Assembly (NCBI GenBank): GCA_948443805.1
Contig: CAOJUB010000004.1
Location: forward strand, 13,881-77,880
DNA from: an uncultured Clostridia bacterium
Lineage (GTDB): Bacteria > Bacillota > Clostridia > Oscillospirales > UBA644
DNA: 64,000 nt
Direction of reading: 5' to 3'
Shown here: piece by piece, positions 1 through 64,000 of the stretch
Layout: each line of letters begins with the position of its first letter
Numbering within the stretch: the stretch's first letter is position 1
Translations under genes and position numbers: made by a program
Notes under the pieces: generated by a model
Seen by the model: only the letters and a program-made list of their open reading frames with translations
Databases searched by the model: none
Told to the model about the DNA's origin: nothing

Positions 1-150
1 ATCAGAAGCGTTACTGTGTTGTACAAAAGTTTTATTTCTGGATCTGTATCCTTACAATGCAGCTATGAGTCAAAAGAATTGAAGTTTTGTTCGATTAATC
101 AATTAAATGATATTGATATAGTTGAGACGCACAGACATATGGAAAAATAG
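1..150 (+). CDS. 3' end of an unidentified upstream gene (partial, runs off window start)
   Basis: Frame 1 is open for 49 codons from the window edge to TAG at 148-150 in an AT-rich stretch. No family recognised. Confidence 0.3.
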   Translation: MRSVTVLYKSFISGSVSLQCSYESKELKFCSINQLNDIDIVETHRHMEK

Positions 151-176
151 CAGGAAATTTTTCTTCCGCCACCCCC

Positions 177-206
177 AATTGCACAAAATATTCATTTTGT
201 GCAATT
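177..206. repeat. Perfect 30-bp palindrome AATTGCACAAAAT-ATTC-ATTTTGTGCAATT
   Basis: 13-nt arms are exact reverse complements around a 4-nt centre. There is no U/T tract on either side. It lies about 80 bp upstream of the recombinase start. Confidence 0.9.
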
Positions 207-283
207 AAGGCTCTCCCAAAAAATACACTTCTATTTAATTCCCTTTATTAAAGTATAGAATCCAAAAAAGTATCGGAGAAAAA

Positions 284-1297
284 TTGAATATGTCAAAATA
301 TCAATCTTTTACGCAAATCCCGGATTACGCTCAGGAATTTTTATATTACTGCCGGAATATCAAAAATATGTCTGAAAAAACAGTCCACGAATATTTTTTG
401 GACTTGCGCATTTTTTTCCGTTTTCTTAAAATTTATAAAAATAATTTCCCTGATCAGGATTTTGATTCGATTGATGCTTCTGATTTTTCTTTGGCGGAAT
501 TAAAAACAGTAACGCTTTCTGATCTATACACCTATTTAAATTTTGTCAATGAAGAACGCGAGGATAAAATTGCGGCAAGAAACCGGAAAATATCGAGCTT
601 ACGTACTTTTTTTAAATTTATGTGTAAACAAGGTTATCTGGATGAGAATCCGACAACATTTCTAGACTCCCCGAAAAAACCGAAAGAATTACCGATTTAT
701 CTATCCCTAAACGAATGTATGTCTTTGCTGGAAAGCATTGACGGAGTAAATAAAGTTCGAAATTTTGCCATTATTACCCTTTTTCTGAATTGCGGTCTCC
801 GGCTTTCAGAATTAGTGGGAATTAATTTAAAAGACATTACCGGAAATACGCTTCGTGTTCGGGGAAAAGGCAATAAAACACGGGATATCTATTTGAACCA
901 GGCTTGCACTGACGCAGTTTCAGAGTACATAAAAATTCGGCCCAAAGAGGGGCTCCCCCCTTCTGACCGGGACGCTTTGTTTATCAGCCGGAATAAAAAA
1001 AGAATTTCCAACCGGATGGTGCAGACGCTTGTAAAAAATTATATAGAAAAAGCAAATTTAAACAACGAAAAATACACAACCCATAAACTTCGCCATACCG
1101 CAGCAACACTGATGCACCAGAATGGAGTTGATATCCGTGTTTTGCAGGAAGTTCTCGGACACGCGAACCTGGGAACGACCCAGATTTATACGCATCTTGA
1201 AAACAAACAGATTCAAGACGCAATGAAAAGCAATCCGCTGGCATCCGTTCAAATAAAAAAAGAGAAATTACTGAAAGATACCGAAAAACAGGAGTAA
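284..1297 (+). CDS. Tyrosine recombinase/integrase, XerC/XerD family
   Basis: N-terminal SAM-like core-binding region plus catalytic motifs GLRLSEL, HKLRHTAAT and LGHANLGTTQIYTH (nucleophile Tyr). Start is TTG 284 or ATG 290, after GGAG at 275-278. Confidence 0.9.
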   Translation: MNMSKYQSFTQIPDYAQEFLYYCRNIKNMSEKTVHEYFLDLRIFFRFLKIYKNNFPDQDFDSIDASDFSLAELKTVTLSDLYTYLNFVNEEREDKIAARNRKISSLRTFFKFMCKQGYLDENPTTFLDSPKKPKELPIYLSLNECMSLLESIDGVNKVRNFAIITLFLNCGLRLSELVGINLKDITGNTLRVRGKGNKTRDIYLNQACTDAVSEYIKIRPKEGLPPSDRDALFISRNKKRISNRMVQTLVKNYIEKANLNNEKYTTHKLRHTAATLMHQNGVDIRVLQEVLGHANLGTTQIYTHLENKQIQDAMKSNPLASVQIKKEKLLKDTEKQE

Positions 1298-1300
1298 GCA

Positions 1301-1693
1301 ATGGAAGCAATTTGGCATGAAATGTTCCGGGCGGCACAGGCAGTGCAAAACCCGAAAAAAATATCCGATTATATAGATGCAGGCGGAGTTGCCGCGGCTG
1401 TATTGGCAGCCTCAGGAAAAATCTATACCGGGATTTGTATCGATACCTGTTGCACACTGGGAATCTGTGCGGAAAGAAACGCTGTTTTTAATATGATTAC
1501 CAACGGAGATACGGAAATAAAAAAAGTTCTTGCCATTATGCCAGACGGAAAATGCGGCGCTCCCTGCGGAGCCTGCCGGGAATTCATGGCACAGCTTATG
1601 CCAAATCGTTACCGGGAGATCGAAATTATGCTCGATTATGAAAAAGAATTGATTCTCCCTCTTGGCGCTATAATGCCGGAATGGTGGATCTGA
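1301..1693 (+). CDS. Small zinc deaminase of the cytidine deaminase fold (homotetrameric Cdd / blasticidin-S-deaminase-like)
   Basis: 130 aa with CAERNA and PCGACREF zinc-ligand motifs. AGGAG lies inside the recombinase 3' end, and the ATG is 3 nt after the recombinase stop. Confidence 0.8.
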   Translation: MEAIWHEMFRAAQAVQNPKKISDYIDAGGVAAAVLAASGKIYTGICIDTCCTLGICAERNAVFNMITNGDTEIKKVLAIMPDGKCGAPCGACREFMAQLMPNRYREIEIMLDYEKELILPLGAIMPEWWI

Positions 1694-1705
1694 GACAAAT
1701 AAAAA

Positions 1706-1753
1706 AAGAAATACCGCAGCAATCATCTTTATACCATTGCCGCGGTATTTCTT
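1706..1753. terminator. Bidirectional hairpin between convergent genes
   Basis: AAGAAATACCGC (1706-1717) pairs with GCGGTATTTCTT (1742-1753). An A-run lies upstream and a T-rich run downstream, so each strand sees a stem followed by U residues. Confidence 0.6.
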
Positions 1754-1771
1754 TTATAAAAATTTCTTCTT

Positions 1772-2905
1772 TCAAGAAATTATTTTATGCTGCGCTAAAA
1801 CCTGAAATAAAACGTCAAAGAGAAACCGGATATCGGAAAATGTTTTCAAATCCATATTCATCCATATCTTTCCGTGGCAGGACTTGATTTTCTTATTCCG
1901 GTATTCATACTGTGTCGGCGCACTGCAATATTGCCGGCAATTTACGCAGGGATCAAAATAACTTACCAGCCGTTCTGTGATTTCCGGCGACAAAGAATCG
2001 GCAAGCCGCAGCATTTCATTCATAAAATCGTTCTTACGTCCCATATATTTATTTTCGTATTTATAATTGGAAACCATATACCACCAGAAAAAATGATGCA
2101 TCAGATTCTCACTAATAAGAAGCGCATAGGAGAATCCAATCGGTGAGACATAAGTAATCTTACAGCCGGTACGGTTCCCTTCGATTTTGCGTTTGATTTT
2201 TAATTTTTTATTCGACAGCAAGTCATGGTCCAATCTTATAAGTTCGTTCTGTATTTCCATTGATAATCCTGAAATACAATCCTGGAATTCTGCTTTTACT
2301 TTTGCTTTGCAAAGTAAATTTTCCGGTAAAACAATTTGTTCGTATGGAAGAACAACGGGGTCGATGTCATACTCGGTCAACGTAATTTCTTTTACCAGTA
2401 TTTTTGCCAGTTTATCCGGGGCAATTAACAATTCAAAACCGTCTTTGTTTTTCTCCGGAAAATCTTCCGCTTTTTTATACTTTTCCCTCTTCGAAAGATA
2501 GCAGGTTTGTCCGTCAACAACAATCTGCAGATATTTTAATCCATAAATAACAGAGATACGGACATCCTTCTGCAAAGGAACCCCATTCGGAAAATGTCTC
2601 GGTTTTCCATCCGGAATACAAATATCTCCGATACTGCGGTTATCCTGCCTGGTGCCGAAAGAAAGGTGTCCCTTCCCTATCCCCAGATAAAATCCGGGAA
2701 TATCGACATGAACAGTCAAATCAATCTGTAAAGGAAGCTTGTATTTTCCGGGAATTTTGACATAAGATTTCAAAGGCAGGTCATCAAACCGATCAAAACG
2801 AATATTCTGAAATCCGGCAGACAGATATAGCCCGTCAGATTGCAGATTTGTTATTACATGTCCTACATTTTCCAAAGAATCGAACAAAATCTCTGTTTTT
2901 TTCAT
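1772..2905 (-). CDS. Hypothetical two-domain protein (377 aa)
   Basis: Long ORF with AAGGAGG 4 nt upstream of the ATG. ATGA overlap with the stop of the upstream gene. No family recognised. C-terminal CVNCRQYC...CHG cluster. Confidence 0.75.
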   Translation of the reverse strand: MKKTEILFDSLENVGHVITNLQSDGLYLSAGFQNIRFDRFDDLPLKSYVKIPGKYKLPLQIDLTVHVDIPGFYLGIGKGHLSFGTRQDNRSIGDICIPDGKPRHFPNGVPLQKDVRISVIYGLKYLQIVVDGQTCYLSKREKYKKAEDFPEKNKDGFELLIAPDKLAKILVKEITLTEYDIDPVVLPYEQIVLPENLLCKAKVKAEFQDCISGLSMEIQNELIRLDHDLLSNKKLKIKRKIEGNRTGCKITYVSPIGFSYALLISENLMHHFFWWYMVSNYKYENKYMGRKNDFMNEMLRLADSLSPEITERLVSYFDPCVNCRQYCSAPTQYEYRNKKIKSCHGKIWMNMDLKTFSDIRFLFDVLFQVLAQHKIIS

Positions 2906-3342
2906 AAGACCTCCTTTATCTTTATCGGGATATAATAATCCATCTGCTCATAACCCAACGCTGCCGTTATTTTTTTATCGCCTCCGATTACCGCTCCCCC
3001 CTGAGGCCTGGAATGGTCGTGTTCAAAATTATGATTTATCAGAAATTCTTCCACTGCAGCCATTTCTTCAGAATTGGACTCGCCGTCAATTCCGCAAACA
3101 ACCGCATAAATACCACCGGGGAAATCTACAACATCCATCCCCATGGTGTCCATTCCCTCCCGGAAGAAATAGAGCCATTCCATTCCGCCGTCCCTGCCGG
3201 TCAAAAAATCCTGCGGGAAAAAGGATTTGGGCTGCACATGAAGAAAGGCTTCAAAACGATTAAACTTTTCATCCCCGAAAAAACCTACCCCGGACGATAC
3301 CATTTTACAAGCCGGCATATTCATAATTCTTACAAATTCCAT
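2902..3342 (-). CDS. Stand-alone GyrI-like / AraC-E-type small-molecule-binding domain protein
   Basis: 146 aa. Shares GGMEW, FPGGIYAV and ALGYEQMDYYIPIK motifs with the C-terminal domain of the MerR regulator at 3947-4894. AAAGGAAG RBS lies 6 nt upstream. Confidence 0.75.
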   Translation of the reverse strand: MEFVRIMNMPACKMVSSGVGFFGDEKFNRFEAFLHVQPKSFFPQDFLTGRDGGMEWLYFFREGMDTMGMDVVDFPGGIYAVVCGIDGESNSEEMAAVEEFLINHNFEHDHSRPQGGAVIGGDKKITAALGYEQMDYYIPIKIKEVL

Positions 3343-3362
3343 TTTTTACTTCCTTTCTATTT

Positions 3363-3926
3363 TTATACTGTAACGTCAAAAAGAAATTCACAGCGTTTTT
3401 TTCCGCCGGAAATCAAAGCTGACGAAACAACCTTTTTTAGTTGAAGCTTCACCCCTAATGCAGTTTGCCAAAGAGCTTTTATATTGCCTGCGCAGCAAGC
3501 ACAGTATGTAGAAGATTCAGGCAGAGAATCGGATTTCTTTATATCTTGTATCATTTTGCAGGAACAGACGCAGGTGAAATGATCTGTTTCTCCATAAGAC
3601 CAAAACACGCTTAATGTGTTATCGTCATGCAAAACAGTTGGCGCTTTATGGGGAGAATCGATTTCGTCCATCAAAGCCACACGTTCTTTTAAGGTTTTGT
3701 CTGCATACTTTTGATAAAAAGCTTTATGCTTTTCTTGATTTGTTTTGCCGCAGCCCAATTCCTCCATTACCGCTAAACGGTCTTTCAGAGAAAGAGTGCC
3801 GTCAAGCAATTCAACAAAAGTTTTCTCAGGAATATCAGCGCCGCTTGATTGCCCGATTAATGGTTCTACACTTTGCCAAAGTCCTTTTTTTTTCATCTTT
3901 TTTTGAAAAGTTTTTGTTTGAATCAT
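3363..3926 (-). CDS. Cysteine-rich hypothetical protein (possibly DUF6144-like)
   Basis: ORF with AAGGAG RBS. Cys clusters GCGK, CVCSC, YCACCAG and RCEF. Start taken at the second ATG (3926) for RBS spacing, but 3932 is also possible. Confidence 0.7.
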   Translation of the reverse strand: MIQTKTFQKKMKKKGLWQSVEPLIGQSSGADIPEKTFVELLDGTLSLKDRLAVMEELGCGKTNQEKHKAFYQKYADKTLKERVALMDEIDSPHKAPTVLHDDNTLSVFWSYGETDHFTCVCSCKMIQDIKKSDSLPESSTYCACCAGNIKALWQTALGVKLQLKKVVSSALISGGKKRCEFLFDVTV

Positions 3927-3946
3927 ATACATTCTCCTTTTCCTTC

Positions 3947-4894
3947 TCAGTCTTTTTGAAGTTTAATGGGAACATACAAATTTAATTGATCATACCCAAG
4001 TCCCGCCTTGATCTCTTCATCGACATAAATCATGTGGACTGCAACCCCCCGGCTGCTATCAATGACAAAGTTTGTCTGATCAATCCATTTTTCAATCTTT
4101 TGCAGGACTTTCAATCCGCTTTCATCGTCCGCATCGACACTGACTGCGACCGCATACAGTCCACCAGGATGGGTAATCATCTGATAGGGTTCGGTATCGG
4201 CTTCTGTCACGCCGTCCCGGACTCGCCAAATCCATTCCGCCATTCCGCCCCGGTCAAACAGAAAATCTCCGGCATCAAAAAGGATTGGTTCAATTAAATG
4301 ATTATGAGCCTCCTGCCAAGCGTTGAAATTCCCAAACAATTCTTCATAAGTTACAACGCCGGAAGTTAACGCTCTGAATGCAGGAACTCGGACAATCATA
4401 ATTTCCGGAATTTTTTGATCCAGTTTATCCGTAATTTCAATAAAACGGTTTGAAGAAGCAGCATTTCCATTATAATCCACGTTTGTAATCTGTGTTTCAA
4501 TTATCTTGGTTTTTTCATATAACAGCTTAATATCGGATTGATTTTCAAAATTGATTTTTTTGATCTGATCGATAAATTCAAGGATGATCTTTTTCAATTC
4601 ATGCAGAAGTCTAGCCTCTCCATCAATATCGTCCACTTTCTTTTCCAGAACTTCCAAAACCACTTTTGATCCTTCAGTACTAAAGATACGTTTGATATCT
4701 TTAACACTGATATTCAACCGGCGCAGAATCAAAATTTGTTCCAGACGCTTTACGGCTCTTTCATCATACATCCGGTATGCGTAACCATCGCTTCTGGAAC
4801 TTTCGATCAGTCCCATATCTTCATAATAACGCAGCGTACGCGCAGATATGTCGTATTGGGTTGATAGTTCTCTGATTTTAACTAGATTCCCCAT
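3947..4894 (-). CDS. MerR-family transcriptional regulator with C-terminal GyrI-like effector-binding domain
   Basis: N-terminal HTH IRELSTQYDISARTLRYYEDMGLI, a coiled-coil linker and a C-terminal ligand domain. Start moved to ATG 4894 because the -10 box abuts the longer ORF start at 4954. Confidence 0.9.
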   Translation of the reverse strand: MGNLVKIRELSTQYDISARTLRYYEDMGLIESSRSDGYAYRMYDERAVKRLEQILILRRLNISVKDIKRIFSTEGSKVVLEVLEKKVDDIDGEARLLHELKKIILEFIDQIKKINFENQSDIKLLYEKTKIIETQITNVDYNGNAASSNRFIEITDKLDQKIPEIMIVRVPAFRALTSGVVTYEELFGNFNAWQEAHNHLIEPILFDAGDFLFDRGGMAEWIWRVRDGVTEADTEPYQMITHPGGLYAVAVSVDADDESGLKVLQKIEKWIDQTNFVIDSSRGVAVHMIYVDEEIKAGLGYDQLNLYVPIKLQKD

Positions 4895-4956
4895 TTTTAC
4901 TTCCAATCTTTTAGCAAATTTTTTTGTCTCTCGGTTCTTTAATTTTGTATACATCT

Positions 4957-4987
4957 ATTATAAACTCTTCCCCAACGGAATAGTCAA
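4957..4987 (-). promoter_or_regulatory. MerR-type promoter: TTGACT-19 bp-TATAAT with a dyad in the spacer
   Basis: Minus strand reads TTGACT attccgttggggaagagtt TATAAT (19-nt spacer counted by hand). Imperfect dyad ACTCTTCC-N5-GGAATAGT (4964-4984) is centred on the spacer. Confidence 0.7.
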
Positions 4988-5132
4988 GTCATTTTACATA
5001 AATTTCAAAAATAGTTCAAAATTCAACAGATTCATACAAAAAGAAAAGAATAGAGATAACAGAAAAAGCAAAAGAAATAGAACTAACCAATAAAAACATG
5101 TTGCGTTTCTTTATACGAAAAAAATAAAATTT

Positions 5133-6383
5133 TTAATCTGAAAGATTCGCCAGCGCCTTTTGCATATAGATCAATGCATATTCTTCCAGTTCCCTGCTTC
5201 TGCGTAACCGTTCAATAATATGACTTCTCTTGTCTTTCAAAGCCTCTTTCGGAATCGTACTAAGCTGAGCGGCAATCATCATAATCTCATAAGCAAAACT
5301 TATAATTTCATCATACTGTTTAACCGCCAGCGCCAGGTATTCTTTATCGATACCAGAAATGATATTCATACTCATTTCCAAAAATTGCTTAATTCTTAAT
5401 TTATCCTCATAATGAATAAATGCATGCGGATAAAGACAATGAATCTGATCTGCTTCCTTTACATTTTCTTCTTTCAGCAAATCACTCCAATTTTGATAAA
5501 TTACCATCCCGTAACCGCGCATTTTATCCTTCCCAGAATGTTCTGTATTTAATAGCAATCGAATTCCATTGTGAAGCGCTTTGATACAAGCCTGTTCAAC
5601 CGACAGAGTTTTTCCGGCAGGTTTCAAAATCAGCATATCGCAGCTGTTCCGATACCAACCAGTACATTGATTAAGTTGATTAAAGTCGATTTTAATATTT
5701 TTATCATCACAACCATCTAAAAAACATAGGCCTTTTAAAACTCGTCCCTGATCAGAATATCCCACAGCAAAGATAACATCCCGATATTCTTTCGGAATAA
5801 TAATAACCGGATAGCCGCTTTCAATTTGTTTCCGTGCAACCTCAATAAACTCTTCTTCTGAAAAATCCTGCTGTGATAAATTTTCATAATCTAGCCCATA
5901 GATCAAAAAACTATCCCGGATCCACTCAGGCGGAGCATAGGAATATCCGAAACAAATACTGCTGATCGCAGACTGAAGAATATATTCAGAATCATCATTC
6001 ATCTGACAATTTTGATGGTTTCTCCGTTCTTCCAAACCGAAAAATAATTTAATGGCGGTAAAGAGAGAACCGAGCATAATACTTTTCGGCCACTTTGATC
6101 CAGAATATTCGGCAACAGGAGCTTTCGACAAAATGGTAAACTCATAGTTAAAGTTCGCTGCATACAAAGCGCTTGATTCAAAATTTAGAATAGCATCTAC
6201 GGGGCAATGAAATAAATCTGCCATTTGTACTAAAAAAGTAACGTTCGGCACGGCATTCCCGTTTTCCCATTTGCTGACTGCCTGAGACGAAATCCCCAGC
6301 TTCTCCGCTAAATTTTCTTGCGTATACTTATTTTTTTGCCGTAAAAAAGCGATTTTCTTCCCCATTTTTTTAGCATCAAACAT
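5133..6383 (-). CDS. XRE-family HTH protein fused to a ~345-aa uncharacterised C-terminal domain
   Basis: N-terminal HTH_3 motif YTQENLAEKLGISSQAVSKWENG. AAAGGTGGAG RBS. C-terminal region not recognised. Possibly a papain-like/BtrH-N-like fold (weak). Confidence 0.85.
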   Translation of the reverse strand: MFDAKKMGKKIAFLRQKNKYTQENLAEKLGISSQAVSKWENGNAVPNVTFLVQMADLFHCPVDAILNFESSALYAANFNYEFTILSKAPVAEYSGSKWPKSIMLGSLFTAIKLFFGLEERRNHQNCQMNDDSEYILQSAISSICFGYSYAPPEWIRDSFLIYGLDYENLSQQDFSEEEFIEVARKQIESGYPVIIIPKEYRDVIFAVGYSDQGRVLKGLCFLDGCDDKNIKIDFNQLNQCTGWYRNSCDMLILKPAGKTLSVEQACIKALHNGIRLLLNTEHSGKDKMRGYGMVIYQNWSDLLKEENVKEADQIHCLYPHAFIHYEDKLRIKQFLEMSMNIISGIDKEYLALAVKQYDEIISFAYEIMMIAAQLSTIPKEALKDKRSHIIERLRRSRELEEYALIYMQKALANLSD

Positions 6384-6411
6384 ACCCTTTCTCCACCTTT
6401 CTTTTTTTATT

Positions 6412-6440
6412 ATTATAGCACCATTTTATCAGGTAGTCCA
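6412..6440 (-). promoter_or_regulatory. Sigma-A-type promoter TGGACT-17-TATAAT with extended TG
   Basis: Minus strand reads TGGACT acctgataaaatggtgc TATAAT, upstream of the XRE-fusion gene. Confidence 0.5.
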
Positions 6441-6504
6441 TATAAATTAGGTTGTTTTTTCAATCAGGAACTCTACTTCAGGTTGTATTTTTTTATTTGC
6501 AAAG

Positions 6505-6542
6505 AAGTAGCAGTTCTGCAATGATAAATAGAACTGCTACTT
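6505..6542 (-). terminator. 13-bp perfect hairpin without a U tract (possible operon end or RNA stabiliser)
   Basis: AAGTAGCAGTTCT (6505-6517) pairs with AGAACTGCTACTT (6530-6542) around a 12-nt loop. It lies 45 nt downstream of the 190-aa gene on the minus strand. No T-run follows. Confidence 0.4.
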
Positions 6543-6586
6543 AGGCGATAATATCATACAAAGCATGTGCTTTTTCAAGTTAAAAT

Positions 6587-7159
6587 TTATTTGCAGTATC
6601 GATCCAATACCGCATTACTCCAAATATGCGCTTCCACATATTTTAAATGATGATTGATATGTTTATCTGTAGGATAAATACCCCGTTTGAAATCATATTC
6701 CACATAGGGAGGGAATCCATAACGGTCAATAATTTTAATGATTTCATCTGCAAAATAAACCTGATTCCAATATTCCTCTTCGCCAAATAACGCAGGATCC
6801 AAAATTGCAAAGGAATCACCGTAAGTAAAAGAAACAGTCAGCGGATCAAATTCGGTAAGCGGTATTTTGATAACCGCAGGATTTTCATAAGCGGACGCCC
6901 ATTGTTTGTGTTCACCCAACATCATATAAATTGGCACTGTTCTTTGTGGATTGCCGCCGCGTGCGAGAAACATCTTCCGCAGTTTCCGATCCCTGTCGTA
7001 ACGCTTTTGCAAAAAAACATCGATATTCGGATGACGAAATTTTCCGTCTGCCTTTTGCTGCAGTAAAATCTGTTTCGCTTCTTCAAATGGCAATTCCGTT
7101 AAAGATTTAAACGGCTTAAAATCTCGATTATAATAATGAAACAAAAACAATATATTCAC
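6587..7159 (-). CDS. Hypothetical protein (190 aa)
   Basis: ORF with a GTG start overlapping the VanZ stop (GTGA). No family recognised and no clear RBS, so translational coupling is assumed. Confidence 0.6.
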   Translation of the reverse strand: MNILFLFHYYNRDFKPFKSLTELPFEEAKQILLQQKADGKFRHPNIDVFLQKRYDRDRKLRKMFLARGGNPQRTVPIYMMLGEHKQWASAYENPAVIKIPLTEFDPLTVSFTYGDSFAILDPALFGEEEYWNQVYFADEIIKIIDRYGFPPYVEYDFKRGIYPTDKHINHHLKYVEAHIWSNAVLDRYCK

Positions 7160-7656
7160 CTGTAAGATTTATTTGGGGATATGTTTTTTTCCGTTTTTTT
7201 ACGAAAACAATATGTAAAGAAAATTTTTCCTAAAACCATACAAAAGATTCCGCAAAATGCGCCCAAAGAATCGATTAAGATATCCTGAACCATCGGCCCC
7301 CTGCCGGAAATAATCTGAATGGATTCATCGGTAACGGCAATCAACACTGAAAAAGAAAAGGCGTTCCAAAATTTTTGCAGAGAGAAGCGAAAATCATCAA
7401 TGAAAAAAAATAAAACGGATTCTCCCCCAAGAAGAAAATATTCCGAAAAATGCGCAAGTTTCCGGATATATTTTTCAATAAACAGGAAAACTGAAGAATT
7501 TTCCGCACCAACAGAAATGAAGATATTCCGAATCCATTCTAAAAGCCCGGAGCTCTGCTCTGCGGAATCGGCCTGAGAAAAAGACGAATTTCCCCAAATA
7601 AAACAGACTGTAAAAAAGAGAAAAAAAGCAATAATCCACCTTTGTTTATTCTTCAC
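7156..7656 (-). CDS. VanZ-family membrane protein
   Basis: Multi-TM protein with LAHFSEYFLLG and DESIQ...GR...QDILIDSLGA motifs typical of VanZ-like proteins. GTG start overlaps the transferase 3' end by 11 nt. Confidence 0.8.
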   Translation of the reverse strand: MKNKQRWIIAFFLFFTVCFIWGNSSFSQADSAEQSSGLLEWIRNIFISVGAENSSVFLFIEKYIRKLAHFSEYFLLGGESVLFFFIDDFRFSLQKFWNAFSFSVLIAVTDESIQIISGRGPMVQDILIDSLGAFCGIFCMVLGKIFFTYCFRKKTEKNISPNKSYR

Positions 7657-8323
7657 GTTCCAATACGCTTTCTTTTTTTTCTGTAGTTATGTTTTTTTGC
7701 TTTCCGTCTCCTGTTCCGCCTTCTACTACGCCTTTATGCTGGATAACGGAAACAATTGTTCCGAAAAAGCACTTTACGTCAAAGCCAAACGTAATGTGCT
7801 GAACATATTCACCGTCATATCTTGCTTTATCCGGAATTTCCAGCGCATCGCGGCCATTAATCTGTGCCCAGCCGGTTAAGCCTGGACGAACATCATTTGC
7901 CCCATATTTGTCCCGTTCGGCAATCAGATCGTCTTGATTCCAAAGCGCCGGCCGAGGCCCGATCAACGCCATTTGTCCGATTAAAATATTAAAAATCTGA
8001 GGAAGCTCATCCAAACTTGTTTTTCTGAGAAATTTTCCTATCGGTGTAATCCACTGTTCCGGATTTTGAAGCAAATGTGTCGGCATATCCTTTGGCGTAT
8101 CGATCCGCATTGTCCGAAACTTCAAAATATAAAAATATTTTTTATGCGCGCCGATCCTTTTTTGCTTAAACAATACTGGTCCCGGTGAAGTAATTTTAAT
8201 AAGAAACGCTAAAATCAAAAGAATCGGTGAACAAACAAGGATCGCACAGAATGAAAGAATAACATCCAGAATTCGTTTGATACCGTTTTGGTATAACGAG
8301 CGTTTTTTTTCGGAAAAACGCAT
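7646..8323 (-). CDS. Polyprenyl-phosphate sugar-phosphate transferase (bacterial sugar transferase, WbaP/EpsL-like C-terminal type)
   Basis: Motifs PGPVLFKQKRIG, KFRTM, SLDELPQ, GPRP and GLTGWAQINGRD. Start set to ATG 8323, 7 nt after GGGGGA. Confidence 0.9.
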   Translation of the reverse strand: MRFSEKKRSLYQNGIKRILDVILSFCAILVCSPILLILAFLIKITSPGPVLFKQKRIGAHKKYFYILKFRTMRIDTPKDMPTHLLQNPEQWITPIGKFLRKTSLDELPQIFNILIGQMALIGPRPALWNQDDLIAERDKYGANDVRPGLTGWAQINGRDALEIPDKARYDGEYVQHITFGFDVKCFFGTIVSVIQHKGVVEGGTGDGKQKNITTEKKESVLEREE

Positions 8324-8482
8324 AAAATAATCCCCCAACAATCGGCAAATACATTAAAGAACCGATTTTTTATAAAAAGTACAGTCTTTTATTCTTCTTA
8401 CGATAAAAATAAACCAGAAGAGAGAAATCCCTCAGGTAAAAAGCCTTTCGGGACTTCCCTCTTGTTCTCTCCGAAAAGAGTT

Positions 8483-11113
8483 TTATTTTTTCTCGTTAAT
8501 TGCAGCCTGTGCAGCGGCAAGACGGGCAATCGGCACACGGAACGGAGAACAGGAAACATAGTCCAAACCGATTTTATGGCAGAATTCTACCGACGTCGGA
8601 TCGCCGCCATGTTCACCGCAGATTCCACAATGCATCGACGGACGAACTTTCTTACCCAGCTCAACGGCAACTTCCATTAATTTACCAACGCCCTTCTGAT
8701 CCAGTTTTGCAAAGGGATCGTTTTCGTAAATTTTATTATCGTAGTAAGAATCCAGGAATTTTCCTGCGTCGTCACGGCTGAAACCAAAGGTCATCTGAGT
8801 CAGGTCATTGGTACCAAAGCAGAAGAATTCAGCTTCTTTTGCAATTTCATCCGCTGTAAGCGCCGCTCTCGGAATTTCAATCATTGTTCCGACTTCATAC
8901 TTCAGATCAATTCCTGCAGCAGCGATTTCAGCGTCAGCCGTCTCAACTACTGTATTCTTCACGAACTTCAATTCCTTAATATCACCAATCAGAGGTATCA
9001 TAATTTCAGGAACAATATTCCAGTCTGCATGCGCTTTCTTTACGTTAATCGCTGCACGGATAACAGCTTTTGTCTGCATTTTTGCAATTTCAGGGTAGGT
9101 AACCGTAAGACGGCAGCCGCGATGACCCATCATCGGGTTAAACTCATGGAGAGATGCAATGATTGCTTTGATCTCGTCAACAGATTTTCCCTGCGCGGCA
9201 GCAAGTATCTGAATATCTTCTTCTTCGGTAGGAACAAATTCATGAAGAGGCGGATCCAGGAACCGGATGGTTACCGGGCAGCCTTCCAGCGCTTCATAAA
9301 GAGCTTCAAAATCGTTCTGCTGATAAGGCATAATCTTGTCCAGAGCCGCTTCTCTTTCTTCAACAGTATCGGCACAGATCATTTCACGGAAAGCCGCAAT
9401 TCTTTCTTCTTCAAAAAACATATGCTCAGTCCGGCAGAGACCGATTCCTTCAGCGCCGAGTTCACGGGCTTTTTTTGCATCGGCAGGCGTATCGGCATTG
9501 GTACGGACCTTCAGTTTTCTGAACTTGTCCGCAAGAGACATAATCCGGCCGAATTCTCCGGCAATTTCAGCGTCAACCGTCGGAATAATGCCATCATAGA
9601 TGTTACCGGTTGAACCGTCAATCGAAATATAATCGCCTTCATGATATACTTTACCGGCAAGTTCGAATTTTTTATTTTCTTCATCCATTTTGATATCGCC
9701 GCAACCGGAAACACAGCAGGTGCCCATTCCGCGAGCGACAACCGCCGCGTGCGAAGTCATACCGCCGCGAACGGTAAGAATACCCTGAGAGGCTTTCATT
9801 CCGGTAATATCTTCCGGAGAGGTTTCCAAACGTACCAGAACTACTTTTTCTCCCTTATCATTCCATGCAACCGCATCATCAGCCGAGAAAACAATTTTAC
9901 CGCAGGCTGCTCCGGGAGAAGCACCAAGGCCTTTTCCGGCAGGGGTTGCTGCTTTCAGCGCTTTTGTATCAAACTGCGGATGCAGCAGCGTATCCAGATT
10001 TCTCGGATCGATCATAGCAACGGCTTTTTCTTCGGAAATCATGCCTTCGTCAATCAGATCGCAGGCGATTTTCAGCGCAGCTTTCGCCGTTCTTTTTCCG
10101 TTTCTTGTCTGAAGCATATAAAGTTTTTTATCTTCAATGGTAAATTCCATATCCTGCATATCTCTGTAATGATTTTCCAGAATATTGCAGATTTCAACGA
10201 ACTGATTGTAAACTTCAGGCATAACTTCCTGCAGTTTGGCAATCGGAGACGGCGTGCGAACACCCGCAACAACGTCTTCGCCCTGCGCGTTCATCAGGAA
10301 CTCGCCCATCAGTTTCTTTTCGCCGGTCGCCGGATCTCTAGTAAAGGCAACACCGGTACCGGAAGTATCGCCCATATTGCCGAAAGCCATCATCTGAACG
10401 TTAACCGCCGTACCCCAGGAATACGGAATATCGTTATCGCGGCGGTAAACATTTGCTCTGGGGTTGTCCCAAGAACGGAATACCGCTTCTACTGCGCCCA
10501 TCAGCTGTTCTTTAGGATCGGTCGGGAAATCTTTCCCCAATTTTTCTTTATATTCGGCCTTAAACTGAGAAGCAAGAACCTTCAGGTCTTCCGCAGTCAA
10601 ATCTACATCCTGCTGAACGCCCTTCTCCTCTTTCATCTTATCAATCAGTTCTTCAAAATATTTTTTTCCGACTTCCATTACGACATCGGAATACATCTGA
10701 ATAAATCTTCTGTAACAGTCCCATGCCCATCTGGGATTTCCGGACTTCTTTGCCATAACTTCAACAACGTCCTCATTCAGGCCGAGGTTCAGAATGGTAT
10801 CCATCATACCGGGCATAGAAGCTCTTGCTCCAGAACGTACGGAAACAAGGAGGGGATTTTCCATATCACCGAATTTCTTGCCGGTAATTTCCTCCATTTT
10901 TATAATATATTCCATGATTTGTGCCTGAATTTCATCATTGATTTTCCGGCCGTCCTCATAATATTGCGTGCAGGCCTCCGTGGTAATGGTGAAACCCTGA
11001 GGAACCGGCATGCCGAGATTGGTCATTTCGGCAAGATTGGCACCTTTACCGCCAAGGAGTTCGCGCATGGTGCCGTTTCCTTCTTTAAACAGGTAGACAT
11101 ACTTTTTTGTCAT
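8483..11113 (-). CDS. ppdK: Pyruvate, phosphate dikinase
   Basis: Full-length match to PPDK architecture (ATP-grasp, phospho-His GGMTSHAAVVARG, PEP-utilising TIM barrel). Start at ATG 11113, downstream of GGAGG. Confidence 0.97.
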   Translation of the reverse strand: MTKKYVYLFKEGNGTMRELLGGKGANLAEMTNLGMPVPQGFTITTEACTQYYEDGRKINDEIQAQIMEYIIKMEEITGKKFGDMENPLLVSVRSGARASMPGMMDTILNLGLNEDVVEVMAKKSGNPRWAWDCYRRFIQMYSDVVMEVGKKYFEELIDKMKEEKGVQQDVDLTAEDLKVLASQFKAEYKEKLGKDFPTDPKEQLMGAVEAVFRSWDNPRANVYRRDNDIPYSWGTAVNVQMMAFGNMGDTSGTGVAFTRDPATGEKKLMGEFLMNAQGEDVVAGVRTPSPIAKLQEVMPEVYNQFVEICNILENHYRDMQDMEFTIEDKKLYMLQTRNGKRTAKAALKIACDLIDEGMISEEKAVAMIDPRNLDTLLHPQFDTKALKAATPAGKGLGASPGAACGKIVFSADDAVAWNDKGEKVVLVRLETSPEDITGMKASQGILTVRGGMTSHAAVVARGMGTCCVSGCGDIKMDEENKKFELAGKVYHEGDYISIDGSTGNIYDGIIPTVDAEIAGEFGRIMSLADKFRKLKVRTNADTPADAKKARELGAEGIGLCRTEHMFFEEERIAAFREMICADTVEEREAALDKIMPYQQNDFEALYEALEGCPVTIRFLDPPLHEFVPTEEEDIQILAAAQGKSVDEIKAIIASLHEFNPMMGHRGCRLTVTYPEIAKMQTKAVIRAAINVKKAHADWNIVPEIMIPLIGDIKELKFVKNTVVETADAEIAAAGIDLKYEVGTMIEIPRAALTADEIAKEAEFFCFGTNDLTQMTFGFSRDDAGKFLDSYYDNKIYENDPFAKLDQKGVGKLMEVAVELGKKVRPSMHCGICGEHGGDPTSVEFCHKIGLDYVSCSPFRVPIARLAAAQAAINEKK

Positions 11114-11214
11114 TACTTTTAAACCTCCATTCATTATCATTTAGCATTATATCATAAAAAAAGACAAATTTCAACCCCCAAATGAAACATTTTATTAAAA
11201 TTGGCTCTTCGGAC

Positions 11215-11243
11215 TTGTAAATAAACTTACCTTATGTTATACT
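11215..11243 (+). promoter_or_regulatory. Sigma-A-type promoter TTGTAA-17-TATACT with extended TG
   Basis: Read directly, about 50 nt upstream of pth. Confidence 0.5.
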
Positions 11244-11291
11244 TATAAAATAGAAAAATTAAAAAGAAAAGAAAAAGAGCGGAGACCAAAT

Positions 11292-11879
11292 ATGGAAAAT
11301 TTTCTGATCGTCGGGCTGGGAAATCCCGGAAAAGAATATTACGCAACGAGACATAACGCCGGATGGCTGGCTCTTGATTATATAGCGGAACAACTGAAGG
11401 TGAAAATAAAAAAAATAAAATTTAAAGCAACCTATGCAGAAACGGTTTATGCAGGGAAAAAACTGATCCTCCTGAAACCGCAGACCTATATGAATGCTTC
11501 GGGGGAAGCTGTCATGGCGGCAGCGGACTATTATCATATTTCCCCGGAAAATATTCTGGTTATTCACGATGATATTTCACTTCCTTCCAATAAATTGCGA
11601 ATTCGCAAAAAAGGCAGCGCCGGCGGCCACAACGGTTTGAAAAATATTATTTATTTGCTCCGTTCAGAAAATTTCCCCCGCATCAAAATCGGCGTTGCCG
11701 ACAGAAAGGATCAGTCCGATCTGAAAGATTGGGTTCTCGGGACCTTTACCAAAGAGGAACAACGGGGATTGCTTGAAAATTTCGATGATATTTATAAAGC
11801 TGCGCTGCTGATCTGCGAAGGTAAAATCGAAGAAGCCATGGCGCAATATAACAAAGAAAAACCGCCTGCTGAACAATAG
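11292..11879 (+). CDS. pth: Peptidyl-tRNA hydrolase
   Basis: LIVGLGNPG...RHNAG N-terminus and overall Pth length. Confidence 0.95.
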   Translation: MENFLIVGLGNPGKEYYATRHNAGWLALDYIAEQLKVKIKKIKFKATYAETVYAGKKLILLKPQTYMNASGEAVMAAADYYHISPENILVIHDDISLPSNKLRIRKKGSAGGHNGLKNIIYLLRSENFPRIKIGVADRKDQSDLKDWVLGTFTKEEQRGLLENFDDIYKAALLICEGKIEEAMAQYNKEKPPAEQ

Positions 11880-11902
11880 ACCGAAAACGGAGAAAATACC
11901 AA

Positions 11903-14900
11903 ATGAAAAACGACGTTTTGGATATTCTGAAACAAACAACAGAATATGAAAATCTTTTCACTGCGGCAAGAGAAGGAAAAACCTGCGCTGTATTCGGACC
12001 GGATGAAACCCAGATTTACTATGCGGAAAAGCTGGCGGAAGATTTGGGAAAACGTTTTTTTCTGATTGTTCCTTCGGATGAAGAAGCCCAAAAAGCATAT
12101 ACATTTTTGCGTTCCTATACAAAAAATGCCTTTCTTTTTCCGGCAAAAGACTATCAGTTCCGTCAGATTCAGGGCGTTTCCCGTTATGACGACAATGCCC
12201 GTATCGAGACCATTTCCCATATTCGTCAGGGTGATTATCATAGCGTCATCATTCCGGCAAAAGCGCTTTTGACCTTCGTTATGCCGCCGGAAGAATTTGA
12301 AGAAATTCGCCTGAGAAGAGGCGATACGCCAGGAATGGAACTGCCGGATCTTCGCGAAAAATTAATCGGCATGGGATATGAGTTTTTTTCAAAAGTGGAA
12401 GGTCCCGGTCAGTTCAGCATTCGGGGTGATATTTTTGATATATTTCCTCCCGGTGAAGAACTTCCTCTCCGGATCGAATTTTTTGGAGATGAAGTCGACA
12501 CGATCAGTCTTTTTGATATCGAAACACAGCGGCGAACCGAACAAAAAGATACCGTAACCATTCTGCCGGCGAAAGAATTTACGGTAAGGCTTGCCGGCAG
12601 ACTCATAGAAAAGCTTAAAAAAAAGGCGGAAAATTCCTATGTCAAAGAAGATCTGGAACTTCTTCGGCAAGGAATTCTGCCGAAACATGACCGGTATGCT
12701 TCCGTCTATTACGGACGGGAAACCGGAATTTTAGATTTTGTTACGGAAAATGATGTTATTTTTCTTTTCGGATACAAAGAAATAAAAAAAGTACTGCTTC
12801 AGTTTGAAAATCAGGTGAAAGAAGACATCCACCGTCTGAAAGATGAAGGACTCCCTTTTTTAGGAAAAAAATTTACGCTGAAATATCCAGAAATTCTTGA
12901 GAAGATAAAAAAACCGATTATTTTTGAAGGATTGCCCTGTTCGATCCCCGATTTTGCCGTCGAATCTTTAACCGATATCAAAATCGCCCATACGGAACCG
13001 GGCGGGAGTCCTGCGGCTATTGAAGAAATTCGTTCTCTTTTGAAAAACGGCTATCAGATCTCTCTTTCGGTTCCAGACTCTTCCTCCGAAGCGCGGCTGA
13101 AAGAAGTTTTCGGAATACAGCCGAATCTGTTTTACACGCAGGATATCTTCCCTTTTGGGTTTCTTCTGCATAATCAAAAAAAAGCGTTGTTCATTTACAA
13201 AAACAAAGGAGAGCGCCGCCGCCGGCATAAAAACCGGTTTGAAAAAGGGGAAAAAATAAAATCCTTTGCCGATATTAAAAAAGGAGATTTTGTCGTCCAT
13301 TCGGATTTTGGTATCGGTATTTACGATGGGATTCACAAAATAGAAAACCGAGGAATTGCCAAAGATTTTATCAAAATACTTTTTGCCGGGACAGACGTTT
13401 TATATATCCCCTGCGATCAATTAAACACCATATCAAAATATATCGGCGGAGATACGGAAATCAAAGTCAAACTAAATAAACTCGGCGGTTCCGACTGGTC
13501 TAAAACAAAACAAAAGGTTCGTTCCGCCGTCCGTGATCTTGCCGACCAGCTGATACTGCTTTACGGGCAGCGGCTGAAACTGAAGGGGCATGCCTTTCCG
13601 CCCGATACGGAATGGCAGCATGATTTTGAAGCCGGATTTGAGTTTGAAGAAACCGAAGATCAGCTGAAATGCATCCGCGAAATTAAAAAAGATATGGAAA
13701 GTCCGATCCCCATGGAACGCCTTCTCTGCGGCGATGTCGGTTTCGGAAAAACGGAAGTGGCGCTACGCGCTGCCTTCAAATGCGTTTCCGACAGCCGGCA
13801 GGTTGCGATTCTCGCTCCGACAACAATTTTAGCCTTTCAGCATTATCAAACAGCAATAAAACGTTTCCGTGGATTTCCGGTAACCATTGAAATGCTTTCC
13901 CGTTTCCGCTCACCGCAGCAGCAGACAGAAATTTTTAAAAATGTAAAAAGCGGAAAAATCGATATTATTATCGGCACTCATAAAATTCTGCAAAAAAATA
14001 TTGCATTTAAAGATTTAGGACTAATCATTATTGATGAGGAACAGCGTTTCGGTGTCGCACACAAAGAATTTTTAAAAAATCTTTCAAAAACGGCGGATAT
14101 CCTCAGTCTTTCCGCAACCCCGATTCCCAGGACGTTAAATATGTCGCTTTCCGGTATCCGAGACATTTCCATGCTGGAAGAAGCGCCGCATAACCGGTAT
14201 CCGGTAACGACTTATGTTGCGGAATATGACGAAGGAACGGTGATTGACGCGATCCGCCGTGAAGTAGCGCGCGGCGGTCAGTGCTTTTATTTAAGCAACC
14301 GGGTCGATACGATCAGCCGGAAAGCCGCCATGCTGTTTGAAAAAACCGGTTTTCAAATTGGAATAGCGCACGGGAAAATGTCGAAGGAAGAATTGGCCGA
14401 TGTCTGGGATGATATGACGCTCGGAAAAATCGATGTTTTAGTCTGTACAACGATTATAGAAACAGGAATCGATCTGCCGAACTGCAACACCTTGATTATT
14501 GAAGACGCGGATCGTCTGGGCTTGGCGCAGCTCCATCAAATACGGGGCAGGGTCGGAAGAACCAACCGGAAAGCCTATTCCTATTTTCTTTACGGCAAAG
14601 GCAAAGTTCTTTCTTCCGATGCTTATAAAAGACTGATGACCATCCGTGAATTTACCGAATTCGGCTCCGGACTGAAAATTGCCATGCGGGATCTGGAAAT
14701 CCGGGGCGCCGGCGATATTCTCGGCGCAGAACAAAGCGGCCATCTGCTTACCGTTGGATTTGATATGTACATGCAGCTGCTGGAAGAAGCCGTCAGTGAA
14801 AAACGCGGGAAAAAAGCAGAAAAAACAGACTGCAAAGTTGACCTTAAATTAAATGCTTATATCCCCGATAACTATATTTTCGATAGTGAAAGCAGAATTG

Positions 14901-15271
14901 AAATGTACAAACTGATCTCTGGAATTGTTTCTGAAGAAGATTACCGTGAAGTTCTCGATGAAATGATCGACCGGTTCTCCGAACCTCCGAAACCGGTATG
15001 CAATCTGCTGGAAATTGCCGTAATCCGAGGAGCTGCCTGTCAATGCGGTGTTACGGAAATAACAGAAAAAGAAGAAAAATATCTAATTTTTCTGACAAAA
15101 GAACCCCAGCCGGAGCAAATTGCTCGGGCGGCTTCCGCTTATAAAGGGCGGGAATTATTCTACAGTCCGGGCAGTAAACCCTGTTTTTCACTGGCAACCG
15201 CATTAGGCTTGAAAGGGCTGAAAGAATTTTTAAATAATTTACAAAAAAGTTTTGATACGGACAAAAAATAA
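11903..15271 (+). CDS. mfd: Transcription-repair coupling factor
   Basis: 1122 aa. UvrB-like N-terminus, CarD/RID region, DEAD-box helicase motifs (GDVGFGKTEVA, DEEQRFG) and TRG motif. Conserved pth-mfd synteny. Confidence 0.97.
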   Translation: MKNDVLDILKQTTEYENLFTAAREGKTCAVFGPDETQIYYAEKLAEDLGKRFFLIVPSDEEAQKAYTFLRSYTKNAFLFPAKDYQFRQIQGVSRYDDNARIETISHIRQGDYHSVIIPAKALLTFVMPPEEFEEIRLRRGDTPGMELPDLREKLIGMGYEFFSKVEGPGQFSIRGDIFDIFPPGEELPLRIEFFGDEVDTISLFDIETQRRTEQKDTVTILPAKEFTVRLAGRLIEKLKKKAENSYVKEDLELLRQGILPKHDRYASVYYGRETGILDFVTENDVIFLFGYKEIKKVLLQFENQVKEDIHRLKDEGLPFLGKKFTLKYPEILEKIKKPIIFEGLPCSIPDFAVESLTDIKIAHTEPGGSPAAIEEIRSLLKNGYQISLSVPDSSSEARLKEVFGIQPNLFYTQDIFPFGFLLHNQKKALFIYKNKGERRRRHKNRFEKGEKIKSFADIKKGDFVVHSDFGIGIYDGIHKIENRGIAKDFIKILFAGTDVLYIPCDQLNTISKYIGGDTEIKVKLNKLGGSDWSKTKQKVRSAVRDLADQLILLYGQRLKLKGHAFPPDTEWQHDFEAGFEFEETEDQLKCIREIKKDMESPIPMERLLCGDVGFGKTEVALRAAFKCVSDSRQVAILAPTTILAFQHYQTAIKRFRGFPVTIEMLSRFRSPQQQTEIFKNVKSGKIDIIIGTHKILQKNIAFKDLGLIIIDEEQRFGVAHKEFLKNLSKTADILSLSATPIPRTLNMSLSGIRDISMLEEAPHNRYPVTTYVAEYDEGTVIDAIRREVARGGQCFYLSNRVDTISRKAAMLFEKTGFQIGIAHGKMSKEELADVWDDMTLGKIDVLVCTTIIETGIDLPNCNTLIIEDADRLGLAQLHQIRGRVGRTNRKAYSYFLYGKGKVLSSDAYKRLMTIREFTEFGSGLKIAMRDLEIRGAGDILGAEQSGHLLTVGFDMYMQLLEEAVSEKRGKKAEKTDCKVDLKLNAYIPDNYIFDSESRIEMYKLISGIVSEEDYREVLDEMIDRFSEPPKPVCNLLEIAVIRGAACQCGVTEITEKEEKYLIFLTKEPQPEQIARAASAYKGRELFYSPGSKPCFSLATALGLKGLKEFLNNLQKSFDTDKK

Positions 15272-15356
15272 TGGTATAATTTTATAATTAGAATTTTTCT
15301 TAAATCATCAGAGAAATCCGGGTTTTTTACCGGTTTGGAAAGGTTTGAAATTCATC

Positions 15357-16556
15357 ATGAAAAAAATAATAAAATGCACGGGATTGCTTTTAATTTTTGC
15401 TCTGTTTTCAGGGCTTTTTTCCGGCTGTACGGCAGACACTTCTTACGCTCTGACGTCGGAAGGGACGAAATATCCTGCCGGCCCTTATTCTTTTTATGTC
15501 CATTATTACCGAGATACCTGGGAAGCGCAGCTTTATTCCTATAAAGGTTCCGGTTTTGCGGAGAATACAGACATGGAAGTTGATAAAAACGGAACAAAAC
15601 TGCACGATTATATAGTCAATCAGGCAAAAGACCAATATCTTTCCTATCTTTTGATCTGCAAAAAGTTTGAAGAATTCGGCCTGACGCTCAGCGAAGAAGA
15701 AAAAACAGCGATCAATGATTCTTTTCAGAAAAACTATATAGACGCTTACGGGGAAGAACGTATTGCGGAAATGTGCAATACCATTGGCATTACGCAAGAA
15801 GAATTTAAAGAAATACTGAGCGTTACCTATAAGCAGGAAAAACTGATTGATTATTATTTCGGCGAAGGTGGATCGATGGAAGTTCCGGAAAGCGAACTTC
15901 TTTCCAAATATGAAGAAAGCTATGCCCGTTTTAAATACTTGGTATTCTACACAAAGGATACTTCCGGAAATTCCTATACATTGGAACAGCAGAACGCCGT
16001 TTACGCAAAAGCACAGGAAGCTTATGCAAAATTGCAGGCGGGAGAATCGATTGAAACCCTGATTCCCCAGTATTCAGAAGACTATAAATCTTACCCGGAA
16101 AACGCAACCGACGCGCAGAAAAAACAATTGGATCAACAAAATGCGGAAATGGTAGAAGACGGCGTAATTGCAGACAAAAACGGGGTTTTCAATAAGGAAG
16201 TTTATGATTATTACGGCTATAAATTAGATTCGACACTGATTTCAAAAATTTTTGAATTGCAGCAGGGCGAATATGCCTTCGTGGAACTTTCCGATTCTTT
16301 CTGGATCGTACAAAAATATTCCGCTACGGAAAAAGAAAATTATTTTGCCGACAAAAAAACCGATGTCTTCGATGAAATTACCGCCGATGATATTCAAAAT
16401 CTTTATAATGAATGGCGTGAAGCCTTCCCTCATGAATTTAATGAAAAAACAATCGAAAAACTGGATCCCAGAGGCATGTCCGTTTTATTCTTGACGGAAG
16501 ACGAACTGAAGCAGCTTCTGCCGAAAACTGAAAATAACGGATCTTCCGGTCAGTAA
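15357..16556 (+). CDS. PrsA/SurA-family lipoprotein with a divergent parvulin-like domain
   Basis: Lipoprotein signal MKKIIKCTGLLLIFALFSGLFSGC from ATG 15357. SurA-N-like helical region and a degenerate PpiC-like segment (AKLQAGESIETLIPQYSED...FWIVQK). Position after mfd is typical of Firmicutes. Confidence 0.7.
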   Translation: MKKIIKCTGLLLIFALFSGLFSGCTADTSYALTSEGTKYPAGPYSFYVHYYRDTWEAQLYSYKGSGFAENTDMEVDKNGTKLHDYIVNQAKDQYLSYLLICKKFEEFGLTLSEEEKTAINDSFQKNYIDAYGEERIAEMCNTIGITQEEFKEILSVTYKQEKLIDYYFGEGGSMEVPESELLSKYEESYARFKYLVFYTKDTSGNSYTLEQQNAVYAKAQEAYAKLQAGESIETLIPQYSEDYKSYPENATDAQKKQLDQQNAEMVEDGVIADKNGVFNKEVYDYYGYKLDSTLISKIFELQQGEYAFVELSDSFWIVQKYSATEKENYFADKKTDVFDEITADDIQNLYNEWREAFPHEFNEKTIEKLDPRGMSVLFLTEDELKQLLPKTENNGSSGQ

Positions 16557-16566
16557 GAAAAAGAAA

Positions 16567-16600
16567 AGAACACCGAATTAAAAATTCGGTGTTCTTTTTA
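16567..16600 (+). terminator. Rho-independent terminator
   Basis: AGAACACCGAAT / ATTCGGTGTTCT 12-bp stem, 5-nt loop, followed by TTTT. Confidence 0.85.
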
Positions 16601-16676
16601 TTCAGATTATCCACTTGAAAACCGAACCCCGATGTGGTAAAATAAAACTATGATAAAATAATAAAAGGAGTTTTAT

Positions 16677-17609
16677 ATGAGCACAAAAAAAGAATTTTAT
16701 TTTCCTTCAGCGGACGGAAAAACGCAGATTCGTGCCGTAGCCCATATACCGGAAGAAACACCGGAAGCAATTCTGCAAATTTCTCACGGAATGGTTGAAT
16801 TTATCGACCGATACGATGATTTTGCAGCCTATTTGGCAGAAAAAAATATTCTTGTTGTAGGTAATGAACACCTTGGCCATGGCAGTTCGGTTCTCTCCAA
16901 AGAAAAATATGGATATTTTGCCGAAAAAAACGGAAAGAACATTGTCCTTTCCGACCTTTATCAACTCACGGCAATCGTGAAAGAAAAATACCCTGCCCTT
17001 CCCTATTTTCTGCTGGGACACAGCATGGGATCTTTTTTTGCAAGACAATATCTTTGTACTTACGGTTCTCAGCTTAACGGCGCAATTATTATGGGAACGG
17101 GTCGTCACTGTCTGCCGGAAACAACAGCGGGAAAAATGCTGACGTCGCTCATTGCGCTTTTTAAAGGCTGGGAATACCGAAGCCGGTGGATTGACAATCT
17201 GGCCTTCGGCGGCTATAATAAAAGATTTCAGCCAGAACGAACTGCAAAAGACTGGCTGACAAAGGATGAAAAAATGGTGGACGCTTATTTACATAACGAG
17301 CGCTGCGGATTTATCTTCACTCTGAATGCTTATCATACGCTTTTTTCGCTGTTATCTGATCTATGCAAAAAAAATAATTTAAGAAAAATGCCGGCCGATC
17401 TCCCGGTATTCTTTGTCGCCGGAGAAGACGATCCTGTCGGCAATTTCGGAAAAAGCGTCCGGCAGGTACAAAAAAGCTTTGTTAAGTTGGGAATGACTGA
17501 TACGGAAATCAAGCTTTATCCGGACGACCGGCACGAAATCCTGAACGAAACCGATCGGCAAACCGTATATGCGGATCTTTATTCCTGGATTTCCCGACAC
17601 CTGAAATAA
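16677..17609 (+). CDS. Alpha/beta hydrolase (lysophospholipase / monoacylglycerol-lipase-like)
   Basis: Nucleophile elbow GHSMGS. HG oxyanion region and a C-terminal D...H pair. Confidence 0.85.
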   Translation: MSTKKEFYFPSADGKTQIRAVAHIPEETPEAILQISHGMVEFIDRYDDFAAYLAEKNILVVGNEHLGHGSSVLSKEKYGYFAEKNGKNIVLSDLYQLTAIVKEKYPALPYFLLGHSMGSFFARQYLCTYGSQLNGAIIMGTGRHCLPETTAGKMLTSLIALFKGWEYRSRWIDNLAFGGYNKRFQPERTAKDWLTKDEKMVDAYLHNERCGFIFTLNAYHTLFSLLSDLCKKNNLRKMPADLPVFFVAGEDDPVGNFGKSVRQVQKSFVKLGMTDTEIKLYPDDRHEILNETDRQTVYADLYSWISRHLK

Positions 17610-17632
17610 AACCAGAAAATACCAACGGTTTG

Positions 17633-18133
17633 TTATTTTTTCCCCTTAAACTGTCTGTAAAGAAATTTCTTCCGGGTGAAGAAATTCCAGAAATAAACCA
17701 AAACAACTGCAATAGCTTTGCCGATAATATAATATTGATCCGTAGCAAAAAAACGAGTTCCAAAAGAAATATGTGAAACAAAATAACCGATTCCGAAAAG
17801 ACCGTGTTCCGAAAACGGAGCAATAATAATCTGAGTCAATAAAAGACCGGCAAACCCGATCGCCATAAAAAAACCGAAATCAAGTAATGCATTTTTTTCC
17901 ACGGCTTCCGGAAATACCCAATATCGGCAGACAAGATAGTTGACGAACAGTCCGGCAACAAAACCGAGAATCGTAGAATAAAATTCACCAAAGAAAAAAA
18001 ATTCTTCACAAATGATCAGAATAACAAAATCAACGATTGTTCCGGTAATTCCGGCAATCATATTTCGGAAAAATTGAACCGCGATGTTTTCAGGTTTTCC
18101 GGAAAATATTTTTTTTAGCATGAAATTCCCCAT
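17633..18133 (-). CDS. GtrA-family membrane protein
   Basis: Four-TM small protein with the GtrA-like N-terminal motif FFRNMIAGITGTIVDF. Confidence 0.8.
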   Translation of the reverse strand: MGNFMLKKIFSGKPENIAVQFFRNMIAGITGTIVDFVILIICEEFFFFGEFYSTILGFVAGLFVNYLVCRYWVFPEAVEKNALLDFGFFMAIGFAGLLLTQIIIAPFSEHGLFGIGYFVSHISFGTRFFATDQYYIIGKAIAVVLVYFWNFFTRKKFLYRQFKGKK

Positions 18134-18168
18134 TTTTTTAAATTTTTTCTAATTTTTCAATGCAGAAC

Positions 18169-18197
18169 TTGACAAACCCATATTGTACATATATGAT
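18169..18197 (+). promoter_or_regulatory. Sigma-A-type promoter TTGACA-17-TATGAT
   Basis: Read directly upstream of pdxS. Confidence 0.6.
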
Positions 18198-18234
18198 TAA
18201 TATGTAAAACTCAAAAGATTGGAGCGGAAAGAAA

Positions 18235-19110
18235 ATGAAAAATGAAAGATTTGAACTGAACAAAAATCTGGCGCAAATGTTGAAAGGCGGCGTTATCATG
18301 GATGTAACCACGCCAGAACAAGCTAAAATTGCAGAAGAAGCCGGCGCGTGCGCGGTTATGGCTCTGGAACGAATTCCGGCGGATATCCGGGCTGCCGGAG
18401 GCGTTTCGAGAATGAGCGATCCGAAAATGATCAAGGGCATTCAGCAGGCCGTTTCTATCCCCGTTATGGCAAAATGCAGAATCGGCCATTTTGCTGAAGC
18501 ACAGATTCTTCAGGCAATTGAAATTGATTACATCGATGAAAGCGAAGTTCTCTCCCCTGCCGACGATAAATACCATATTGACAAAACAGCATTTGACGTT
18601 CCCTTTGTCTGCGGCGCCAAAGATCTGGGGGAAGCGCTTCGGAGAATCAATGAGGGAGCCTCTATGATCCGGACTAAAGGCGAACCCGGTACCGGCGACG
18701 TCGTTCAGGCAGTCCGCCATATGCGGATGATGCAGAGCGAGATCCGGAAACTTACCGCCATGCGGGAGGACGAACTGTTTGACGCTGCAAAGCAGTTACA
18801 AGTTCCTTATGAACTTGTCCTGTCGGTTCATAAAAATGGAAGACTTCCGGTTGTCAACTTTGCCGCAGGCGGCGTAGCAACCCCGGCAGACGCTGCACTG
18901 ATGATGCAGCTGGGCGCAGAAGGCGTTTTTGTCGGTAGCGGTATATTTAAATCCGGCAATCCGGCCAAACGGGCGGCAGCAATTGTAAAAGCCGTAACAA
19001 ATTTTAACGATGCAAAAGTATTAGCGGAACTTTCTGAAGACCTCGGCGAAGCCATGGTTGGAATCAATGAGCAGGAAATCGAATTGCTGATGGCGGAAAG
19101 AGGAAAATAA
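18235..19110 (+). CDS. pdxS: Pyridoxal 5'-phosphate synthase lyase subunit
   Basis: Near-invariant PdxS sequence ([23 protein letters not shown]). Confidence 0.97.
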
Positions 19111-19155
19111 AAAACTATCAGCTGCAGTTATTAAAGCATTTGCAGCAGAACGGAA

Positions 19156-19728
19156 ATGAAAATGAAAATAGGCGTACTAGCATTACAGGGCGCATTTATT
19201 GAACACCGAAAAATGCTGTCCTTATTAAATACTGAAAGCTTTGAAATCCGGCAAAAAAAAGATATAGAAATCCCTTTTGACGGACTGATTCTTCCGGGAG
19301 GAGAAAGCACCGTAATCGGGAAATTGCTGCGGGAACTTGGCCTTTTTGAACCGCTCCGGGAAAAAATTTTAGGAGGATTCCCCGTATTCGGAACCTGCGC
19401 GGGACTGCTGCTGCTTGCCAAAACAATAGAAAACGACAGTCGAAGTCATTTTGCCGCAATGGATATTACCGCAAAGAGGAATGCTTACGGACGGCAATTG
19501 GGCAGTTTTTATGCGGAAGCACCTTTCGGCGAAACGAAAACCATTCCCATGACGTTCATCCGCGCCCCATATATCTCAAAAGCGGAAAAAACGGTAACCG
19601 TTTTATCAGAGGTTGAAGGTAAAATCGTTGCGGCAAGACAAAACCGAATGCTTGTCACTTCGTTTCATCCCGAGCTGAATGAAAATCAAACGGTGCATCA
19701 GTATTTTTTAAATATGATCAAACAATAA
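19156..19728 (+). CDS. pdxT: Pyridoxal 5'-phosphate synthase glutaminase subunit
   Basis: IGVLALQG, PGGEST and GTCAG (catalytic Cys) motifs. Alternative ATG at 19162. Confidence 0.95.
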   Translation: MKMKIGVLALQGAFIEHRKMLSLLNTESFEIRQKKDIEIPFDGLILPGGESTVIGKLLRELGLFEPLREKILGGFPVFGTCAGLLLLAKTIENDSRSHFAAMDITAKRNAYGRQLGSFYAEAPFGETKTIPMTFIRAPYISKAEKTVTVLSEVEGKIVAARQNRMLVTSFHPELNENQTVHQYFLNMIKQ

Positions 19729-19739
19729 AAACAGAATCT

Positions 19740-19771
19740 GTCGCAGAGAAAAACTCTGCGACGTTTTTTTT
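19740..19771 (+). terminator. Rho-independent terminator
   Basis: GTCGCAGAG / CTCTGCGAC stem, AAAAA loop, T8 run. Confidence 0.9.
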
Positions 19772-20035
19772 ACTTCATCCCCGGATCAAGCAAATAAAAA
19801 TTTATTCCGCACATTTATTTTTCAGTATTTGAATTTCAGACGAAGTAAGTCCAATTTCATGGAAACAATTTGCCGCCTGAGGTGTTTCCGGAATATCATT
19901 TCCTTCTTCAATCGGTATGGAATAATAAGAAATTCCCACCGTTTGGTTTGGCCGAAATTCAAAGAAAAAAAAATACTATTGTTTTTTTTATTATACAATA
20001 TTTTTGTAAAAAAAACAAGTTCTTTTTCTTTGCGG

Positions 20036-20064
20036 GAATATTTTTTTTATTCGGGTTTATAATA
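20036..20064 (+). promoter_or_regulatory. Candidate forespore (sigma-G/F-like) promoter GAATA-17-TATAATA
   Basis: Resembles the GHATR-17/18-CATxxTA consensus expected for spoVA operons. The first -10 base is T, not C. No TTGACA-like -35 for sigma-A. Confidence 0.35.
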
Positions 20065-20095
20065 CAATTTGAAAAAAACAGAGGAGTTGTTTTTC

Positions 20096-20539
20096 TTGAA
20101 ACAGGAAGAATATAAAAAATTAGTCAAAGAGAAAACAGAAAATTCCCCCCTGGCAAAAGACTGTATTTTCGCTTTTTTAATCGGGGGAGCAATCTGTCTT
20201 CTGGGGCAATTCATCAACAGTTTTTATACCGGAACATTACATTTAGAAAAAGATTCCGCCGCAGCGTTTACATCAATCACCTTGATTGGGCTCAGCGCTT
20301 TGCTGACCGGAATCGGGCTTTACGATAAACTGGCCAAATACGGCGGCGCCGGAACGCTTGTCCCGATCACGGGATTTTCCAATTCCGTGGCCTCCCCCGC
20401 CATTGAATTCAAAAAAGAAGGACTTATTCTGGGAATGGCGCCGAAAATGTTTATTATTGCAGGGCCTGTTATTGTATATGGCACCGTAGCCTCGGCAATT
20501 TACGGAATCATATATCTGATTATTCAGAACTTTTTCTAA
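20096..20539 (+). CDS. spoVAC: Stage V sporulation protein AC
   Basis: SpoVAC motifs (GAGTLVPITGFSNSV). Start moved to in-frame TTG 20096, 9 nt after GAGGAG, because the track start at 20069 is also TTG but has no RBS. Confidence 0.9.
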   Translation: MKQEEYKKLVKEKTENSPLAKDCIFAFLIGGAICLLGQFINSFYTGTLHLEKDSAAAFTSITLIGLSALLTGIGLYDKLAKYGGAGTLVPITGFSNSVASPAIEFKKEGLILGMAPKMFIIAGPVIVYGTVASAIYGIIYLIIQNFF

Positions 20540-20577
20540 AGCAGAAACCGGATTCTAAAGAAAGGTACGATGAGGTA

Positions 20578-21591
20578 ATGAAAAAAATAGGAAGCGGAAC
20601 TTACAGACTCGCCAACCCTGTCGATATTACGGCACAGGAAGCCATTGTCGGGAAAATAGAAAAGGAAGGGCCGCTCGGAAAATATTTTACAAATTATTCA
20701 GAAGATGAGTATTTCGGTGAGGAAACGTTTGAAAAAGCAGAAAGCCGAATGCAAAAGGAGGTTTTAAACCGTGTTCTCGAACAATCAAAAGCTTCTCCAA
20801 AACCTATCGACTTCGTCTTTGCAGGCGATCTGCTCAATCAGTGCATTGGTTCGAATTACAGTATTCGCGATCTTAACATGCAATTTTTTGGGCTGTATGG
20901 CGCTTGTTCTACGATGGCGGAAGCGATAACCCTTGCCTGCATGGCAATCGATGGCGGTTTTGCCGAAAGAAGCATAGCTATGACGTCGTCACATTTCTGT
21001 TCGGCAGAACGGCAATTCCGTTTTCCGCTTGAATACGGAAGCCAGCGGCCGCCGGCAGCGCAATGGACCGTAACCGGTTCAGGCTGTCTGCTTCTTGAAA
21101 CCGGCAAAGTAGGATCAGGCTGTCCGAAAGTTACGGAAATTTGTCCCGGCGCCATTTGCGATATGGGCATTTCGGATCAAAACAATATGGGCGCGGCAAT
21201 GGCCGCTGCGGCGGAACTGACGATCAAAAGATTCCTGGACGACACCAAAAGTTCACCGGAAGATTACGACCTGATTGTTACTGGGGATCTTGGTCATATC
21301 GGACACAGCATTTTGGTGGAACTTCTTGCTAAAGACAATATACAGGCCGGAAGCAATTTTGATGACTGCGGAAAGATGATTTTTGATAAGAATTCTCAGG
21401 ATACGCATTCCGGAGGTTCCGGCTGCGGCTGTTCGGCAACAGTTCTGGCTGGATATATTCTGCCGGAAATGAAAAAAGGAACTCTGAAAAATGTTCTTTT
21501 TATCGCAACCGGCGCACTAATGAGCCCGGTTAGTACCCTTCAGAATGAAAGTATTCCGGGAATTGCACATTTGATTCATATAACGGCGTAA
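20578..21591 (+). CDS. spoVAD: Stage V sporulation protein AD
   Basis: Thiolase-like SpoVAD, 337 aa, in conserved C-D-E order. Confidence 0.93.
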   Translation: MKKIGSGTYRLANPVDITAQEAIVGKIEKEGPLGKYFTNYSEDEYFGEETFEKAESRMQKEVLNRVLEQSKASPKPIDFVFAGDLLNQCIGSNYSIRDLNMQFFGLYGACSTMAEAITLACMAIDGGFAERSIAMTSSHFCSAERQFRFPLEYGSQRPPAAQWTVTGSGCLLLETGKVGSGCPKVTEICPGAICDMGISDQNNMGAAMAAAAELTIKRFLDDTKSSPEDYDLIVTGDLGHIGHSILVELLAKDNIQAGSNFDDCGKMIFDKNSQDTHSGGSGCGCSATVLAGYILPEMKKGTLKNVLFIATGALMSPVSTLQNESIPGIAHLIHITA

Positions 21592-21603
21592 AGGAGAGAA
21601 ACG

Positions 21604-21957
21604 ATGATCTATTTAAACAGTTTTTTGTTCGGCGGTCTGTTATGCGTCGTCGGGCAAATCCTGATCAGCAAAACAAAATTGACCCCGGCAAGAATTTTGA
21701 CCGGCTATGTCGTTGCCGGCGTAATCCTCTCCGCGTTTGGACTATATGAAAAATTTGTCGAATTTGCAGGAGCCGGCGCTACTGTTCCCCTAACCGGATT
21801 CGGCCACCTGTTAGCGAAAGGAATCCGGAAAGCGGTAACAGAAACCGGTTTTCTCGGTGTGTTTACCGGTGGAATAACGGCCGCAGCAGCAGGTATTGCT
21901 TCCGCAGTTCTGTTCGCGTTTATCGTTGGGTTGCTGTTTTCTTCCAAAAGAAAATAA
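21604..21957 (+). CDS. spoVAE: Stage V sporulation protein AE (AEB type)
   Basis: 117-aa membrane paralogue of SpoVAC (GAGATVPLTGFGH). Confidence 0.9.
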   Translation: MIYLNSFLFGGLLCVVGQILISKTKLTPARILTGYVVAGVILSAFGLYEKFVEFAGAGATVPLTGFGHLLAKGIRKAVTETGFLGVFTGGITAAAAGIASAVLFAFIVGLLFSSKRK

Positions 21958-22032
21958 AAAACAGCAGAACGATTCATAATCTGAATAATAGAAAAAATTT
22001 CAGCGATCAGATCGGAGAGGAGATTCGGTATT

Positions 22033-22527
22033 GTGAAAAAAATACTGCTCGTTGGAGAACAGGACGAATTTTTCATTGCCAAATTTCTCCAACGACATCC
22101 TTCTTATGTTTTTCTATCTTCTTCCGGCGTTCGGCTGCGGAATCTGGATAAAGAAGCTGTGTTTATTTATGATACCGGACATTACTTTGTTGATTTGTCT
22201 CTCAGATATGATATGATTCTTTTTAAAAACAGTCGTTTCGAAAACTTTCCGCTGAAAGAATCACTTTTAAACCCGATCGGAAAAATTTTTCTTTTTTCCG
22301 AAAATCAAAAAGCAAAAAATATGCTGAATAATCAAAAAATACCCTACCGAACAATCGGATTTCAGGAGGGCGATGTCTCGGTTTCCAGCATTACCGAAGA
22401 TGGCGTAACTTTTTTTTGCTGCAAACAGGGAAATGAATATTTTGTTCAGGGAAACTACTTTCCGACAGGAATTTATCCCGTTGTTGCCGGAGAGTTAACC
22501 TCCCTTCTTCTCACCTCTTCCATTTAA
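22033..22527 (+). CDS. Hypothetical protein (164 aa), probably co-transcribed with spoVA
   Basis: GTG start 10 nt after GGAGAGGAG. No hairpin between spoVAE and this gene, and a strong terminator right after it. Confidence 0.6.
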   Translation: MKKILLVGEQDEFFIAKFLQRHPSYVFLSSSGVRLRNLDKEAVFIYDTGHYFVDLSLRYDMILFKNSRFENFPLKESLLNPIGKIFLFSENQKAKNMLNNQKIPYRTIGFQEGDVSVSSITEDGVTFFCCKQGNEYFVQGNYFPTGIYPVVAGELTSLLLTSSI

Positions 22528-22571
22528 AAAGGTTTCTGTCAAATGATAGCGTTTGACAGAAACCTTTTTTT
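22526..22571. terminator. Bidirectional rho-independent terminator
   Basis: AGGTTTCTGTCAAA / TTTGACAGAAACCT 14-bp stem flanked by A4 and T6. Confidence 0.9.
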
Positions 22572-22584
22572 GAAATCTCAGAAC

Positions 22585-23079
22585 TTATTTTATGATCGTA
22601 ATTTCTCCGATAATCGGTAATTTTTTTGCCTTTCCCTGACAAACATTAACAATTCCGATGATTGCAAATATCAAACAAGCGACATTTGCCGCATACCGGA
22701 TTAACCGAAACAAAAATATCAATACCGAAATTCCGCTCAGCGAAAAAATCGCGGAAAGTATTCCCAGAGAAACTGAAAGCGCAATCTCTGTAAGGAAAAG
22801 AACCAACCCCTGGTTTGTATGGAACTGAGCAAATCTCGAATTTTTTGCAGCCAACAATGGAATCAGAAACAAAAGTCCCAAATAAGAAAGCAATGCGATT
22901 CCTTTATTCTGCTGAATATCATTGGCATCAAATTCATCTGTAACATCCTCTACATTAGAAAAAGCGGCAAAGGGGTCGTTCCCCGTATGGTTTTCCCTCG
23001 TAGGCTGAACCGGCGCCCCACAGAACGGACAATATGTAGCATGTTCATCGATTGATTCGTGACAATTTCGGCAAATCAT
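22585..23079 (-). CDS. Zinc-ribbon domain membrane protein (DUF4870-like C-terminus)
   Basis: N-terminal CRNC...CPFCG zinc ribbon followed by three TM helices. Confidence 0.7.
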   Translation of the reverse strand: MICRNCHESIDEHATYCPFCGAPVQPTRENHTGNDPFAAFSNVEDVTDEFDANDIQQNKGIALLSYLGLLFLIPLLAAKNSRFAQFHTNQGLVLFLTEIALSVSLGILSAIFSLSGISVLIFLFRLIRYAANVACLIFAIIGIVNVCQGKAKKLPIIGEITIIK

Positions 23080-23150
23080 TATTCTTCCCTCCGGTAAAAG
23101 TTTCCTTTTTAAATTTATTCGTATTGTTTTGATATTATGAAAAAATATTT

Positions 23151-24326
23151 TTACTGTTTTCTCGCCACACCGGTTTCTACCGCAGCTTTGGCCACAGCAG
23201 AGGCCACGGCGGCAGCGACTCCCCGGTCAAGCGCATCCGGAATAATATAATCCGACCGCAGCTCTTTTTCCGGAATATAATCGGCAATAGCTTTTGTCGC
23301 AGCTATTTTCATTTCTTCATTGATATCCGAAGCCAGGACATCAAGCGCTCCCCTGAAAATCCCGGGAAAGGCCAGAACATTATTGATCTGATTCGGAAAA
23401 TCACTTCTTCCTGTCCCGACAACAGCAGCGCCGGCGGCTAACGCCTCATCCGGCATAATTTCAGGCGTGGGATTCGCCATCGGAAACAAAATCGGATTTT
23501 TCGCCATCAAAGGAATCATTTCCGGTTTCACGCATCCCGGAGCCGATACCCCGACAAAAATATCGCTGTCTTTCATGGCATCAGAAAGTGTACCTTTTCT
23601 GCCGGTTTTATTGGTGATCTCCGCCATATCATGCTGAACAGGGTTCAGCCATGTCTCCCCCTTTGCTACAATACCCGGCCGGTCAACAAGCAACAAATCC
23701 CGAACGCCAAGCCCCAGAATCTGTCTGGCAATCGCAATTCCTGCGGCGCCGGCGCCGTTCACAACAACGGTACAGTCTTTCAGCTCCTTTTTGACAACCC
23801 TGACGGCGTTCATAACTGCAGCGGCGACAACAATCGCAGTTCCGTGCTGATCATCATGAAAGACCGGTATATCACAGCATTCCTTTAATTTTTTTTCAAT
23901 TTCAAAGCATCTCGGCGCGGCAATATCCTCCAGATTGATTCCACCAAAACTGCCAGCAAGCAACGATACTGTTTTTACAATCTCATCAACATCTTTGCTC
24001 CGAATGCAAAGCGGAACGGCATCGACATCGGCAAACGCCTTAAAAAGAGCGCATTTTCCTTCCATAACCGGCATTCCGGCTTCCGGACCGATATCCCCCA
24101 AACCGAGAACCGCCGTACCGTCAGTTACAACGGCAATCAGATTTCCTCGCCGGGTCAGCATATAACTTTTTTGAATATCTTCTTTGATTTCCAGACAAGG
24201 CTGGGCAACGCCGGGTGTATATGCCAAAGAAAGGTCCTCTCTGGTCTTAACTTCGGCTCGGCTGACCACTTCAATCTTACCCTGCCATTCATAATGTTTT
24301 TTCAGGGATTCTTTTGCATAATCCAT
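23151..24326 (-). CDS. NAD(P)-dependent malic enzyme (oxaloacetate-decarboxylating)
   Basis: Short prokaryotic malic-enzyme type: YTPGVA, VTDGTAVLGLGDIG and GAGAAG Rossmann motifs. Confidence 0.93.
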   Translation of the reverse strand: MDYAKESLKKHYEWQGKIEVVSRAEVKTREDLSLAYTPGVAQPCLEIKEDIQKSYMLTRRGNLIAVVTDGTAVLGLGDIGPEAGMPVMEGKCALFKAFADVDAVPLCIRSKDVDEIVKTVSLLAGSFGGINLEDIAAPRCFEIEKKLKECCDIPVFHDDQHGTAIVVAAAVMNAVRVVKKELKDCTVVVNGAGAAGIAIARQILGLGVRDLLLVDRPGIVAKGETWLNPVQHDMAEITNKTGRKGTLSDAMKDSDIFVGVSAPGCVKPEMIPLMAKNPILFPMANPTPEIMPDEALAAGAAVVGTGRSDFPNQINNVLAFPGIFRGALDVLASDINEEMKIAATKAIADYIPEKELRSDYIIPDALDRGVAAAVASAVAKAAVETGVARKQ

Positions 24327-24352
24327 GATCTTTCTCCCTACATATTTCTGAT

Positions 24353-25432
24353 TTATTTATTTTTGCTTACAATATCAACCCAAAGTTCGTTCATCAGATC
24401 GTTAATTTTATCCGGAAGAACCTCAAAATATTCCCATGTTTCAGGAATTTCAGACGGATACGCAACCTCGCTGTTTTTCAGATCTTCATCTAAAATATCA
24501 TAAACGGCCTGATTCGGCGTAGAATACCCAAGATATTCCGTATTGCATTTACCAACGTCTGCACGCAGCATAAAATTGATAAACTGTTCTGCAAGGTCTT
24601 TATTTTTGCTGGCAGCCGGGACACACATTACATCGTTAAAAATATTCGTTCCGCTTTCCGGACGGACAAAAGCTAAATCTTCGTTATCCTGAAGAACATC
24701 AAGATAATCTCCGGCATAGTAAGGACCGATTGCCGCTCCGCCCGAAGGCATGAGCTCGAAAAATTCATCCATGACAAAATTGAATTTTTGTTTTTTCAAT
24801 TCTTCGGCAGCCTCTTTTATTTGCTCCTCATTTACCGTATTCATTGAATAACCGAGTTTATTGAGAGCAATGGCAAAAGCGTCCCGCGGATTATTGAACA
24901 TCAGAATCATATTCGGCGGATACTGATCACTCCAAAGGATATCCCAGCTATTGACTTCTTCGCTCACCATAGACGTATTGTAAATAATTCCGACCGTTCC
25001 CCAGAAATAAGGCACCGTATATTTATTTTCCGGATCGTAATAGGGATTTTTAAAACGATCGATAATATTCGAAAAATTGGGGATATTCTCAAAATCCAAT
25101 TCTGCGATCATATCTTCGTTAATCATTCGTTGAACCATATAGTCCGAAGGGAAAATAATATCATAATTCACGCCGCCGGCTTTCATTGTGGAATAAAGCG
25201 TTTCATTTGTCTCCGCCGTCAGATATTCCACTTCGATACCGGTTTCTTCTTCAAATTTCTTGATAACGTCAAAAAATCCATCTTCATCTGAATCACAGAT
25301 ATACTCGCCCCAATTACAAATAACCAGTTTTCTGTTTTTCGCATTCTCACCGTCCGAAGAACAGGAAGAAAAAATTCCGGTTCCGGCAAACAACAAGGAA
25401 AGAACCAGCAAAAAAGAAATTATTTTTTTCAT
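24353..25432 (-). CDS. potD: Spermidine/putrescine ABC transporter substrate-binding lipoprotein
   Basis: Lipobox FSSC, PotD-like sequence, last gene of the potABCD order. Confidence 0.9.
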   Translation of the reverse strand: MKKIISFLLVLSLLFAGTGIFSSCSSDGENAKNRKLVICNWGEYICDSDEDGFFDVIKKFEEETGIEVEYLTAETNETLYSTMKAGGVNYDIIFPSDYMVQRMINEDMIAELDFENIPNFSNIIDRFKNPYYDPENKYTVPYFWGTVGIIYNTSMVSEEVNSWDILWSDQYPPNMILMFNNPRDAFAIALNKLGYSMNTVNEEQIKEAAEELKKQKFNFVMDEFFELMPSGGAAIGPYYAGDYLDVLQDNEDLAFVRPESGTNIFNDVMCVPAASKNKDLAEQFINFMLRADVGKCNTEYLGYSTPNQAVYDILDEDLKNSEVAYPSEIPETWEYFEVLPDKINDLMNELWVDIVSKNK

Positions 25433-25448
25433 AGAACATACCTCTTTT

Positions 25449-26246
25449 CTATATTTTCACTTTATTTTTTTCTCGTTTTTCTTCAATAACTTCTCTTATG
25501 TTCATCAAAATCAAAACAAAAAGAATAATGAGGAACAGTAATCCCGAAAGAGAGAGCATCCAGGGTTTGACTCCTTTTTTTAAGCTGTTATTAATAAAGA
25601 TTGACAGGGTCTGGAAAGAACCGCCGGTAAAATAGGTAATAACAAAGTCGTCAACCGAATAGGTAAACGCAATCAACATTCCGGCAAAAACACCGGGGAA
25701 AATTTCCGGCAAAACGACTTTAAAAAAGGCCTGAAACGGCCGGCAGCCCAAATCCATTGCCGCTTCGTACATATTCATATCCATTCGCCGAAGCCTGGGA
25801 AGAATATTCAGTACAATATAAGGTGTGTTAAAAACAATATGAGCGATCAAAACTGTAAAAAAGCCGAGATTTTTTCCGAAAATCAAAATAAATATCAGCA
25901 TCAAAGAAATACCGGTGACGATTTCCGGATTGATAATCGGAAGATTGGAAACATTTAAAACTGCTGTTCTTGCTTTTTTTCTTAAATTAAAAATTCCAAT
26001 TGCGCCGCAGGTTCCGAGGATCGCAGAAAAAAAGGAAGAAAGGAAAGCGATGATCAAAGTATTGCTCAAAGCATTCATCAGATTTTCATTCTTAAAAATA
26101 TCAATATAGTGCTTCAGCGTAAACGATTCAAAATTCGTAATCTGCGTGGCGTTTGAATTAAACGAGAAAAAAATCATCAAAACAATCGGAGCATACAGAA
26201 AGAAAAAAATCAAGGCTAGATACACGCCGGAGACTGTTTTTTTCAT
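25449..26246 (-). CDS. potC: Spermidine/putrescine ABC transporter permease
   Basis: BPD-transporter EAA loop (EAAMDLG). Start at ATG 26246, 6 nt after AGGAGG. Confidence 0.9.
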   Translation of the reverse strand: MKKTVSGVYLALIFFFLYAPIVLMIFFSFNSNATQITNFESFTLKHYIDIFKNENLMNALSNTLIIAFLSSFFSAILGTCGAIGIFNLRKKARTAVLNVSNLPIINPEIVTGISLMLIFILIFGKNLGFFTVLIAHIVFNTPYIVLNILPRLRRMDMNMYEAAMDLGCRPFQAFFKVVLPEIFPGVFAGMLIAFTYSVDDFVITYFTGGSFQTLSIFINNSLKKGVKPWMLSLSGLLFLIILFVLILMNIREVIEEKREKNKVKI

Positions 26247-26256
26247 AGTATTCCTC

Positions 26257-27060
26257 CTATACAATTCCCGCATCTTCCCCGTTATCAAAACGGTTCATAA
26301 TTGCCATACTGATCAAAATAATCACCATAAGAACAAGGGAAAGCATTGAGCCGGCCTGCATATTAAACGACCCGCCTTTGTAATACTGATCGATGGTATC
26401 GCCGATCAAACTGTAACCGCCCAAACGAAGACTGATAACAAAGGTGCTTGCCGCCGGAACAAAAACCATTGTAATACCGGTAACAATCCCCGGTATGCTC
26501 ATCGGCAGAATAATACGGCGGAGCACATTAAATGAATTACAGCCGAGATCCTCCCCCGCTTCAATAACCGAACGGCTGATTTTAGATACCGAAGTGTAAA
26601 TGGGAAGAACCATAAACGGAAGATAATTATAAACAACACCGATGACAATTGCCGTTGTCGTATGGTAAATGGTATTGGGACCAAAACCGAATACTCCTAG
26701 GATACTGTCCAAAATACCGTTTGGACGAAGAATAATCACCCATGCGCAAATCCGGAGAATAAAATTCATCCACATCGGCAGCATAATCAGCATATTCATC
26801 ATCCGCTGCATGGAAGCTTTCATATTCGCCATGATCAAAGCCAGCGGATACGCCAAAATCAAACAAATTGCGGTAGAAATCAGTGCGACCTTTAAAGAAT
26901 CCCAATAAATCGGCAAATGTTTAGGAATATACTGAAGATTCTCTAAGGTAAAAGCGCCGGATTTATCGGTAAAAGCATAATAGAGAACCATAAAAAGAGG
27001 GATCACAACAAAAATAGCCATCCAAACTGTATAAGGAAAGAGTAATTTTTTCGATTTCAT
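26257..27060 (-). CDS. potB: Spermidine/putrescine ABC transporter permease
   Basis: EAA loop (EAGEDLG). ATGA overlap with the potA stop. Confidence 0.9.
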
Positions 27061-28478
27061 TTTTTCGTTTCCTCCGGTTCGGAAACAGGCAGGCGAACGG
27101 CTGCTGCGTCCAGAATTACCCCTACGGTAGTCCCCGCCTGTTCGTCCATCTGCGAAGACGCAAGATAACGGGTCTGTTGCCCTTCCGTTTCGAAAAGGAT
27201 CTCATAATGATCGGCTTTCCAGATCACACTCTCCACATAAGCGTTAAAGTCGCCTTCATCCGCCGCAGTAAAAGAAAATGCTTCCGGAGGAATCCGAACA
27301 GTGAAACGAGAATCGTTATCTGTTTCCGGATCCAAAACGCCCTCAACAGAATATTCTTTGCCTTCTAAAATAAAAGACAGCCGCTGCTCTTCTTCATGAT
27401 ACTCTTTTTTTTCAACAAGAGGCTCACAAATACTCCAGGAATACATTTTTTTCATGATATGAATATCTTCCGAATCAATTTTCATCCCGATCGTTTCCCC
27501 CACCGTTGCGGAATCTATGGAATGGATCAACCAGATTTTTCCTTCAGAATTCACCGTCATTTCATAGTGAACGCCTTTAAAAAGACTGCTTTCAACAATA
27601 CCGGAAATATTCCCTTCTTCTTTAGAAACAATTTGAATATCTTCCGGACGGACAACCACGTCCACATGTTTTTTTGCTTCCGGACGGGGGTCTACACAAG
27701 GCAGGGTAAAACTGCCGACAGAAACAGAATAATCTTCCGTCATTTTTCCGTCAATAATATTGCTTTCTCCGATAAAATCGGCAACAAAAGCGTTGATCGG
27801 CTCATTGTAAATATCCTGCGGAGAACCGATCTGCTGAATGACGCCGTTATTCATAACAACAACCGTATCGGACATGGTAAGCGCTTCTTCCTGGTCGTGC
27901 GTCACATATATAAAAGTAATCCCCGTTTTTTGCTGCATATTCTTCAATTCCAGCTGCATATCTTTACGGAGCTTTAAATCCAGCGCGCCAAGCGGCTCGT
28001 CCAGAAGTAAAACATTCGGATGATTAATCAACGCCCGGGCAATCGCAACCCGCTGCTGCTGCCCGCCGGAAAGTGAAGAAACCGAACGGTTTTCGTAACC
28101 GCTCAGGTCAACCAGTTTCAGCATTTCTTTCACTTTACCTGGGATTTCATTTTTCGGCGTTTTGCTGATCCTTAAACCAAAGGCTACATTTTCAAACACA
28201 TTTAAATGAGGAAACAGCGCGTATTTTTGAAAAACCGTATTGACATTTCTTTTATGCGGGGGAAGTTTATTAATTTTTTTTCCGGCAAAAAAAACGTTAC
28301 CGCTGTCCTGCTGCGTAAAACCGCCGATAATCCTCAGCGTAGTGGTCTTTCCGCAGCCGCTCGGCCCCAGTAACGTAACAAATTCCTTATCTTTGATTTC
28401 TAAATTTAATTTATCAAGAATCACTTCTCCGTCAAAGGCAATGGAAATATCCTCCAATCGAATAATGACCTCGGCCAT
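27057..28478 (-). CDS. potA: Spermidine/putrescine ABC transporter ATPase with an extra C-terminal TOBE-like domain
   Basis: Walker [10 protein letters not shown], signature LSGGQQQR, Walker B LLLDEP. 473 aa, with about 130 aa beyond the usual PotA C-terminus. Confidence 0.93.
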
Positions 28479-28513
28479 CTATCTATCTCCCTTCCAATTG
28501 TAAATTCAACTAT

Positions 28514-28542
28514 ATAATAGTCTTTTTTTTCTACTTTGTCAA
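28514..28542 (-). promoter_or_regulatory. Sigma-A-type promoter TTGACA-17-TATTAT
   Basis: Read on the minus strand upstream of potA. Confidence 0.55.
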
Positions 28543-28701
28543 GGATTTTCCTGTGTTTTTTTTGCATATTTCAGGATTAGCCCTGTACGAAGCAATCCTT
28601 TCCGTCAAATTTCTTCAAGATTCTCTCTATTTCTTCTAAATACTAAAAAAATAGCGACAAACACGAATTTTATTCCGAGTCAAGGGCAAGAAATGGTAAT
28701 C

Positions 28702-29658
28702 TTAAACAAAATCGGTCTGATAATAAGGAACAATCATAAAGGTTTTTCCTTTCAGATATTCCAATCTTCCCGCCGGAGAAGTAAAGGAAAAAATCAGTTT
28801 ATAAGAAGACAAAACCTGATAACGAAACGGCATAGACCGGTTATTTTCTTCTTTTCCGTATTTCCCGTCTCCCACAAGCGGATGTCCGAGAAAAGCCATA
28901 TGAGCACGGATCTGATGTGTTCGTCCGGTATGCAATTCAATCTCCAGTTCAGAAATACCGGAAAATTCCCGAAGCACCTTATAGGAAGTAACGATTTTTT
29001 TATATTTTTTCTCTTTATCCTGTACCGGAAGCAGAAAAACATGATTTTCTTTCGCATTTTTTTTCAGATAAGCCGTTACCGTATCGCTTTTTTTCGGCAT
29101 ACGGCCAAAAACCAGGCACCGGTAAAATTTCTGAATTTCCCGATCCCGAATCTTCTCATTCAGTATCCGCAGCGAATCTGCATTTTTAGCAGCAATAACA
29201 ATACCGTGCGTATTTTTGTCAATTCGGTTGCAAAGAGCCGGCGAAAAGGTATTTTCTTCAGCAGGACGATATTCGCCTTTCTGATAAAGATATGATTTTA
29301 TATGATTCACCAGCGTGTTCCGGTTTTCCTTTTCATCACTCTGACAAAGAAGTCCGACAGGTTTTTCTGCCAGAAGAATGTTTTCATCCTCATAGACAAT
29401 ACCAAATGACGGATGAAGATCCAAAACTTCACGATCTGTTTTCCGGTCTTCAAAAAATTCGTCGCTGATATAAAAAGAGAGCTTGTCTCCAACAGAAAGA
29501 CGAAGTTCTGCCCGGTCAACACGAACACCGTTGATGCGGACGCACTTTTTTCTCAGATATTTATAAATCAACGCTTTCGGCATAGAACGGAAACGTTTTT
29601 CCATAAATTTATCAAGACGCTGTCCCGCGTCATTTTCCCGTACAATAATTTCCTGCAT
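28702..29658 (-). CDS. RluA-family pseudouridine synthase (RluD-like, with S4 domain)
   Basis: S4-like N-terminus, RIDKNTHGIV catalytic-Asp motif, HQIRAH motif. Start at ATG 29658 after GGAGG. Confidence 0.9.
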   Translation of the reverse strand: MQEIIVRENDAGQRLDKFMEKRFRSMPKALIYKYLRKKCVRINGVRVDRAELRLSVGDKLSFYISDEFFEDRKTDREVLDLHPSFGIVYEDENILLAEKPVGLLCQSDEKENRNTLVNHIKSYLYQKGEYRPAEENTFSPALCNRIDKNTHGIVIAAKNADSLRILNEKIRDREIQKFYRCLVFGRMPKKSDTVTAYLKKNAKENHVFLLPVQDKEKKYKKIVTSYKVLREFSGISELEIELHTGRTHQIRAHMAFLGHPLVGDGKYGKEENNRSMPFRYQVLSSYKLIFSFTSPAGRLEYLKGKTFMIVPYYQTDFV

Positions 29659-29749
29659 TTTTCCTCCGCCCGCCGAATGATTACCGATCCGAAACGACCA
29701 ATTCAACAATATATTTTTCTTTCTGAAACTATCTTACCCTAAAAATTAA

Positions 29750-29796
29750 AAAACCGCTCTGAAATCCGTTAAAGACGAATCAATCGGAGCGGTTTT
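29750..29796 (-). terminator. Hairpin terminator downstream of glucokinase
   Basis: AAAACCGCTC / GAGCGGTTTT stem with a large loop. On the minus strand it is followed by a T-rich run (TTAATTTTT). Confidence 0.55.
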
Positions 29797-29802
29797 CATT
29801 AT

Positions 29803-30747
29803 TCAGCGTCTATTCAGAGCTGCGCCGATAATTCCGGCATCATTACCAAGCGATGCAACGGCTAACCGTTGCTTGGGATTTCTCTCTCCCCCGTAAATAT
29901 AACGATCAATAAATGCCTGCAACGGTTTTAGCAATGATTCGCCTTCGTTACTAATTCCGCCTCCGATAATCAAAATTTCCGGCCGGAATATATTACAGAT
30001 ATCAGTCAAACCCTCCGCAATATATTCAATATAGGTGTCAACCACTTCCTGCGCCGCCTTATCTCCTTTTTTCGCTGCTTCAAATGCAGTTCTCCCGCTG
30101 ACCTTATCCAAAGTTGCGATTTGATTCATTTCCGAATCCGGATGCGCTTTCATTGCTGCGCTGGTCTGGCGAATCAGCGCCGTAGCAGAGGCATAGGCCT
30201 CCCAGCAGCCATTTCGTCCGCAGGAACATTTTTCTCCGCCGTGCTGAATGCAGATATGCCCCAATTCCGCCCCGGCGGAATATTCACCTTCATAGATTTT
30301 CTTATCAATAACAATACCGCCGCCAACGCCTGTTCCAAGCGTAATCATAACCACATTGGAATAGCCCTTTCCCGCTCCGGCAAGAACTTCGCCAAGAGCC
30401 GCAACATTGGCGTCGTTTCCGACATAAACAGGTTTATCGATATAACGCTGCATCATCTCCCGCAGAGGAATATTTTTCCCGTACGCAAAATTATTTGCGT
30501 ATACCAAAGTTCCGGAATCCGAATTAATATTCCCCGGAGAACCGATTCCGATCGACTTTACATCCTCCAAAGAAATCGAATTTTCTTCCAAAAGAAGTTT
30601 TATGCAATTCGCCATATCTTTGATAATCTCTTCAAACGGTCTTTCCGCAGCTGTTTTAAAAGACTTTTTCGCCGTGATTTTTCCTTCTTCGGTAACAATG
30701 CCGATCGCTACGTTCGTACCTCCGAGATCAACGCCTATATAATACAT
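29803..30747 (-). CDS. glcK: ROK-family glucokinase
   Basis: GVDLGGTN N-terminus and the ROK zinc motif CSCGRNGCWE. Confidence 0.9.
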   Translation of the reverse strand: MYYIGVDLGGTNVAIGIVTEEGKITAKKSFKTAAERPFEEIIKDMANCIKLLLEENSISLEDVKSIGIGSPGNINSDSGTLVYANNFAYGKNIPLREMMQRYIDKPVYVGNDANVAALGEVLAGAGKGYSNVVMITLGTGVGGGIVIDKKIYEGEYSAGAELGHICIQHGGEKCSCGRNGCWEAYASATALIRQTSAAMKAHPDSEMNQIATLDKVSGRTAFEAAKKGDKAAQEVVDTYIEYIAEGLTDICNIFRPEILIIGGGISNEGESLLKPLQAFIDRYIYGGERNPKQRLAVASLGNDAGIIGAALNRR

Positions 30748-30815
30748 GATTCAACAAACATTCCTTTCTCTCAGAAACAATTATTTTCCGAAATTTTCAT
30801 TTTCATCTATTATGT

Positions 30816-30844
30816 ATCATAGCATATTTTCTTTTCATTGTCAA
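30816..30844 (-). promoter_or_regulatory. Sigma-A-type promoter TTGACA-17-TATGAT with extended TG
   Basis: Read on the minus strand about 70 nt upstream of glcK. Confidence 0.6.
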
Positions 30845-31039
30845 TATAAAAAAATGAATTATTTCAAAACAGAAATGCAACGATTTCCTATTCTCAATTT
30901 ATGCAAAGAACAATCTCCAATGTTCCTTTTGCAAAAAGTACGGTAACGGATAGGCAGTCCAGCAAAAAAACGTCTCTACTTCAAGAAAAAAATGTCAATC
31001 AAAATAATTGAACAAATTTTGAATTATAAAAAAGAGCTA

Positions 31040-31068
31040 TTCAATTGTTTCCTTTTTTATGGTATAAT
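31040..31068 (+). promoter_or_regulatory. Extended -10 promoter (TGgTATAAT) with weak -35 TTCAAT
   Basis: Read directly. It would give a ~130-nt leader before the DUF368 gene. Confidence 0.45.
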
Positions 31069-31205
31069 ATAAATGTGGAAAATTTTGTAAAGCACGGCTG
31101 CGGCATAGAGTCATATAACACTTCGCCAGCTGTGCATAGAAAAATTCATTAGATAACAATCATAATAATAAGCCATTTTATATGATTCATTCAGGAGATT
31201 TCATT

Positions 31206-32069
31206 ATGAAAATAAAAAACTTATTACTGGAAGCACTAAAAGGCAGCGCAACAGGCGCCTCCATGCTGGTTCCCGGCGTCAGCGGCGGAACCATGGCGTT
31301 GCTGATGGGATTTTACGACAAACTTCTTGACGCTACCGGTTCTTTTTTCAAAAATCCGAAAAAGAACAGCCTGACGCTGCTTTTTTACATATGTTTTGTC
31401 GGCTTGGGATTTATCCTTTTCTCTAACGTTATGTCATTTCTTTTAAATACTATCGGACAACCGATGTATTTATTTTTTATCGGAACAATTCTGTGCAGTA
31501 TTCCATTTCTTGTCAAGAAAGCCGGTATTTCCGTTTTAAAAGGGACGGATTTTCTGTTTACTGTTGCCGGTATTCTTTTTGTCGTGCTGTTGTCGGTGCT
31601 TCCGGAAGGAATTTTAAATTATGCGGAAGCCTCCGGTCCGATGAAAGCAGTTGCGCTGTTCGCTTCGGGAATTCTGATCGCGATTGCGTTGGTTCTTCCC
31701 GGCGTTTCCCTTTCTCACATTTTATTGGTTCTTGGAATTTATGAGACGATTCTGGAAGCTGTCAAAAACTTTGATCTGAAATTTCTTCTTCCCATTGGCA
31801 TATTCTCTCTGATCGGCGTTCTTGTGGTTGTAAAAGGGCTGGATCTCGCCATGAAAAAATTCACCAAACAGACTTTTATGACGATCATTGGCTTTATCAT
31901 CGCATCGTCGGTAGATATCTTCATAAAAAATATATCCGCAGAACCGCCGGCTGGCATAACGGTTTTTTACTGTATTCTGGCCTTTCTTCTCGGCGGAGGA
32001 ATGACATTTATACTTTCCTCTTTCTCTCAAAAAACAAAATCGGCAAAGGAGGCTGAAAATCATGGCTAA
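31206..32069 (+). CDS. DUF368-family membrane protein (family implicated in polyprenyl-phosphate translocation)
   Basis: VPGVSGGTMALLMG and LPGVSLSHILL repeat motifs typical of DUF368. ATG 31206 lies 8 nt after AGGAG. Confidence 0.8.
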   Translation: MKIKNLLLEALKGSATGASMLVPGVSGGTMALLMGFYDKLLDATGSFFKNPKKNSLTLLFYICFVGLGFILFSNVMSFLLNTIGQPMYLFFIGTILCSIPFLVKKAGISVLKGTDFLFTVAGILFVVLLSVLPEGILNYAEASGPMKAVALFASGILIAIALVLPGVSLSHILLVLGIYETILEAVKNFDLKFLLPIGIFSLIGVLVVVKGLDLAMKKFTKQTFMTIIGFIIASSVDIFIKNISAEPPAGITVFYCILAFLLGGGMTFILSSFSQKTKSAKEAENHG

Positions 32070-33435
32070 ATCAAAAAAAGACTTGATTGAAATCACCCCG
32101 CAGATTCTCGAATATATTGAAATTTTCAAAGAAACCACAACCATTGATCCTGCACTTTATAAAAAATACGATGTGAAACGCGGACTTCGGGACATCAATG
32201 GAAAAGGGGTCGTCACCGGACTAACGGAGATATCGGAAATCAAATCGTTTGAAAAAGTCGGCGATGAAATGGTTCCCTGCGAAGGAGAATTATATTATCG
32301 GGGCGTAAATGTTGAAGATATTGTCAACGGTTTTCTGAAAGACGACCGGTTTGGGTTTGAGGAAGTAACGTATCTTCTTTTATTCGGAAAACTTCCGAAT
32401 AAAAAGCAATTAAAAGCCTTTGAAAAACTGATTGCCAAATACCGGAGCCTTCCCCCCTCTTTTGTACGCGATATTATCATGAAAGCGCCGGGAAAAGACA
32501 TGATGAATATCCTTCAGCGCAGCGTGCTGACTCTTTATGCCTATGACGACAAGGCGGATGATGTTTCCCTGCCGAATGTGCTGCGGCAGGAATTACAGCT
32601 GATTTCTCAGATTCCGCTGCTATCGGTTTACGGCTATCAGGCTTATTCCTACTATCACGGTAAAAAAAGTCTCTTTATTCAGCAACCGAAACCAAGCCTT
32701 TCAACCGCAGAAAATATCCTGTCGCTTCTCCGCGCCGATGGGAAATATTCAGCGTTAGAAGCGAAAATTCTCGATCTGGCGCTTGTTCTTCATGCCGAAC
32801 ACGGCGGCGGAAACAACTCGACCTTTACCACACATGTAGTAACCTCCTCCGGTACGGATTCCTATTCGGTCGCAGCAGCTTCTCTGGGTTCGCTAAAAGG
32901 ACCCAAGCACGGCGGCGCGAATGTGAAGGTTGTGGAAATGATTGAAAACATCAAAGACAACCTTTCAGATTATGAAGACGAAGATGAAATCAAAGCCTAT
33001 CTTTCTAAAATTCTTAACAGAGAAGTGTTTGACAAAGCAGGATTAATCTACGGCATGGGACACGCTGTTTATTCTATTTCCGACCCGCGGGCCAATATTT
33101 TCAAGGGATTTGTTGAAAAACTTTCTCAGGAAAAAGGATTGGAAAAAGAATACCGTCTTTGCGCCCTGATTGAAAAACTGGCGCCGGAAGTAATTGCAAA
33201 AGAACGGCATATTTATAAGGGCGTCAGCGCAAATATTGATTTTTACAGCGGTTTTGTTTACAACATGCTTAATCTGCCGAAAGAATTATTCACCCCGCTT
33301 TTTGCAATAGCAAGAAGCGCCGGCTGGGCGGCACACCGGATGGAAGAACTTCTGACTGCCGGAAAAATTATCCGTCCGGCATATCAGAGCATTGCCTCTA
33401 AAAAAGAATATATTCCGATCGACCAGCGAATCTAA
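32062..33435 (+). CDS. Citrate synthase
   Basis: Catalytic-site motifs LHAEHGGGNNSTF, GPKHGGA and GMGHAVY. 8-nt overlap with the DUF368 gene. Confidence 0.93.
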   Translation: MAKSKKDLIEITPQILEYIEIFKETTTIDPALYKKYDVKRGLRDINGKGVVTGLTEISEIKSFEKVGDEMVPCEGELYYRGVNVEDIVNGFLKDDRFGFEEVTYLLLFGKLPNKKQLKAFEKLIAKYRSLPPSFVRDIIMKAPGKDMMNILQRSVLTLYAYDDKADDVSLPNVLRQELQLISQIPLLSVYGYQAYSYYHGKKSLFIQQPKPSLSTAENILSLLRADGKYSALEAKILDLALVLHAEHGGGNNSTFTTHVVTSSGTDSYSVAAASLGSLKGPKHGGANVKVVEMIENIKDNLSDYEDEDEIKAYLSKILNREVFDKAGLIYGMGHAVYSISDPRANIFKGFVEKLSQEKGLEKEYRLCALIEKLAPEVIAKERHIYKGVSANIDFYSGFVYNMLNLPKELFTPLFAIARSAGWAAHRMEELLTAGKIIRPAYQSIASKKEYIPIDQRI

Positions 33436-33446
33436 AATAGAGTATA

Positions 33447-33479
33447 CAAAAAACCGGAGTTGAAAAACTCCGGTTTTTA
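33447..33479. terminator. Bidirectional rho-independent terminator
   Basis: ACCGGAGT / ACTCCGGT stem flanked by an A-run and a T-run. Confidence 0.85.
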
Positions 33480-33490
33480 TCAATTATTTC

Positions 33491-34084
33491 TTATTCTTTA
33501 TTGCGTGACACCGCTTTAATAATCTGTGATATTGCCGGGGAAAAAACAAGATTAACCCCCAGTTCAATCAGAAAATTGATGCCCGTAAGTCCTACAATCA
33601 TATAGGACAGGATATCTGTCGAACCGGCCCATGCAGAAAGAATATCACGAAAAACCGTGGACATGAAAAGAAGAAAAATACCGGTATTAACCACAGGACA
33701 AACAATAGCGGCGGCAAATGTCGCGCCTAACGAATTCCATTTTTTCAATCCCTGAAAACAAAGTCCGGAAATCAATCCTGCGGCAATGCCCTTCAAAAGA
33801 CAGACCACAGCGGTCAAAAACGGATTTGCCAGCCAAAGAATATTTCCGCCTGCATCCGCGCCGATGATACAGGCGATAAGTACGACTGCACCAAAAACGC
33901 CGCCTAAAAAAGCGCTTTCTTTCGGGCTGAAAAGCACGCCGGCCAGAACAATCGGAATCAGAACCAAAGAAAGGTTAAAAGTTCCGATTTTGATAGAATA
34001 GCTGATAACCTGCAATACTACGACGATTGCAGATAAAACCGCCATCTGCGCCATTTTGGTTGTTTTACTTTTTGTGTTTGCCAT
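33491..34084 (-). CDS. ECF-transporter S component (putative pantothenate-specific, PanT-like)
   Basis: 197 aa and about six TM helices, with S-component-like sequence. AAGGAGG RBS. The substrate guess rests only on the position downstream of coaX. Confidence 0.7.
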   Translation of the reverse strand: MANTKSKTTKMAQMAVLSAIVVVLQVISYSIKIGTFNLSLVLIPIVLAGVLFSPKESAFLGGVFGAVVLIACIIGADAGGNILWLANPFLTAVVCLLKGIAAGLISGLCFQGLKKWNSLGATFAAAIVCPVVNTGIFLLFMSTVFRDILSAWAGSTDILSYMIVGLTGINFLIELGVNLVFSPAISQIIKAVSRNKE

Positions 34085-34186
34085 AAGGCAAGCCTCCTTA
34101 CTGCCGTTTCCTCTTAAATGGGAATACAGCGCAAAATTTATTTACAAAAGACATTGCGATACCGTTCAAAAAGATACAGCCCGCCG

Positions 34187-34963
34187 TCAATTTGTACAGT
34201 TTTTCAAATAAATAGAATAAAGCCCTTCATTTGTCAGATGAGAATTGAAAATCATTCGATTCCGGCAAAACGGAATAATCAGTTCCCCCATTCCTCCGGT
34301 GGCTACCGCCGTTATTTCCGGAACGGAATATTCTTTTCGGAACCAATCAATAAACCCATCTACAGCAAATGCATTGCCGTAAACAATACCGGTATTGACG
34401 CTGGTTCCCGTATTTTTTCCGCTGATGTATTTCGGCGGGAACAAAGGAACGCACGGAATTTCGGCAGCATCCTGAATCAGGGCATTCAGTGAAGAAACGA
34501 TGCCTGGAAGAATAAAGACATCGGTAAGCTGTTGTTTTTTATTGATTCCAACAATCGTCGTTGCTGTTCCGAAATCAACGACAACCGAAGGCGAAGAAGA
34601 TATTTTTATTGCCGCAACGGAATTGGCAACGATATCGGAGCCGACCTCTCCCGGCCGATCCGTTTTGATATCCAAAGAAGTTTTTATCCCTGCCCCCACA
34701 ACCAAAGAGGAAATAGCGGTCAGTTTCCATACCGCACGGCTGATTACTTCTGTAAGCCCCGGAACAACAGAACCGATAATGCTTCCGGTAATCTCTGAAT
34801 ACGGGAATCCATTCAGATCAAAAAGATTTTTTAAGATAACAACATATTCATCATCGCTTTTTTTTCGGTCGCAGGCTACGGTAAAAAATAATTTTCCTTC
34901 GCTATCTAACGAATAAAGCCCAACCGAAATATTGGTATTTCCGATATTGACCGTCAAAATCAT
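34187..34963 (-). CDS. coaX: Type III pantothenate kinase
   Basis: MILTVNIGNTN N-terminus, DFGTATT and ATGG motifs. Confidence 0.93.
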   Translation of the reverse strand: MILTVNIGNTNISVGLYSLDSEGKLFFTVACDRKKSDDEYVVILKNLFDLNGFPYSEITGSIIGSVVPGLTEVISRAVWKLTAISSLVVGAGIKTSLDIKTDRPGEVGSDIVANSVAAIKISSSPSVVVDFGTATTIVGINKKQQLTDVFILPGIVSSLNALIQDAAEIPCVPLFPPKYISGKNTGTSVNTGIVYGNAFAVDGFIDWFRKEYSVPEITAVATGGMGELIIPFCRNRMIFNSHLTNEGLYSIYLKNCTN

Positions 34964-35029
34964 AAAAAGTTTCCTATCTGAAAGCTATGGATTTAAACAA
35001 TGCACTTCTGCAGTTTTCTTTTGCATTCC

Positions 35030-35581
35030 TTATTTTATATGACCGTTTGCGTCAAACAGCGGTAGTTTTTCCAGATACAGAATATCATCCCGGTCGGCTG
35101 CCTGTCCTTCTGCCATTACCGTCATTTTCCCAACAATATTGCCGCCGGCTTTTTCCACTAATTTCTCAAGCGCAACCAACGATTCTCCGGTTGAAATCAC
35201 ATCATCGACAATCAATATCCGCTTTCCCTTCATTTTTTCCGCTTCGGCAACATCCAGATAGAGCTTTTGTATTTTATCTGTCGTGATCGAACGAACCTCT
35301 ACCTCAAAAACCCCGGTCATATAAAGCTTCGGATATTTCCGTGCAATAAAATAAGTTTCGTCCTGATTCTGCCTCGCCATCTCATGAGCCAAAGGAATCC
35401 CTTTTGCCTCCGCCGTGATCAAATAGTCATAGGCGGGCGCTTTTTTAAGCAGATCTCTGGCGCAGGCCACCGTCAGCGGCGCATTTCCAAAAAGAATAAA
35501 GGCGCCGATATAAAGATCTTCCTCCAACTTGCAGAGAGGAAGCGAACAATCGATCCCTGCAATTTTTGTTTTATACTCCAT
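35030..35581 (-). CDS. Phosphoribosyltransferase-family protein (purine PRT-like)
   Basis: PRPP-binding loop ILIVDDVISTGES. Confidence 0.8.
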   Translation of the reverse strand: MEYKTKIAGIDCSLPLCKLEEDLYIGAFILFGNAPLTVACARDLLKKAPAYDYLITAEAKGIPLAHEMARQNQDETYFIARKYPKLYMTGVFEVEVRSITTDKIQKLYLDVAEAEKMKGKRILIVDDVISTGESLVALEKLVEKAGGNIVGKMTVMAEGQAADRDDILYLEKLPLFDANGHIK

Positions 35582-35731
35582 ATATATTCCTCCAACCGTA
35601 CCGGAGAGTTATCTGATCATCGATCAATCCATCGGTCCGAAAATGATAGAATTTAGTTTATTTTAACACAAAAACAGAGAAATGTCAAGATTGTCAATTT
35701 GTAAAAAAAATCCAAACTGCATTCTTTTTTC

Positions 35732-35760
35732 TTGCAATTGAAGGCCATTTCCTGTATAAT
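35732..35760 (+). promoter_or_regulatory. Near-consensus sigma-A promoter TTGCAA-17-TATAAT
   Basis: Read directly. It lies inside the 5' end of the track ORF, which argues for the downstream ATG at 35813. Confidence 0.65.
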
Positions 35761-35812
35761 AAAAACAAACCTAAAAAATCTTACTTTTATAATTACACAG
35801 GAGAAAATTAGG

Positions 35813-36628
35813 ATGGCTGATACCGAAAATATATTTCTTGACAACGCAAAGCGATGGCATTTTCAAGAAATCCAAGAAATTATAAAGACAGCAGAAGATT
35901 ATTTTTTTGACGTTGTAGATCCTTCCAGGGAACAAGATTATAACTATATCCTAAACGAACAGTTTACCTCCGCGGCGCTTTATGCAAAAGAAATTCTGAC
36001 ATTGCTTTATAACGGATTCCCGGATGGCGCCATGTCATTAGCTAAAAATCTTTATGAAAATATGATTCTTCTCTGTTTTTTTGAAAAACATAAGGAAGAT
36101 GATGAATTGATTCTCCGGTATTTTGACGATCGAAAAATCAAAGCGCTTTCAGATAGCATTTCTTTATACCGTTTTCTCGAAACAGGAACAAGCAATCCGG
36201 AAATCCGTTCCGGAATCAGCCAGATGAATCATGAACGGAAAAAAAGTTATCTGCAGTATAAAAAGAAATATTCAGAATTATTAAACGGCCAAGCCTTCCG
36301 GCCGTATTGGTGGATCGGAGATTTAGCCGACAGCTGTTCATTCGGTTCTATCCATAAACAAAGTATTTGGTATGACAGTATTTTCCGATATCTTTATGAA
36401 ACAGCATCTGGACAGATTCACACAGGAAATTTTTCAAAAGAAGACGATAGCAATGAAAGGAAAACCGATCCCCAAACTGAAGGGTATCAAATCCCCATAT
36501 GTTTTTTCCTGACAGCTTTTGAAAATATCTGTCATATTGTTTTTTCCAATTATGAAATTGAACATAGCGATATTCAAAAAAATATCAAAAAAATCACCGC
36601 GCCGATTTTTTCTGAAATCTGGAAATAA
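35813..36628 (+). CDS. Hypothetical helical protein (271 aa; possibly DUF5677-like)
   Basis: ATG 35813 follows AGGAG at 35798-35802. No confident family assignment. Confidence 0.7.
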   Translation: MADTENIFLDNAKRWHFQEIQEIIKTAEDYFFDVVDPSREQDYNYILNEQFTSAALYAKEILTLLYNGFPDGAMSLAKNLYENMILLCFFEKHKEDDELILRYFDDRKIKALSDSISLYRFLETGTSNPEIRSGISQMNHERKKSYLQYKKKYSELLNGQAFRPYWWIGDLADSCSFGSIHKQSIWYDSIFRYLYETASGQIHTGNFSKEDDSNERKTDPQTEGYQIPICFFLTAFENICHIVFSNYEIEHSDIQKNIKKITAPIFSEIWK

Positions 36629-36645
36629 ATCCTGTTCGCAAAAAT

Positions 36646-36691
36646 AAAAAGCGCCTGCTTCTTCCCTTTCGGATACCGGCAGGCGCTTTTT
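36646..36691. terminator. Bidirectional rho-independent terminator
   Basis: GCGCCTGC / GCAGGCGC stem flanked by A5 and T5. Confidence 0.85.
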
Positions 36692-36707
36692 GTTTTATGA
36701 TTTCAAT

Positions 36708-37472
36708 TTATTTTGCAGCGGCAACAATAATACCAAAATCTTCTGTTTTTAAAGATGCGCCGCCGATCAAGCCGCCGTCGACATGATATTTGCTGAGAAG
36801 CTCTTTTGCATTCTTTGCGTTCATCGAACCGCCGTACTGAATCGTTGTCGCTTCAGCAACGCCCTGATTATATAAATCGGCAATAGTCTGACGGATAATG
36901 CCGCAGACTTCATCTGCCTGATCGGCAGTTGCAGTTTTACCGGTGCCGATCGCCCAAACAGGTTCGTAGGCAATAACAATATTTTTCAAATCTTCAGCCG
37001 AAACATCTTTCAAAGCAACCTTTGTCTGAAGCGAACAGACTTCGGCAGTGATTCCCTGTTCCCGCTGTTCCAGATGCTCCCCGACACAAATAATCGGTTT
37101 CAGCCCGGCAGCCAAAGCGGCATGAACTTTTTTATTTACCGTAACATCGGTTTCAGCAAAATACTGTCTTCTTTCACTGTGGCCGATAATGACATAATCC
37201 ACACCAAGATCAATCAGCATATCAGCAGAAATTTCGCCGGTAAATGCGCCCGATTTTTCGAAATGAAGATTTTCTGCACCGACCTTAATATTCGTGCCTT
37301 TTGCTGCAGCAACGGCATTCTGAAGGTCAACAAACGGAACGCAAACAACAACTTCGCAATCTGCATCCTGAACCGCATTCTTCAACTCTCCGAGAAACTC
37401 CGTAGTCTCAGAAGGAGTTTTATTCATTTTCCAGTTTCCGGCAATAATCGTTTTTCTTACAGCTTTGTTCAT
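36708..37472 (-). CDS. tpiA: Triose-phosphate isomerase
   Basis: [25 protein letters not shown]. Confidence 0.97.
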
Positions 37473-37532
37473 TTTTTAATCTCCTCACTTATAACAGGGG
37501 CGCCATTCGGCGCCCCGTATCAAATTTTTGAT

Positions 37533-38723
37533 TTATTTGTCTTCCAGACAAGCAATGCCGGGAAGTTCCAGCCCTTCCAGGAATTCAAGCGAAGCGCCGC
37601 CGCCTGTGGAAATATGCGTCATTTTGTCAGCAAAACCAAGATTTTCAATCGCCGCCGCCGAATCGCCGCCGCCGATAATCGAAACCGATCCGCTTTCCGC
37701 TACAGCCGTAGCGACAGCCTTTGTACCATTTGCAAATTTTTCCCATTCAGATACACCCATCGGCCCGTTCCAGACAACCGTTCCCGCACCTTTGATCGCA
37801 TCGGAAAACAGCTTTTCTGTTTTCGGTCCGATATCCAGCCCCATATAACCATCGGGAATATTATCGGAATCAACAAGGATATCATGGCAATCAGGCGCAT
37901 ATTTATCACCGGCACGGTTATCCACCGGCAACAGGAATTTCACACCTTTCGCCTCGGCTTTCGCCATCAGCTCTTTGGCAAGCTCCAGTTTGTCTTCTTC
38001 ACAAATGGAATCAGCAATGGCATAACCGTTTGCTTTATTAAAGGTATAGGCCATACCGCCGCCGACAATCAGCGTATCGACTTTGTCGATCAGGTTGTTA
38101 ATAACGCCAATTTTATCCGAAACTTTCGCCCCGCCCAAAATTGCAACAAAAGGTCTGGCAGGATTAGAAAGCGCTTTGCCCATAATTTCAATTTCTTTCT
38201 GAATCAGATAACCGCAAACAGAAGGCAGATAATGAGAAACCCCTTCCGTAGACGCATGAGCGCGGTGTGCGGTACCGAAAGCATCGTTTACATAAATTTC
38301 CGCAAGAGAAGCAAGCTCTTTTGCAAATTCCGGATCGTTCTTTTCTTCTTCTTTATGGAACCGGACGTTTTCGATAATCAGAACATCTCCGTCTTTCAAT
38401 GCTGCCGCTTTGGCTTTTGCATCGGCGCCGATTACATCATCAGCCATCTGCACTTCTTTTCCAAGTTTTGCAGAAAGGGCTTTTGCCACAGGCTTCAGCG
38501 AAAATTTTGCCTCAGGACCGTTCTTCGGACGGCCAAGATGAGAACAGAGAATTACTTTTGCATGATGATCAACCAGATACTGAATTGTGGGAAGGGCGCC
38601 GTTAATCCGGTTTTCATCCGTAATATTAAGATCCGCATCCAACGGAACGTTAAAATCACATCTTACAAGAACCTTTTTGCCGGAAACATCAATGTCTTCA
38701 ACACTTTTTTTGTTGTAGTTCAT
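37533..38723 (-). CDS. pgk: Phosphoglycerate kinase
   Basis: RCDFNVP, SHLGRP, GGGDS. Confidence 0.97.
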
Positions 38724-38859
38724 TTTGCTAACTCCTTATATGAAATATTTTATATTTTATTTACCAGCCATATTATACCTGTAATTTCAGGATATTTCAA
38801 GTGTTGTTGCAAGAGTTTTCTATTTTTTTAACAATGATTTCAAATTTACCTCTCCCCGG

Positions 38860-38888
38860 TTGATTTTCGCAAAGGACTATGTTATAAT
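38860..38888 (+). promoter_or_regulatory. Sigma-A-type promoter TTGATT-17-TATAAT with extended TG
   Basis: Read directly upstream of the GNAT gene. Confidence 0.6.
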
Positions 38889-38938
38889 TATGGAAGAAAA
38901 TCCGGTTTCTGAAAGCAGGAACCCACGTAGGAGAGAAT

Positions 38939-39703
38939 ATGATATATCAAGTTGAAGGAAAAACAGCCGCGGAACTTTTCCGGAACTGGAATGAAACAAT
39001 GATTTGGTCGTGTCTGCAGGGCGTTATGGGTGAATTATATGCCGACAGCGGGGAATACCCAGAATCCGGCATGGCTGTGCTGGGAGATTTTTGTTTCTTC
39101 GCCGGAAAACCGAATCGGGAACTTGTTGCTTATAAACCGAAACATTACAAAAAAGACTTCATCATCATGACGGCCAATACACCGGAATGGTTCAGCCTGA
39201 TTGAATCGGTTTATCATAATAAAGCAAAAAAAACAATCCGGTATGCAACGGCAAAAGATACGGTATTTGATGATAAAAAATTAATGGATCTTGCCAAAAT
39301 AAAAAGAGAAGGTATCATCCTGCAACACCTAACCCCGGAATGGTTTGCCGAATGCAAACAACAGGACTGGAGCCGGGACTTTGTGGCATTATATGCCGAT
39401 TATAACGAATACCAGCGTCTCGGTGCGGTCGGCGTATTGGCCCTTCATAACGGCGTTCCCGTATCGGGTGCTTCCGCCTACAGCGCCTTTCAGAACGGAA
39501 TAGAAATTGAAATCGGAACACGGAAAGAATACCGACGACAAGGGTTAGCCACCGCCTGCGGTGCAAAACTGATTCTGGAATGCTTAAACCGGGGATGGTA
39601 TCCAAGCTGGGATGCGGCCAATCCCGCATCACTGGCTTTGGCAGAAAAATTGGGATATCGTTTGGAACATGAATATGTCGCTTACCAAATCTATGGTTAT
39701 TAA
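38939..39703 (+). CDS. GNAT-family N-acetyltransferase
   Basis: C-terminal acetyl-CoA motif RRQGLATACGAKLI and the overall GNAT_acetyltran-like layout. Confidence 0.8.
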   Translation: MIYQVEGKTAAELFRNWNETMIWSCLQGVMGELYADSGEYPESGMAVLGDFCFFAGKPNRELVAYKPKHYKKDFIIMTANTPEWFSLIESVYHNKAKKTIRYATAKDTVFDDKKLMDLAKIKREGIILQHLTPEWFAECKQQDWSRDFVALYADYNEYQRLGAVGVLALHNGVPVSGASAYSAFQNGIEIEIGTRKEYRRQGLATACGAKLILECLNRGWYPSWDAANPASLALAEKLGYRLEHEYVAYQIYGY

Positions 39704-39749
39704 CAAAGAAGATAAAGAAAAAATAAAAATAGACTGACGAGGGAAAAAG

Positions 39750-41102
39750 ATGAAAACAAAAACCGTTTACGTCTGCACCGAATGCGGCGCGGTCACACCG
39801 AAATGGAGCGGAAAATGCACTTCCTGCGGTGAATGGAATACACTGCAGGAAGAAATTCAGACCGCAGAGAAAAAAGCAGTGAAAAGTCCGAAAGTTTCTG
39901 TATTTTCAACACAGCCAATTCATATTTCACAGATTCCACAGGAAGAAGAAAACCGGATATTGACAGGAATCGCCGAATTTGACCGTGTTCTTGGCGGAGG
40001 CATTGTTCAGGGATCGCTGGTTTTGGTTAGTGGAGAACCGGGAATCGGAAAATCGACCATTCTTCTGCAGATTTGCGAACAAATCTGCCGCAACCGAACG
40101 GTTTTATATGTGTCGGGAGAAGAATCGCCCCGTCAGATTAAAATGCGGGCGGAACGGCTCGGCGTCATTTCGGAAAACCTGCTCATTCTGCCCCAAACAG
40201 ATATCCATGAAATTACGGCAAGAATTGAAACGGAATCGCCTGACATGGTCATCATCGATTCGATACAGACTATGGAAAAAGCGGAAGTTACTTCATCGCC
40301 GGGAAGTATCACACAGGTAAAAGAATGCACATCTGATCTGATGCGAACGGCAAAGACCACAGGCTGCCCGATTTTTATTGTCGGTCACGTCAATAAAGAG
40401 GGGTCTATTGCCGGACCAAAAGTTCTGGAACATATGGTGGATGCGGTTCTTTATTTTGAAGGGGAACGGTTTCTCGACTGCCGGATTCTCCGGGCGGTAA
40501 AAAACCGTTTCGGATCTACCAATGAAATCGGCGTTTTTGAAATGACGTCAAAAGGTCTTGTTGAGGTCGATAATCCCTCAAAACTATTCCTTCAGGGGAA
40601 GCCTGAAAATGTATCGGGAATCGCAACCGTTGGTGTTATGGAAGGAAGCCGGCCGATTATTGCGGAAATCCAGGCGCTCGTTACGCAAACACCCTTCCCT
40701 TCTCCGCGAAGAATCGCTTCCGGTTTTGACTATAACCGGCTCAACCTGATTATCGCCGTATTGGAAAAACGGTGCGGTTTCTTTTTCGGGAATTCCGACA
40801 CCTACCTGAACATCATCGGCGGTTTAAGAATTTCCGAACCGGCAGCGGATCTGGCGGTTGCCACAGCGCTGGCTTCCAGTCTGAAAGATTTCATTATTCC
40901 TTCTGATACGATATTGCTTGGCGAAATCGGCCTGGCAGGCGAAGTCCGAACCATTTCCGGACTGGAAAAACGGGTTCTGGAAGCAGAAAAGCTTGGTTAC
41001 ACCCGATGTATTGTTCCGAAGAAGAATAAAATCACCGGTTTTGATTCACAAGCTGAGATTATCGGCGTTTCCAATTTGCGGGAAGTATTCTCAAAAATTT
41101 AA
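39750..41102 (+). CDS. radA: DNA repair protein RadA
   Basis: N-terminal zinc finger CTECG...CTSCGEWN, Walker A GEPGIGKST, KNRFG motif, Lon-like C-terminus. Confidence 0.97.
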   Translation: MKTKTVYVCTECGAVTPKWSGKCTSCGEWNTLQEEIQTAEKKAVKSPKVSVFSTQPIHISQIPQEEENRILTGIAEFDRVLGGGIVQGSLVLVSGEPGIGKSTILLQICEQICRNRTVLYVSGEESPRQIKMRAERLGVISENLLILPQTDIHEITARIETESPDMVIIDSIQTMEKAEVTSSPGSITQVKECTSDLMRTAKTTGCPIFIVGHVNKEGSIAGPKVLEHMVDAVLYFEGERFLDCRILRAVKNRFGSTNEIGVFEMTSKGLVEVDNPSKLFLQGKPENVSGIATVGVMEGSRPIIAEIQALVTQTPFPSPRRIASGFDYNRLNLIIAVLEKRCGFFFGNSDTYLNIIGGLRISEPAADLAVATALASSLKDFIIPSDTILLGEIGLAGEVRTISGLEKRVLEAEKLGYTRCIVPKKNKITGFDSQAEIIGVSNLREVFSKI

Positions 41103-41135
41103 AAAGTCTCACTATAAAAGAACGGAGATGTCTCT

Positions 41136-41804
41136 TTGAAGAAGGCTGTTATTTTCGACATGTTTGAAACTCTCATCACCCATTATCAGACGCCCCTCTA
41201 TTTTGGTTCGCAAATGGCTCATGATGCTAAAATTCCGGAAGAAAAATTTCAAAAACTCTGGCATGAATCAGAACGGGACAGAACAATCGGAAAAATAGCA
41301 TTTGAAGATATCCTGGAACGGATTCTGAAAGAAAATCATCGGTATTCTTTTTCGCTCTTTCAGGAAATCATCCAAAAACGGACGGAAACAAAACGGAATT
41401 GCTTTTGTCATCTTCATCCAGAAATTCTTCCTATGCTTTCGAAACTAAAAAAACAAAAAACAGCCACCGGCCTTATCAGCAACTGTTTTTCCGAAGAAGC
41501 AACCATAATCCGTGAAAGCTGCCTTTTCCCCTATTTTGACGCCGTTTGCCTTTCTTATGAAGAAGGAACTCAGAAACCGGAAGAAGAAATTTACACCCGA
41601 TGTATGAAAAGACTTTCGGTTCATGCAGCAGAATGCCTTTATGTAGGCGACGGCGGAAGCCGAGAATTGGAAACCGCTGAAAAATTAGGGATGACGGCTT
41701 TACAGGCCGTATGGTATTTGCAGGAAGATTTTTCCCGGCAAACCCGGAGAAATCCTGCTTTTTTGCAGATAGAAAAACCGCTGGACATTTTATTGTATTG
41801 CTGA
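41136..41804 (+). CDS. HAD-superfamily hydrolase
   Basis: Motif I VIFDMFETL, motif II SN, motif IV GDGGSRE. TTG start after GGAG. Confidence 0.85.
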   Translation: MKKAVIFDMFETLITHYQTPLYFGSQMAHDAKIPEEKFQKLWHESERDRTIGKIAFEDILERILKENHRYSFSLFQEIIQKRTETKRNCFCHLHPEILPMLSKLKKQKTATGLISNCFSEEATIIRESCLFPYFDAVCLSYEEGTQKPEEEIYTRCMKRLSVHAAECLYVGDGGSRELETAEKLGMTALQAVWYLQEDFSRQTRRNPAFLQIEKPLDILLYC

Positions 41805-41823
41805 GAGTGAGGAGCAGAAAAGT

Positions 41824-42615
41824 ATGATATATAGGCTGGATTCTTTTGAGGAAACTTCCATCAATCCTGTCACCGGCACATCTTACGATTTCTCCTGGCT
41901 TATTTTTATTTTAAACAATGAATCTTATTCTATAATGTGCGGCAGCCGAAATCAATGCGCCTATACCTTAAAAGTAAGCAAACAATACAAATACTGGAAA
42001 ATGTCTCTGGGAGATTTTATCAACTGGAACGAAAAAGAGAATAAAAATAGCATTCTTGTTGCATCAAAAGAAGATTACGAAGCCGCAATGGAAGAATACC
42101 GCGGGCATCACTGCAACGACCCTTTTCTGCGGCCTTATGAACCTCCGGTTATGGTTCACAGCACAACAAAAGAAAATTACAACAGAATCCAAAAATGCGG
42201 ATGCTTAAAAAGCTGGAATCTTCTAAAAAAAGAAAACGGTATTCAAGAAAAATTTCCAATCGGGTCTCTTCTGGGCGATCCTCCGGATTTCAGCAACTAT
42301 ATTCTTTTCGGCAGCGGGATAACCGGTGAAATTGTCGTGAATTCCAAACAAAACCATCAATTGATTTATCAGGACGATATCCCCTATCAAACAGGAGCAA
42401 GATATTATTTTGACATGGAAAAAATTGCGGCAAACGGCCTGCTTTACCGTGACGGCGGAACAATAAAAGTAAAAGACGTCTTGCCTTTGCAACCCTATTT
42501 AATCTGGATATCGACCTGGGACAAAATCGGACTGCAAAATGAAATTTCGACACCAAAAATTTTTGCAGAAACATCGGATTCTTTTTTTCGGAAACATTAC
42601 CGAAAGGATTTTTAG
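41824..42615 (+). CDS. Hypothetical protein (263 aa)
   Basis: Intact ORF 19 nt after the HAD gene stop. No family recognised with confidence. Confidence 0.65.
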   Translation: MIYRLDSFEETSINPVTGTSYDFSWLIFILNNESYSIMCGSRNQCAYTLKVSKQYKYWKMSLGDFINWNEKENKNSILVASKEDYEAAMEEYRGHHCNDPFLRPYEPPVMVHSTTKENYNRIQKCGCLKSWNLLKKENGIQEKFPIGSLLGDPPDFSNYILFGSGITGEIVVNSKQNHQLIYQDDIPYQTGARYYFDMEKIAANGLLYRDGGTIKVKDVLPLQPYLIWISTWDKIGLQNEISTPKIFAETSDSFFRKHYRKDF

Positions 42616-42701
42616 TCTCTTCCAATTAAAATAAAACTGAAATAAAAACCAGTATAATCACACATCGATCATCAATAATAAAAATCGGAGTGTGATTTTT
42701 T

Positions 42702-43202
42702 ATGCTTGAAAAACGAAAAAAGAAGATTGATATCAAAAATCTTTCCATCAATATCTTAATTCCGCTTTGTATCGGCGCAATATCCGGGTTTCTTTGTATG
42801 GACGGAATGAAGATGTATCCGTATCTGAATAAATCAGCGATTGCACCGCCGGCAATGATCTTTCCGTTGGTCTGGTTCGTTCTGTATATTTTAATGGGAA
42901 TATCGGCTTATGTGATATCCGGATCAAGATTATCGGTAAAAAAACAAAAAAAGCATAAAGACAGAAGTATGAGTATCTATGCTCTACAGCTTGCCGTCAA
43001 TTTTTTCTGGCCCATTCTCTTTTTCAATTCGCAAAATTATCTTTTTGCCTTTTTCTGGCTTGTTCTTCTGCTTGTTCTTGTTTGCTGGATGACGGCAGAA
43101 TTCTGGAGGATCGAACAATCGGCGGCCTATCTTCAAATTCCCTATATTGTGTGGCTCATTTTTGCAGGATATCTGAATTTTACAATTTATGCAATGAACT
43201 AG
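42702..43202 (+). CDS. tspO: TspO/MBR-family tryptophan-rich sensory protein
   Basis: Five TM helices. LQLAVNFFWPILFF and W-rich motifs. Confidence 0.85.
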   Translation: MLEKRKKKIDIKNLSINILIPLCIGAISGFLCMDGMKMYPYLNKSAIAPPAMIFPLVWFVLYILMGISAYVISGSRLSVKKQKKHKDRSMSIYALQLAVNFFWPILFFNSQNYLFAFFWLVLLLVLVCWMTAEFWRIEQSAAYLQIPYIVWLIFAGYLNFTIYAMN

Positions 43203-43221
43203 CCCCCCCCCGAAAAAACGA

Positions 43222-43254
43222 AAGAATCCGGCTTGTCCAAGCCGGATTCTTTTC
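43222..43254. terminator. Bidirectional hairpin terminator
   Basis: AAGAATCCGGCTT / AAGCCGGATTCTT 13-bp stem with a 4-nt loop. T-rich on both sides. Confidence 0.8.
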
Positions 43255-43256
43255 AT

Positions 43257-44003
43257 TTAATCATTGAAAACAAATTTCAGGACATCCGGAAGCACCCGGT
43301 CCCAAAGTCCCCATTCATGTGTTCCTTCAACCTCATGATATTCAAGCGGGATGTTCCGCTCCTGAAGATAACGGCTGAATTTCCGGTTATCTTCCAATAA
43401 AAGATCGCTGATACCGCACATCTGATACAAACGGGGAAACGGTTTTCCAGCCTGAATCAGCCGGTCGGCAAGGGCAAATAGATCAGCATCCGAACCTGGC
43501 ATGGTTTTACAATAATCGTCACCCCAAATCGGACGTGCAAAATCAGCATTCTCTTCATCGGAGAGAGCGGCGCAGATATTGGTCACCCCCGACAGGCTTG
43601 CCGCAGCCCCAAAAATATCCGGATTTCGCAGAGCAAGCATAAACGCGCCGTAACCGCCCATAGAAATTCCGGCGACAAAAGTATCTTCCGGCCGTTCGGA
43701 CAAATGGAACATCCGGCGGGTCTGCGGAATCAATTCGTTTATAATATAGGAATAATACGGTTTTCCGACCGCCATATCGGTATAAAAACTATTTTCCCCG
43801 TCAGGGCAGATCAGCGCCGCAGTATGACTTCTGATATACCGTTCCGCACTGGTTCTGCGAAACCAGGTCGTGCAATCATCGCCCATTCCATGCAGCAGAT
43901 AAAGAGTTTTCACATTGTCCTCAGCATACTCCGGCAAATAGACATTAAACCTTGTTTCATGCCCTAAAAGATATGATGGACAGTTACAGGTAAACATTGC
44001 CAT
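43257..44003 (-). CDS. Esterase-family protein (putative esterase / esterase-D-like)
   Basis: LLHGMG... and nucleophile elbow GISMGG. Confidence 0.85.
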   Translation of the reverse strand: MAMFTCNCPSYLLGHETRFNVYLPEYAEDNVKTLYLLHGMGDDCTTWFRRTSAERYIRSHTAALICPDGENSFYTDMAVGKPYYSYIINELIPQTRRMFHLSERPEDTFVAGISMGGYGAFMLALRNPDIFGAAASLSGVTNICAALSDEENADFARPIWGDDYCKTMPGSDADLFALADRLIQAGKPFPRLYQMCGISDLLLEDNRKFSRYLQERNIPLEYHEVEGTHEWGLWDRVLPDVLKFVFND

Positions 44004-44029
44004 AATAAAACCGCCTTTCCGTTATGTCT

Positions 44030-44785
44030 TTATTCCACTATTACATCCGTATCCCAGGATATAAGTACCGAATCCTGTACTTCGGCAGCATTAAAACGAT
44101 AATGACCGGTGGGTTCCGCTATGGATAAATAATTTTCTTCTCGGTTCAGCTGACCTCCGTTATGAATAATATAGGCTTTACCGTCCCGGCTCCTTTGATC
44201 CGAAACAATCCCGATATGGGTATCATCGCCGAAGATTACGATATCACCCGGCTGCCAGGAGGAAAGATCATCCGGATCAACGGGTAACGGCTGGGCATAT
44301 TTCTGAAAAAACACCCGCAGGTTTTTTACCCGGCGAAAATCAATGTTCCGATCCCTTACGGAAACATTAGGATAGTCCTCCGGAAATCTTTCGATATCCT
44401 GATCGACCATATCGCGTAAAGAATATCCGGCCTGCCGAAAAGCGCGCCAAACAACATCGGTGCAAACGCCGATCTCTTTCGGCGGATATCCCTGCGGCCA
44501 GTAACGGTCATCGTATTTCGGATGATTTTCCGCATCTTCCCTTGCCCCGTAAAGCATATCCGTATAGTCATCTATCCCATTCTGGTTCCGGTCACAGGAA
44601 GAATAGATTCTCTCTATCCCCAAATCTTCCATGGACTGAGAATGAACAAAAAAATGATACCATCCAAAAACAAACGCAAGAATCAAAAGAAAAAGAAAAA
44701 TCAGAAGAAAAATGAAAATTTTTTTATTTTGCTGAAAGCTGTGATCCGTTTTCAGTTCCGGATGCCGCCGAAGACGCAACGTCAA
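44030..44785 (-). CDS. DUF1287-domain membrane-anchored protein
   Basis: TM anchor plus GVCTDVVWRAFRQAGY...PGDIVIF...HIGIV motifs. TTG start 8 nt after GAGGGTG. Overlaps the capD-like 3' end by 62 nt. Confidence 0.75.
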   Translation of the reverse strand: MTLRLRRHPELKTDHSFQQNKKIFIFLLIFLFLLILAFVFGWYHFFVHSQSMEDLGIERIYSSCDRNQNGIDDYTDMLYGAREDAENHPKYDDRYWPQGYPPKEIGVCTDVVWRAFRQAGYSLRDMVDQDIERFPEDYPNVSVRDRNIDFRRVKNLRVFFQKYAQPLPVDPDDLSSWQPGDIVIFGDDTHIGIVSDQRSRDGKAYIIHNGGQLNREENYLSIAEPTGHYRFNAAEVQDSVLISWDTDVIVE

Positions 44786-46721
44786 AAGTTTTCACCCTCT
44801 CCTGTTCGCTTTGAGAAGCAGTATGATAAGTGGGAACGATTTTATTCAACATTGTTTTAATATCTCCGCCGTCACTGTAAGCCAGTTCCTTCAGTGTTTT
44901 CAGGTCGTTCATCAAAACATCTTCATCCAGCTTAATCGGATGACCGATAAAAATCCGATTGTTTGAAGTCTTCGTCAGCCCCTCTTCGTCCATCAGCATT
45001 TCTTCATACAGCTTTTCTCCGGGACGCAGACCGGTAAACTGAATATCAATATCGATATACGGTTTAAAACCGGAAAGCCGGATCAGGTTTTCAGCAAGGT
45101 CAACAATTTTTACCGGTTTCCCCATATCAAGAACAAAGATTTCCCCACCCTTTGCAAAGGCGCCGGCCTGCAAAACAAGAGAAACCGCTTCGGGAATCGT
45201 CATAAAATAACGGATGATGTCCGGATGGGTAACCGTAACCGGACCGCCTTCTTTGATCTGCCGTTTAAAAAGAGGAATCACACTCCCGTTACTTCCCAAA
45301 ACATTTCCAAACCGAACGGCGACAAATTCTGTTTTTGATTTTTTATTATAGGTCTGAACAATCATTTCACAGATCCGCTTGGTCGTCCCCATAATATTGG
45401 TCGGGTTTACCGCTTTATCGGTAGAAATCATAACAAACCGGGAAACCTGATACGAATCGGCCGCAGCGACTACGTTCAGGGTACCAAAAACATTGTTTTT
45501 CACCGCTTCTTTCGGAGAATCCTCCATTAAGGGAACATGCTTATGCGCCGCCGCATGATAGACAATATCCGGACGGTGAGCGGCAAATACCTGGTTGACA
45601 CGGTCCGCATCCCGTACCGAGCCGATCAGCACAGCCAGATCCAACTCCGGATGAGACGATTTTAATTCATTCTGTATATCATATGCGTTATTTTCATAGA
45701 TATCAAATATAATGAGTTTTTTAGGCGAATTCTCCGCCAACTGCCGACATAACTCACTGCCGATAGAACCTCCACCGCCGGTAACAAGAACCGTCTTGTT
45801 CTTTACATATTTCATAACGCTGTCAAGTTCCGTCGTAATCGGTTCCCGGCCTAACAGATCGTTGATATCAACTTTTCTTACCGACTGTATAGTAACGGCG
45901 CCGTCGATAAGCTGATAAAGACCGGGAACGGTCTTCAGCTCACAATCTGTCTGATTGCAGATTTCCAGCAAATCCGCCTTTTCTTTTTGAGTAAGCGAAG
46001 GAATGGCAATGATAATTTCATCGACTTTATATTTTTCAACCACGCTGCAAATACTGTCTCTTGTCCCGAGAACGGTAACGCCGTTGATAGCCTGTCCCTG
46101 CACATTTTTATCATCATCAATAAAACCGACAATTTCCATTGTGCTGCGCAGCGCCGTAGAATTAATTTCCCGAAGAAGCATATTCCCAGCCTTTCCGGCG
46201 CCGATAATAAGAAGGCGACGCTTTTCGACATCAGGCATTTCTTCCGGATCATGCTTTTTTCGAAGCTGTAAAAGCGCAATTACTTTCAAAATAACCCGAA
46301 TCCCAACCGTAGCGCAGGAAGCCGTCATCATCGAAATCAAATAGCAACTCAGCGGCAGACGGCAGTCAAAAAAATGATCCAATAGCAAGCTGCCGGCAAG
46401 ATGCAAAATAGAAAGAATAAAGTTTGCAAAAACAAGAAAACCCCATTCCCGCACATCGGCAAACCGCCACATATTTTTATAAATGCCAAACAGCCAGAAA
46501 ACGGCAATAACCGTTAACGTATAAAACGGAATATAAGCAAAATAACTGTTCAGATATTCTCCCAAAATCCGGGATTCATCGATGGAACGAACCCAAAGAG
46601 AAAAAAATACAGAGAAATTCAGAAGAAGAATGTCAAGAATCATATAGAGTACTACCCTTATTTTTCCTAATCTTCCCCCGGATTCAATATTTAAAAAAGT
46701 AGCTGATTTTTCGTTTTTCAT
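44724..46721 (-). CDS. Membrane-bound polysaccharide biosynthesis protein CapD/EpsC/PglF-like (NDP-sugar 4,6-dehydratase)
   Basis: Four N-terminal TM helices, two Rossmann motifs (IIGAGKAG, VTGGGGSIG) and an SDR core (AAHKHVP). Confidence 0.9.
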   Translation of the reverse strand: MKNEKSATFLNIESGGRLGKIRVVLYMILDILLLNFSVFFSLWVRSIDESRILGEYLNSYFAYIPFYTLTVIAVFWLFGIYKNMWRFADVREWGFLVFANFILSILHLAGSLLLDHFFDCRLPLSCYLISMMTASCATVGIRVILKVIALLQLRKKHDPEEMPDVEKRRLLIIGAGKAGNMLLREINSTALRSTMEIVGFIDDDKNVQGQAINGVTVLGTRDSICSVVEKYKVDEIIIAIPSLTQKEKADLLEICNQTDCELKTVPGLYQLIDGAVTIQSVRKVDINDLLGREPITTELDSVMKYVKNKTVLVTGGGGSIGSELCRQLAENSPKKLIIFDIYENNAYDIQNELKSSHPELDLAVLIGSVRDADRVNQVFAAHRPDIVYHAAAHKHVPLMEDSPKEAVKNNVFGTLNVVAAADSYQVSRFVMISTDKAVNPTNIMGTTKRICEMIVQTYNKKSKTEFVAVRFGNVLGSNGSVIPLFKRQIKEGGPVTVTHPDIIRYFMTIPEAVSLVLQAGAFAKGGEIFVLDMGKPVKIVDLAENLIRLSGFKPYIDIDIQFTGLRPGEKLYEEMLMDEEGLTKTSNNRIFIGHPIKLDEDVLMNDLKTLKELAYSDGGDIKTMLNKIVPTYHTASQSEQERVKTFDVASSAASGTENGSQLSAK

Positions 46722-46785
46722 TAACAATATCACTCCGCGGTTAGAATCGTTCGGCTCAGAAATCTTTACTCTGAGACAGGTTCTT

Positions 46786-48012
46786 TTACCGGTTCAGATG
46801 AACCAAATGGCGAACCTGAAATCCGTAATTTTTTAAATGTGCCAGGTCGACCTGTGTTTGCTCGACTGTTGAATCGTTTTGATCAAAGAAAAAGACCGTG
46901 GTTTCAGTATATTTTTTCATATACCGATGATCCGCAACATCTCGCGCCGAACCGGCGACAAAAACAGAATCAAACTCTTCGGAAAGCAGCCTAAATATTT
47001 CCTCCGGTATTTTTCCATCCGATGCTATATCGGAAAAACTGGCCAAAAACAGAGGACTATTATCCAATTGCCAAACAGGAATCTTCTTTTCGGTCAGAGT
47101 AACAGATTTCAGCTTTTTCTCATTCCATTTTTCATCCGTCAGATTCACCAGAAGCGTTTTCTTTTTCTTTCCGGCAAAAAATAACGCAATATCTTTAAAA
47201 ATTCTCTTCGGAGAATGTCTTTCCCCCCAGATTCCGGTCAATAAAACATATTTTTCTCCGGAATCCAGCAGTTCATGAGACATCTGCATAAGAGGGATTG
47301 TATAACTTCCGGAAGAAACATCGCCCCTTGGCCGCGGAAGCAGGCACACGGAACAGTCTTTATCCAAAGACGCCAGAAAAGCGGTAAAATTACCGTCCCG
47401 CAACAAAGCATGCAGCCAGGTAATAACAGCAGACAATACAAATCCAAATAAAAGAATCAAAATGAAAACTTTTGTGGAATAAAGAATATTCGATTCGGTA
47501 TTTTTGATATCGCCGGGAGATATCAGGCAAAAGCCGATAATTTTTTCCGCATGTTTTTCAAAAAGCGAAACGCTATCTTTTAAAAACTGTTCCGCCAGTT
47601 CCGCTTCCGAAGAAGAAACAGAAAAACGCAACGAAGTTTTGTCCGCAAGAACTTCCACCGATATTTTCGGACGGTTTTCGGTTTCTGAAATCTCCAAAAC
47701 ATCAGAATAGAAAGCATCGCTTTCCAGATATTCCTGAACGACTTCCATAATGGCCTTCATAGAATCCTGACCGTATAGGAATTCCAGATTATTCCCGCCG
47801 ACCGTTGCCACATCGGAAGTTTTCAAAGAAACCTGAACCACCATTTCAGAAGTATATGTCATATTGTAGTGCGCTTTTTTCATGAAAAACAAAGTGCCTA
47901 CAGCAAGAAGTCCGATCAATATTCCAAGCCAACCGATTTTTTTAAAAGAATCCCAATATAAAGAAATCTGGCGGTTCAAGGCTGTAATATCACGATCCGA
48001 TCGTTCTTTCAT
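46786..48012 (-). CDS. Wzz-type polysaccharide co-polymerase fused to a strongly degenerate BY-kinase/ParA-like domain
   Basis: TM - extracytoplasmic domain - TM, then a ~200-aa cytoplasmic domain with P-loop-fold topology but GIWGERHS in place of Walker A. AAGGAGGTGA RBS. ATGA overlap with the upstream gene. Confidence 0.65.
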   Translation of the reverse strand: MKERSDRDITALNRQISLYWDSFKKIGWLGILIGLLAVGTLFFMKKAHYNMTYTSEMVVQVSLKTSDVATVGGNNLEFLYGQDSMKAIMEVVQEYLESDAFYSDVLEISETENRPKISVEVLADKTSLRFSVSSSEAELAEQFLKDSVSLFEKHAEKIIGFCLISPGDIKNTESNILYSTKVFILILLFGFVLSAVITWLHALLRDGNFTAFLASLDKDCSVCLLPRPRGDVSSGSYTIPLMQMSHELLDSGEKYVLLTGIWGERHSPKRIFKDIALFFAGKKKKTLLVNLTDEKWNEKKLKSVTLTEKKIPVWQLDNSPLFLASFSDIASDGKIPEEIFRLLSEEFDSVFVAGSARDVADHRYMKKYTETTVFFFDQNDSTVEQTQVDLAHLKNYGFQVRHLVHLNR

Positions 48013-49253
48013 CTTACTGTCACCTCCTTGCAATCAGCATGCAAAAACCGATTTCTCACACAGCATAGAATATTCCCGATGATTTTTTTATCGGAAAGCG
48101 CAGTGAACGCAACAGCCGAAGAAAAACGTTTTGCCGAAGAGCAATCGGAATCAATAACAAACAGAACAGATTCCGCAACATCAGGAAGACGGTCGCCGAC
48201 GGATATATGGCTAATCGCAGGATAATCCCATAAAACACAGTCAACCGACTCCGCAATTTTTTTGACCATAGCTTCGGCTTCTTCCCCGTCAGAAGAAAGC
48301 GAGTAGAACAGCGGCTTGCCGATATTTTCTTTCTTCAAAACAAGATCATCAATATTCGTTTTCTGAAAAACAGGGGTCTGCTTCATTGATAAAGTAGCGT
48401 TAGAAACAACTGCGGTCTTTAGTCCTATCCGAGTCAGCGTTTGCGCCAAACAAGAAACAACATCAGACTTAACTTCAGATTTTTCCGCCGAAGCAACAAG
48501 GAAAATTTTTCTGCCGGAAAAAATCTCTGTTTGTATTTGAGCAGCAAAATTATCCAGCCAAAGCGGTATTCCATTTTTCAATTTCAAACAGGACTCCTGA
48601 TCGATTTTTACCTGAAAACCAGCCGAATCCGGAATTAATTCGTCAATATCCGAAAGTTTTTTAATCGCATTTACCGAAGCGGAAAAAATAATCAGAAAAA
48701 GAAAAATCAGGAAAAAGGATATCAGCGGAAAAATCAGATACAAAATTCCGGAGCCGGAACCATTCTGAACCAGGGTGTCCGGGAAATGAATAATTTCCAA
48801 CGCAGATATCGAATTAAAATAACTGGAGATATCAGGATAAGCGGCGATCAATGCGGAAATCGCATGATACGACTGCTCGGGAGAACTCCCCTGCGCGGAA
48901 ATGGTAATCAAACCGCTTTCCTTCTGCAGGGAAAGCGTCATTTTCGGTAATGAATGAAACGGTATTTCCGGGACAAATGACTCCCAGAGAGACTCGTTTT
49001 CCAAAACACTTTTTAAATTTCCGGAAGCCGTTTTGGCGGCAGAATTCGCGGACCAAATATTAGAAACCTGAGAATTGCGATCATAAATCCTGACTGTTGC
49101 GGAATATTCACCGCGATTGGACTGTGACCATCCGTTATTTTCATAAATATAGGCAGCCATCAATCCAAGCAGAACAGAAAGAAGAAGAACCCACCAATTT
49201 TTCCGGATGTCATCCGCAATATTAAGCAAATGAATTTTCAATGTTTTTTTCAT
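48009..49253 (-). CDS. Wzz-type polysaccharide co-polymerase fused to a BY-kinase-like domain with impaired Walker A and no Tyr cluster
   Basis: Wzz-like N-terminus (DIRKNWWVLLLSVLLG) and a second TM. Cytoplasmic domain IFLVASAEKSEVKSD...VDCVLWDYPA...IGNILCCVRN resembles CpsD/CapB order, but Walker A reads AEKSEVKS. ATG 49253 lies 8 nt after GAGGA. Confidence 0.65.
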   Translation of the reverse strand: MKKTLKIHLLNIADDIRKNWWVLLLSVLLGLMAAYIYENNGWSQSNRGEYSATVRIYDRNSQVSNIWSANSAAKTASGNLKSVLENESLWESFVPEIPFHSLPKMTLSLQKESGLITISAQGSSPEQSYHAISALIAAYPDISSYFNSISALEIIHFPDTLVQNGSGSGILYLIFPLISFFLIFLFLIIFSASVNAIKKLSDIDELIPDSAGFQVKIDQESCLKLKNGIPLWLDNFAAQIQTEIFSGRKIFLVASAEKSEVKSDVVSCLAQTLTRIGLKTAVVSNATLSMKQTPVFQKTNIDDLVLKKENIGKPLFYSLSSDGEEAEAMVKKIAESVDCVLWDYPAISHISVGDRLPDVAESVLFVIDSDCSSAKRFSSAVAFTALSDKKIIGNILCCVRNRFLHADCKEVTVR

Positions 49254-49257
49254 ATTC

Positions 49258-50211
49258 TTAATCCTCAACGACTACAGTCAGAACGACCGCCGATTTAAAC
49301 TTTAATTCTTTTAAACCGCTGCCGCTGAATGCGGCTTCAAAAGACGGATAATCATATTTTCCCGTCATATCAGAAAAGACTTCGTTTCGACCCGAAGTGT
49401 CTGTCGCCCATCCGATATTGGAGGTCTCCGGAATATAATAAACAATATGATAAACCGAATCATATTCCGGGTTTCCGACATACAATGTCTGAACTTCTTC
49501 ATAGGGAACCTGCAGATTCAGCTGCGTAACAGTATCATACCGATGAAAGTCTTTTACATAACTCTCAGGATCAACGATATCGCCACGCTTTACATACACA
49601 ATATTGTTCGTCAGAGTCATCACATACCCACTTCCTGACTGGTGACGAACAATAGATTTTAACGGAAGAGTCACAATATCCCCAACGGAATTTTTGACCT
49701 GGATCAAAAGCGTATAGATTCCCGGCGCATCATGATCCATGTCTGTTGTTATAATTTTTGCTTTATAGGAAATATCACCGTCAAAAACGTCCGTAATTTT
49801 CAGCGCATCAACAATATAACCGCTTCCGTCCAAAGAATACAGCAGCGGAAATTTTAAATCAACACGGGGAGAATGATAGCCTTCTATCACAGCATCCACA
49901 GTATACTCTGAAGAAATCCCTTTCTCGTCAAACACAATATAAGTAACTAAAAAGCGTTCCTTTCCTTCTGCTTTTGCAAGACTTTTTATAGATATTTTTT
50001 CGCTGATATCCTTTCCCTTTGAATCAAACGCACGAACACCGCTGAGCAGTTCCTCTCGGTAATTTTCTAAAGAGACAACGATATTTTCCTCATTTTTCTC
50101 AAAAGACGGCGGATTTTTCGACTGCTTTCCGATATTTGTGATCATAAAAAATAATGCGGCAAGAAAAGTTACCGAAAAAAGAACAAGAAACCCTCTACGA
50201 AACCAATGCAT
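49258..50211 (-). CDS. Membrane-anchored protein with Ig-like (DUF5011-type) repeats
   Basis: N-terminal TM anchor. Repeats such as ITDVFDGDISYKAKIITTDMDHDAPGIYTLLIQVKNSVGD. Start at ATG 50211 after GGAGGA. Confidence 0.65.
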   Translation of the reverse strand: MHWFRRGFLVLFSVTFLAALFFMITNIGKQSKNPPSFEKNEENIVVSLENYREELLSGVRAFDSKGKDISEKISIKSLAKAEGKERFLVTYIVFDEKGISSEYTVDAVIEGYHSPRVDLKFPLLYSLDGSGYIVDALKITDVFDGDISYKAKIITTDMDHDAPGIYTLLIQVKNSVGDIVTLPLKSIVRHQSGSGYVMTLTNNIVYVKRGDIVDPESYVKDFHRYDTVTQLNLQVPYEEVQTLYVGNPEYDSVYHIVYYIPETSNIGWATDTSGRNEVFSDMTGKYDYPSFEAAFSGSGLKELKFKSAVVLTVVVED

Positions 50212-50415
50212 AAAATCCTCCATTCAATCTGCCGATAAAAACGGGAAATCCATGAAATTTTATAAAATTCTATTTTGAAATACCCGGATATGGCTTCTCC
50301 CTGAAGAGAATACCCTTCTACCCTGCCTGCTAACCTAATCAAATATTTGCCTGCTCGGAAAAACACCGGCGGCGCAACGCCCTGCTTGGCTAAATAGCCG
50401 AACAATGTTTTTCAC

Positions 50416-50435
50416 AAGAACAACTTGCTGTTCTT
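50416..50435. repeat. 20-bp palindrome copy 1: AAGAACAACTTGCTGTTCTT (one arm mismatch)
   Basis: Read directly. About +100 relative to the predicted start site of the operon leader. Confidence 0.9.
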
Positions 50436-50460
50436 TTCCTACCCATAAATTTCGCACCAG

Positions 50461-50514
50461 AAAAAAGCGGGGATTCGGAACGGATTTTCAACCGAACGGT
50501 TGAAACGCTTTTTT
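50461..50514. promoter_or_regulatory. Symmetric element A6GCG...CGCT6 enclosing hairpin TTTCAACC-GAAC-GGTTGAAA
   Basis: Read directly. On the plus strand the hairpin (50486-50505) is followed at once by CGCTTTTTT, so it is terminator-like and antisense to the operon. Confidence 0.6.
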
Positions 50515-50517
50515 CCC

Positions 50518-50537
50518 AAGAACAGCTTGCTGTTCTT
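50518..50537. repeat. 20-bp perfect palindrome copy 2: AAGAACAGCTTGCTGTTCTT
   Basis: Read directly. It starts 1 nt downstream of the -10 box of the operon promoter, in a candidate operator position. Confidence 0.9.
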
Positions 50538-50538
50538 T

Positions 50539-50567
50539 ATTATACCATATTTGACTTTTTTTGTCAA
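50539..50567 (-). promoter_or_regulatory. Consensus sigma-A promoter TTGACA-17-TGgTATAAT
   Basis: Minus strand reads TTGACA aaaaaagtcaaatatgg TATAAT (17-nt spacer counted by hand). It points at the 49258-50211 gene, about 320 nt away. Confidence 0.7.
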
Positions 50568-50598
50568 CAAAAGCCAAAAGAGAACCCATGCGCTCTCA

Positions 50599-51999
50599 CT
50601 ATTCCTGATGCCACTGTCCGAAAACTGTAAGACAAATTAAACCCGGCTCAATTCCGGCAGGTGAACCGGTAATCCGAAGCCTGATTTCACTGGCAGTCAC
50701 CGTCTCGAACGTTTGATAGTCTATCACATAATCCTCACGGCTATCCGAACGATCAAGAACGGGAAACCATTCCCCATCTAAGGAACGCGCTTCCAGTGTG
50801 TATTGAAAAGCGCCCGGAAGAATTCCGTTGCGGATATCCAGTCCAACATCCCGCCAGATCAGCCGAACCGCAGAAATGTCAGAGCCTGTCTCTGTTAATT
50901 TTACCCGAATCCATGGATTTTTATCCCCGGGAGCAGGCTGCCACCAAGACAACATGCTTTCATCCACCGCATACAGCGGATTGCGTCCGGGAAGACAAGA
51001 CGAAGCCTCTGTTTCATGATGAAAGGTCAGAGGCAGCAGACCGGCGTCGTTCCCCTCTTCCGGATGAGCTACGGTTCCGGGAGCGAACTGCGGCGTTTCA
51101 GTGACGTGCTTCACATAAAGATTTCCGTGTTCATCGATTCCAAGCGGATCCATACCGATCCGCCGCTCTAACTTATAGGAATAACAAAGTACGCAGGTAT
51201 AAAAAGCCCACAGCGTATTTTCCGGACCTTCCACAACACAACCGTGTCCCGGACCTTTAACCAATCCGGCTGTTTTTTTGATAAAAGGACTGCTTTCCAT
51301 ATACGTAAAAGGCCCCAGCGGAGATTTTGCCGTATACGCCCCCATCGCATAAGTAACCCACTCGGTACCGGGTCCGCAATAAGTCAGATAATACGTACCG
51401 TTCCGCTTCAGCATATAAGCGCCTTCAATCCAGCTATGACTAGCGTCCTCATTCCAGTCTCCGACCCGTTCCCAGACATGATCCGGATTATAGGAAAAAA
51501 GCAGTTTCGGCTCAGAAATAAAGTGAGTAGGCTCATCAGAAGCCAGTTCCACGCCGAAAATGCCTTCGCCGCCACAGCCCCAATAAAGATACAGCCGACT
51601 GTCGTCATCCGAAAAAATCATCGGATCGTCAACCCGGTAAATTTTCCCGTCTACGCCGGTAAAAGCGCCAAGTGAAGAAAAAGGCCCTAACGGACTATCC
51701 GAGACCCATAAATCAGCGCTGCATGCCGTCAGATAAAATTTATTTTTATGTTTTACAACTGTTGGCGCATAACCGATATCGTCAAACGGTTCGATTTTAT
51801 GATGTTTCCACGAAACAAAATCCTCACTGTAATACGCCATGCCGCAGGAAGGATACATATACCATTTTCCCCCCTCATAAATCACCGTAGGATCGGCAGT
51901 TTCCCGAAAATCTTCCATTTCATATTCACGGCATCTTCGTCCGATCGGATAATTCGGAAGAGGCAGGGGGTTGCAGTAGGTATTCTGATACTTTTTCAT
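50599..51999 (-). CDS. Glycoside hydrolase family 43 with C-terminal F5/8-type-C (discoidin/CBM32-like) domain, no signal peptide
   Basis: GH43 five-bladed propeller motifs (DPTVIYEGGKWYMY, WAPTV-like, catalytic acidic residues) and a C-terminal discoidin-like ~130 aa. ATG 51999 lies 6 nt after GGAG. Confidence 0.85.
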   Translation of the reverse strand: MKKYQNTYCNPLPLPNYPIGRRCREYEMEDFRETADPTVIYEGGKWYMYPSCGMAYYSEDFVSWKHHKIEPFDDIGYAPTVVKHKNKFYLTACSADLWVSDSPLGPFSSLGAFTGVDGKIYRVDDPMIFSDDDSRLYLYWGCGGEGIFGVELASDEPTHFISEPKLLFSYNPDHVWERVGDWNEDASHSWIEGAYMLKRNGTYYLTYCGPGTEWVTYAMGAYTAKSPLGPFTYMESSPFIKKTAGLVKGPGHGCVVEGPENTLWAFYTCVLCYSYKLERRIGMDPLGIDEHGNLYVKHVTETPQFAPGTVAHPEEGNDAGLLPLTFHHETEASSCLPGRNPLYAVDESMLSWWQPAPGDKNPWIRVKLTETGSDISAVRLIWRDVGLDIRNGILPGAFQYTLEARSLDGEWFPVLDRSDSREDYVIDYQTFETVTASEIRLRITGSPAGIEPGLICLTVFGQWHQE

Positions 52000-52054
52000 A
52001 TCTTTCTCCATTCCGCCGAAATTCGGCGCTTATTTTCCATTCTTTTTCCTATCC

Positions 52055-52083
52055 ATTTTATCACAGAAAAGCAATTCTGTCAA
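52055..52083 (-). promoter_or_regulatory. Sigma-A-type promoter TTGACA-17-TGaTAAAAT
   Basis: Read on the minus strand between the spoIVA terminator and the GH43 gene. Confidence 0.6.
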
Positions 52084-52096
52084 GAAATATTTCTGC

Positions 52097-52138
52097 AAAA
52101 AAAAACCCCCGATATTCCTCTTCAGAAAATATCGGGGG
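52097..52138 (-). terminator. Rho-independent terminator of spoIVA
   Basis: CCCCCGATATT / AATATCGGGGG 11-bp stem followed by T9 on the minus strand. Confidence 0.9.
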
Positions 52139-52144
52139 TAACCG

Positions 52145-53617
52145 TTACAGAATAATGCAGATCAAACCGTTGCTTCCCTCATTAATAATTTTTTCAAGCG
52201 TCTCCCGAACCTTTTCCCTCGCATCGTCCGGCATGTGATACAATTTGCTGTGCAGCCCTTCATTGACCAGCTCGTAAAGCGTCTTGCCAAAAAGGTTACT
52301 GTCCCAGATTTTTTTCGGGTCTTCCTCAAACTCCGTAAGAAGATATTTGACCAGATCCTCCGACTGTTTTTCCGACCCGACAACCGGACTGACCTCCGTC
52401 TCAATTCTTGCCTTGATAATATGATACGACGGCGCCGCCGCTTTCAGCTTAACGCCGAAACGGCTTCCCTGCTTTACAATCTCCGGTTCATCCAGAGAAA
52501 GATCGGAAACTGAAGGCGTTACAATACCATATCCTTTACAGTCCGCTTCGGAAAGCGCATAAGATATTTTATCGAAACTTTCCTTGGATTTTGCCAGAGA
52601 AGAAACCAACGAAATCAAATCCCCATCATCGCCAATAGAAACCCCTGTTTCTTCACTGAGAATTTTATAGAAAAGAGATTTAGGCGACTCAATGACGATA
52701 TCAACCTTTCCCTCCCCCAATGTAACTTCCGACAAATCGCAAAGAGAAACGTTTTCATTTCCGGAAATCGTCTCGATCAGGTCATCTACCTGACGGATTT
52801 TTTTTACCCCTTCCGAACCGGACATAATATCCTCAAAAACCGAAGATTTCAGCCAGTGACTCCGAGGCAGTTTCACCATCCAGTCGGGAAGCGATATACC
52901 AACCTGCCGAATCGGAAATTCGAACAAAACCTGTTCCATAATCTTATGAATTTCCCGTTCTCCCATCGATAAACAATCGGTCGGAATCACGGGAACTCCA
53001 TATTTTTCAGAAAGAGACGCTGAAAGCTGTTTTGCGCTTTCTTCCGCAGGAGAAACCGTATTTAAAAGAACAACGAACGGTTTTTTTATATTTTTCAATT
53101 CATGAATAACCCGTTCTTCCGCTTCCACATAGTTTTCCCTCGGGATTTCACCAATGCTCCCGTCCGTCGTCACAACAATTCCGATTGTCGAGTGCTCACA
53201 GATGACTTTTCTTGTGCCGATTTCCGCAGCGGTATCAAAAGGCAGGGGTTCTTCCGACCATGGGGTGCTGACCATCCGGGGCTGCTCGTTTTCATCGAGC
53301 CCACGTGCACCGGGGACAATAAAACCGACACAGTCGATCAGCCGAACATTGGCTTTTGCATTTTTATCAAAAACCAGCTGTGCCGCCTCATTCGGTATAA
53401 ATTTAGGTTCGGTCGTCATGATTGTTTTACCGGCGGCGCTCTGAGGCAATTCATCCACGGCACGATCCCGGCTGTAATCATCCCCGATTTTCGGAATAAC
53501 AAGCTCTTCCATAAAACGCTTAATAAAAGTAGATTTTCCCGTCCTTACCGGACCGACGACACCAAGATAAATATCTCCCTGCGTCCGGCGAGAAATATCA
53601 GAATAGATGTTTTTCAT
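52145..53617 (-). CDS. spoIVA: Stage IV sporulation protein A (spore coat basement-layer ATPase)
   Basis: N-terminal Walker A GPVRTGKSTFIKRFM and full-length SpoIVA similarity. ATG 53617 lies 7 nt after GGAGG. Confidence 0.96.
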   Translation of the reverse strand: MKNIYSDISRRTQGDIYLGVVGPVRTGKSTFIKRFMEELVIPKIGDDYSRDRAVDELPQSAAGKTIMTTEPKFIPNEAAQLVFDKNAKANVRLIDCVGFIVPGARGLDENEQPRMVSTPWSEEPLPFDTAAEIGTRKVICEHSTIGIVVTTDGSIGEIPRENYVEAEERVIHELKNIKKPFVVLLNTVSPAEESAKQLSASLSEKYGVPVIPTDCLSMGEREIHKIMEQVLFEFPIRQVGISLPDWMVKLPRSHWLKSSVFEDIMSGSEGVKKIRQVDDLIETISGNENVSLCDLSEVTLGEGKVDIVIESPKSLFYKILSEETGVSIGDDGDLISLVSSLAKSKESFDKISYALSEADCKGYGIVTPSVSDLSLDEPEIVKQGSRFGVKLKAAAPSYHIIKARIETEVSPVVGSEKQSEDLVKYLLTEFEEDPKKIWDSNLFGKTLYELVNEGLHSKLYHMPDDAREKVRETLEKIINEGSNGLICIIL

Positions 53618-53706
53618 ACAAAATCCTCCGTACACTCTTCTTTTGATTCATTTATATGAAAACAAAGCTTATTTTATGTTCCGCATTCTCAAATCAGCGC
53701 CGGCAA

Positions 53707-54351
53707 TCACTCACCGGGAAATGATTCCAAAAGGAATTCCGCAATATCATTTTCATAAGAAAATAAATAAGGAGATAAATCGCCGAACATACGGGTAAGC
53801 CAGGATTCCAGCTGATCTTCTCCGTATGTCATGGCAATCAACTGACAGGCCAGAATATAACGGATGGTTTTTTCCGAAAATCCATATATCTCGGGAGAAA
53901 CAAAAATAGTCCCGGATAATTTCCCATAACCGGCAAAAGTACGAACCTTCTTTCGTACCCGTATCTCCGGAATCGATGCCATATCCGGGAATTGCTTCGC
54001 CTGCCTGCTGATAATCTCCGAACAATAATCACGCAGCATGCGGCCGCGCCAAAGCTCAAACATTCTCTGATATTCTTTTGTCCGGCTTCCGCCGTGGGTG
54101 CAGATAATAAACTGATCACCAGTCAGTTCAATCCGACAAAAAGGTCTCTTTTTTAATACAAGATGATATTTTCTCCCCAAAATACGAACCTCGCCGCCAG
54201 GCAGAAGCGAACCGGATTTCCTGCGGCTGTTAATCTGCTTGATTCCAGTCTTAAACTGCCAAAAATGTTGCATCATAAACACATCCCCATTTCCAGCAAA
54301 CCAACGGTTTTCCTTTTTTTCTATTTCCACAACTTCCACAACAATAATCAA
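53707..54351 (-). CDS. DUF45/YgjP-like (M48-related) protein lacking the HExxH motif
   Basis: Order of conserved blocks resembles DUF45 (KYHLVLKK..., IRVRKKVRTFAGYG, TIRYILACQLIAM), but CQLIA sits where HELxH is expected. TTG start in a TTGA overlap, with alternative ATGs at 54276/54273. Confidence 0.6.
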   Translation of the reverse strand: MIIVVEVVEIEKKENRWFAGNGDVFMMQHFWQFKTGIKQINSRRKSGSLLPGGEVRILGRKYHLVLKKRPFCRIELTGDQFIICTHGGSRTKEYQRMFELWRGRMLRDYCSEIISRQAKQFPDMASIPEIRVRKKVRTFAGYGKLSGTIFVSPEIYGFSEKTIRYILACQLIAMTYGEDQLESWLTRMFGDLSPYLFSYENDIAEFLLESFPGE

Positions 54352-55622
54352 GTCAAATAAGCAAAGGTTATGGATAAAATCAGTTTATCCTGATCAAAAT
54401 TAGAATAAATCAATTCTCGATCCAGAGAAGAAAAAGAGGAAGGCAGCGCGGCCAGCATATCAAAAATTGCCTCCTCTGCAAACAGGATCCGCTGGCACTG
54501 TTCGGAAACTTCCGGCGAACTGAACTGAAACGATACTTCAGTATTACCCTCGGCAAGCGCTGTTTGCATCCCCTGATAAAAACAGTCATAATCATAGGTT
54601 TCCAAAAACAGATTGTTGTAACGGTAATAATGATATGTTTCTGCCAAACAATCCGGATAAGCAAGCAAACTGTCAAGCTGATGATCTTTTTCGATTTCTG
54701 CTGTTGTAACAGCAAAATAATCATACCGGAGCATATCCGCTTCTTCGCTTTCGCTGACCGGATCATCCCAGGTTAAGTCAAAATGATAATAATCGCCGTC
54801 GATCTGTACAATATTCCAGGCGTGTCCTTCTTCCCGGCTATCGCCGGTTACATAAAGCGCGTACATCCCCGAGCGGGCAAGCAAATACTGAAAAAGCTTG
54901 GCATAACCGCTGCAAACAATCTGACTCCGGGTAAAAAAACCAAGAATGGAATAAGCGGAAAAATATTCTTTAGGAACGGTATATTTCCCTTTCAAATGGC
55001 TTGGCTGATCGATTTTATCCGCAGCGGCAGAATTATAGGAGGCATGTTCAATAATATAATCATGCAGATATTTGGCTTTCAGATACTCGGTAGGCTGTTT
55101 GGCTGCTTCCGCAAGAATTTTCTGCGATTGCGTTTCTATCAATTCTTTATAAACGGCAACATCCTCCTGTTTCATCAAATAATGAAACTGATACGACCGG
55201 ATACATTTTTTTCCGTTTATCGTAGTGACCCAGTATTCTCCGCACCACTCATCCGCCCAGAAATATTCCGGATGGTCGGAAAAAACAGCATACACAACCA
55301 GATCGAATTCCTCCGGCGTAAAGAAAAATGGTCCGTCTATTTCTTCCGTATAAGCTTCAATACTGCTGCAAAGTATCGAATATAACTCTTTTTGCGATTC
55401 ATTCAATAAAGAATAGGAATAAAAAGCCAGATCGCCGGCTTCTCCACTATAACGGTAATCCGATTTAGGAGGCTCTGGTTCCGAAGCGCCGGACGAAACA
55501 TTTTCCCCCGGGATTTCCGGATGAGAAGGTTCCGGAATAAATTTCCGAAGTACACATCCTGTTGCCTGCCAACAAAAAACAAGAATCAACAACAGAATAA
55601 AAATCCGCTTGATTTTTCCCAT
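54348..55622 (-). CDS. Transglutaminase-like (papain-fold) lipoprotein
   Basis: Lipobox WQATGC. Core triad context CSGYAKLF ... GHAWNIV ... DLTWDD. Confidence 0.8.
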   Translation of the reverse strand: MGKIKRIFILLLILVFCWQATGCVLRKFIPEPSHPEIPGENVSSGASEPEPPKSDYRYSGEAGDLAFYSYSLLNESQKELYSILCSSIEAYTEEIDGPFFFTPEEFDLVVYAVFSDHPEYFWADEWCGEYWVTTINGKKCIRSYQFHYLMKQEDVAVYKELIETQSQKILAEAAKQPTEYLKAKYLHDYIIEHASYNSAAADKIDQPSHLKGKYTVPKEYFSAYSILGFFTRSQIVCSGYAKLFQYLLARSGMYALYVTGDSREEGHAWNIVQIDGDYYHFDLTWDDPVSESEEADMLRYDYFAVTTAEIEKDHQLDSLLAYPDCLAETYHYYRYNNLFLETYDYDCFYQGMQTALAEGNTEVSFQFSSPEVSEQCQRILFAEEAIFDMLAALPSSFSSLDRELIYSNFDQDKLILSITFAYLT

Positions 55623-55681
55623 ACCGGCTTATTCCCCCATTTCTCATCTAAAATAAAAATTTGTTTGTCTTTTCTAAAACC

Positions 55682-55710
55682 ATTATACGTCAAGATTTCT
55701 TTTTTGTCAA
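55682..55710 (-). promoter_or_regulatory. Consensus sigma-A promoter TTGACA-17-TATAAT
   Basis: Minus strand reads TTGACA aaaaagaaatcttgacg TATAAT, upstream of the transglutaminase-like gene. Confidence 0.65.
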
Positions 55711-55772
55711 GATGCCTATCGGTAAGACAATTTTAGATATCCGAAAAAAAGGAAAATTTTCGAAAAAAGTCC

Positions 55773-55801
55773 TTGACTTATCCGGTTCGATTCTATATAA
55801 T
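55773..55801 (+). promoter_or_regulatory. Sigma-A-type promoter TTGACT-17-TATAAT
   Basis: Read directly, about 50 nt upstream of the sugar-phosphate isomerase gene. Divergent from the previous promoter. Confidence 0.65.
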
Positions 55802-55851
55802 ATAGTATGAAAAATCTCGGATAAAACATCCGTCACCGAAAGGAAACAACT

Positions 55852-56715
55852 ATGTCTGGTTTCAAAATCGGAATTATGGCGAATTCATTTCGTCTTCCGT
55901 TTAAAGAAAGCATTGAAGCAGCCAAAAAACTGGGCGGCGAAGGCGTTCAGGTTTATGCGGTTTACGGAGAAATGGCTCCAGAGAACCTCAATCAAACGCA
56001 GATTGCCGAAAAAAGAGATATTGTAAAAAGCAACGGTCTTGTTATTTCTGCTCTCTGCGGAGACCTTGGCGGACACGGATTTCAACTGCCGGAAGAAAAC
56101 GGTTGGAAAATTGAAAAATCAAAACGGATCATCGATCTGGCTCTTTCGCTTGATTCCCATATCGTCACTACGCATATCGGCGTTATCCCCGATGAGAAAA
56201 ACGACACGTATAAAACGATGCAGGAAGCCTGCAATACGCTTGCTGAATACGCAGAAAGCGTTGGCGCTTATTTCGCCATCGAAACCGGTCCGGAAAAAGC
56301 GTTCCTGCTCAAAGAATTTCTGGACGGTCTGTCATCAAAAGGGGTTCGGGTAAACTTTGATCCGGCAAATCTTGTTATGATTACCGGCGACGATCCCGTC
56401 AAAGCCGTTTATACGCTGAAGGACTATATTATCCATACGCATGCGAAAGACGGAATCCAATTCAAGCCCTCTGACCGGCACGAAGTCTACGGCTTTTTTG
56501 CTACCGGCCAGGGTGACATAAAAGTCTGGGATTATTTTGCAGAAGTTCCTCTCGGTCAGGGCAGCGTAGATTACAACGCCTATTTAGAGGCGCTCAAAGA
56601 TATCGGATACAACGGATTTTTGACAATCGAGAGAGAAGTCGGTGACGATCCGGCCGCCGACATCAAGCTTGCCGTTGAATTTTTAAGAAATAAGATAGGG
56701 GAAAAATGGAATTAG
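55852..56715 (+). CDS. Sugar phosphate isomerase/epimerase (xylose-isomerase-like TIM barrel)
   Basis: AP-endonuclease-2/xylose-isomerase-like TIM-barrel pattern (VTTHIG, FAIETG, HAKD, LTIERE metal ligands). Confidence 0.85.
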   Translation: MSGFKIGIMANSFRLPFKESIEAAKKLGGEGVQVYAVYGEMAPENLNQTQIAEKRDIVKSNGLVISALCGDLGGHGFQLPEENGWKIEKSKRIIDLALSLDSHIVTTHIGVIPDEKNDTYKTMQEACNTLAEYAESVGAYFAIETGPEKAFLLKEFLDGLSSKGVRVNFDPANLVMITGDDPVKAVYTLKDYIIHTHAKDGIQFKPSDRHEVYGFFATGQGDIKVWDYFAEVPLGQGSVDYNAYLEALKDIGYNGFLTIEREVGDDPAADIKLAVEFLRNKIGEKWN

Positions 56716-58487
56716 AAAACATTCTCTCAAGGGTACAAAAACCCGCCTGGTACAGCGGCGGAGAATATGGAAGCATCGTCAAAGACCTCTCACAGGTTGG
56801 TATCCGGTTTGGATTTTGTTTTCCGGATCTTTATGAGATCGGTATGTCTCATTTGGGTATCAAAATCTTATACCATTGTTTAAATACTATGCCGAATGTA
56901 TGGTGTGAACGGGTATTTATGCCGAATCTGGATATGGAAGAGGAAATGAAAAAAGAAAATATTCCTCTTTTTGCGTTGGAAAGCAAAGATCCGATCCGGG
57001 AATTTGATTTTGTCGGATTCACCCTGCAGTACGAAATGAGCTATACCAATGTGCTGAATATGCTTGCACTGGCGCAAATTCCGATGTTCTCCAAAAACAG
57101 AACCGATACGGATCCGATTGTGATTGCCGGAGGGCCATGCACCTGTAATCCGGAGCCAATTGCCGACTTTATTGATCTTTTTTCGATCGGCGAAGGGGAA
57201 GAACATCTGAAAACACTGATGAATCTTTATTTGAAATGCGGAAAAAACAGAACAAAGTTTTTGCAGGAAGCGGCAAAAATCGAAGGAACATACGTTCCCC
57301 AATATCCTCCTGAAAAACCGGTAAAAATGCAAAAAATTCAGGATTTGGATTCGGTAGAATATCCGGATCGTTTCGTGGTTCCTTTTTCACAGGTCGTACA
57401 CGACCGGGTTATGCTCGAAATCATGCGGGGATGCATCCGGGGATGCCGGTTCTGTCAAGCCGGTTTTCTCTACCGGCCTTTCCGTCAGAAAAGTCCGGAA
57501 ATTCTGATCGAACAGGCAAACAAACTCTGCAAGGAAACCGGTTACGATGAAATATCGCTGACCTCTCTATCCACCAGCGATTATGACAAACTGCCTGAAT
57601 TGTGCGACAATCTGCTCGTCTACTGTATGCCGCAGCATATCAACCTCTCGCTTCCCTCGCTTCGCGTAGACAATTTCACAAAAGAAATCCTGGAAAAAGT
57701 ACAGGCAACAAGAAAAAGCGGCCTAACTTTTGCGCCGGAAGCCGGAACGCAGAGACTTCGGGATGTGATCAATAAAAATGTTACCGAAGAAGAAATCGAA
57801 CATACCTGCCGGATCGCTTTTGAAGGCGGCTGTACAAGTGTAAAACTGTATTTTATGATCGGCCTGCCGACCGAAACCGACGAAGATATCAAAGGAATTG
57901 CAGAAACAGCACAGAAAATTGTTGATCTATACTATTCCCTTCCGGAAAAACCAAAAGGGAAAAGCATACAGGTTACCATTAGCTTAGCAACATTTGTTCC
58001 CAAACCCTTTACTCCTTTCCAATGGGAAAGCCAGATATCTCTGGAAGAAATCGAACGCAAGCAGAAATATCTGAAAAGCCAGATTACTTCCAAAAAAATC
58101 AAACTGAATTACCACGATGGAAAAACCAGCGTCATTGAGGGGGTTCTCGCCCGAGGCGACAGACGGCTCTCAAAAGTTCTGCTCAAAGTTTTTGAAAACG
58201 GCGGTAAACTTGACGCCTGGGATGAACATTTTTCTTATGAACGCTGGATTCAGGCCATCAACGATTGCGGACTTTCCGTAGAAGAATACGCCGGAAGAAA
58301 ACGGCCGTTCGACGAGCCTCTCCCCTGGGACATCATAGATATCGGCGTCTCAAAAGAATTCTTTATCCGGGAAAACAAAAAAGCTTATCAGGAAAAAACA
58401 ACGCCTTCCTGCAAATTACAGTGTGCCGGGTGCGGTATTACAGAATTATGTTCTGGGGATGTTTGTCCGGGAGGGAAAAAGCAATGA
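56706..58487 (+). CDS. B12-binding-domain radical SAM protein, TIGR03960-like
   Basis: CxxxCxxC cluster motif CIRGCRFCQAG, N-terminal B12-binding-like region, ~590 aa. Overlaps the upstream gene by 10 nt. Confidence 0.88.
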   Translation: MELENILSRVQKPAWYSGGEYGSIVKDLSQVGIRFGFCFPDLYEIGMSHLGIKILYHCLNTMPNVWCERVFMPNLDMEEEMKKENIPLFALESKDPIREFDFVGFTLQYEMSYTNVLNMLALAQIPMFSKNRTDTDPIVIAGGPCTCNPEPIADFIDLFSIGEGEEHLKTLMNLYLKCGKNRTKFLQEAAKIEGTYVPQYPPEKPVKMQKIQDLDSVEYPDRFVVPFSQVVHDRVMLEIMRGCIRGCRFCQAGFLYRPFRQKSPEILIEQANKLCKETGYDEISLTSLSTSDYDKLPELCDNLLVYCMPQHINLSLPSLRVDNFTKEILEKVQATRKSGLTFAPEAGTQRLRDVINKNVTEEEIEHTCRIAFEGGCTSVKLYFMIGLPTETDEDIKGIAETAQKIVDLYYSLPEKPKGKSIQVTISLATFVPKPFTPFQWESQISLEEIERKQKYLKSQITSKKIKLNYHDGKTSVIEGVLARGDRRLSKVLLKVFENGGKLDAWDEHFSYERWIQAINDCGLSVEEYAGRKRPFDEPLPWDIIDIGVSKEFFIRENKKAYQEKTTPSCKLQCAGCGITELCSGDVCPGGKKQ

Positions 58488-59116
58488 TTCGACTGGTTTT
58501 TTCAAAAAAAGGTCTAGCAAAATATATTTCACACCTTGATATGCAGCGAACGATGCAGCGAACCCTGCGACGCGCCGGTATCCCGGTCTGGTATTCGGAA
58601 GGCTTTAATCCCCACCCCTATCTTTGTTTCGCTTCTCCGCTTTCTGTTGGGATTGAAGGAGAAAACGAGATCATTGATTTTAGGCTGGCGGAGGAAATGC
58701 CTTTTGAAGAAATGAAAAGTCGTTTCAATCAAGCTTTTCCGCAAGGATTTACGGCAAAAGATATTTATGAAGGATTTGATCCGGTCAAAAATATCGCTTT
58801 TGCGGAATATACCCTAAGTTTTCCAAAAGATACGCAGCCCGCATTCGAGAAATTCTGGCAAAGAGACAGCATTCCTGTTTTAAAAAAGACAAAACGTGCC
58901 CAAAAAGAAATTGACTTAAAAGAAGAAAGTCAGACTGTCTCCCTGGCAGAAAACGGAGATTTTTTTGATTTTACCGTTATCCTTCCCTGCGGAAGCGAAA
59001 AAAATATTAATCCGCAGCTTATTGTTTCCGCCCTGGAAGAAAACGTTGGCAAAATCAACAGCTGCCGTATTATAAGAAACCGTTTTTACAAAACGGATCT
59101 GTCAATATTTCAATAA
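58484..59116 (+). CDS. Radical-SAM-associated protein, TIGR03936/DUF2344-like
   Basis: N-terminus MIRLVFSKKG..ISHLDMQRTMQRTLRRAGIP..YSEGFNPHP. ATGA overlap with the radical SAM stop. The longer track ORF start (58265) lies inside the upstream gene. Confidence 0.85.
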   Translation: MIRLVFSKKGLAKYISHLDMQRTMQRTLRRAGIPVWYSEGFNPHPYLCFASPLSVGIEGENEIIDFRLAEEMPFEEMKSRFNQAFPQGFTAKDIYEGFDPVKNIAFAEYTLSFPKDTQPAFEKFWQRDSIPVLKKTKRAQKEIDLKEESQTVSLAENGDFFDFTVILPCGSEKNINPQLIVSALEENVGKINSCRIIRNRFYKTDLSIFQ

Positions 59117-59135
59117 TTTTTAGGAGGAATATCAA

Positions 59136-60008
59136 ATGAAAGTAAGAAAAGCCGTTATTCTGGCAGCAGGACTCGGAACAAGAATGCTGCCGGCAACAAA
59201 ATCCGTTCCCAAAGAACTGTTTCCGATTGTAGACAAGCCTGCTCTGCAATATATCGTTGAAGAACTTGTCGACAGCGGTATCACCGATATTATGATCGTC
59301 CTTTCCAGAGGCAAAGATCTGATCGAAGAACATTTTGACAGATCGCCTGAACTGGAAACAAGACTGATTAACGGAAAGAAAACAAAACAGCTGGAAGAAA
59401 GCATTCATATTGCACAAATGGCCAATATTGTCTATGCCCGTCAGCAGGAAATTAACGGCACGGGCGGCGCACTTCAGGTGGCCAGAAGCTTTGTGGAAGG
59501 CGAACCTTTTGTGGTTCTTTACGGCGACGATGTCATCATCAACAAAGAAAACCCTGTTACCAAACAGCTGATTGACGCCTATGATAAATATGAAAAAGGG
59601 ATTGCCGGCGTTCAGGAAGTTTCCGAAGAAGCCATTCTCCGCTATTCGACCATGAAAGTCGAACACATCGAAAAAAATCTCTACCATTTAACGGACATGA
59701 TCGAAAAGCCCAAAAAAGAAGAGATTATCTCCCTGTTTACCATCCTGGGAAGAATCATTCTCCCCGCCGACATTTTTGATATTCTTGACCGGACTCCTGT
59801 CGCCGAAAACGGCGAACTACAGCTGACCGATGCAATGAAAATCATGGCGAATGAAACCGGTATGATTGCGGTCGATTTTGAAGGAAAACGGTATGATATC
59901 GGAAATAAGCTCAGCGTCATGCAGGCACAGGTTGAGATGTCGCTGAAGCACCCCGAAATCGGCGAAGACTTCAAAGCCTATCTGAAAGAATATGCAAAAA
60001 CTCTTTAA
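59136..60008 (+). CDS. galU: UTP--glucose-1-phosphate uridylyltransferase
   Basis: AVILAAGLGTRMLPATKSVPKE N-terminus and VEKP motif (MIEKPK). Confidence 0.95.
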   Translation: MKVRKAVILAAGLGTRMLPATKSVPKELFPIVDKPALQYIVEELVDSGITDIMIVLSRGKDLIEEHFDRSPELETRLINGKKTKQLEESIHIAQMANIVYARQQEINGTGGALQVARSFVEGEPFVVLYGDDVIINKENPVTKQLIDAYDKYEKGIAGVQEVSEEAILRYSTMKVEHIEKNLYHLTDMIEKPKKEEIISLFTILGRIILPADIFDILDRTPVAENGELQLTDAMKIMANETGMIAVDFEGKRYDIGNKLSVMQAQVEMSLKHPEIGEDFKAYLKEYAKTL

Positions 60009-60020
60009 AATAAAAAACAG

Positions 60021-60052
60021 GCGGTACAGTTGTTCTACTGTACCGCTTTTTT
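60021..60052. terminator. Bidirectional rho-independent terminator
   Basis: GCGGTACAG / CTGTACCGC stem, T6 downstream on plus and an A-run upstream. Serves galU and ftsH. Confidence 0.85.
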
Positions 60053-60079
60053 ATCTGATAAAATCAAAAATCTGAAGTT

Positions 60080-61894
60080 TTATTCTCCATGAAGAATCTT
60101 CAGAAATTCTTCGCCGGTAATCGTTTCCTTTTCATACAGAAATTTTGCCAGTTCATCCAATTTTTTACGGTTTTCATTCAGAATTGCAACGGCTTTTTCA
60201 TGCTGAATCCGTATGACTTCCACTACCCGTTTATCAATATCCGCCTGCGTTTGTGCAGAACAGGCAAGAGACGTATCTCCGCCGAGATATTGGTTTGTTA
60301 CCGTTTCCATAGCAACCATATCAAAATCAGCGCTCATACCGTAACGGGTAATCATCGCGCGGGCAATCTTCGTTGCCTGTTCAATATCGTTGGAAGCGCC
60401 GGTCGTAACCGAATGGAAAATCACTTCTTCCGCCGCACGGCCGCCGGTCAACGTAGCAATTTTATTTTCTAATTCCTCTTTAGACATCAAATAATGATTG
60501 CCTTCATCAACCTGCATAGTATATCCCAAAGCGCCGGAGGTTCTCGGAATAATAGTAATTTTCTGAACCGGAGCAGAATCCGTCTGTTTCGCCGCCACAA
60601 GCGCATGACCGATCTCATGATAAGCGACAATCATTTTTTCTTTATCCGTTAAAATTGCGTTTTTCTTCTGATAACCGGCAATAACAACTTCAATGCTTTC
60701 TTCCAGATCAGACTGCGAAACCGTTTGCCGATGATTTCTTACGGCGGAAAGCGCCGCTTCATTGATAATATTCGCCAGCTCAGCGCCGGACGCACCGGAT
60801 GCCATTCGCGCAATCGCCGTATAATCGATGTTTTTATCCGTTTTTACTTTTTTCGCATGAACCCGGAGAATTTCTTCCCGGCCCTTCAAATCCGGAAGCT
60901 CCACCGGAATTCTGCGGTCAAAGCGTCCCGGTCGGGTTAAAGCCGGATCAAGAGATTCCGGACGGTTTGTTGCCGCAAGAATAATAACGCCGGTATTCCC
61001 GTCAAACCCATCCATTTCTGTAAGAAGCTGATTCAGCGTTTGTTCACGCTCATCATTGCCTCCGATATTGCCGTCTCTTTTTTTGCCGATCGTATCAATC
61101 TCATCGATAAACACAATGCAGGGCGCTTTCTCCTTTGCCTGCTTAAACAAATCCCGGACTTTTGATGCCCCCATACCGACGAACATCTCAACAAATTCCG
61201 AACCGGATATTGAAAAAAACGGCACGTTTGCTTCGCCGGCAACGGCTTTAGCAAGCATGGTTTTACCGGTTCCCGGAGGGCCCACAAGCAAAAGACCTTT
61301 CGGCATAGAAGCCCCGATCTCCGTATACCGCGAAGGCGTATGAAGATAATCGACAATTTCCGCCAAACTTTCTTTGGCCTCATCTTCTCCGGCCACATCT
61401 TTAAATTTAATTCCCGAGGTGGATTTTACATAAATTTTTGCATTGCTTTTTCCCATTCCGAACATCATGGAATTTCCGCCGCCGGCACGTTCCATCATTT
61501 TTTTAGACATATACTGCCCTAAAACAATAAAAATTGCGATAGGCAAAATCCAGGACAGAATAAAACTCAAAATCGGAGAAGTTTCCTCGATAATTTCACT
61601 CGAAAAGACAGCTTTGGCTTCATACAACCGCTGAATTAAACCCATATCCTCCATAGGGCCGGTCTTAAAAATTTTGCTTTCATCCTTGTTGGTAAAAAGA
61701 ATCTGGTTCTTCTGAATTTCAACTTTTCCAATATCCTTTTCTTCCGTCATCTGCATAAAGGTTCCGTAATCAACTTCACTAACCCGCAGTTGTTCCAGAT
61801 AAGGAATAAACAAAAAATTAAAAGCAAGAATAACCAGCGCTACAATACCATAATAGAAAATCAACGGTCTTTTCGGTTTTTTTACTTCGTTCAT
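60080..61894 (-). CDS. ftsH: ATP-dependent zinc metalloprotease FtsH
   Basis: AAA+ Walker [18 protein letters not shown] zinc motif. ATG 61894 lies 6 nt after GGAG. Confidence 0.97.
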
Positions 61895-62004
61895 TACAAT
61901 CTCCATTCCGCTGCGCAGCCGCGCTGCTATCTGTAAGGTTATAATAACACATAATATAGAATATTTCAACAAAAAATTGTGATTTTTTTAATAATTTCAT
62001 ACAG

Positions 62005-62044
62005 AAAAAGAAATCGACCGCTGTTTATCAGCAATCGATTCTTT
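62005..62044 (-). terminator. Hairpin terminator downstream of valS
   Basis: On the minus strand AAAGAATCGATTGCTG pairs with CAGCGGTCGATTTCTTT (one bulge, two G-U pairs), followed by a T-run. Confidence 0.65.
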
Positions 62045-62085
62045 CCCCTGCCCCCAAACGAATCATCGTCCAAGGGAAAAATAAA

Positions 62086-64000
62086 TTAAAGATCGGCATA
62101 GACCTTTCTGACATTTTCAAGTTGTTTCATATAATCAGCACGCTTGGCTTTTTCTTCTTCAATTACTTTCTGCGGCGCTTTCGCAAGAAAACCTTCATTT
62201 GAAAGCTTCTTATCCACACGAGAAATTTCAGCAAGCAAACGCTGTTCTTCTTTTTTCAGACGGTCTTTTTCCTTTTCGATATCAACCAAATCGCCAATCG
62301 GAATAAAGGCCTTAGCATCGGCGGTTACGATTGCCGCCATTTTATCGGAAGACGAAAGACCACTGAAAGAAATATTCTCCGCACCGGCAAGGCGCTTTAA
62401 AAATTCGGTTCCCTGACGATAAAGATTCTGATTTTCACTTTCAATATAAAGCGATGTCTTTCTGGACATCGGAACATTCATCGATGTTCTTACCTGACGA
62501 ATCTGCTTGATCAGTTCCATTACATATTCCATGGCTTTTGCAGATTCAGAGAAAACCAGGTCTTCACGGAACGCCGGATAGGAAGCAACCACCAATGCCT
62601 CGCCTTCATGCGGCAGCGACTGCCAAATTTCTTCGGTAATAAACGGCATAAACGGATGCAGTAAAGCCAGCGTATTTGAAAGAACATATACCAAGACATT
62701 CTGTGCGGAAAACCTGGTCTCTTCATCTTTATTTGTTTCAAAAAGACGCGGTTTTACCAACTCGATATACCAGTCGCAGAATTTATCCCAGATAAAATCA
62801 TACAGCTTCTGCGCGGCAACACCGAGTTCGCATTTATCCAGATTTTCCCGGACACTTTTTACGGTCTCATTCATCTCATGAAGAATCCACTGGTCTTCAA
62901 TCTGCAGGTTTTCCGGAATGTCAGCATGATCAATCGTAATATACGTCATAGCGAAACGGGCAGCATTCCAAATTTTATTGACAAAATTACGGTACGCTTT
63001 AATTTCCTCTTCATTAAACCGCATATCGTTTCCCGGTGCATTTCCCATAATCAGATCGAACCGAAGCGCATCGGCTCCGTATTTTTCAATCATATCCAAA
63101 GGATCAACGCCGTTTCCAAGCGATTTAGAAAATTTTCTTCCCTGACTATCACGGATCAAACCATGAATAAACACTGTGTGGAACGGTTCTTTTCCGGTAT
63201 GTTCAAGTCCCGAAAAAATCATCCGGGAAACCCAGAAAGGAATAATGTCATATCCGGTTACCAATACCGAAGTCGGGTAAAAATACTCTAAATCTTCTGT
63301 TTTTTCCGGCCATCCAAGCGTAGAAAAAGGCCAGAGCGCCGAGGAGAACCAGGTATCCAAGACATCTTCATCCTGCCGAACTTTCGCCCCGCATTTCGGA
63401 CAAACATCTATATCTTCTTTGGAAACCATCATTTCCCCGCATTGATCGCAATAATAGGCAGGAATGCGATGACCCCACCACAACTGACGGGAAATACACC
63501 AATCCCGGATATTTTCCATCCAATGAATATAATTTGTCTCAAACCGATCGGGGATAAAATGAATCCGCCCCTCTTTTACCGCATCAATTGCCGGTTTGGC
63601 TAACGGAACCATTTTGACGAACCATTGTTTAGAAGTCATCGGTTCCACATCGGTCTTACAACGGTAACAGGTTCCGACATTGTGCATATGCTCTTCAATT
63701 TTAACCAGATAGCCACCAGCCTGAAGGTCTTCTATAATTTTTTCCCGTGCTTCATAACGGTCCAGCCCCTGATACGAACCGCCGTTTTCATTAATTTTTG
63801 CATTACCGTCAAAAACGAGAATCTGTTCCAGATTATGACGCAATCCAACTTCAAAATCGTTCGGATCATGCGCCGGCGTCATTTTCACACAACCGGTACC
63901 GAATTCCATGTCGACATACTCATCGGCAACAATCGGAATCTCGCGTCCGACAAGCGGTAAAATAACAGTTTTTCCGACAAGAGATGCATACCGTTCATCA
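62086..64000 (-). CDS. valS: Valine--tRNA ligase (3' two-thirds; gene continues beyond the window end)
   Basis: KMSKS region (KFSKSLGN), anticodon-binding and C-terminal coiled coil. The frame stays open upstream of the track Met (…YASLVGKTVILPLVGREIPIVADEYVDMEFGTG) to position 64000. Confidence 0.97.
   Translation of the reverse strand, partial: DERYASLVGKTVILPLVGREIPIVADEYVDMEFGTGCVKMTPAHDPNDFEVGLRHNLEQILVFDGNAKINENGGSYQGLDRYEAREKIIEDLQAGGYLVKIEEHMHNVGTCYRCKTDVEPMTSKQWFVKMVPLAKPAIDAVKEGRIHFIPDRFETNYIHWMENIRDWCISRQLWWGHRIPAYYCDQCGEMMVSKEDIDVCPKCGAKVRQDEDVLDTWFSSALWPFSTLGWPEKTEDLEYFYPTSVLVTGYDIIPFWVSRMIFSGLEHTGKEPFHTVFIHGLIRDSQGRKFSKSLGNGVDPLDMIEKYGADALRFDLIMGNAPGNDMRFNEEEIKAYRNFVNKIWNAARFAMTYITIDHADIPENLQIEDQWILHEMNETVKSVRENLDKCELGVAAQKLYDFIWDKFCDWYIELVKPRLFETNKDEETRFSAQNVLVYVLSNTLALLHPFMPFITEEIWQSLPHEGEALVVASYPAFREDLVFSESAKAMEYVMELIKQIRQVRTSMNVPMSRKTSLYIESENQNLYRQGTEFLKRLAGAENISFSGLSSSDKMAAIVTADAKAFIPIGDLVDIEKEKDRLKKEEQRLLAEISRVDKKLSNEGFLAKAPQKVIEEEKAKRADYMKQLENVRKVYADL

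Follow-up and report, generated by a model that had tools for sequence, protein, structure and literature searches.

Under the accepted model, the assembly and disassembly of PCP-2 co-polymerases depend on repeated tyrosine phosphorylation and dephosphorylation. In an uncultured spore-forming Firmicute, a pair of neighbouring genes, here called A and B, raises the question of what such a co-polymerase becomes when its kinase parts degenerate. We examined the 64-kb stretch of DNA that carries them (the window) together with related metagenomic loci. A sequence-only reading had described A and B as tandem Wzz co-polymerases, both carrying a fused, degenerate BY-kinase-like domain; the coordinates it gave matched exactly, with both genes on the minus strand and joined by an ATGA overlap (Table 1).

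Two fused co-polymerases in an inferred operon

Both ORFs begin with ATG, preceded by GAGGA in A and AGGAGG in B, and the combination of the ATGA overlap with AGGAGG suggests translational coupling of the two genes. The same 4-nt ATGA overlap joins the equivalent genes (K1 and K2, described below) in locus L007, and the A–B junction in L011 and L012 is also a 4-nt overlap. Dozens of contigs, drawn from different samples, encode intact proteins of 414 and 408 aa, and synteny of the pair is retained in relatives at 86% and ~47% identity. Purifying selection acts on both genes (dN/dS ~0.15, from a single pairwise comparison): values were 0.15 for A and 0.14 for B, and 0.20 and 0.19, respectively, when the cytoplasmic domains alone were compared, again in one pairwise comparison.

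The genes flanking A and B complete an inferred operon of six genes. The promoter-like site lies between a GH43 gene and the Ig-like gene and agrees with the consensus at 12 of 12 positions, as a consensus match only. The Ig-like gene has GGAGGA 6 nt before its ATG at 50211, and its product (dN/dS 0.08) has a weak PF16403 match. After B come a CapD-like gene (dN/dS 0.02), a DUF1287 gene whose product has weak similarity to the CHAP cysteine-peptidase family, and a putative esterase gene.

Table 1. Features of the A–B operon, in window coordinates
Feature	Position	Strand	Description
Promoter-like site TTGACA-17-TATAAT, upstream TG	50539..50567	(-)	~330 nt upstream of Ig-like gene
Ig-like membrane-anchored protein gene	49258..50211	(-)	317 aa; N-terminal TM, then Ig-like repeats
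Protein A gene	48009..49253	(-)	414 aa; PCP-2-type co-polymerase plus degenerate BY-kinase domain; putative K1 orthologue
A transmembrane helix 1	49143..49196	(-)	residues 20-37; hydrophobic WWVLLLSVLLGLMAAYIY, helical in model
A transmembrane helix 2	48678..48749	(-)	residues 169-192; GILYLIFPLISFFLIFLFLIIFSA, helical in model
A Walker A remnant SAEKSEVKS	48465..48491	(-)	residues 255-263; Val replaces Gly before Lys
A Walker B-like VDCVLWDYPA	48216..48245	(-)	residues 337-346; D343 retained
ATGA overlap, A stop codon/B start codon	48009..48012	(-)	AGGAGG upstream
Protein B gene	46786..48012	(-)	408 aa; PCP-2-type co-polymerase plus strongly degenerate BY-kinase domain; putative K2 orthologue
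B transmembrane helix 1	47881..47937	(-)	residues 26-44
B transmembrane helix 2	47401..47469	(-)	residues 182-204
B P-loop position TGIWGERHS	47212..47238	(-)	residues 259-267; without G-K-[ST]
B Walker B position FDSVFVAGSA	46945..46974	(-)	residues 347-356; Ala for catalytic Asp
CapD/PglF-like membrane-bound UDP-sugar 4,6-dehydratase gene (Polysacc_synt_2)	44724..46721	(-)	PF02719 E 6e-127; directly after B
DUF1287 protein gene	44030..44785	(-)	PF06940 E 2e-51; overlaps end of CapD-like gene
Putative esterase gene	43257..44003	(-)	PF00756; last gene of inferred operon
Terminator-like hairpin	43221..43252	(-)	14 pairs then T-rich tail; closes inferred six-gene operon

The claimed succession of TM helix, ectodomain, TM helix and cytoplasmic domain is present in the AlphaFold2 models of both proteins, with ectodomains of ~125 aa and cytoplasmic domains of ~200 aa; the N-terminal TM, extracytoplasmic alpha/beta domain and second TM reproduce the PCP-2 layout. 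Scores against Pfam Wzz (PF02706), at 17.0 bits for A and 13.6 bits for B, fall below the gathering score of 25.5, a threshold that more remote proteins found by profile search, such as P0009, P0015 and P0027, do pass. The top Foldseek matches of the two models were full-length Wzc (E 2e-12 and 3e-13), in structural alignments with only 8–13% sequence identity, and the next were the kinase domains of CapAB, VpsO, Etk and BceF (E 1e-5 to 2e-7).

The alignments given to AlphaFold2 contained canonical kinases, a possible source of fold bias that is mitigated by the hhalign and HMMER results. Compared in isolation with a canonical kinase-domain profile by hhalign, the cytoplasmic domain of A matched at 97% probability (E 2e-11) and that of B at 84% (E 8e-6), and the best sequence match of A to a solved structure was CapB1/CapA1B1 (profile E 6.5e-5, cytoplasmic domain). 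Both domains are predicted to adopt a P-loop (MinD/SIMIBI-like) fold. The CapB1 profile, hhalign and structural matches speak against the prospect, raised with the original description, that the C-terminal domains might be unrelated to P-loop ATPases. The A2 profile search returned 22 distant matches (E 2.8e-9 to 8.2e-4); when ten of these were scanned with Pfam, nine carried AAA_31/ParA/CbiA, five of them together with Wzz. The description of PCP-type co-polymerases fused to degenerate BY-kinase-like domains is thus borne out at the level of sequence and fold. The accompanying statement that fusion marks the proteobacterial style is contradicted by the 281 fused 'P-type' BY-kinases of Bacillota in BYKdb (PMC9800525), and all distant relatives found here are fused proteins of roughly 440–560 aa.

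Degenerate kinase motifs and the Ig-K1-K2 module

The Walker A motif GX5GK[ST] is absent from both proteins. Aligned to the T-S-x-x-x-x-E-G-K-[ST] of canonical relatives, the A remnant keeps an invariant K262; S263 is present in A itself, with Pro in its place in family member P0003, and the position of the Gly before Lys holds Val, Gly or Met depending on the member. Against the Walker B pattern phi4-D-x-x-P, the CVLWDYPA of A retains the Asp, which is invariant, with the final Pro replaced by Ala. When the A family was aligned with canonical kinases (17 sequences), only the columns of K262 and D343 were invariant, and the conservation of these two residues in all A-family members is unexpected for a completely dead site. 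In the B family, the P-loop position varies (GIWEKRNS, GIAGKDKT), and the position of the catalytic Asp of Walker B is Glu in P0007. Such variation of degenerate positions within each family argues that those positions are unconstrained.

The remaining hallmarks are missing from both proteins. Walker A' (phi4-D-x-D-x-R) reads TAVVSNA in A and LLVNLTDEK in B, compared with VLLVDADLR in relatives, and the EX2RX2R oligomerization motif of helix alpha2 (defined in PMC9800525) is replaced at the aligned position by LDNFAAQIQTEIF in A and YTIPLMQMSHELL in B. The reported lack of a Tyr-rich tail stands, as the last 40 residues hold no Tyr in A and one in B, and neither protein has a tail past the last strand. 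TIGR01007 matched A over residues 248–300 only, at 25.4 bits against a cut-off of 108, and did not match B; Pfam AAA_31, CbiA and ParA matched neither protein. All motif strings quoted in the sequence-only reading were found (AEKSEVKS and VDCVLWDYPA in A, GIWGERHS in B), as was the absence of Walker B from B. A and B thus have a predicted BY-kinase fold without the catalytic residues or Tyr tail, as in pseudokinases. Their description as apparently inactive is upheld insofar as motifs are degenerate in both; that A and B are catalytically inactive is what we infer from these residues, and the claim is weaker for A, which keeps the Walker Lys-Ser and an invariant Asp.

No partner kinase or CpsB-type phosphatase accompanies the pair in the window, as had been proposed. 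A six-frame search of the 64 kb with a canonical kinase profile and a CpsB sequence matched only A and B, and Pfam scans of essentially all window ORFs of at least 100–150 aa found no other BY-kinase, PHP phosphatase or LMW-PTP. The lack of a cognate phosphotyrosine phosphatase in the 64 kb contrasts with 17 canonical relatives, in which cpsB lies directly upstream of the module; an active BY-kinase or phosphatase could sit elsewhere in the genome, outside the 64 kb. Wzy, Wzx and glycosyltransferase genes are absent from the vicinity of the A–B operon, and Wzy and Wzx from the whole window; Wzy_C and GT2 genes adjoin the module in the relative L010.

The module in question, usually preceded by cpsB, starts with the gene for an Ig-like membrane protein and continues with those for two fused co-polymerase/kinases (K1, then K2). 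It recurs in 20 metagenomic loci, that is, all 16 with enough downstream DNA plus L007–L010 (module set L007–L010 and L013–L038). It is common in gut and other metagenomes, and the literature searched returned no description of it. The window genes from 50211 down to 46786 fit the order Ig-K1-K2, closely spaced on one strand, and the window Ig-like protein is homologous to the products of the genes preceding K1-K2 in L007–L010 (62–81 bits). A CapD-like dehydratase gene often lies downstream of the module, directly or one or two genes on; the window order Ig, A, B, CapD matches L007, and the CapD-like gene takes the same position after K2 in L007, L031, L005 and L011. The DUF1287 gene after CapD is also kept in L005.

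The correspondence of A and B to K1 and K2 was assessed with clade HMMs, from which the L010 pair was left out as a control. The three A-family members scored 100/108/91 bits with the K1 model and 79/89/74 bits with the K2 model (the first value of each series being A itself), and the B family scored 32/29/22 and 58/54/42 bits, respectively (the first being B). The controls gave 230 bits (K1 model) and 193 bits (K2 model) for L010 K1, and 102 and 173 bits for L010 K2. A neighbour-joining tree contained two congruent clades, K1 and K2, with the long-branched A and B families outside both. On the basis of HMM differences of ~15–26 bits and gene order, A is assigned as the K1 orthologue and B as the K2 orthologue. 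A and B are accordingly read not as a lineage-specific duplication but as degenerate orthologues of two old paralogues, K1 and K2, which many genomes carry alongside an Ig-like protein.

Across the loci compared, E-G-K-[ST] and hhhD are present in nearly all K1 and K2 proteins, most have an intact DxD, and most have Tyr clusters of 4–25 Tyr; A, B and the members of their families lack these features, apart from the Asp kept in the A family. Departures from this state are graded. In L021, L038 and L010 the Tyr tail is confined to one subunit; in L010, K1 has all motifs and no tail, and K2 has Val for the Walker A Lys and a Tyr tail. In L017 and L028, Tyr tails are absent from both K1 and K2, and CpsB is absent from the 6 kb upstream. 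L017 nonetheless keeps an intact Walker A in both proteins, so the module seems to include proteins that use ATP but do not phosphorylate a tail.

A phosphorylation-independent scaffold and its alternatives

We favour, with somewhat better than even confidence, a model that takes A as K1 and B as K2 of a conserved module, which in this lineage has turned into a phosphorylation-independent, probably hetero-oligomeric co-polymerase scaffold. Independence from phosphorylation in the window lineage would have come with loss of the P-loop Gly or the whole G-K-S/T, of DxD and of EX2RX2R, with loss of the C-terminal Tyr cluster from both proteins, and with the disappearance of cpsB. A, B and the Ig-like protein would assemble into a mixed membrane ring whose two TM helices and small ectodomains per subunit may serve as co-polymerase for a Wzy-type polymerase encoded elsewhere. 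The sugar substrate probably starts from the 4-keto-6-deoxy-HexNAc that the operon's CapD-like enzyme produces. The dead cytoplasmic domains would form a fixed scaffold for oligomerization or partner docking. This role, which like hetero-oligomerization we infer from gene coupling and analogy, would replace the phosphorylation-driven switch between assembly and disassembly, as proposed for EcpK/EpsV and HfsB/HfsA (PMC12004946).

Pseudokinase versions of PCP-2 have, to our knowledge, been recognized only recently, and solely among Gram-negative bacteria. In a Gram-positive organism, a pair that lacks kinase motifs, tails and phosphatase, yet is under selection, amounts to a natural experiment on which parts are dispensable, and the graded series of relatives supplies matched comparators for the contribution of the kinase cycle. 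More tentatively, and with more doubt than belief, we propose that in Clostridia-like Firmicutes Ig-K1-K2 regulates capsule or EPS as a hetero-oligomer and tolerates step-wise loss of phosphorylation. Two anciently diverged fusions would alternate in one ring, with the extracellular Ig-like protein as third subunit, and the steps would lead from pairs in which both proteins are active and tailed, through pairs with one tail (L021, L038 and L010) and pairs without tails or phosphatase that keep their ATP-binding motifs (L017 and L028), to a pair in which both are dead (the window). On this proposal, the window would be a natural end-point at which a Gram-positive PCP-2 ring performs its co-polymerase function without any kinase cycle. 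Recurrence of the module suggests that hetero-oligomeric BY-kinase rings exist, a possibility that, as far as we know, current structural work on homo-octamers does not address.

The two invariant residues of A bear on an alternative that we judge unlikely: A may still bind, and perhaps slowly hydrolyse, nucleotide through Lys262-Ser263 and Asp343, with B as its inactive partner. A would then be a nucleotide-dependent conformational switch, or a weak kinase for other substrates, in a division of labour like that of L010 but without Tyr tails. The asymmetric L010 pair and the tailless L017 proteins, with their intact Walker A, are precedents for this arrangement; the substitutions of the Gly before Lys across the A family and of Ser/Thr by Pro in one member, the lack of the Mg2+-binding DxD (VVSNA in A) and of EX2RX2R, and the partial, sub-threshold TIGR01007 match weigh against it. 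Because the inspected part of the genome is 64 kb, A and B could instead modulate, or act as decoys for, a genuine BY-kinase and phosphatase whose genes lie elsewhere, in mixed rings, much as eukaryotic pseudokinases pair with active kinases. Duplicated BY-kinases of this kind, one active and one inactive, are discussed in PMC3795738 for S. aureus (CapB1/CapB2) and B. subtilis (PtkA/PtkB). We nevertheless find this improbable: neither A nor B offers a Tyr tail as substrate, the ring-forming EX2RX2R is lost, the operon forms a unit of its own, bounded by a promoter-like and a terminator-like site, and the M. xanthus pseudokinase EcpK appears to be independent of active kinases (PMC12004946).

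The loss of all catalytic motifs, the absence of the remainder of a capsule locus from the window and the evolution of the cytoplasmic domains at 2–3 times the rate of the ectodomains would also be expected of decaying, functionless capsule-locus remnants, that is, of pseudogenes in the making. Such decay is very hard to reconcile with dN/dS values of 0.14–0.20, far below 1, with full-length ORFs whose order and coupling are kept in lineages only ~47% identical, or with the many intact alleles in population samples. Least credible, to the point of near dismissal, is that the C-terminal domains are generic P-loop domains of the MinD/ParA/FlhF type, unrelated to BY-kinases, in proteins that are not co-polymerases. 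The only PDB sequence match of B is FlhF (E 0.047), and A also weakly matches MinD; however, full-length collinear matches to fused Wzz-kinase proteins, best structural matches to full-length Wzc and then exclusively to BY-kinase domains, and the synteny that relatives keep with cpsB and capD homologues all contradict it.

Comparison with known systems

The idea of a pseudokinase-based co-polymerase already has precedents: EcpK/EpsV, HfsB/HfsA and, among fused variants, SMc01795 (PMC12004946). For a tandem pair in a Gram-positive organism, we found no description. The Myxococcus xanthus (EcpK/EpsV) and Caulobacter crescentus (HfsB/HfsA) systems resemble A and B at the family level, in a BY-kinase fold without functional Walker motifs or Tyr tail, in association with a two-TM co-polymerase and in a proposed scaffold role instead of a phosphorylation cycle (PMC12004946). 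They differ in being Gram-negative systems in which a stand-alone pseudokinase, required for glycan synthesis, binds the C terminus of a co-polymerase that is a protein of its own, has a large periplasmic domain and works with an outer-membrane export (OPX) partner, whereas A and B are two fused paralogous subunits of a spore-forming Firmicute, with ~125-aa ectodomains and an Ig-like membrane protein.

Fused degenerate PCP-2 proteins attributed to Cuthbertson et al. 2009, such as S. meliloti SMc01795 and V. vulnificus VV1_2305, are closer in architecture, joining a co-polymerase and an inactive kinase-like domain in one polypeptide; as cited in PMC12004946 and PMC9800525, they differ from A and B in being proteobacterial, Wzc-sized products of single genes. 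GumC, cited there too as a 'pseudo-BY-kinase', lacks the kinase-like domain. E. coli Wzc (PCP-2a, a P-type BY-kinase) shares with A and B the arrangement of TM, ectodomain, TM and kinase-fold domain in a single polypeptide, but is ~720 aa long and touches Wza through an extended helical periplasmic domain; its Walker motifs are active, EX2RX2R and a Tyr tail are present, and Wzb serves as phosphatase.

Among Gram-positive systems, the CapA/CapB/CapC/CapD head of the S. aureus cap5/8 operon, the F-type paradigm, resembles the window in its small-ectodomain co-polymerase, P-loop kinase domain and CapD; canonical module relatives also share with it the PHP phosphatase, and their gene arrangement resembles capA-capB-capC-capD. 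CapA and CapB are separate polypeptides, and CapB is active, with intact Walker motifs and a Tyr cluster (PMC6441080), whereas in the window both copies are fused and degenerate, and CapC/CpsB and the downstream cap genes are absent. The canonical Ig-K1-K2 loci have the same three genes in the same order as the window, with a homologous Ig-like protein and, in L007 and L031, a CapD-like gene following. They carry E-G-K-S/T, hhhD, mostly DxD, mostly Tyr clusters on both proteins and cpsB upstream, all of which the window has lost apart from the D343 that A keeps.

Domain identity and motif loss

A and B, the 414- and 408-aa co-polymerases fused to degenerate BY-kinase domains, were barely visible to curated models, and their domain identity is settled by profile comparisons instead. 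Pfam Wzz scored 17.0 bits on A and 13.6 bits on B against a cut-off of 25.5, the BY-kinase model TIGR01007 reached 25 bits (cut-off, 108) on residues 248–300 of A only, and B had zero NCBIfam matches. A HAD-hydrolase Pfam match of A (E 3e-4, under the cut-off) was rejected as a spurious similarity of the Rossmann-like type. Word-indexed homologue searches with A, B and the profile of the A family (A and its few close relatives) each returned 3–4 close relatives and never reached canonical proteins. The A-family profile matched the S. aureus CapA1B1 chimera (E 6.5e-5, A 244–399), and an exhaustive HMM search with the corresponding B-family profile yielded 22 distant matches (E 2.8e-9 to 8.2e-4), several of them end-to-end. 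Most of these distant relatives are 450–520 aa long; nearly all have an intact GEGK[ST], most have hhhDTPP and most have Tyr-rich tails, and 9 of the 10 scanned with Pfam contain AAA_31/ParA/CbiA, 5 of them with Wzz as well.

Excised cytoplasmic domains aligned with a canonical kinase-domain profile in hhalign (A, 97%, E 2e-11; B, 84%, E 8e-6). In AlphaFold2 models of both proteins (mean pLDDT 74–75), a long N-terminal transmembrane (TM) helix leads into an alpha/beta ectodomain of some 125 residues, after which a second TM helix connects to a cytoplasmic domain with a Rossmann-like fold, the order proposed from sequence alone. Foldseek searches of the PDB returned full-length Wzc as the top match for both models (E 2e-12 and 3e-13), and the remainder of the top 50 for each, after the Wzc chains, comprised BY-kinase domains only (CapA1B1, CapA2B2, Wzc, Etk, VpsO and BceF). 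Since canonical kinases were among the sequences aligned as their input, the models count as only partly independent evidence; the HMMER and hhalign comparisons do not depend on them. Together, profiles and predicted models establish the architecture and fold of A and B, and the HMMER, hhalign and Foldseek matches to BY-kinases uphold the proposed relationship of the C-terminal domains to P-loop ATPases. Similarity between A and B was not significant by direct BLASTP, and hhalign of the two families gave a probability of 44% at full length and 19% for isolated cytoplasmic domains; their kinship is detectable solely via the canonical K1 and K2 proteins, the first and second fused co-polymerase/BY-kinases of the module described below.

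Motif definitions from a 2022 JBC review (PMC9800525) were applied to alignments with canonical relatives. Walker A reads SAEKSEVKS in A, with Val for the Gly before Lys and Lys-Ser kept, and TGIWGERHS in B, where G-K-S/T is missing. The Walker B Asp is kept in A (CVLWDYPA) and replaced by Ala in B, and Walker A' (DxD), the EX2RX2R ring motif and a Tyr tail are missing from both. These losses extend to a local phosphatase. The sequence-only reading had quoted AEKSEVKS and VDCVLWDYPA from A and GIWGERHS from a B lacking Walker B, and had described both C-termini as devoid of a Tyr-rich tail and the window as devoid of a partner kinase or phosphatase; each motif was located as quoted, neither protein ends in a Tyr-rich tail, and the window contains no further BY-kinase, CpsB or LMW-PTP.

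Degenerate positions differ inside each small family, arguing against constraint there: the residue before the Walker Lys is Val, Gly or Met in the A family, in which Ser263 is Pro in one member, and the B-family P-loop reads GIWGERHS, GIWEKRNS or GIAGKDKT. K262 and D343 of A are the exception to this pattern: in an alignment of the A family with 13 canonical kinases, no other column is invariant. Their invariance keeps open an alternative to a wholly inactive pair, in which A may still bind nucleotide through K262, S263 and D343, with B as its inactive partner.

The operon, its surroundings and selection

A and B, joined by an ATGA overlap, are the second and third of six co-directional genes bracketed by promoter-like and terminator-like sites. 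No credible Rfam match was returned for the operon region with its leader of about 330 nt. The DUF1287 protein may be an enzyme that acts on the cell wall and is linked to the module.

Coordinates of features in the window and in metagenomic loci (L numbers)
Feature	Position	Strand	Remarks
Sigma-70-type promoter match	50567-50539	-	12/12; consensus match only
Untranslated leader	50224-50538	-	between promoter-like site and Ig-like start
Gene 1, Ig-like membrane protein	49258-50211	-	
Gene 2, A	48009-49253	-	414 aa; Shine-Dalgarno upstream
Gene 3, B	46786-48012	-	408 aa; Shine-Dalgarno upstream
Gene 4, CapD/PglF-like membrane 4,6-dehydratase		-	PF02719, E 6e-127
Gene 5, DUF1287	44030-44785	-	weak CHAP (cysteine peptidase) similarity; N-terminal hydrophobic segment
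Gene 6, esterase		-	
Strong hairpin terminator	43252-43221	-	consensus match only
spoIVA	52145-53635	-	two genes upstream of module
VCA0040/DUF368-type undecaprenyl-phosphate translocase-like gene	31182-32069	+	
spoVAC, spoVAD, spoVAE	20069-21957		
GtrA-like gene	17633-18133	-	
Small Bac_transf phosphoglycosyl transferase	7646-8341		40 kb from operon
Cytidine/deoxycytidylate-deaminase-family ORF	1301-1693		
Phage-type integrase	284-1297		
Module, L007	2785-6593		
Module, L018	2654-6827		
K1-K2 pair, L010	4153-6886		
K1-K2 pair, L017	6892-9703		
K1-K2 pair, L028	6887-9668		
P0010, L006	322-2763		813 aa
Distant Ig class, L050	4340-6567		
spoIVA, L008	3849-4934		directly downstream of K2
Frameshift, L005	600-900		splits N-terminus of B homologue

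The DNA comes from a spore-forming Firmicute with a G+C content near 42%. Outside the operon, the window carries genes for housekeeping and sporulation (spoIVA, spoVA, pgk, tpi, radA-like, ftsH, valS and mfd); no Wzy, Wzx or LCP gene was found within its 64 kb. Window positions 1-8000 have a G+C content of 0.37–0.39 versus about 0.43 and carry, with the integrase and deaminase-family genes, MerR and HTH regulators, VanZ and the Bac_transf phosphoglycosyl transferase, and may represent an integrated element or a glycan-related islet. The lipid-carrier-related functions of the translocase-like and GtrA-like genes could belong to the same pathway for an envelope glycan. spoIVA lies near the module both in the window and in the unrelated locus L008, and a link between the module and spore-envelope glycans is conceivable.

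Relatives were few in 5.8 billion protein clusters (four for A, three for B), and family-profile scans of 185,579 GTDB species-representative genomes found no relative of either. Exact A/B proteins occur on about 14–29 contigs of the NCBI, ENA and Logan assemblies, where several full-length alleles are intact. Although the proteins recur in many metagenome samples, the GTDB reference set appears to lack the host lineage. Nei–Gojobori dN/dS between the window and its 86%-identical relative (L011) was 0.15 for A (ectodomain 0.07, cytoplasmic domain 0.20), 0.14 for B (ectodomain 0.08, cytoplasmic domain 0.19), 0.08 for the Ig-like gene and 0.02 for the CapD-like gene. The degenerate cytoplasmic domains are thus more relaxed than the remainder, yet clearly under purifying selection. 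At about 45–47% identity, L005 retains the order A homologue, B homologue, CapD-like, DUF1287, and B again starts at the stop of A. The frameshift in this locus led the gene caller to begin at an internal Met, leaving the B-family protein P0007 without TM1; it reflects either a fault of the assembly or a real lesion in that lineage.

The Ig-K1-K2 module and its graded series

Contigs of four distant relatives (L007–L010) each encode an Ig-like membrane protein of about 280–300 aa, homologous to that of the window (62–81 bits), followed by K1 and K2. L007 has the order CpsB, Ig, K1, K2 (with an ATGA overlap) and CapD-like, which is the window order with cpsB in front. A metagenome scan seeded with a three-sequence alignment of the Ig-like protein retrieved 80 loci. 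Two tandem fused kinases follow the Ig gene in all 16 closer-class loci with enough downstream DNA, and the module recurs in 20 metagenomic loci (among L007–L010 and L013–L038), and is usually preceded by cpsB. CpsB is the immediate upstream neighbour of the Ig gene in 17 loci, and a CapD-like gene comes after the module in several. The Ig-like partner is not confined to the fused tandem form, as a distant class abundant in human-gut assemblies places the Ig-like gene after a classical split pair, one CpsC-like (260 aa) and the other CpsD-like (238 aa). This class comprises L042–L092, with a near-identical locus in dozens of gut metagenomes.

In a neighbour-joining tree, built without support values, K1 and K2 form two clades that branch largely in parallel across loci, with A and B lying outside them on long branches. 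The A family scored 100, 108 and 91 bits against the K1 clade HMM and 79, 89 and 74 bits against the K2 HMM; the B family scored 32, 29 and 22 bits against K1 and 58, 54 and 42 bits against K2. Left-out controls from L010 gave 230 (K1 HMM) and 193 bits (K2 HMM) for its K1, and 102 and 173 bits for its K2. Combined with gene order, these scores identify A as the predicted K1 orthologue and B as that of K2. The A–B pair therefore belongs to the module, and its coupling is conserved.

E-G-K-S/T and the Walker B Asp are retained in nearly every K1 and K2 protein, and DxD in the majority of them. When Tyr was counted over the whole tail rather than the last 45 residues, most pairs had clusters on both subunits, and asymmetric pairs were found only in L010, L021, L038 and, weakly, L009; in L021 and L038 the Tyr tail is solely on K2. 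L010 is complementary: its K1 has every motif intact and no Tyr tail, and its K2 (P0026) has Val for the Walker A Lys and a Tyr-rich tail, suggesting that K1 may phosphorylate K2 in trans inside a mixed oligomer. This locus also carries Wzy_C and GT2 genes and cpsB.

Both subunits lack a Tyr tail in L017, where Walker A is intact, and in L028, where it is likewise intact save for Thr in place of the K1 Lys, making these loci possible intermediates towards the state of the window, which is the extreme of the graded motif and tail series. No cpsB was found within 6 kb upstream of either pair, and this co-absence in both other tail-less loci lends weak independent support to a switch to phosphorylation independence. 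P0010 is a natural fusion of a co-polymerase/kinase pair, with two complete TM–ectodomain–TM–kinase modules in one chain; GKEGKST is intact in the first, and in the second the P-loop is degenerate (SGENSS) and a Tyr cluster is missing. Its reading as a clean A–B fusion was rejected, as A and B profiles score both halves alike.

A putative mixed ring and known systems

We propose that A and B would build a mixed ring, given that the two ancient paralogues are always co-inherited, their genes overlap and asymmetric pairs like that of L010 make sense only if K1 acts on K2. With EX2RX2R lost, any such ring must use a non-canonical interface. Outside the membrane it would take in, or touch, the Ig-like protein, and the CapD-like enzyme would provide the first committed sugar; the product of S. 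aureus CapD is UDP-2-acetamido-2,6-dideoxy-D-xylo-4-hexulose (PMC6441080).

In the literature searched, of which coverage was partial, we found no description of the Ig-K1-K2 module with its DUF5011/Ig-like partners, of tandem fused pairs in Firmicutes, including Clostridia, or of a pair with both subunits dead; given that coverage, this absence argues only weakly for novelty. The module and its graded series hold greater potential than the window pair by itself. BYKdb lists 281 fused P-type BY-kinases in Bacillota, and GumC has been termed a pseudo-BY-kinase (PMC9800525). S. aureus CapB1 and B. subtilis PtkB were discussed as inactive paralogues (PMC3795738), and activity was subsequently demonstrated for CapB1 (PMC6441080). 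In Gram-negative bacteria, both BY pseudokinases and PCP-2 proteins that work independently of phosphorylation are established (PMC12004946), and a 2009 list cited there includes fused degenerate variants. The cytoplasmic domains of A and B would now act as a fixed scaffold, a role already suggested for EcpK/EpsV and HfsB/HfsA (PMC12004946).

Follow-up and report, generated by a model that had tools for sequence, protein, structure and literature searches.

Two near-identical palindromes, called here P1 and P2, mark the intergenic region between a GH43 gene (50599-52011) and the first gene of an operon read on the minus strand. The region lies in the 64 kb window, i.e. the whole stretch of DNA analyzed. 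The operon encodes a 317-aa membrane-anchored Ig-like protein, two degenerate Wzz/tyrosine-kinase-like proteins, a CapD/Polysacc_synt_2 dehydratase, a DUF1287 protein and an esterase. Among 5.8 billion proteins, homologs of the first gene product form no more than four clusters. Genes 2 and 3 (46786-49268, minus strand; 419 and 415 aa) are weakly similar to Wzz/BY-kinase proteins, with scores below all curated cut-offs. GH43 and SpoIVA genes are found upstream, and SpoVAD is also encoded within the window; given the presence of SpoIVA and SpoVAD, the host is placed among the spore-forming Clostridia. The organism is represented only by metagenome assemblies (NCBI MAGs, ENA, Logan). Neighbour genes have housekeeping functions (RadA-like, PGK, TIM, FtsH, ValRS, ArgR, and others). 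No regulator gene adjoins the operon, and no transcription factor or recombinase was found less than 40 kb from the site. The left end of the window (284-8341) hosts another small cluster of envelope-polysaccharide genes, with regulators of its own; the palindrome is absent from it. This cluster includes a XerC/D-like tyrosine recombinase (284-1297), a MerR-family gene, a 416-aa Xre-family HTH gene, hypothetical genes, VanZ, and a Bac_transf sugar transferase. Features of the intergenic region are listed in Table 1.

Table 1. Features of the promoter and leader region, with positions in the window; the last two rows give sequence forms referred to in the text.
Feature	Position	Strand	Remarks
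Terminator-like hairpin of the upstream GH43 gene	50580..50597	minus	separates GH43 from the promoter
-35 hexamer TTGACA	50562..50567	minus	part of the 12/12 promoter match
Extended -10 TGgTATAAT	50539..50547	minus	TG 50547..50546, TATAAT 50544..50539
Putative 72-nt cassette (30+12+30) ATGGTATAAT...ATCCGTTCC	50548..50477		-10 box, P1, A-run, H
29-nt direct repeat, copy 1	50510..50538	minus	P1 and 3' flank GGGAAAAA
Palindrome 1 (P1) AAGAACAGC-AA-GCTGTTCTT	50518..50537	dyad, read on minus	1 nt from the -10 box
Long hairpin closed by GAAAAAAGCG / CGCTTTTTTC, encloses H	50460..50515	minus	fold
Palindrome H TTTCAACCG-TT-CGGTTGAAA, 9-2-9	50486..50505	dyad, read on minus	between the repeats
29-nt direct repeat, copy 2	50408..50436	minus	flank GTGAAAAA in the window, GGGAAAAA in L110 and L162
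Palindrome 2 (P2) AAGAACAGCAAGtTGTTCTT	50416..50435	dyad, read on minus	1 mismatch vs P1
GC-rich segment GCGTTGCGCCGCCGGTGTTTTTCC	50357..50380	minus	leader alignment of two lineages
Ribosome-binding site GGAGGA and ATG	50209..50221	minus	gene calls of public assemblies
Downstream operon	43257..50211	minus	surface-polysaccharide genes
Search form of the palindrome AAGAACAGCAAGCTGTTCTT			
Inverted junction expected of a recombination switch, GCTGTTCTT-TTCCTACCCAT, also written as GCTGTTCTT followed by TTCCTACCC			

The promoter reported in an earlier note on this DNA was confirmed. TTGACA-17-TGgTATAAT, on the minus strand, is a sigma-70-type promoter matching the consensus at 12 of 12 positions, with a 17-nt spacer and an extended -10 motif. 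The 64 kb window contains three exact TTGACA-N16-18-TATAAT sequences, of which this promoter is one; it is predicted to be strong, and is not unique in the window. The other exact TTGACA-N17-TATAAT promoters are found at 55682-55710 (minus strand), upstream of a transglutaminase-like gene (54348-55622), and at 17191-17219 (plus strand). According to the usual geometry, with +1 as the seventh base after the -10, transcription is predicted to start at about 50532 (a C), with purines at 50533, 50531 and 50530. From this position P1 would span about -5 to +15, and about 320 nt separate the predicted start from the ATG at 50211, both as previously proposed. The start codon, also placed at 50211 in the earlier note, is that of the 317-aa gene in public assemblies.

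P1 had been described as a perfect palindrome. The two 9-nt arms do pair throughout; the 2-base centre (AA/TT) is not self-complementary. The second copy, as claimed, carries one mismatch (19/20 identity) at an offset of exactly 102 bp, and the C>T difference in P2 would result in a G-U pair in the sense RNA. The spacing had been viewed as close to ten helical turns, which is approximate only, as 102 bp correspond to 9.7 turns at 10.5 bp/turn, and to 10.0 turns only at 10.2 bp/turn. P1 and P2 are the sole sites within the window when both strands are searched with up to 3 mismatches (0.01 sites expected from shuffled sequences). No further copies were found in about 82 kb searched. The likeness noted between the flanks is real, as the palindromes are part of a 29-nt direct repeat, the copies of which are 93% identical and fit the consensus AAAGAACAGCAAG[C/T]TGTTCTTG[G/T]GAAAAA. 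Beyond 29 nt no likeness is left: the local alignment score of the remainder is 12, vs a shuffle mean of 13. This sharp limit suggests either constraint on the repeat or a precise duplication. Both the AA centre and the 3' flank G(G/T)GAAAAA are asymmetric, and have the same (direct) orientation in the two copies. Neither P1 nor P2 is an intrinsic terminator: the flanks which follow (GGGAAAAA and GTGAAAAA, respectively) contain no T run, and both palindromes are absent from the terminator scan.

The segment between the repeats hosts a third palindrome, H, flanked by the 10-nt A-run and T-run of a perfect inverted repeat. The resulting long hairpin has a predicted folding energy of -20.4 kcal/mol in the sense strand (z = -3.2) and of -21.4 kcal/mol in the antisense strand (z = -2.9); the stem is rich in A and U, and the two strands fold to much the same degree. 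On the plus strand H is followed by CGCTTTTTTC, a terminator-like arrangement. Within 50436-50517 a hairpin plus T run of this type is found only on the plus strand, antisense to the operon, and no nearby plus-strand gene would need a terminator there. Downstream of P2, the 50357-50380 block, GCGTTGCGCCGCCGG(T/C)GTTTTTCC, is the leader part best conserved between two lineages. A small GC hairpin followed by a U run makes this block a possible weak attenuator. Depending on the base present, the C/T difference would make a 5-bp GC hairpin just ahead of the U run more or less stable; the terminator scan did not pick out this block.

Within the species the leader hardly varies: six assemblies differ at no more than 3 of 340 compared positions. 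At window position 50413, two assemblies (L110 and L162) have GGG, not GTG, in the flank of copy 2, and the 29-mers are there 28/29 identical; gene conversion or selection on the flank may account for this change. In a second lineage, encoding proteins about 94-96% identical (L145, L157), the promoter is kept in both samples. P1 is unchanged in L145 (...TATAATAAAGAACAGCAAGCTGTTCTT), while in L157 the left arm carries a G>A substitution. In this lineage the three bases after P1 are ATG, not GGG, and the contigs end there. The region from P1 to about 20 nt past the position of P2 is unassembled in both samples (contig ends in L145 and L157, contig starts in L156 and L001), and between the two samples the contig ends are shifted symmetrically, by 5 nt on either side. 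The same synteny from GH43 to gene 1 was found around a more distant ortholog (L002, 61% identity), preceded by the promoter TTGACA-17-TGgTATACT. The leader of L002 measures only about 75 nt and is free of palindromes, and the palindrome-bearing stretch of about 250 nt is therefore lineage-specific. Examination of orthologous leaders, as suggested in the earlier note, thus gave a divided answer: P1 is kept in the lineage at about 95% identity, and is missing in the 61% ortholog.

A cross-species regulon was searched for by scanning 185,579 species genomes, plus viral contigs, for AAGAACARCNNGYTGTTCTT, and was rejected, as the matches listed lie in coding regions, terminators and unrelated leaders, the latter including those of mraY, ribosomal protein L1, CotF and a GDSL lipase. 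By our own estimate, which assumes equal base frequencies, chance alone would produce about 70 matches in 596 Gb of species genomes. Neither the junction of promoter and P1 nor H was found in JGI metagenomes, and H was not found in viral contigs. In two Lachnospiraceae MAGs (L013:30-120 and L051:165-255) the same 20-mer is located directly after a hairpin of about 17-30 bp. The stems of the two hairpins differ by paired changes (AAGCATT/AATGCTT vs AGTCTGC/GCAGACT), and the 20-mers reside upstream of unrelated genes, mraY and a gene encoding an 866-aa protein without Pfam family. Rfam searches of these hairpins gave only chance hairpin matches; they may represent a dispersed hairpin element, or a leader of another kind. 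The MAG hosting L051 also contains, between convergent ORFs (L071:1440-1545), a 49-bp tandem repeat, the unit of which holds GCGG-AAGAACAGCCTGCTGTTCTT-CCTGC and is probably terminator-like.

Assemblies break reproducibly at the locus. Logan contigs (k=31) were examined at L112, L113, L115, L146-L149, L153 and L154. Those with gene 1, derived from at least 7 unrelated runs, all begin at 50506 ('GTTTCAACCG...'), 1 nt before H; those with GH43 (at least 2) stop at 50519 ('...GCTGTTCT'), i.e. at base 19 of P1. A 12-nt gap (TGGGAAAAAAGC) separates the two break points, 50519 and 50506, which closely adjoin the feet of the two hairpins. SPAdes-type contigs read through the break site. One NCBI MAG contig (L116) begins at position 14 of the 72-mer listed in Table 1, where the node graph would start at k=59. 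The breaks fit an exact second copy of the 72 nt at another locus, or else a different allele at this one. That the cassette formed by -10 box, P1 and H is a repeated module present at further loci, or marks a hotspot of DNA heterogeneity within the population, is quite unlikely. Other sources of the breaks were also considered. A generic palindrome artefact is weakened by Logan contigs which, to judge from their sizes (11-19 kb), extend across further perfect palindromes in the window (43225-43248, 40067-40088, 60022-60045). Break points worked out by hand for inversion, deletion or duplication involving P1 and P2, for a flipped A-run/T-run hairpin and for fold-back chimeras are 1-20 nt off in each case, and these sources were rejected. 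If a second copy of the cassette exists, at least one more promoter would carry the same palindrome, which would favour operators and a regulon; the palindrome would then be the hallmark of a small set of promoters under common control, or else of hairpin-directed rearrangement. The reproducible break is the only feature hinting at something less ordinary.

The arrangement of the repeats is well defined and non-random. A dyad-symmetric 9-2-9 site overlaps the predicted transcription start 1 nt past the -10, the dyad occurs twice with 19/20 identity where 0.01 sites are expected, and promoter and P1 recur together in the second lineage. On these grounds P1 and P2 are tentatively regarded as twin operators for a repressor encoded elsewhere, a reading given somewhat less than an even chance. 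A dimeric DNA-binding repressor, possibly forming tetramers and encoded elsewhere in the genome, would bind both P1 and P2. By covering a consensus extended -10 sigma-A promoter from about -5 to +15, the protein bound at P1 would block open complex formation or promoter escape. P2, 102 bp downstream within the leader, would contribute through cooperative binding, as the second foot of a loop or as a roadblock. Upon release of the repressor, the surface-polysaccharide operon would be transcribed very strongly. From the layout of the sites we infer protein binding and repression, as well as any looping. The MerR and Xre genes of the second polysaccharide cluster, 44-46 kb off, are no more than candidates for the cognate repressor.

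Since the predicted start falls within P1, the left arm (-5 to -1) would not be transcribed, yet it is intact, which favours a site acting as double-stranded DNA; for P1, a DNA operator is the best available reading of the sequence. The lack of any Rfam family in the leader points the same way. Other data count against operators. The roughly 82 kb searched contain no further site. The 61% ortholog keeps the promoter without the palindromes, and the G>A change in L157 affects the left arm in the divergent lineage. The asymmetric direct flank and the AA centre are not needed by a dyad-symmetric operator, and therefore speak against it, and the difference in P2 keeps G-U pairing, and is equally compatible with a role in RNA. 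Of the two-operator looping repressor proposed in the earlier note, the part that fits is a DNA operator at P1, over the start; the adjoining genes include no regulator, and the spacing amounts to 9.7 turns.

Repression of a strong promoter through two operators is known for E. coli lac (O1/O2) and gal (OE/OI). As at lac and gal, a dyad site covers the start of a near-consensus promoter, and a near-identical second site is found about 100 bp away within the transcribed region. In contrast to lac and gal, the sites are separated by 9.7 turns rather than by an integer number, carry a conserved asymmetric flank, and are candidate sites recognized by sequence in uncultured Clostridia. By analogy, the closest functional counterpart would be a promoter repressed through two operators. 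The 'Cheo box' recognized by LexA/DinR in Firmicutes is GAAC-N4-GTTC. It shares the GAAC...GTTC core with the palindromes; an SOS box was rejected, as the spacing here is N8, not N4. SinR of B. subtilis acts at eps and tapA (yqxM) through the half-site GTTCTYT, with sites distributed over 80-100 bp and tetramer looping proposed (PMC3163267). Likenesses to this system include the target, an exopolysaccharide-type operon in a spore former, and the half-sites, as both copies contain AAAGAAC, the complement of GTTCTTT (7/7), and GTTCTTG (6/7). The geometry differs. High-affinity SinR sites (GTTCTCT-AA-AGAGAAC) have inward half-sites with centres 9 bp apart, whereas the sites described here (ARAGAAC-N8-GTTCTYT) have outward half-sites, an 8-bp gap, and centres 15 bp apart. 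A SinR-type site was therefore rejected: the half-site fits, the arrangement GTTCTYT-N2-ARAGAAC is not found. No SinR homolog was detected in the window by tblastn with B. subtilis SinR as query.

The repeats may be viewed instead as RNA elements of the leader of about 320 nt. Either the right half of P1 and the left half of P2 would pair and enclose H, or P2 and H would form local hairpins, and mRNA stability or attenuation would be affected, for instance via the GC hairpin and U run at 50380..50357. When RNA is folded from 50532, the transcribed right half of P1 (nt 1-15) forms a 13-bp long-range helix with the left half of P2; this pairing follows automatically from the existence of two palindrome copies, and the fold is no better than that of shuffled sequence (z = -1.0). 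Whole-leader folds do not clearly surpass shuffles (z = -1.0; z = -2.3); the A-run/U-run hairpin around H has z = -3.2. P1 as RNA would fold at -8.8 kcal/mol, and the P2 hairpin, in which the G-U pair preserves pairing, at -6.3 kcal/mol. The earlier note also placed a stem-loop of copy 1 at the very 5' end of the mRNA. This part of the claim is not sustained, as transcripts starting at 50533-50531 would retain only 3-4 bp of stem. Since the left arm is mostly upstream of the predicted start, we infer from promoter geometry that a 5'-terminal P1 hairpin is unavailable, and the perfect retention of this untranscribed arm argues against a function in RNA. No match to Rfam 15 (riboswitches, EAR, leaders) was found in the window at gathering thresholds; the sole match in the leader to a covariance model has E = 8.3, i.e. 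chance. The available leaders are near-identical, making covariation impossible, and the 61% ortholog has no such leader. The strand-specific flank GGGAAAAA and the orientation of the AA centre are conserved, the substitution in P2 keeps G-U pairing, and the 50357-50380 block is the leader part best conserved between lineages; the first three features fit a strand-specific (RNA) function just as well as an operator. On balance, we consider an RNA-level element rather unlikely. The repeats may also have no regulatory role of their own, and be a by-product of local duplication or of a hairpin-rich insertion: a 29-nt piece beside the -10 would have been copied 102 bp downstream, or a segment rich in hairpins inserted after the promoter. 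The additional 250 nt or so of leader are indeed lineage-specific, the repeats are direct with asymmetric flanks, and the sequence before copy 2 weakly resembles the -10 region (ATGGGTAGGAA vs ATGGTATAATA). In addition, many unrelated genomes contain the same 20-mer, either by chance or within ordinary hairpins. In contrast, the copies are identical at 27-28 of 29 positions, with no detectable similarity just outside, the flank of copy 2 is now nearer to copy 1 in one sub-lineage (GGG), and P1 sits exactly over the start of a consensus promoter, which is unexpected for junk. A long tandem duplication was rejected, as similarity ends at 29 nt. A by-product origin is a rather improbable account of the repeats.

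A further possibility is a recombination switch of the cwpV/flgB type, in which flipping of the 82-bp segment between P1 and P2 would put H and CGCTTTTTT in the sense strand and turn the operon off. When treated as inverted repeats, the copies reach 85% complementarity; the window also encodes a XerC/D-like tyrosine recombinase (284-1297), and k=31 contigs break reproducibly at the site. Excision of 102 bp between direct sites would be sterically implausible. As at the C. difficile loci (PMC2784873, PMC5386303), repeats of about 20 bp delimit a short segment which separates a fixed promoter from the ORF of a surface structure, as the cwpV segment does (PMC2784873), and a terminator-like structure was flagged in one orientation only, here on the plus strand, although both strands fold to a similar degree. 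In C. difficile cwpV, 21-bp inverted repeats flank a 195-bp segment (PMC2784873), much longer than the 82 bp found here. Against a switch, a single orientation was observed in all six independent full-length assemblies (the window, the GCA_965614095.1 contig, read as L114 and L160, and L110, L111, L161 and L162) and in seven Logan contigs, which cover the 82-bp segment from H onwards and continue into P2. These contigs pass P2 unbranched, which is incompatible with P1/P2 inversion in the samples concerned. The asymmetric parts of the repeats are direct, and the central 8 bp match at 7/8 positions in direct, vs 5/8 in inverted, orientation. With one orientation throughout and the asymmetric features direct, inversion of the cwpV type was rejected as the main reading, and is held to be very unlikely. 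The weight remaining outside these four readings goes to something not considered here.

The element is thus a species-specific candidate site of an ordinary kind. If P1 and P2 are operators, they would provide a handle for finding the regulator of a surface-polysaccharide operon in an uncultured spore-former, and the case would show how a maximal promoter can be kept silent.

Follow-up and report, generated by a model that had tools for sequence, protein, structure and literature searches.

Twin palindromes and two stem-loop modules in the leader of a polysaccharide operon from an uncultured Clostridia bacterium

In the lac (O1/O2) and gal (OE/OI) operons, and at the SinR-controlled epsA and yqxM genes, one dyad site overlaps the core promoter or the start of transcription and a second copy is found about 100 bp away. 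At Bacillus subtilis eps and yqxM the SinR motifs span 80-100 bp, looping has been proposed, and the half-site consensus is GTTCTYT (PMC3163267). Control regions of a second kind have been described in Clostridioides difficile. In these RecV-dependent switches, a short segment between a promoter and the first gene of an operon for a surface structure carries an orientation-dependent terminator-like hairpin. The cwpV switch comprises 21-bp imperfect inverted repeats around 195 bp (PMC2784873) and, at flgB, inverted repeats surround 154 bp (PMC5386303). Both orientations are found among public genomes or reads. Finally, in bidirectional intrinsic terminators, a hairpin flanked by an A-run and the complementary T-run is terminator-like on both strands.

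We compared these systems with an 82-bp segment of a 64-kb window (the whole stretch of DNA that was analysed). The segment lies between twin palindromes, P1 and P2, in the leader of a polysaccharide operon (Table 1). As in the lac, gal and SinR systems, one dyad site is on the core promoter and predicted start, with a second copy about 100 bp off. As at eps, the genes concerned are for extracellular polysaccharide. The locus differs from these paired-operator systems in that the spacer bears its own bracketed stem-loop, and the operators are putative. Like the cwpV and flgB switches, the segment is short, lies between a promoter and the first gene of a surface-structure operon and contains a terminator-like hairpin whose effect may depend on orientation. 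Unlike them, it is flanked by repeats of direct polarity, is only 82 bp long and has been seen in one orientation. The likeness to bidirectional terminators is in the A-run and T-run around the hairpin. However, the site is within a 5' leader and not between convergent genes, the enclosed structure is branched or bulged instead of a single GC-rich stem, and there are two copies of the motif, both immediately downstream of a copy of the 29-bp repeat. We conclude that the segment is an ordinary, though elaborate, control region of a known kind.

Table 1. Positions of features at and around the 82-bp segment, in window coordinates.
Feature	Position	Strand	Details
Sigma-70-type promoter	50539..50567	-	TTGACA (50567-50562), 17-nt spacer, TG-extended TATAAT (50544-50539)
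Repeat R1	50510..50538	-	P1 plus sense-strand tail GGGAAAAA; directly after the -10 box; putative operator 1
Palindrome P1, AAGAACAGC-AA-GCTGTTCTT	50518-50537		Perfect 9+2+9 arms
82-bp segment	50436..50517	-	Transcribed leader and inter-operator spacer
A-rich arm GAAAAAAGCG (sense)	50506..50515	-	Partly R1 tail; pairs with the T-rich arm
Inner palindrome H, TTTCAACCG-TT/AA-CGGTTGAAA	50486..50505	both	Perfect 9+2+9; -8.2 kcal/mol on either strand
T-rich arm CGCTTTTTTC (sense)	50460..50469	-	U-tract of the sense terminator-like structure; complement is an A-tract on the plus strand
Repeat R2	50408..50436	-	P2 plus tail GTGAAAAA; 102 bp downstream of R1; putative operator 2
Palindrome P2	50416-50435		Arms mismatched at one position, G-U in sense RNA and A-C on the plus strand
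Second bracketed module	50358..50413	-	GAAAAACA (50406-50413) pairs with TGTTTTTC (50358-50365)
Inferred exact repeat S, 72 nt	50477..50548	-	Extended -10, P1, linker, H and 10 nt
Putatively regulated operon	43257..50223	-	Polysaccharide-related gene content
Strong terminator closing the operon	43221-43252	-	
Upstream gene, glycoside hydrolase family 43 (GH43)	50599..52011	-	Own promoter at 52055-52083
Terminator-like hairpin of the GH43 gene	50580..50597	-	Followed by TTTTGGCTTT; consensus scan

All genes around the segment are on the minus strand. The spacer between the GH43 gene and the operon is 375 bp, and the operon leader is about 315 nt long. The operon encodes a membrane-anchored Ig-like protein of 317/321 aa. 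Other products are a CapD/PseB-like UDP-GlcNAc 4,6-dehydratase (Polysacc_synt_2) and a pair of proteins, each about 415 aa long, of which one weakly matches a polysaccharide tyrosine autokinase. The remainder are a DUF1287 protein and an esterase. Relatives of the GH43 protein that bear names are from Clostridia MAGs, and the presence of SpoIVA, SpoVAC and SpoVAD genes indicates spore formation. In a consensus scan the operon promoter, TTGACA-17-TGgTATAAT, matched at 12/12 positions and has the TG extension. Hence, it is rated a sigma-A/sigma-70 promoter of perfect consensus, predicted to be very strong. The promoter is conserved as TTGACA-17-TGgTATACT in a 61%-identical relative and is also kept in a lineage of 94-96% identity. 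Two other features of the promoters were seen. The -35 hexamer is inside an inverted repeat of its own, TTGAC-A7-GTCAA (50551-50567). The GH43 promoter (52055-52139 region) is near-consensus, TTGACA-17-TAAAAT with TG, and sits right after the strong spoIVA terminator.

Each 29-nt repeat consists of a 20-bp palindrome and a GKGAAAAA tail. Aligned as direct repeats, R1 and R2 are identical at 27/29 positions (93%), and the sense strand reads AAAGAACAGCAAGYTGTTCTTGKGAAAAA. Beyond these 29 nt, their surroundings are no more similar than shuffled sequences. Identity amid dissimilar flanks implies a sequence-specific constraint, as for a protein-binding site, instead of a simple hairpin. In the 64-kb window there are nine perfect palindromes with 9-nt arms, compared with 1.3 in shuffles, and two are at this locus. 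P1 begins 1-2 nt past the -10 hexamer, and the transcription start is predicted to fall inside its first arm. Because the -10 box ends so close to P1, the palindrome should be unable to form fully in RNA, which points to action on DNA. The locus therefore has dyad sites that are conserved while their flanks diverge, one of them over the core promoter and predicted start, as in an operator pair. A variant was also noted in one strain (L016:4040-4130, equivalent to window 50370-50416). Here, the R2 tail becomes GGGAAAAA, identical to that of R1, and a GGCG/CGCC hairpin becomes GGCG/CGCT (C to T), with a G-U pair kept only in sense RNA.

The best-supported reading is that of a twin-operator promoter with leader stem-loops. 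We hold it tentatively, as a close call that falls a little short of probable. One dyad-binding repressor would recognise both P1 and P2. Bound at P1, over the predicted start, it would shut the promoter off. P2 would be an auxiliary site, acting as a roadblock or else through cooperative binding or a DNA loop that takes in the 82 bp. Hence, the 82 bp may be transcribed and at the same time serve as spacer or loop DNA. In the transcript, the A-rich tail of each repeat would pair with a T-rich arm 36-40 nt further on, around small hairpins. The resulting sense stem-loop, of about -20 kcal/mol and ending U6CU, could cause pausing or partial termination. On the antisense strand, its mirror image would look like a terminator.

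The polysaccharide-related content of the operon counts in favour of twin operators. Against them, with 10.5 bp per turn the 102-bp spacing comes to about 9.7 helical turns, not an integer, and the A/T tracts are not clearly phased. Among the ORFs screened, no candidate DNA-binding protein for the palindrome was found beside the operon. The only regulator-like gene noted among screened window ORFs encodes a MerR-family protein, about 46 kb away. A regulon search with the palindrome in 185,579 species genomes gave 11 scattered single matches with no common context, and a search for the twin palindromes in JGI metagenomes gave 0 matches. Compared by eye, the sequence fits none of the LexA, CodY, cre, Rex and parS motifs. 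One arm of each palindrome has GTTCTTT, which fits the SinR half-site GTTCTYT, and the other has GTTCTTG. We rejected a SinR operator; the arms here, AAGAAC-N8-GTTCTT, are reversed and wider than SinR GTTCTCT-AA-AGAGAAC.

The internal symmetry of the segment, described in an earlier note on this DNA, is real. We confirmed the positions given for A6GCG (50461-50469), CGCT6 (50506-50514), the hairpin TTTCAACC-GAAC-GGTTGAAA (50486-50505) and both flanking palindromes. The arms extend to 10 nt, GAAAAAAGCG and CGCTTTTTTC, and are complementary at 10/10 positions; a T-arm complementary to the A-arm occurs in 3e-4 of shuffles. Folding of the 66-nt core gives, for the sense strand, -20.4 kcal/mol (z -3.2) and, for the plus strand, -21.4 kcal/mol (z -2.9). 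A second bracket is found directly after P2. Here, perfectly complementary arms surround 40 nt with two small hairpins; the fold is -25.6 kcal/mol for sense and -20.1 kcal/mol for the plus strand, and the pairing has a chance probability of p ~2e-3 (shuffles). Between the two modules the arms covary, as A6GCG:CGCT6 and A5CA:TGT5. Judged by sequence, the A6GCG/CGCT6 bracket thus belongs to a design used twice: palindrome, A-arm, hairpins and T-arm. We read the segment as the earlier of a pair of similar modules in the polysaccharide operon leader, and as no separate cassette. Variation within the species is too low for a covariation test. A search with Rfam 15 covariance models found no family match, the only two matches being at chance level (E > 5) and outside the segment.

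Other origins for the segment were considered and set aside. A small ORF across it has no homologue. Tandem Repeats Finder found no tandem duplication of a 102-bp promoter unit, and similarity past the 29 nt is at shuffle level. A mobile or repeated element, of MITE or REP type, has no second copy in the window and no match in plasmids, phages or viral contigs. The inner hairpin was found in JGI metagenomes only in unrelated contexts.

The bracket can also be read on the plus strand, where its main job would be to keep transcripts from running on into the promoter and the end of GH43. The plus-strand hairpin does look like a terminator, as had been claimed. The consensus scan flags it with the tail CGCTTTTTTC, and its stem-loop is directly followed by a U-tract; GCG:CGC closes against U6 with no spacer, at -11.6 kcal/mol without the A:U pairs. 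A second plus-strand terminator-like site (50386-50401, tail ACAATGTTTT; consensus scan) is found before P2. On the plus strand, P1 and P2 are followed by the U-rich tails UUUAUUAU and UUUUCCUA, compared with UUGGGAAA and UUGUGAAA on the sense strand. Furthermore, a hairpin at 50472-50486 depends on G-U pairing available in plus-strand RNA alone. However, the structure is not at the end of a transcription unit. It was right that no plus-strand gene lies upstream: the nearest ends at 43202, about 7 kb away. The only plus-strand promoter matches are weak (9-10/12, at 43977-46252) and are fewer than in shuffles. An antisense block, offered in the earlier note as the plainer alternative, fits the sequence, but no plus-strand promoter or gene that would need it was found.

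The sense strand, according to the same note, should not terminate. Indeed, taken by itself, the inner hairpin stands 19 nt away from the sense U-tract. The claim is insecure all the same, since a fold of -15.8 kcal/mol ends 3 nt before UUUUUUCU. The predicted terminator difference between orientations is small; the sense fold is equally stable and has the richer U-tract. A block to antisense transcription also leaves the conservation of the 29-nt repeat, and the position of P1 on the predicted start, unexplained. We consider it unlikely. As to which RNA strand is relevant, the G-U evidence is mixed: P2 and the second module favour sense, and the hairpin at 50472-50486 favours the plus strand.

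Control could instead act on the leader RNA. The modules would then be conditional sense terminators (attenuators), a 5' stabiliser or a binding platform, and the palindromes would be RNA hairpins for an RNA-binding factor. Leader-based antitermination is known for polysaccharide operons in Firmicutes. Consistent with such control, the sense folds of -20 to -26 kcal/mol have U-tracts, and the P2 mismatch can pair as G-U in sense RNA only, being A-C on the plus strand. The stem of the second module is lengthened by G-U pairs on the sense strand alone, and the C to T change in L016 likewise retains a G-U pair in sense RNA. However, if transcription starts 6-8 nt past the -10 box, most of the 5' arm of P1 would be missing from the RNA. 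The sense hairpins are also set off from their U-tracts, with spacers of 3-4 nt or the need for a 16-nt bulge. With no Rfam family match, and no antiterminator gene (such as a NusG paralogue) beside the operon, control at the RNA level is improbable.

Relatives indicate how the leader may have arisen. At the orthologous locus of the 61%-identical relative (L002), GH43 is followed by the promoter and then by a palindrome-free leader of about 60 nt. L002:302-411 lacks about 265 bp that the window has downstream of the -10 box, as far as ~50272 (50272-50538). The promoter and the leader proximal to the ribosome-binding site are common to both. Since L002 has the same promoter with so short a leader, the modules appear to be a lineage-specific regulatory addition. 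The TTGACA of L002 is placed differently relative to a common GGCTTTT motif. In the 94-96% lineage (pieces L028:3940-3981, L030:3960-4016, L001:1-30 and L029:1-35), promoter and P1 are present; one strain (L028) has a G-to-A change in a P1 arm (AAAAAC). After P1 this lineage has ATG instead of GGG. Its leader resumes at a hairpin, CGGCT-ATCC-AGCCG, where the window has GGCTA-TT-TAGCC, and the stretch between is unassembled. This lineage may have one module, not two.

The extra leader of about 265 bp could therefore be a functionless relic, left by a lineage-specific insertion or duplication, in which hairpins are tolerated. Its absence from the 61% relative, the change after P1 in the 94-96% lineage (ATG for GGG) and the failure to find it in plasmids, phages or JGI metagenomes all agree with this. 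Conversely, without selection one would hardly expect perfect palindromes, repeats that match at 27/29 positions where the flanks are unrelated, and two covarying brackets. A relic also gives no easy account of P1 falling exactly on the start of a perfect promoter. We find a relic doubtful.

About two thirds of the contigs read for the species end within the 375-bp spacer. All readable Logan (k=31) left contigs stop at 50519, eight readable right contigs begin at 50506 and no Logan contig spans 50507-50518. The locus's own de Bruijn graph does not account for these breaks; in the window there are no branching k-mers intrinsic to the locus at k=21-31. Illumina errors after inverted repeats (PMC3141275) would leave the identical ends in at least eight samples, and the dependence on k, unexplained. 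Nor are the breaks inversion junctions, as contigs run through the junction of P2 and the segment and the ends move with k. We infer an exact repeat, S, of 72 nt. At k=31, S predicts ends at 50519 and 50506, as seen. With a SPAdes k=55 vertex it predicts 50494, which is the end of L073, and with a MEGAHIT k=59 vertex it predicts 50535, which is the start of L026. The end of L071 (50515) is one off from the k=33 prediction. This contig-end arithmetic, for three assemblers at k=31, 55 and 59, suggests that S is present in a second context in every sample. Most likely, the second context is another promoter in the same genome.

A possible second promoter with S raises the idea that palindrome, A-arm, hairpin and T-arm form a reusable regulatory cassette, used twice here and again at that promoter. 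The role of the repressor would go beyond preventing initiation. An occupied operator would then couple a roadblock to attenuation. Specifically, repressor on P2 would stall RNA polymerase a few nt past the weak sense terminator of the first module, giving roadblock-assisted termination. We think this less probable than any of the alternatives above.

The earlier note had also raised the idea that recombination between P1 and P2 flips the 82 bp. A recombinase would thereby turn the operon OFF, with the better terminator in the sense transcript, or ON, without it. The cwpV switch, where a terminator-carrying invertible segment lies between promoter and gene, is a precedent (PMC2784873). In addition, the plus-strand structure abuts its U-tract without a spacer and the target would be a surface-polysaccharide operon. 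The window also encodes an Xer-like tyrosine recombinase, and such enzymes can act in trans (PMC5386303). However, no recombinase gene is adjacent to the segment. The Xer-like gene (284-1297), the only recombinase gene found in the 64-kb window, is 49 kb away and its product scores below the XerC/XerD equivalog cut-offs. Separately, this gene adjoins a second polysaccharide-related block, with a sugar transferase (7646-8341) and the MerR-family protein (3947-4954).

The polarity of the repeats also argues against inversion. The flanking 20-mers had been described as inverted as well as direct repeats. Both matches exist but the direct match is better (29 nt at 93% compared with 20 nt at 85%). 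P1 and P2 agree at 19/20 positions when aligned directly, and at only 17/20 when inverted, because the centre is AA in both. The AA centre and the asymmetric GKGAAAAA tail point the same way in P1 and P2, so the flanking repeats are not in the inverted orientation that defines an inverton. For tyrosine and serine recombinases, an asymmetric core sets the polarity of the site, and sites of the same polarity give excision, not inversion. Hence, recombination between P1 and P2 would delete the segment.

Orientation was read in public contigs of the same species that carry the GH43 protein and the first operon protein. The window's orientation was found, with nearly identical sequence, in 15/15 readable independent assemblies and the inverted one in 0/15. 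At this low depth, six assemblies cover the full segment (L016, L017, L020, L021, L026 and L070) and nine are partial, beginning at 50506 or 50498 and continuing past P2 into the gene (L022, L024, L045-L048 and L052-L054). The junction of an inverted allele would read GTTCTT followed by TTCCTACCC. Eight k=31 contigs are unbroken across the junction of P2 and the segment, where a second orientation would make a branch, and no contig read joins GH43 or the first operon gene to another neighbour. Known switches of this type are about twice as long as the 82-bp segment. Flipping it would change little, as the sense orientation already has a similar terminator-like structure. The inferred repeat S crosses P1 and stops mid-segment, an argument against the palindromes as bounds of a discrete unit. 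With direct polarity, a single orientation, no adjacent recombinase, small size and a similar sense structure, an invertible ON/OFF segment is not supported, and we regard it as very improbable.

Palindromic flanks are hence insufficient to call an inverton: whether recombination inverts or deletes depends on the polarity of the repeat core and tail. The inferred 72-nt repeat would cause most short-read assemblies of the species to break exactly here, and such breaks matter for binning and annotating these genomes. P1 and P2 are defined DNA probes for discovery of the regulator. If the twin-operator reading is true, a surface-polysaccharide operon in an uncultured, spore-forming, gut-type member of the Clostridia would be under compact layered control, with a consensus promoter, twin operators and structured leader modules as the layers.
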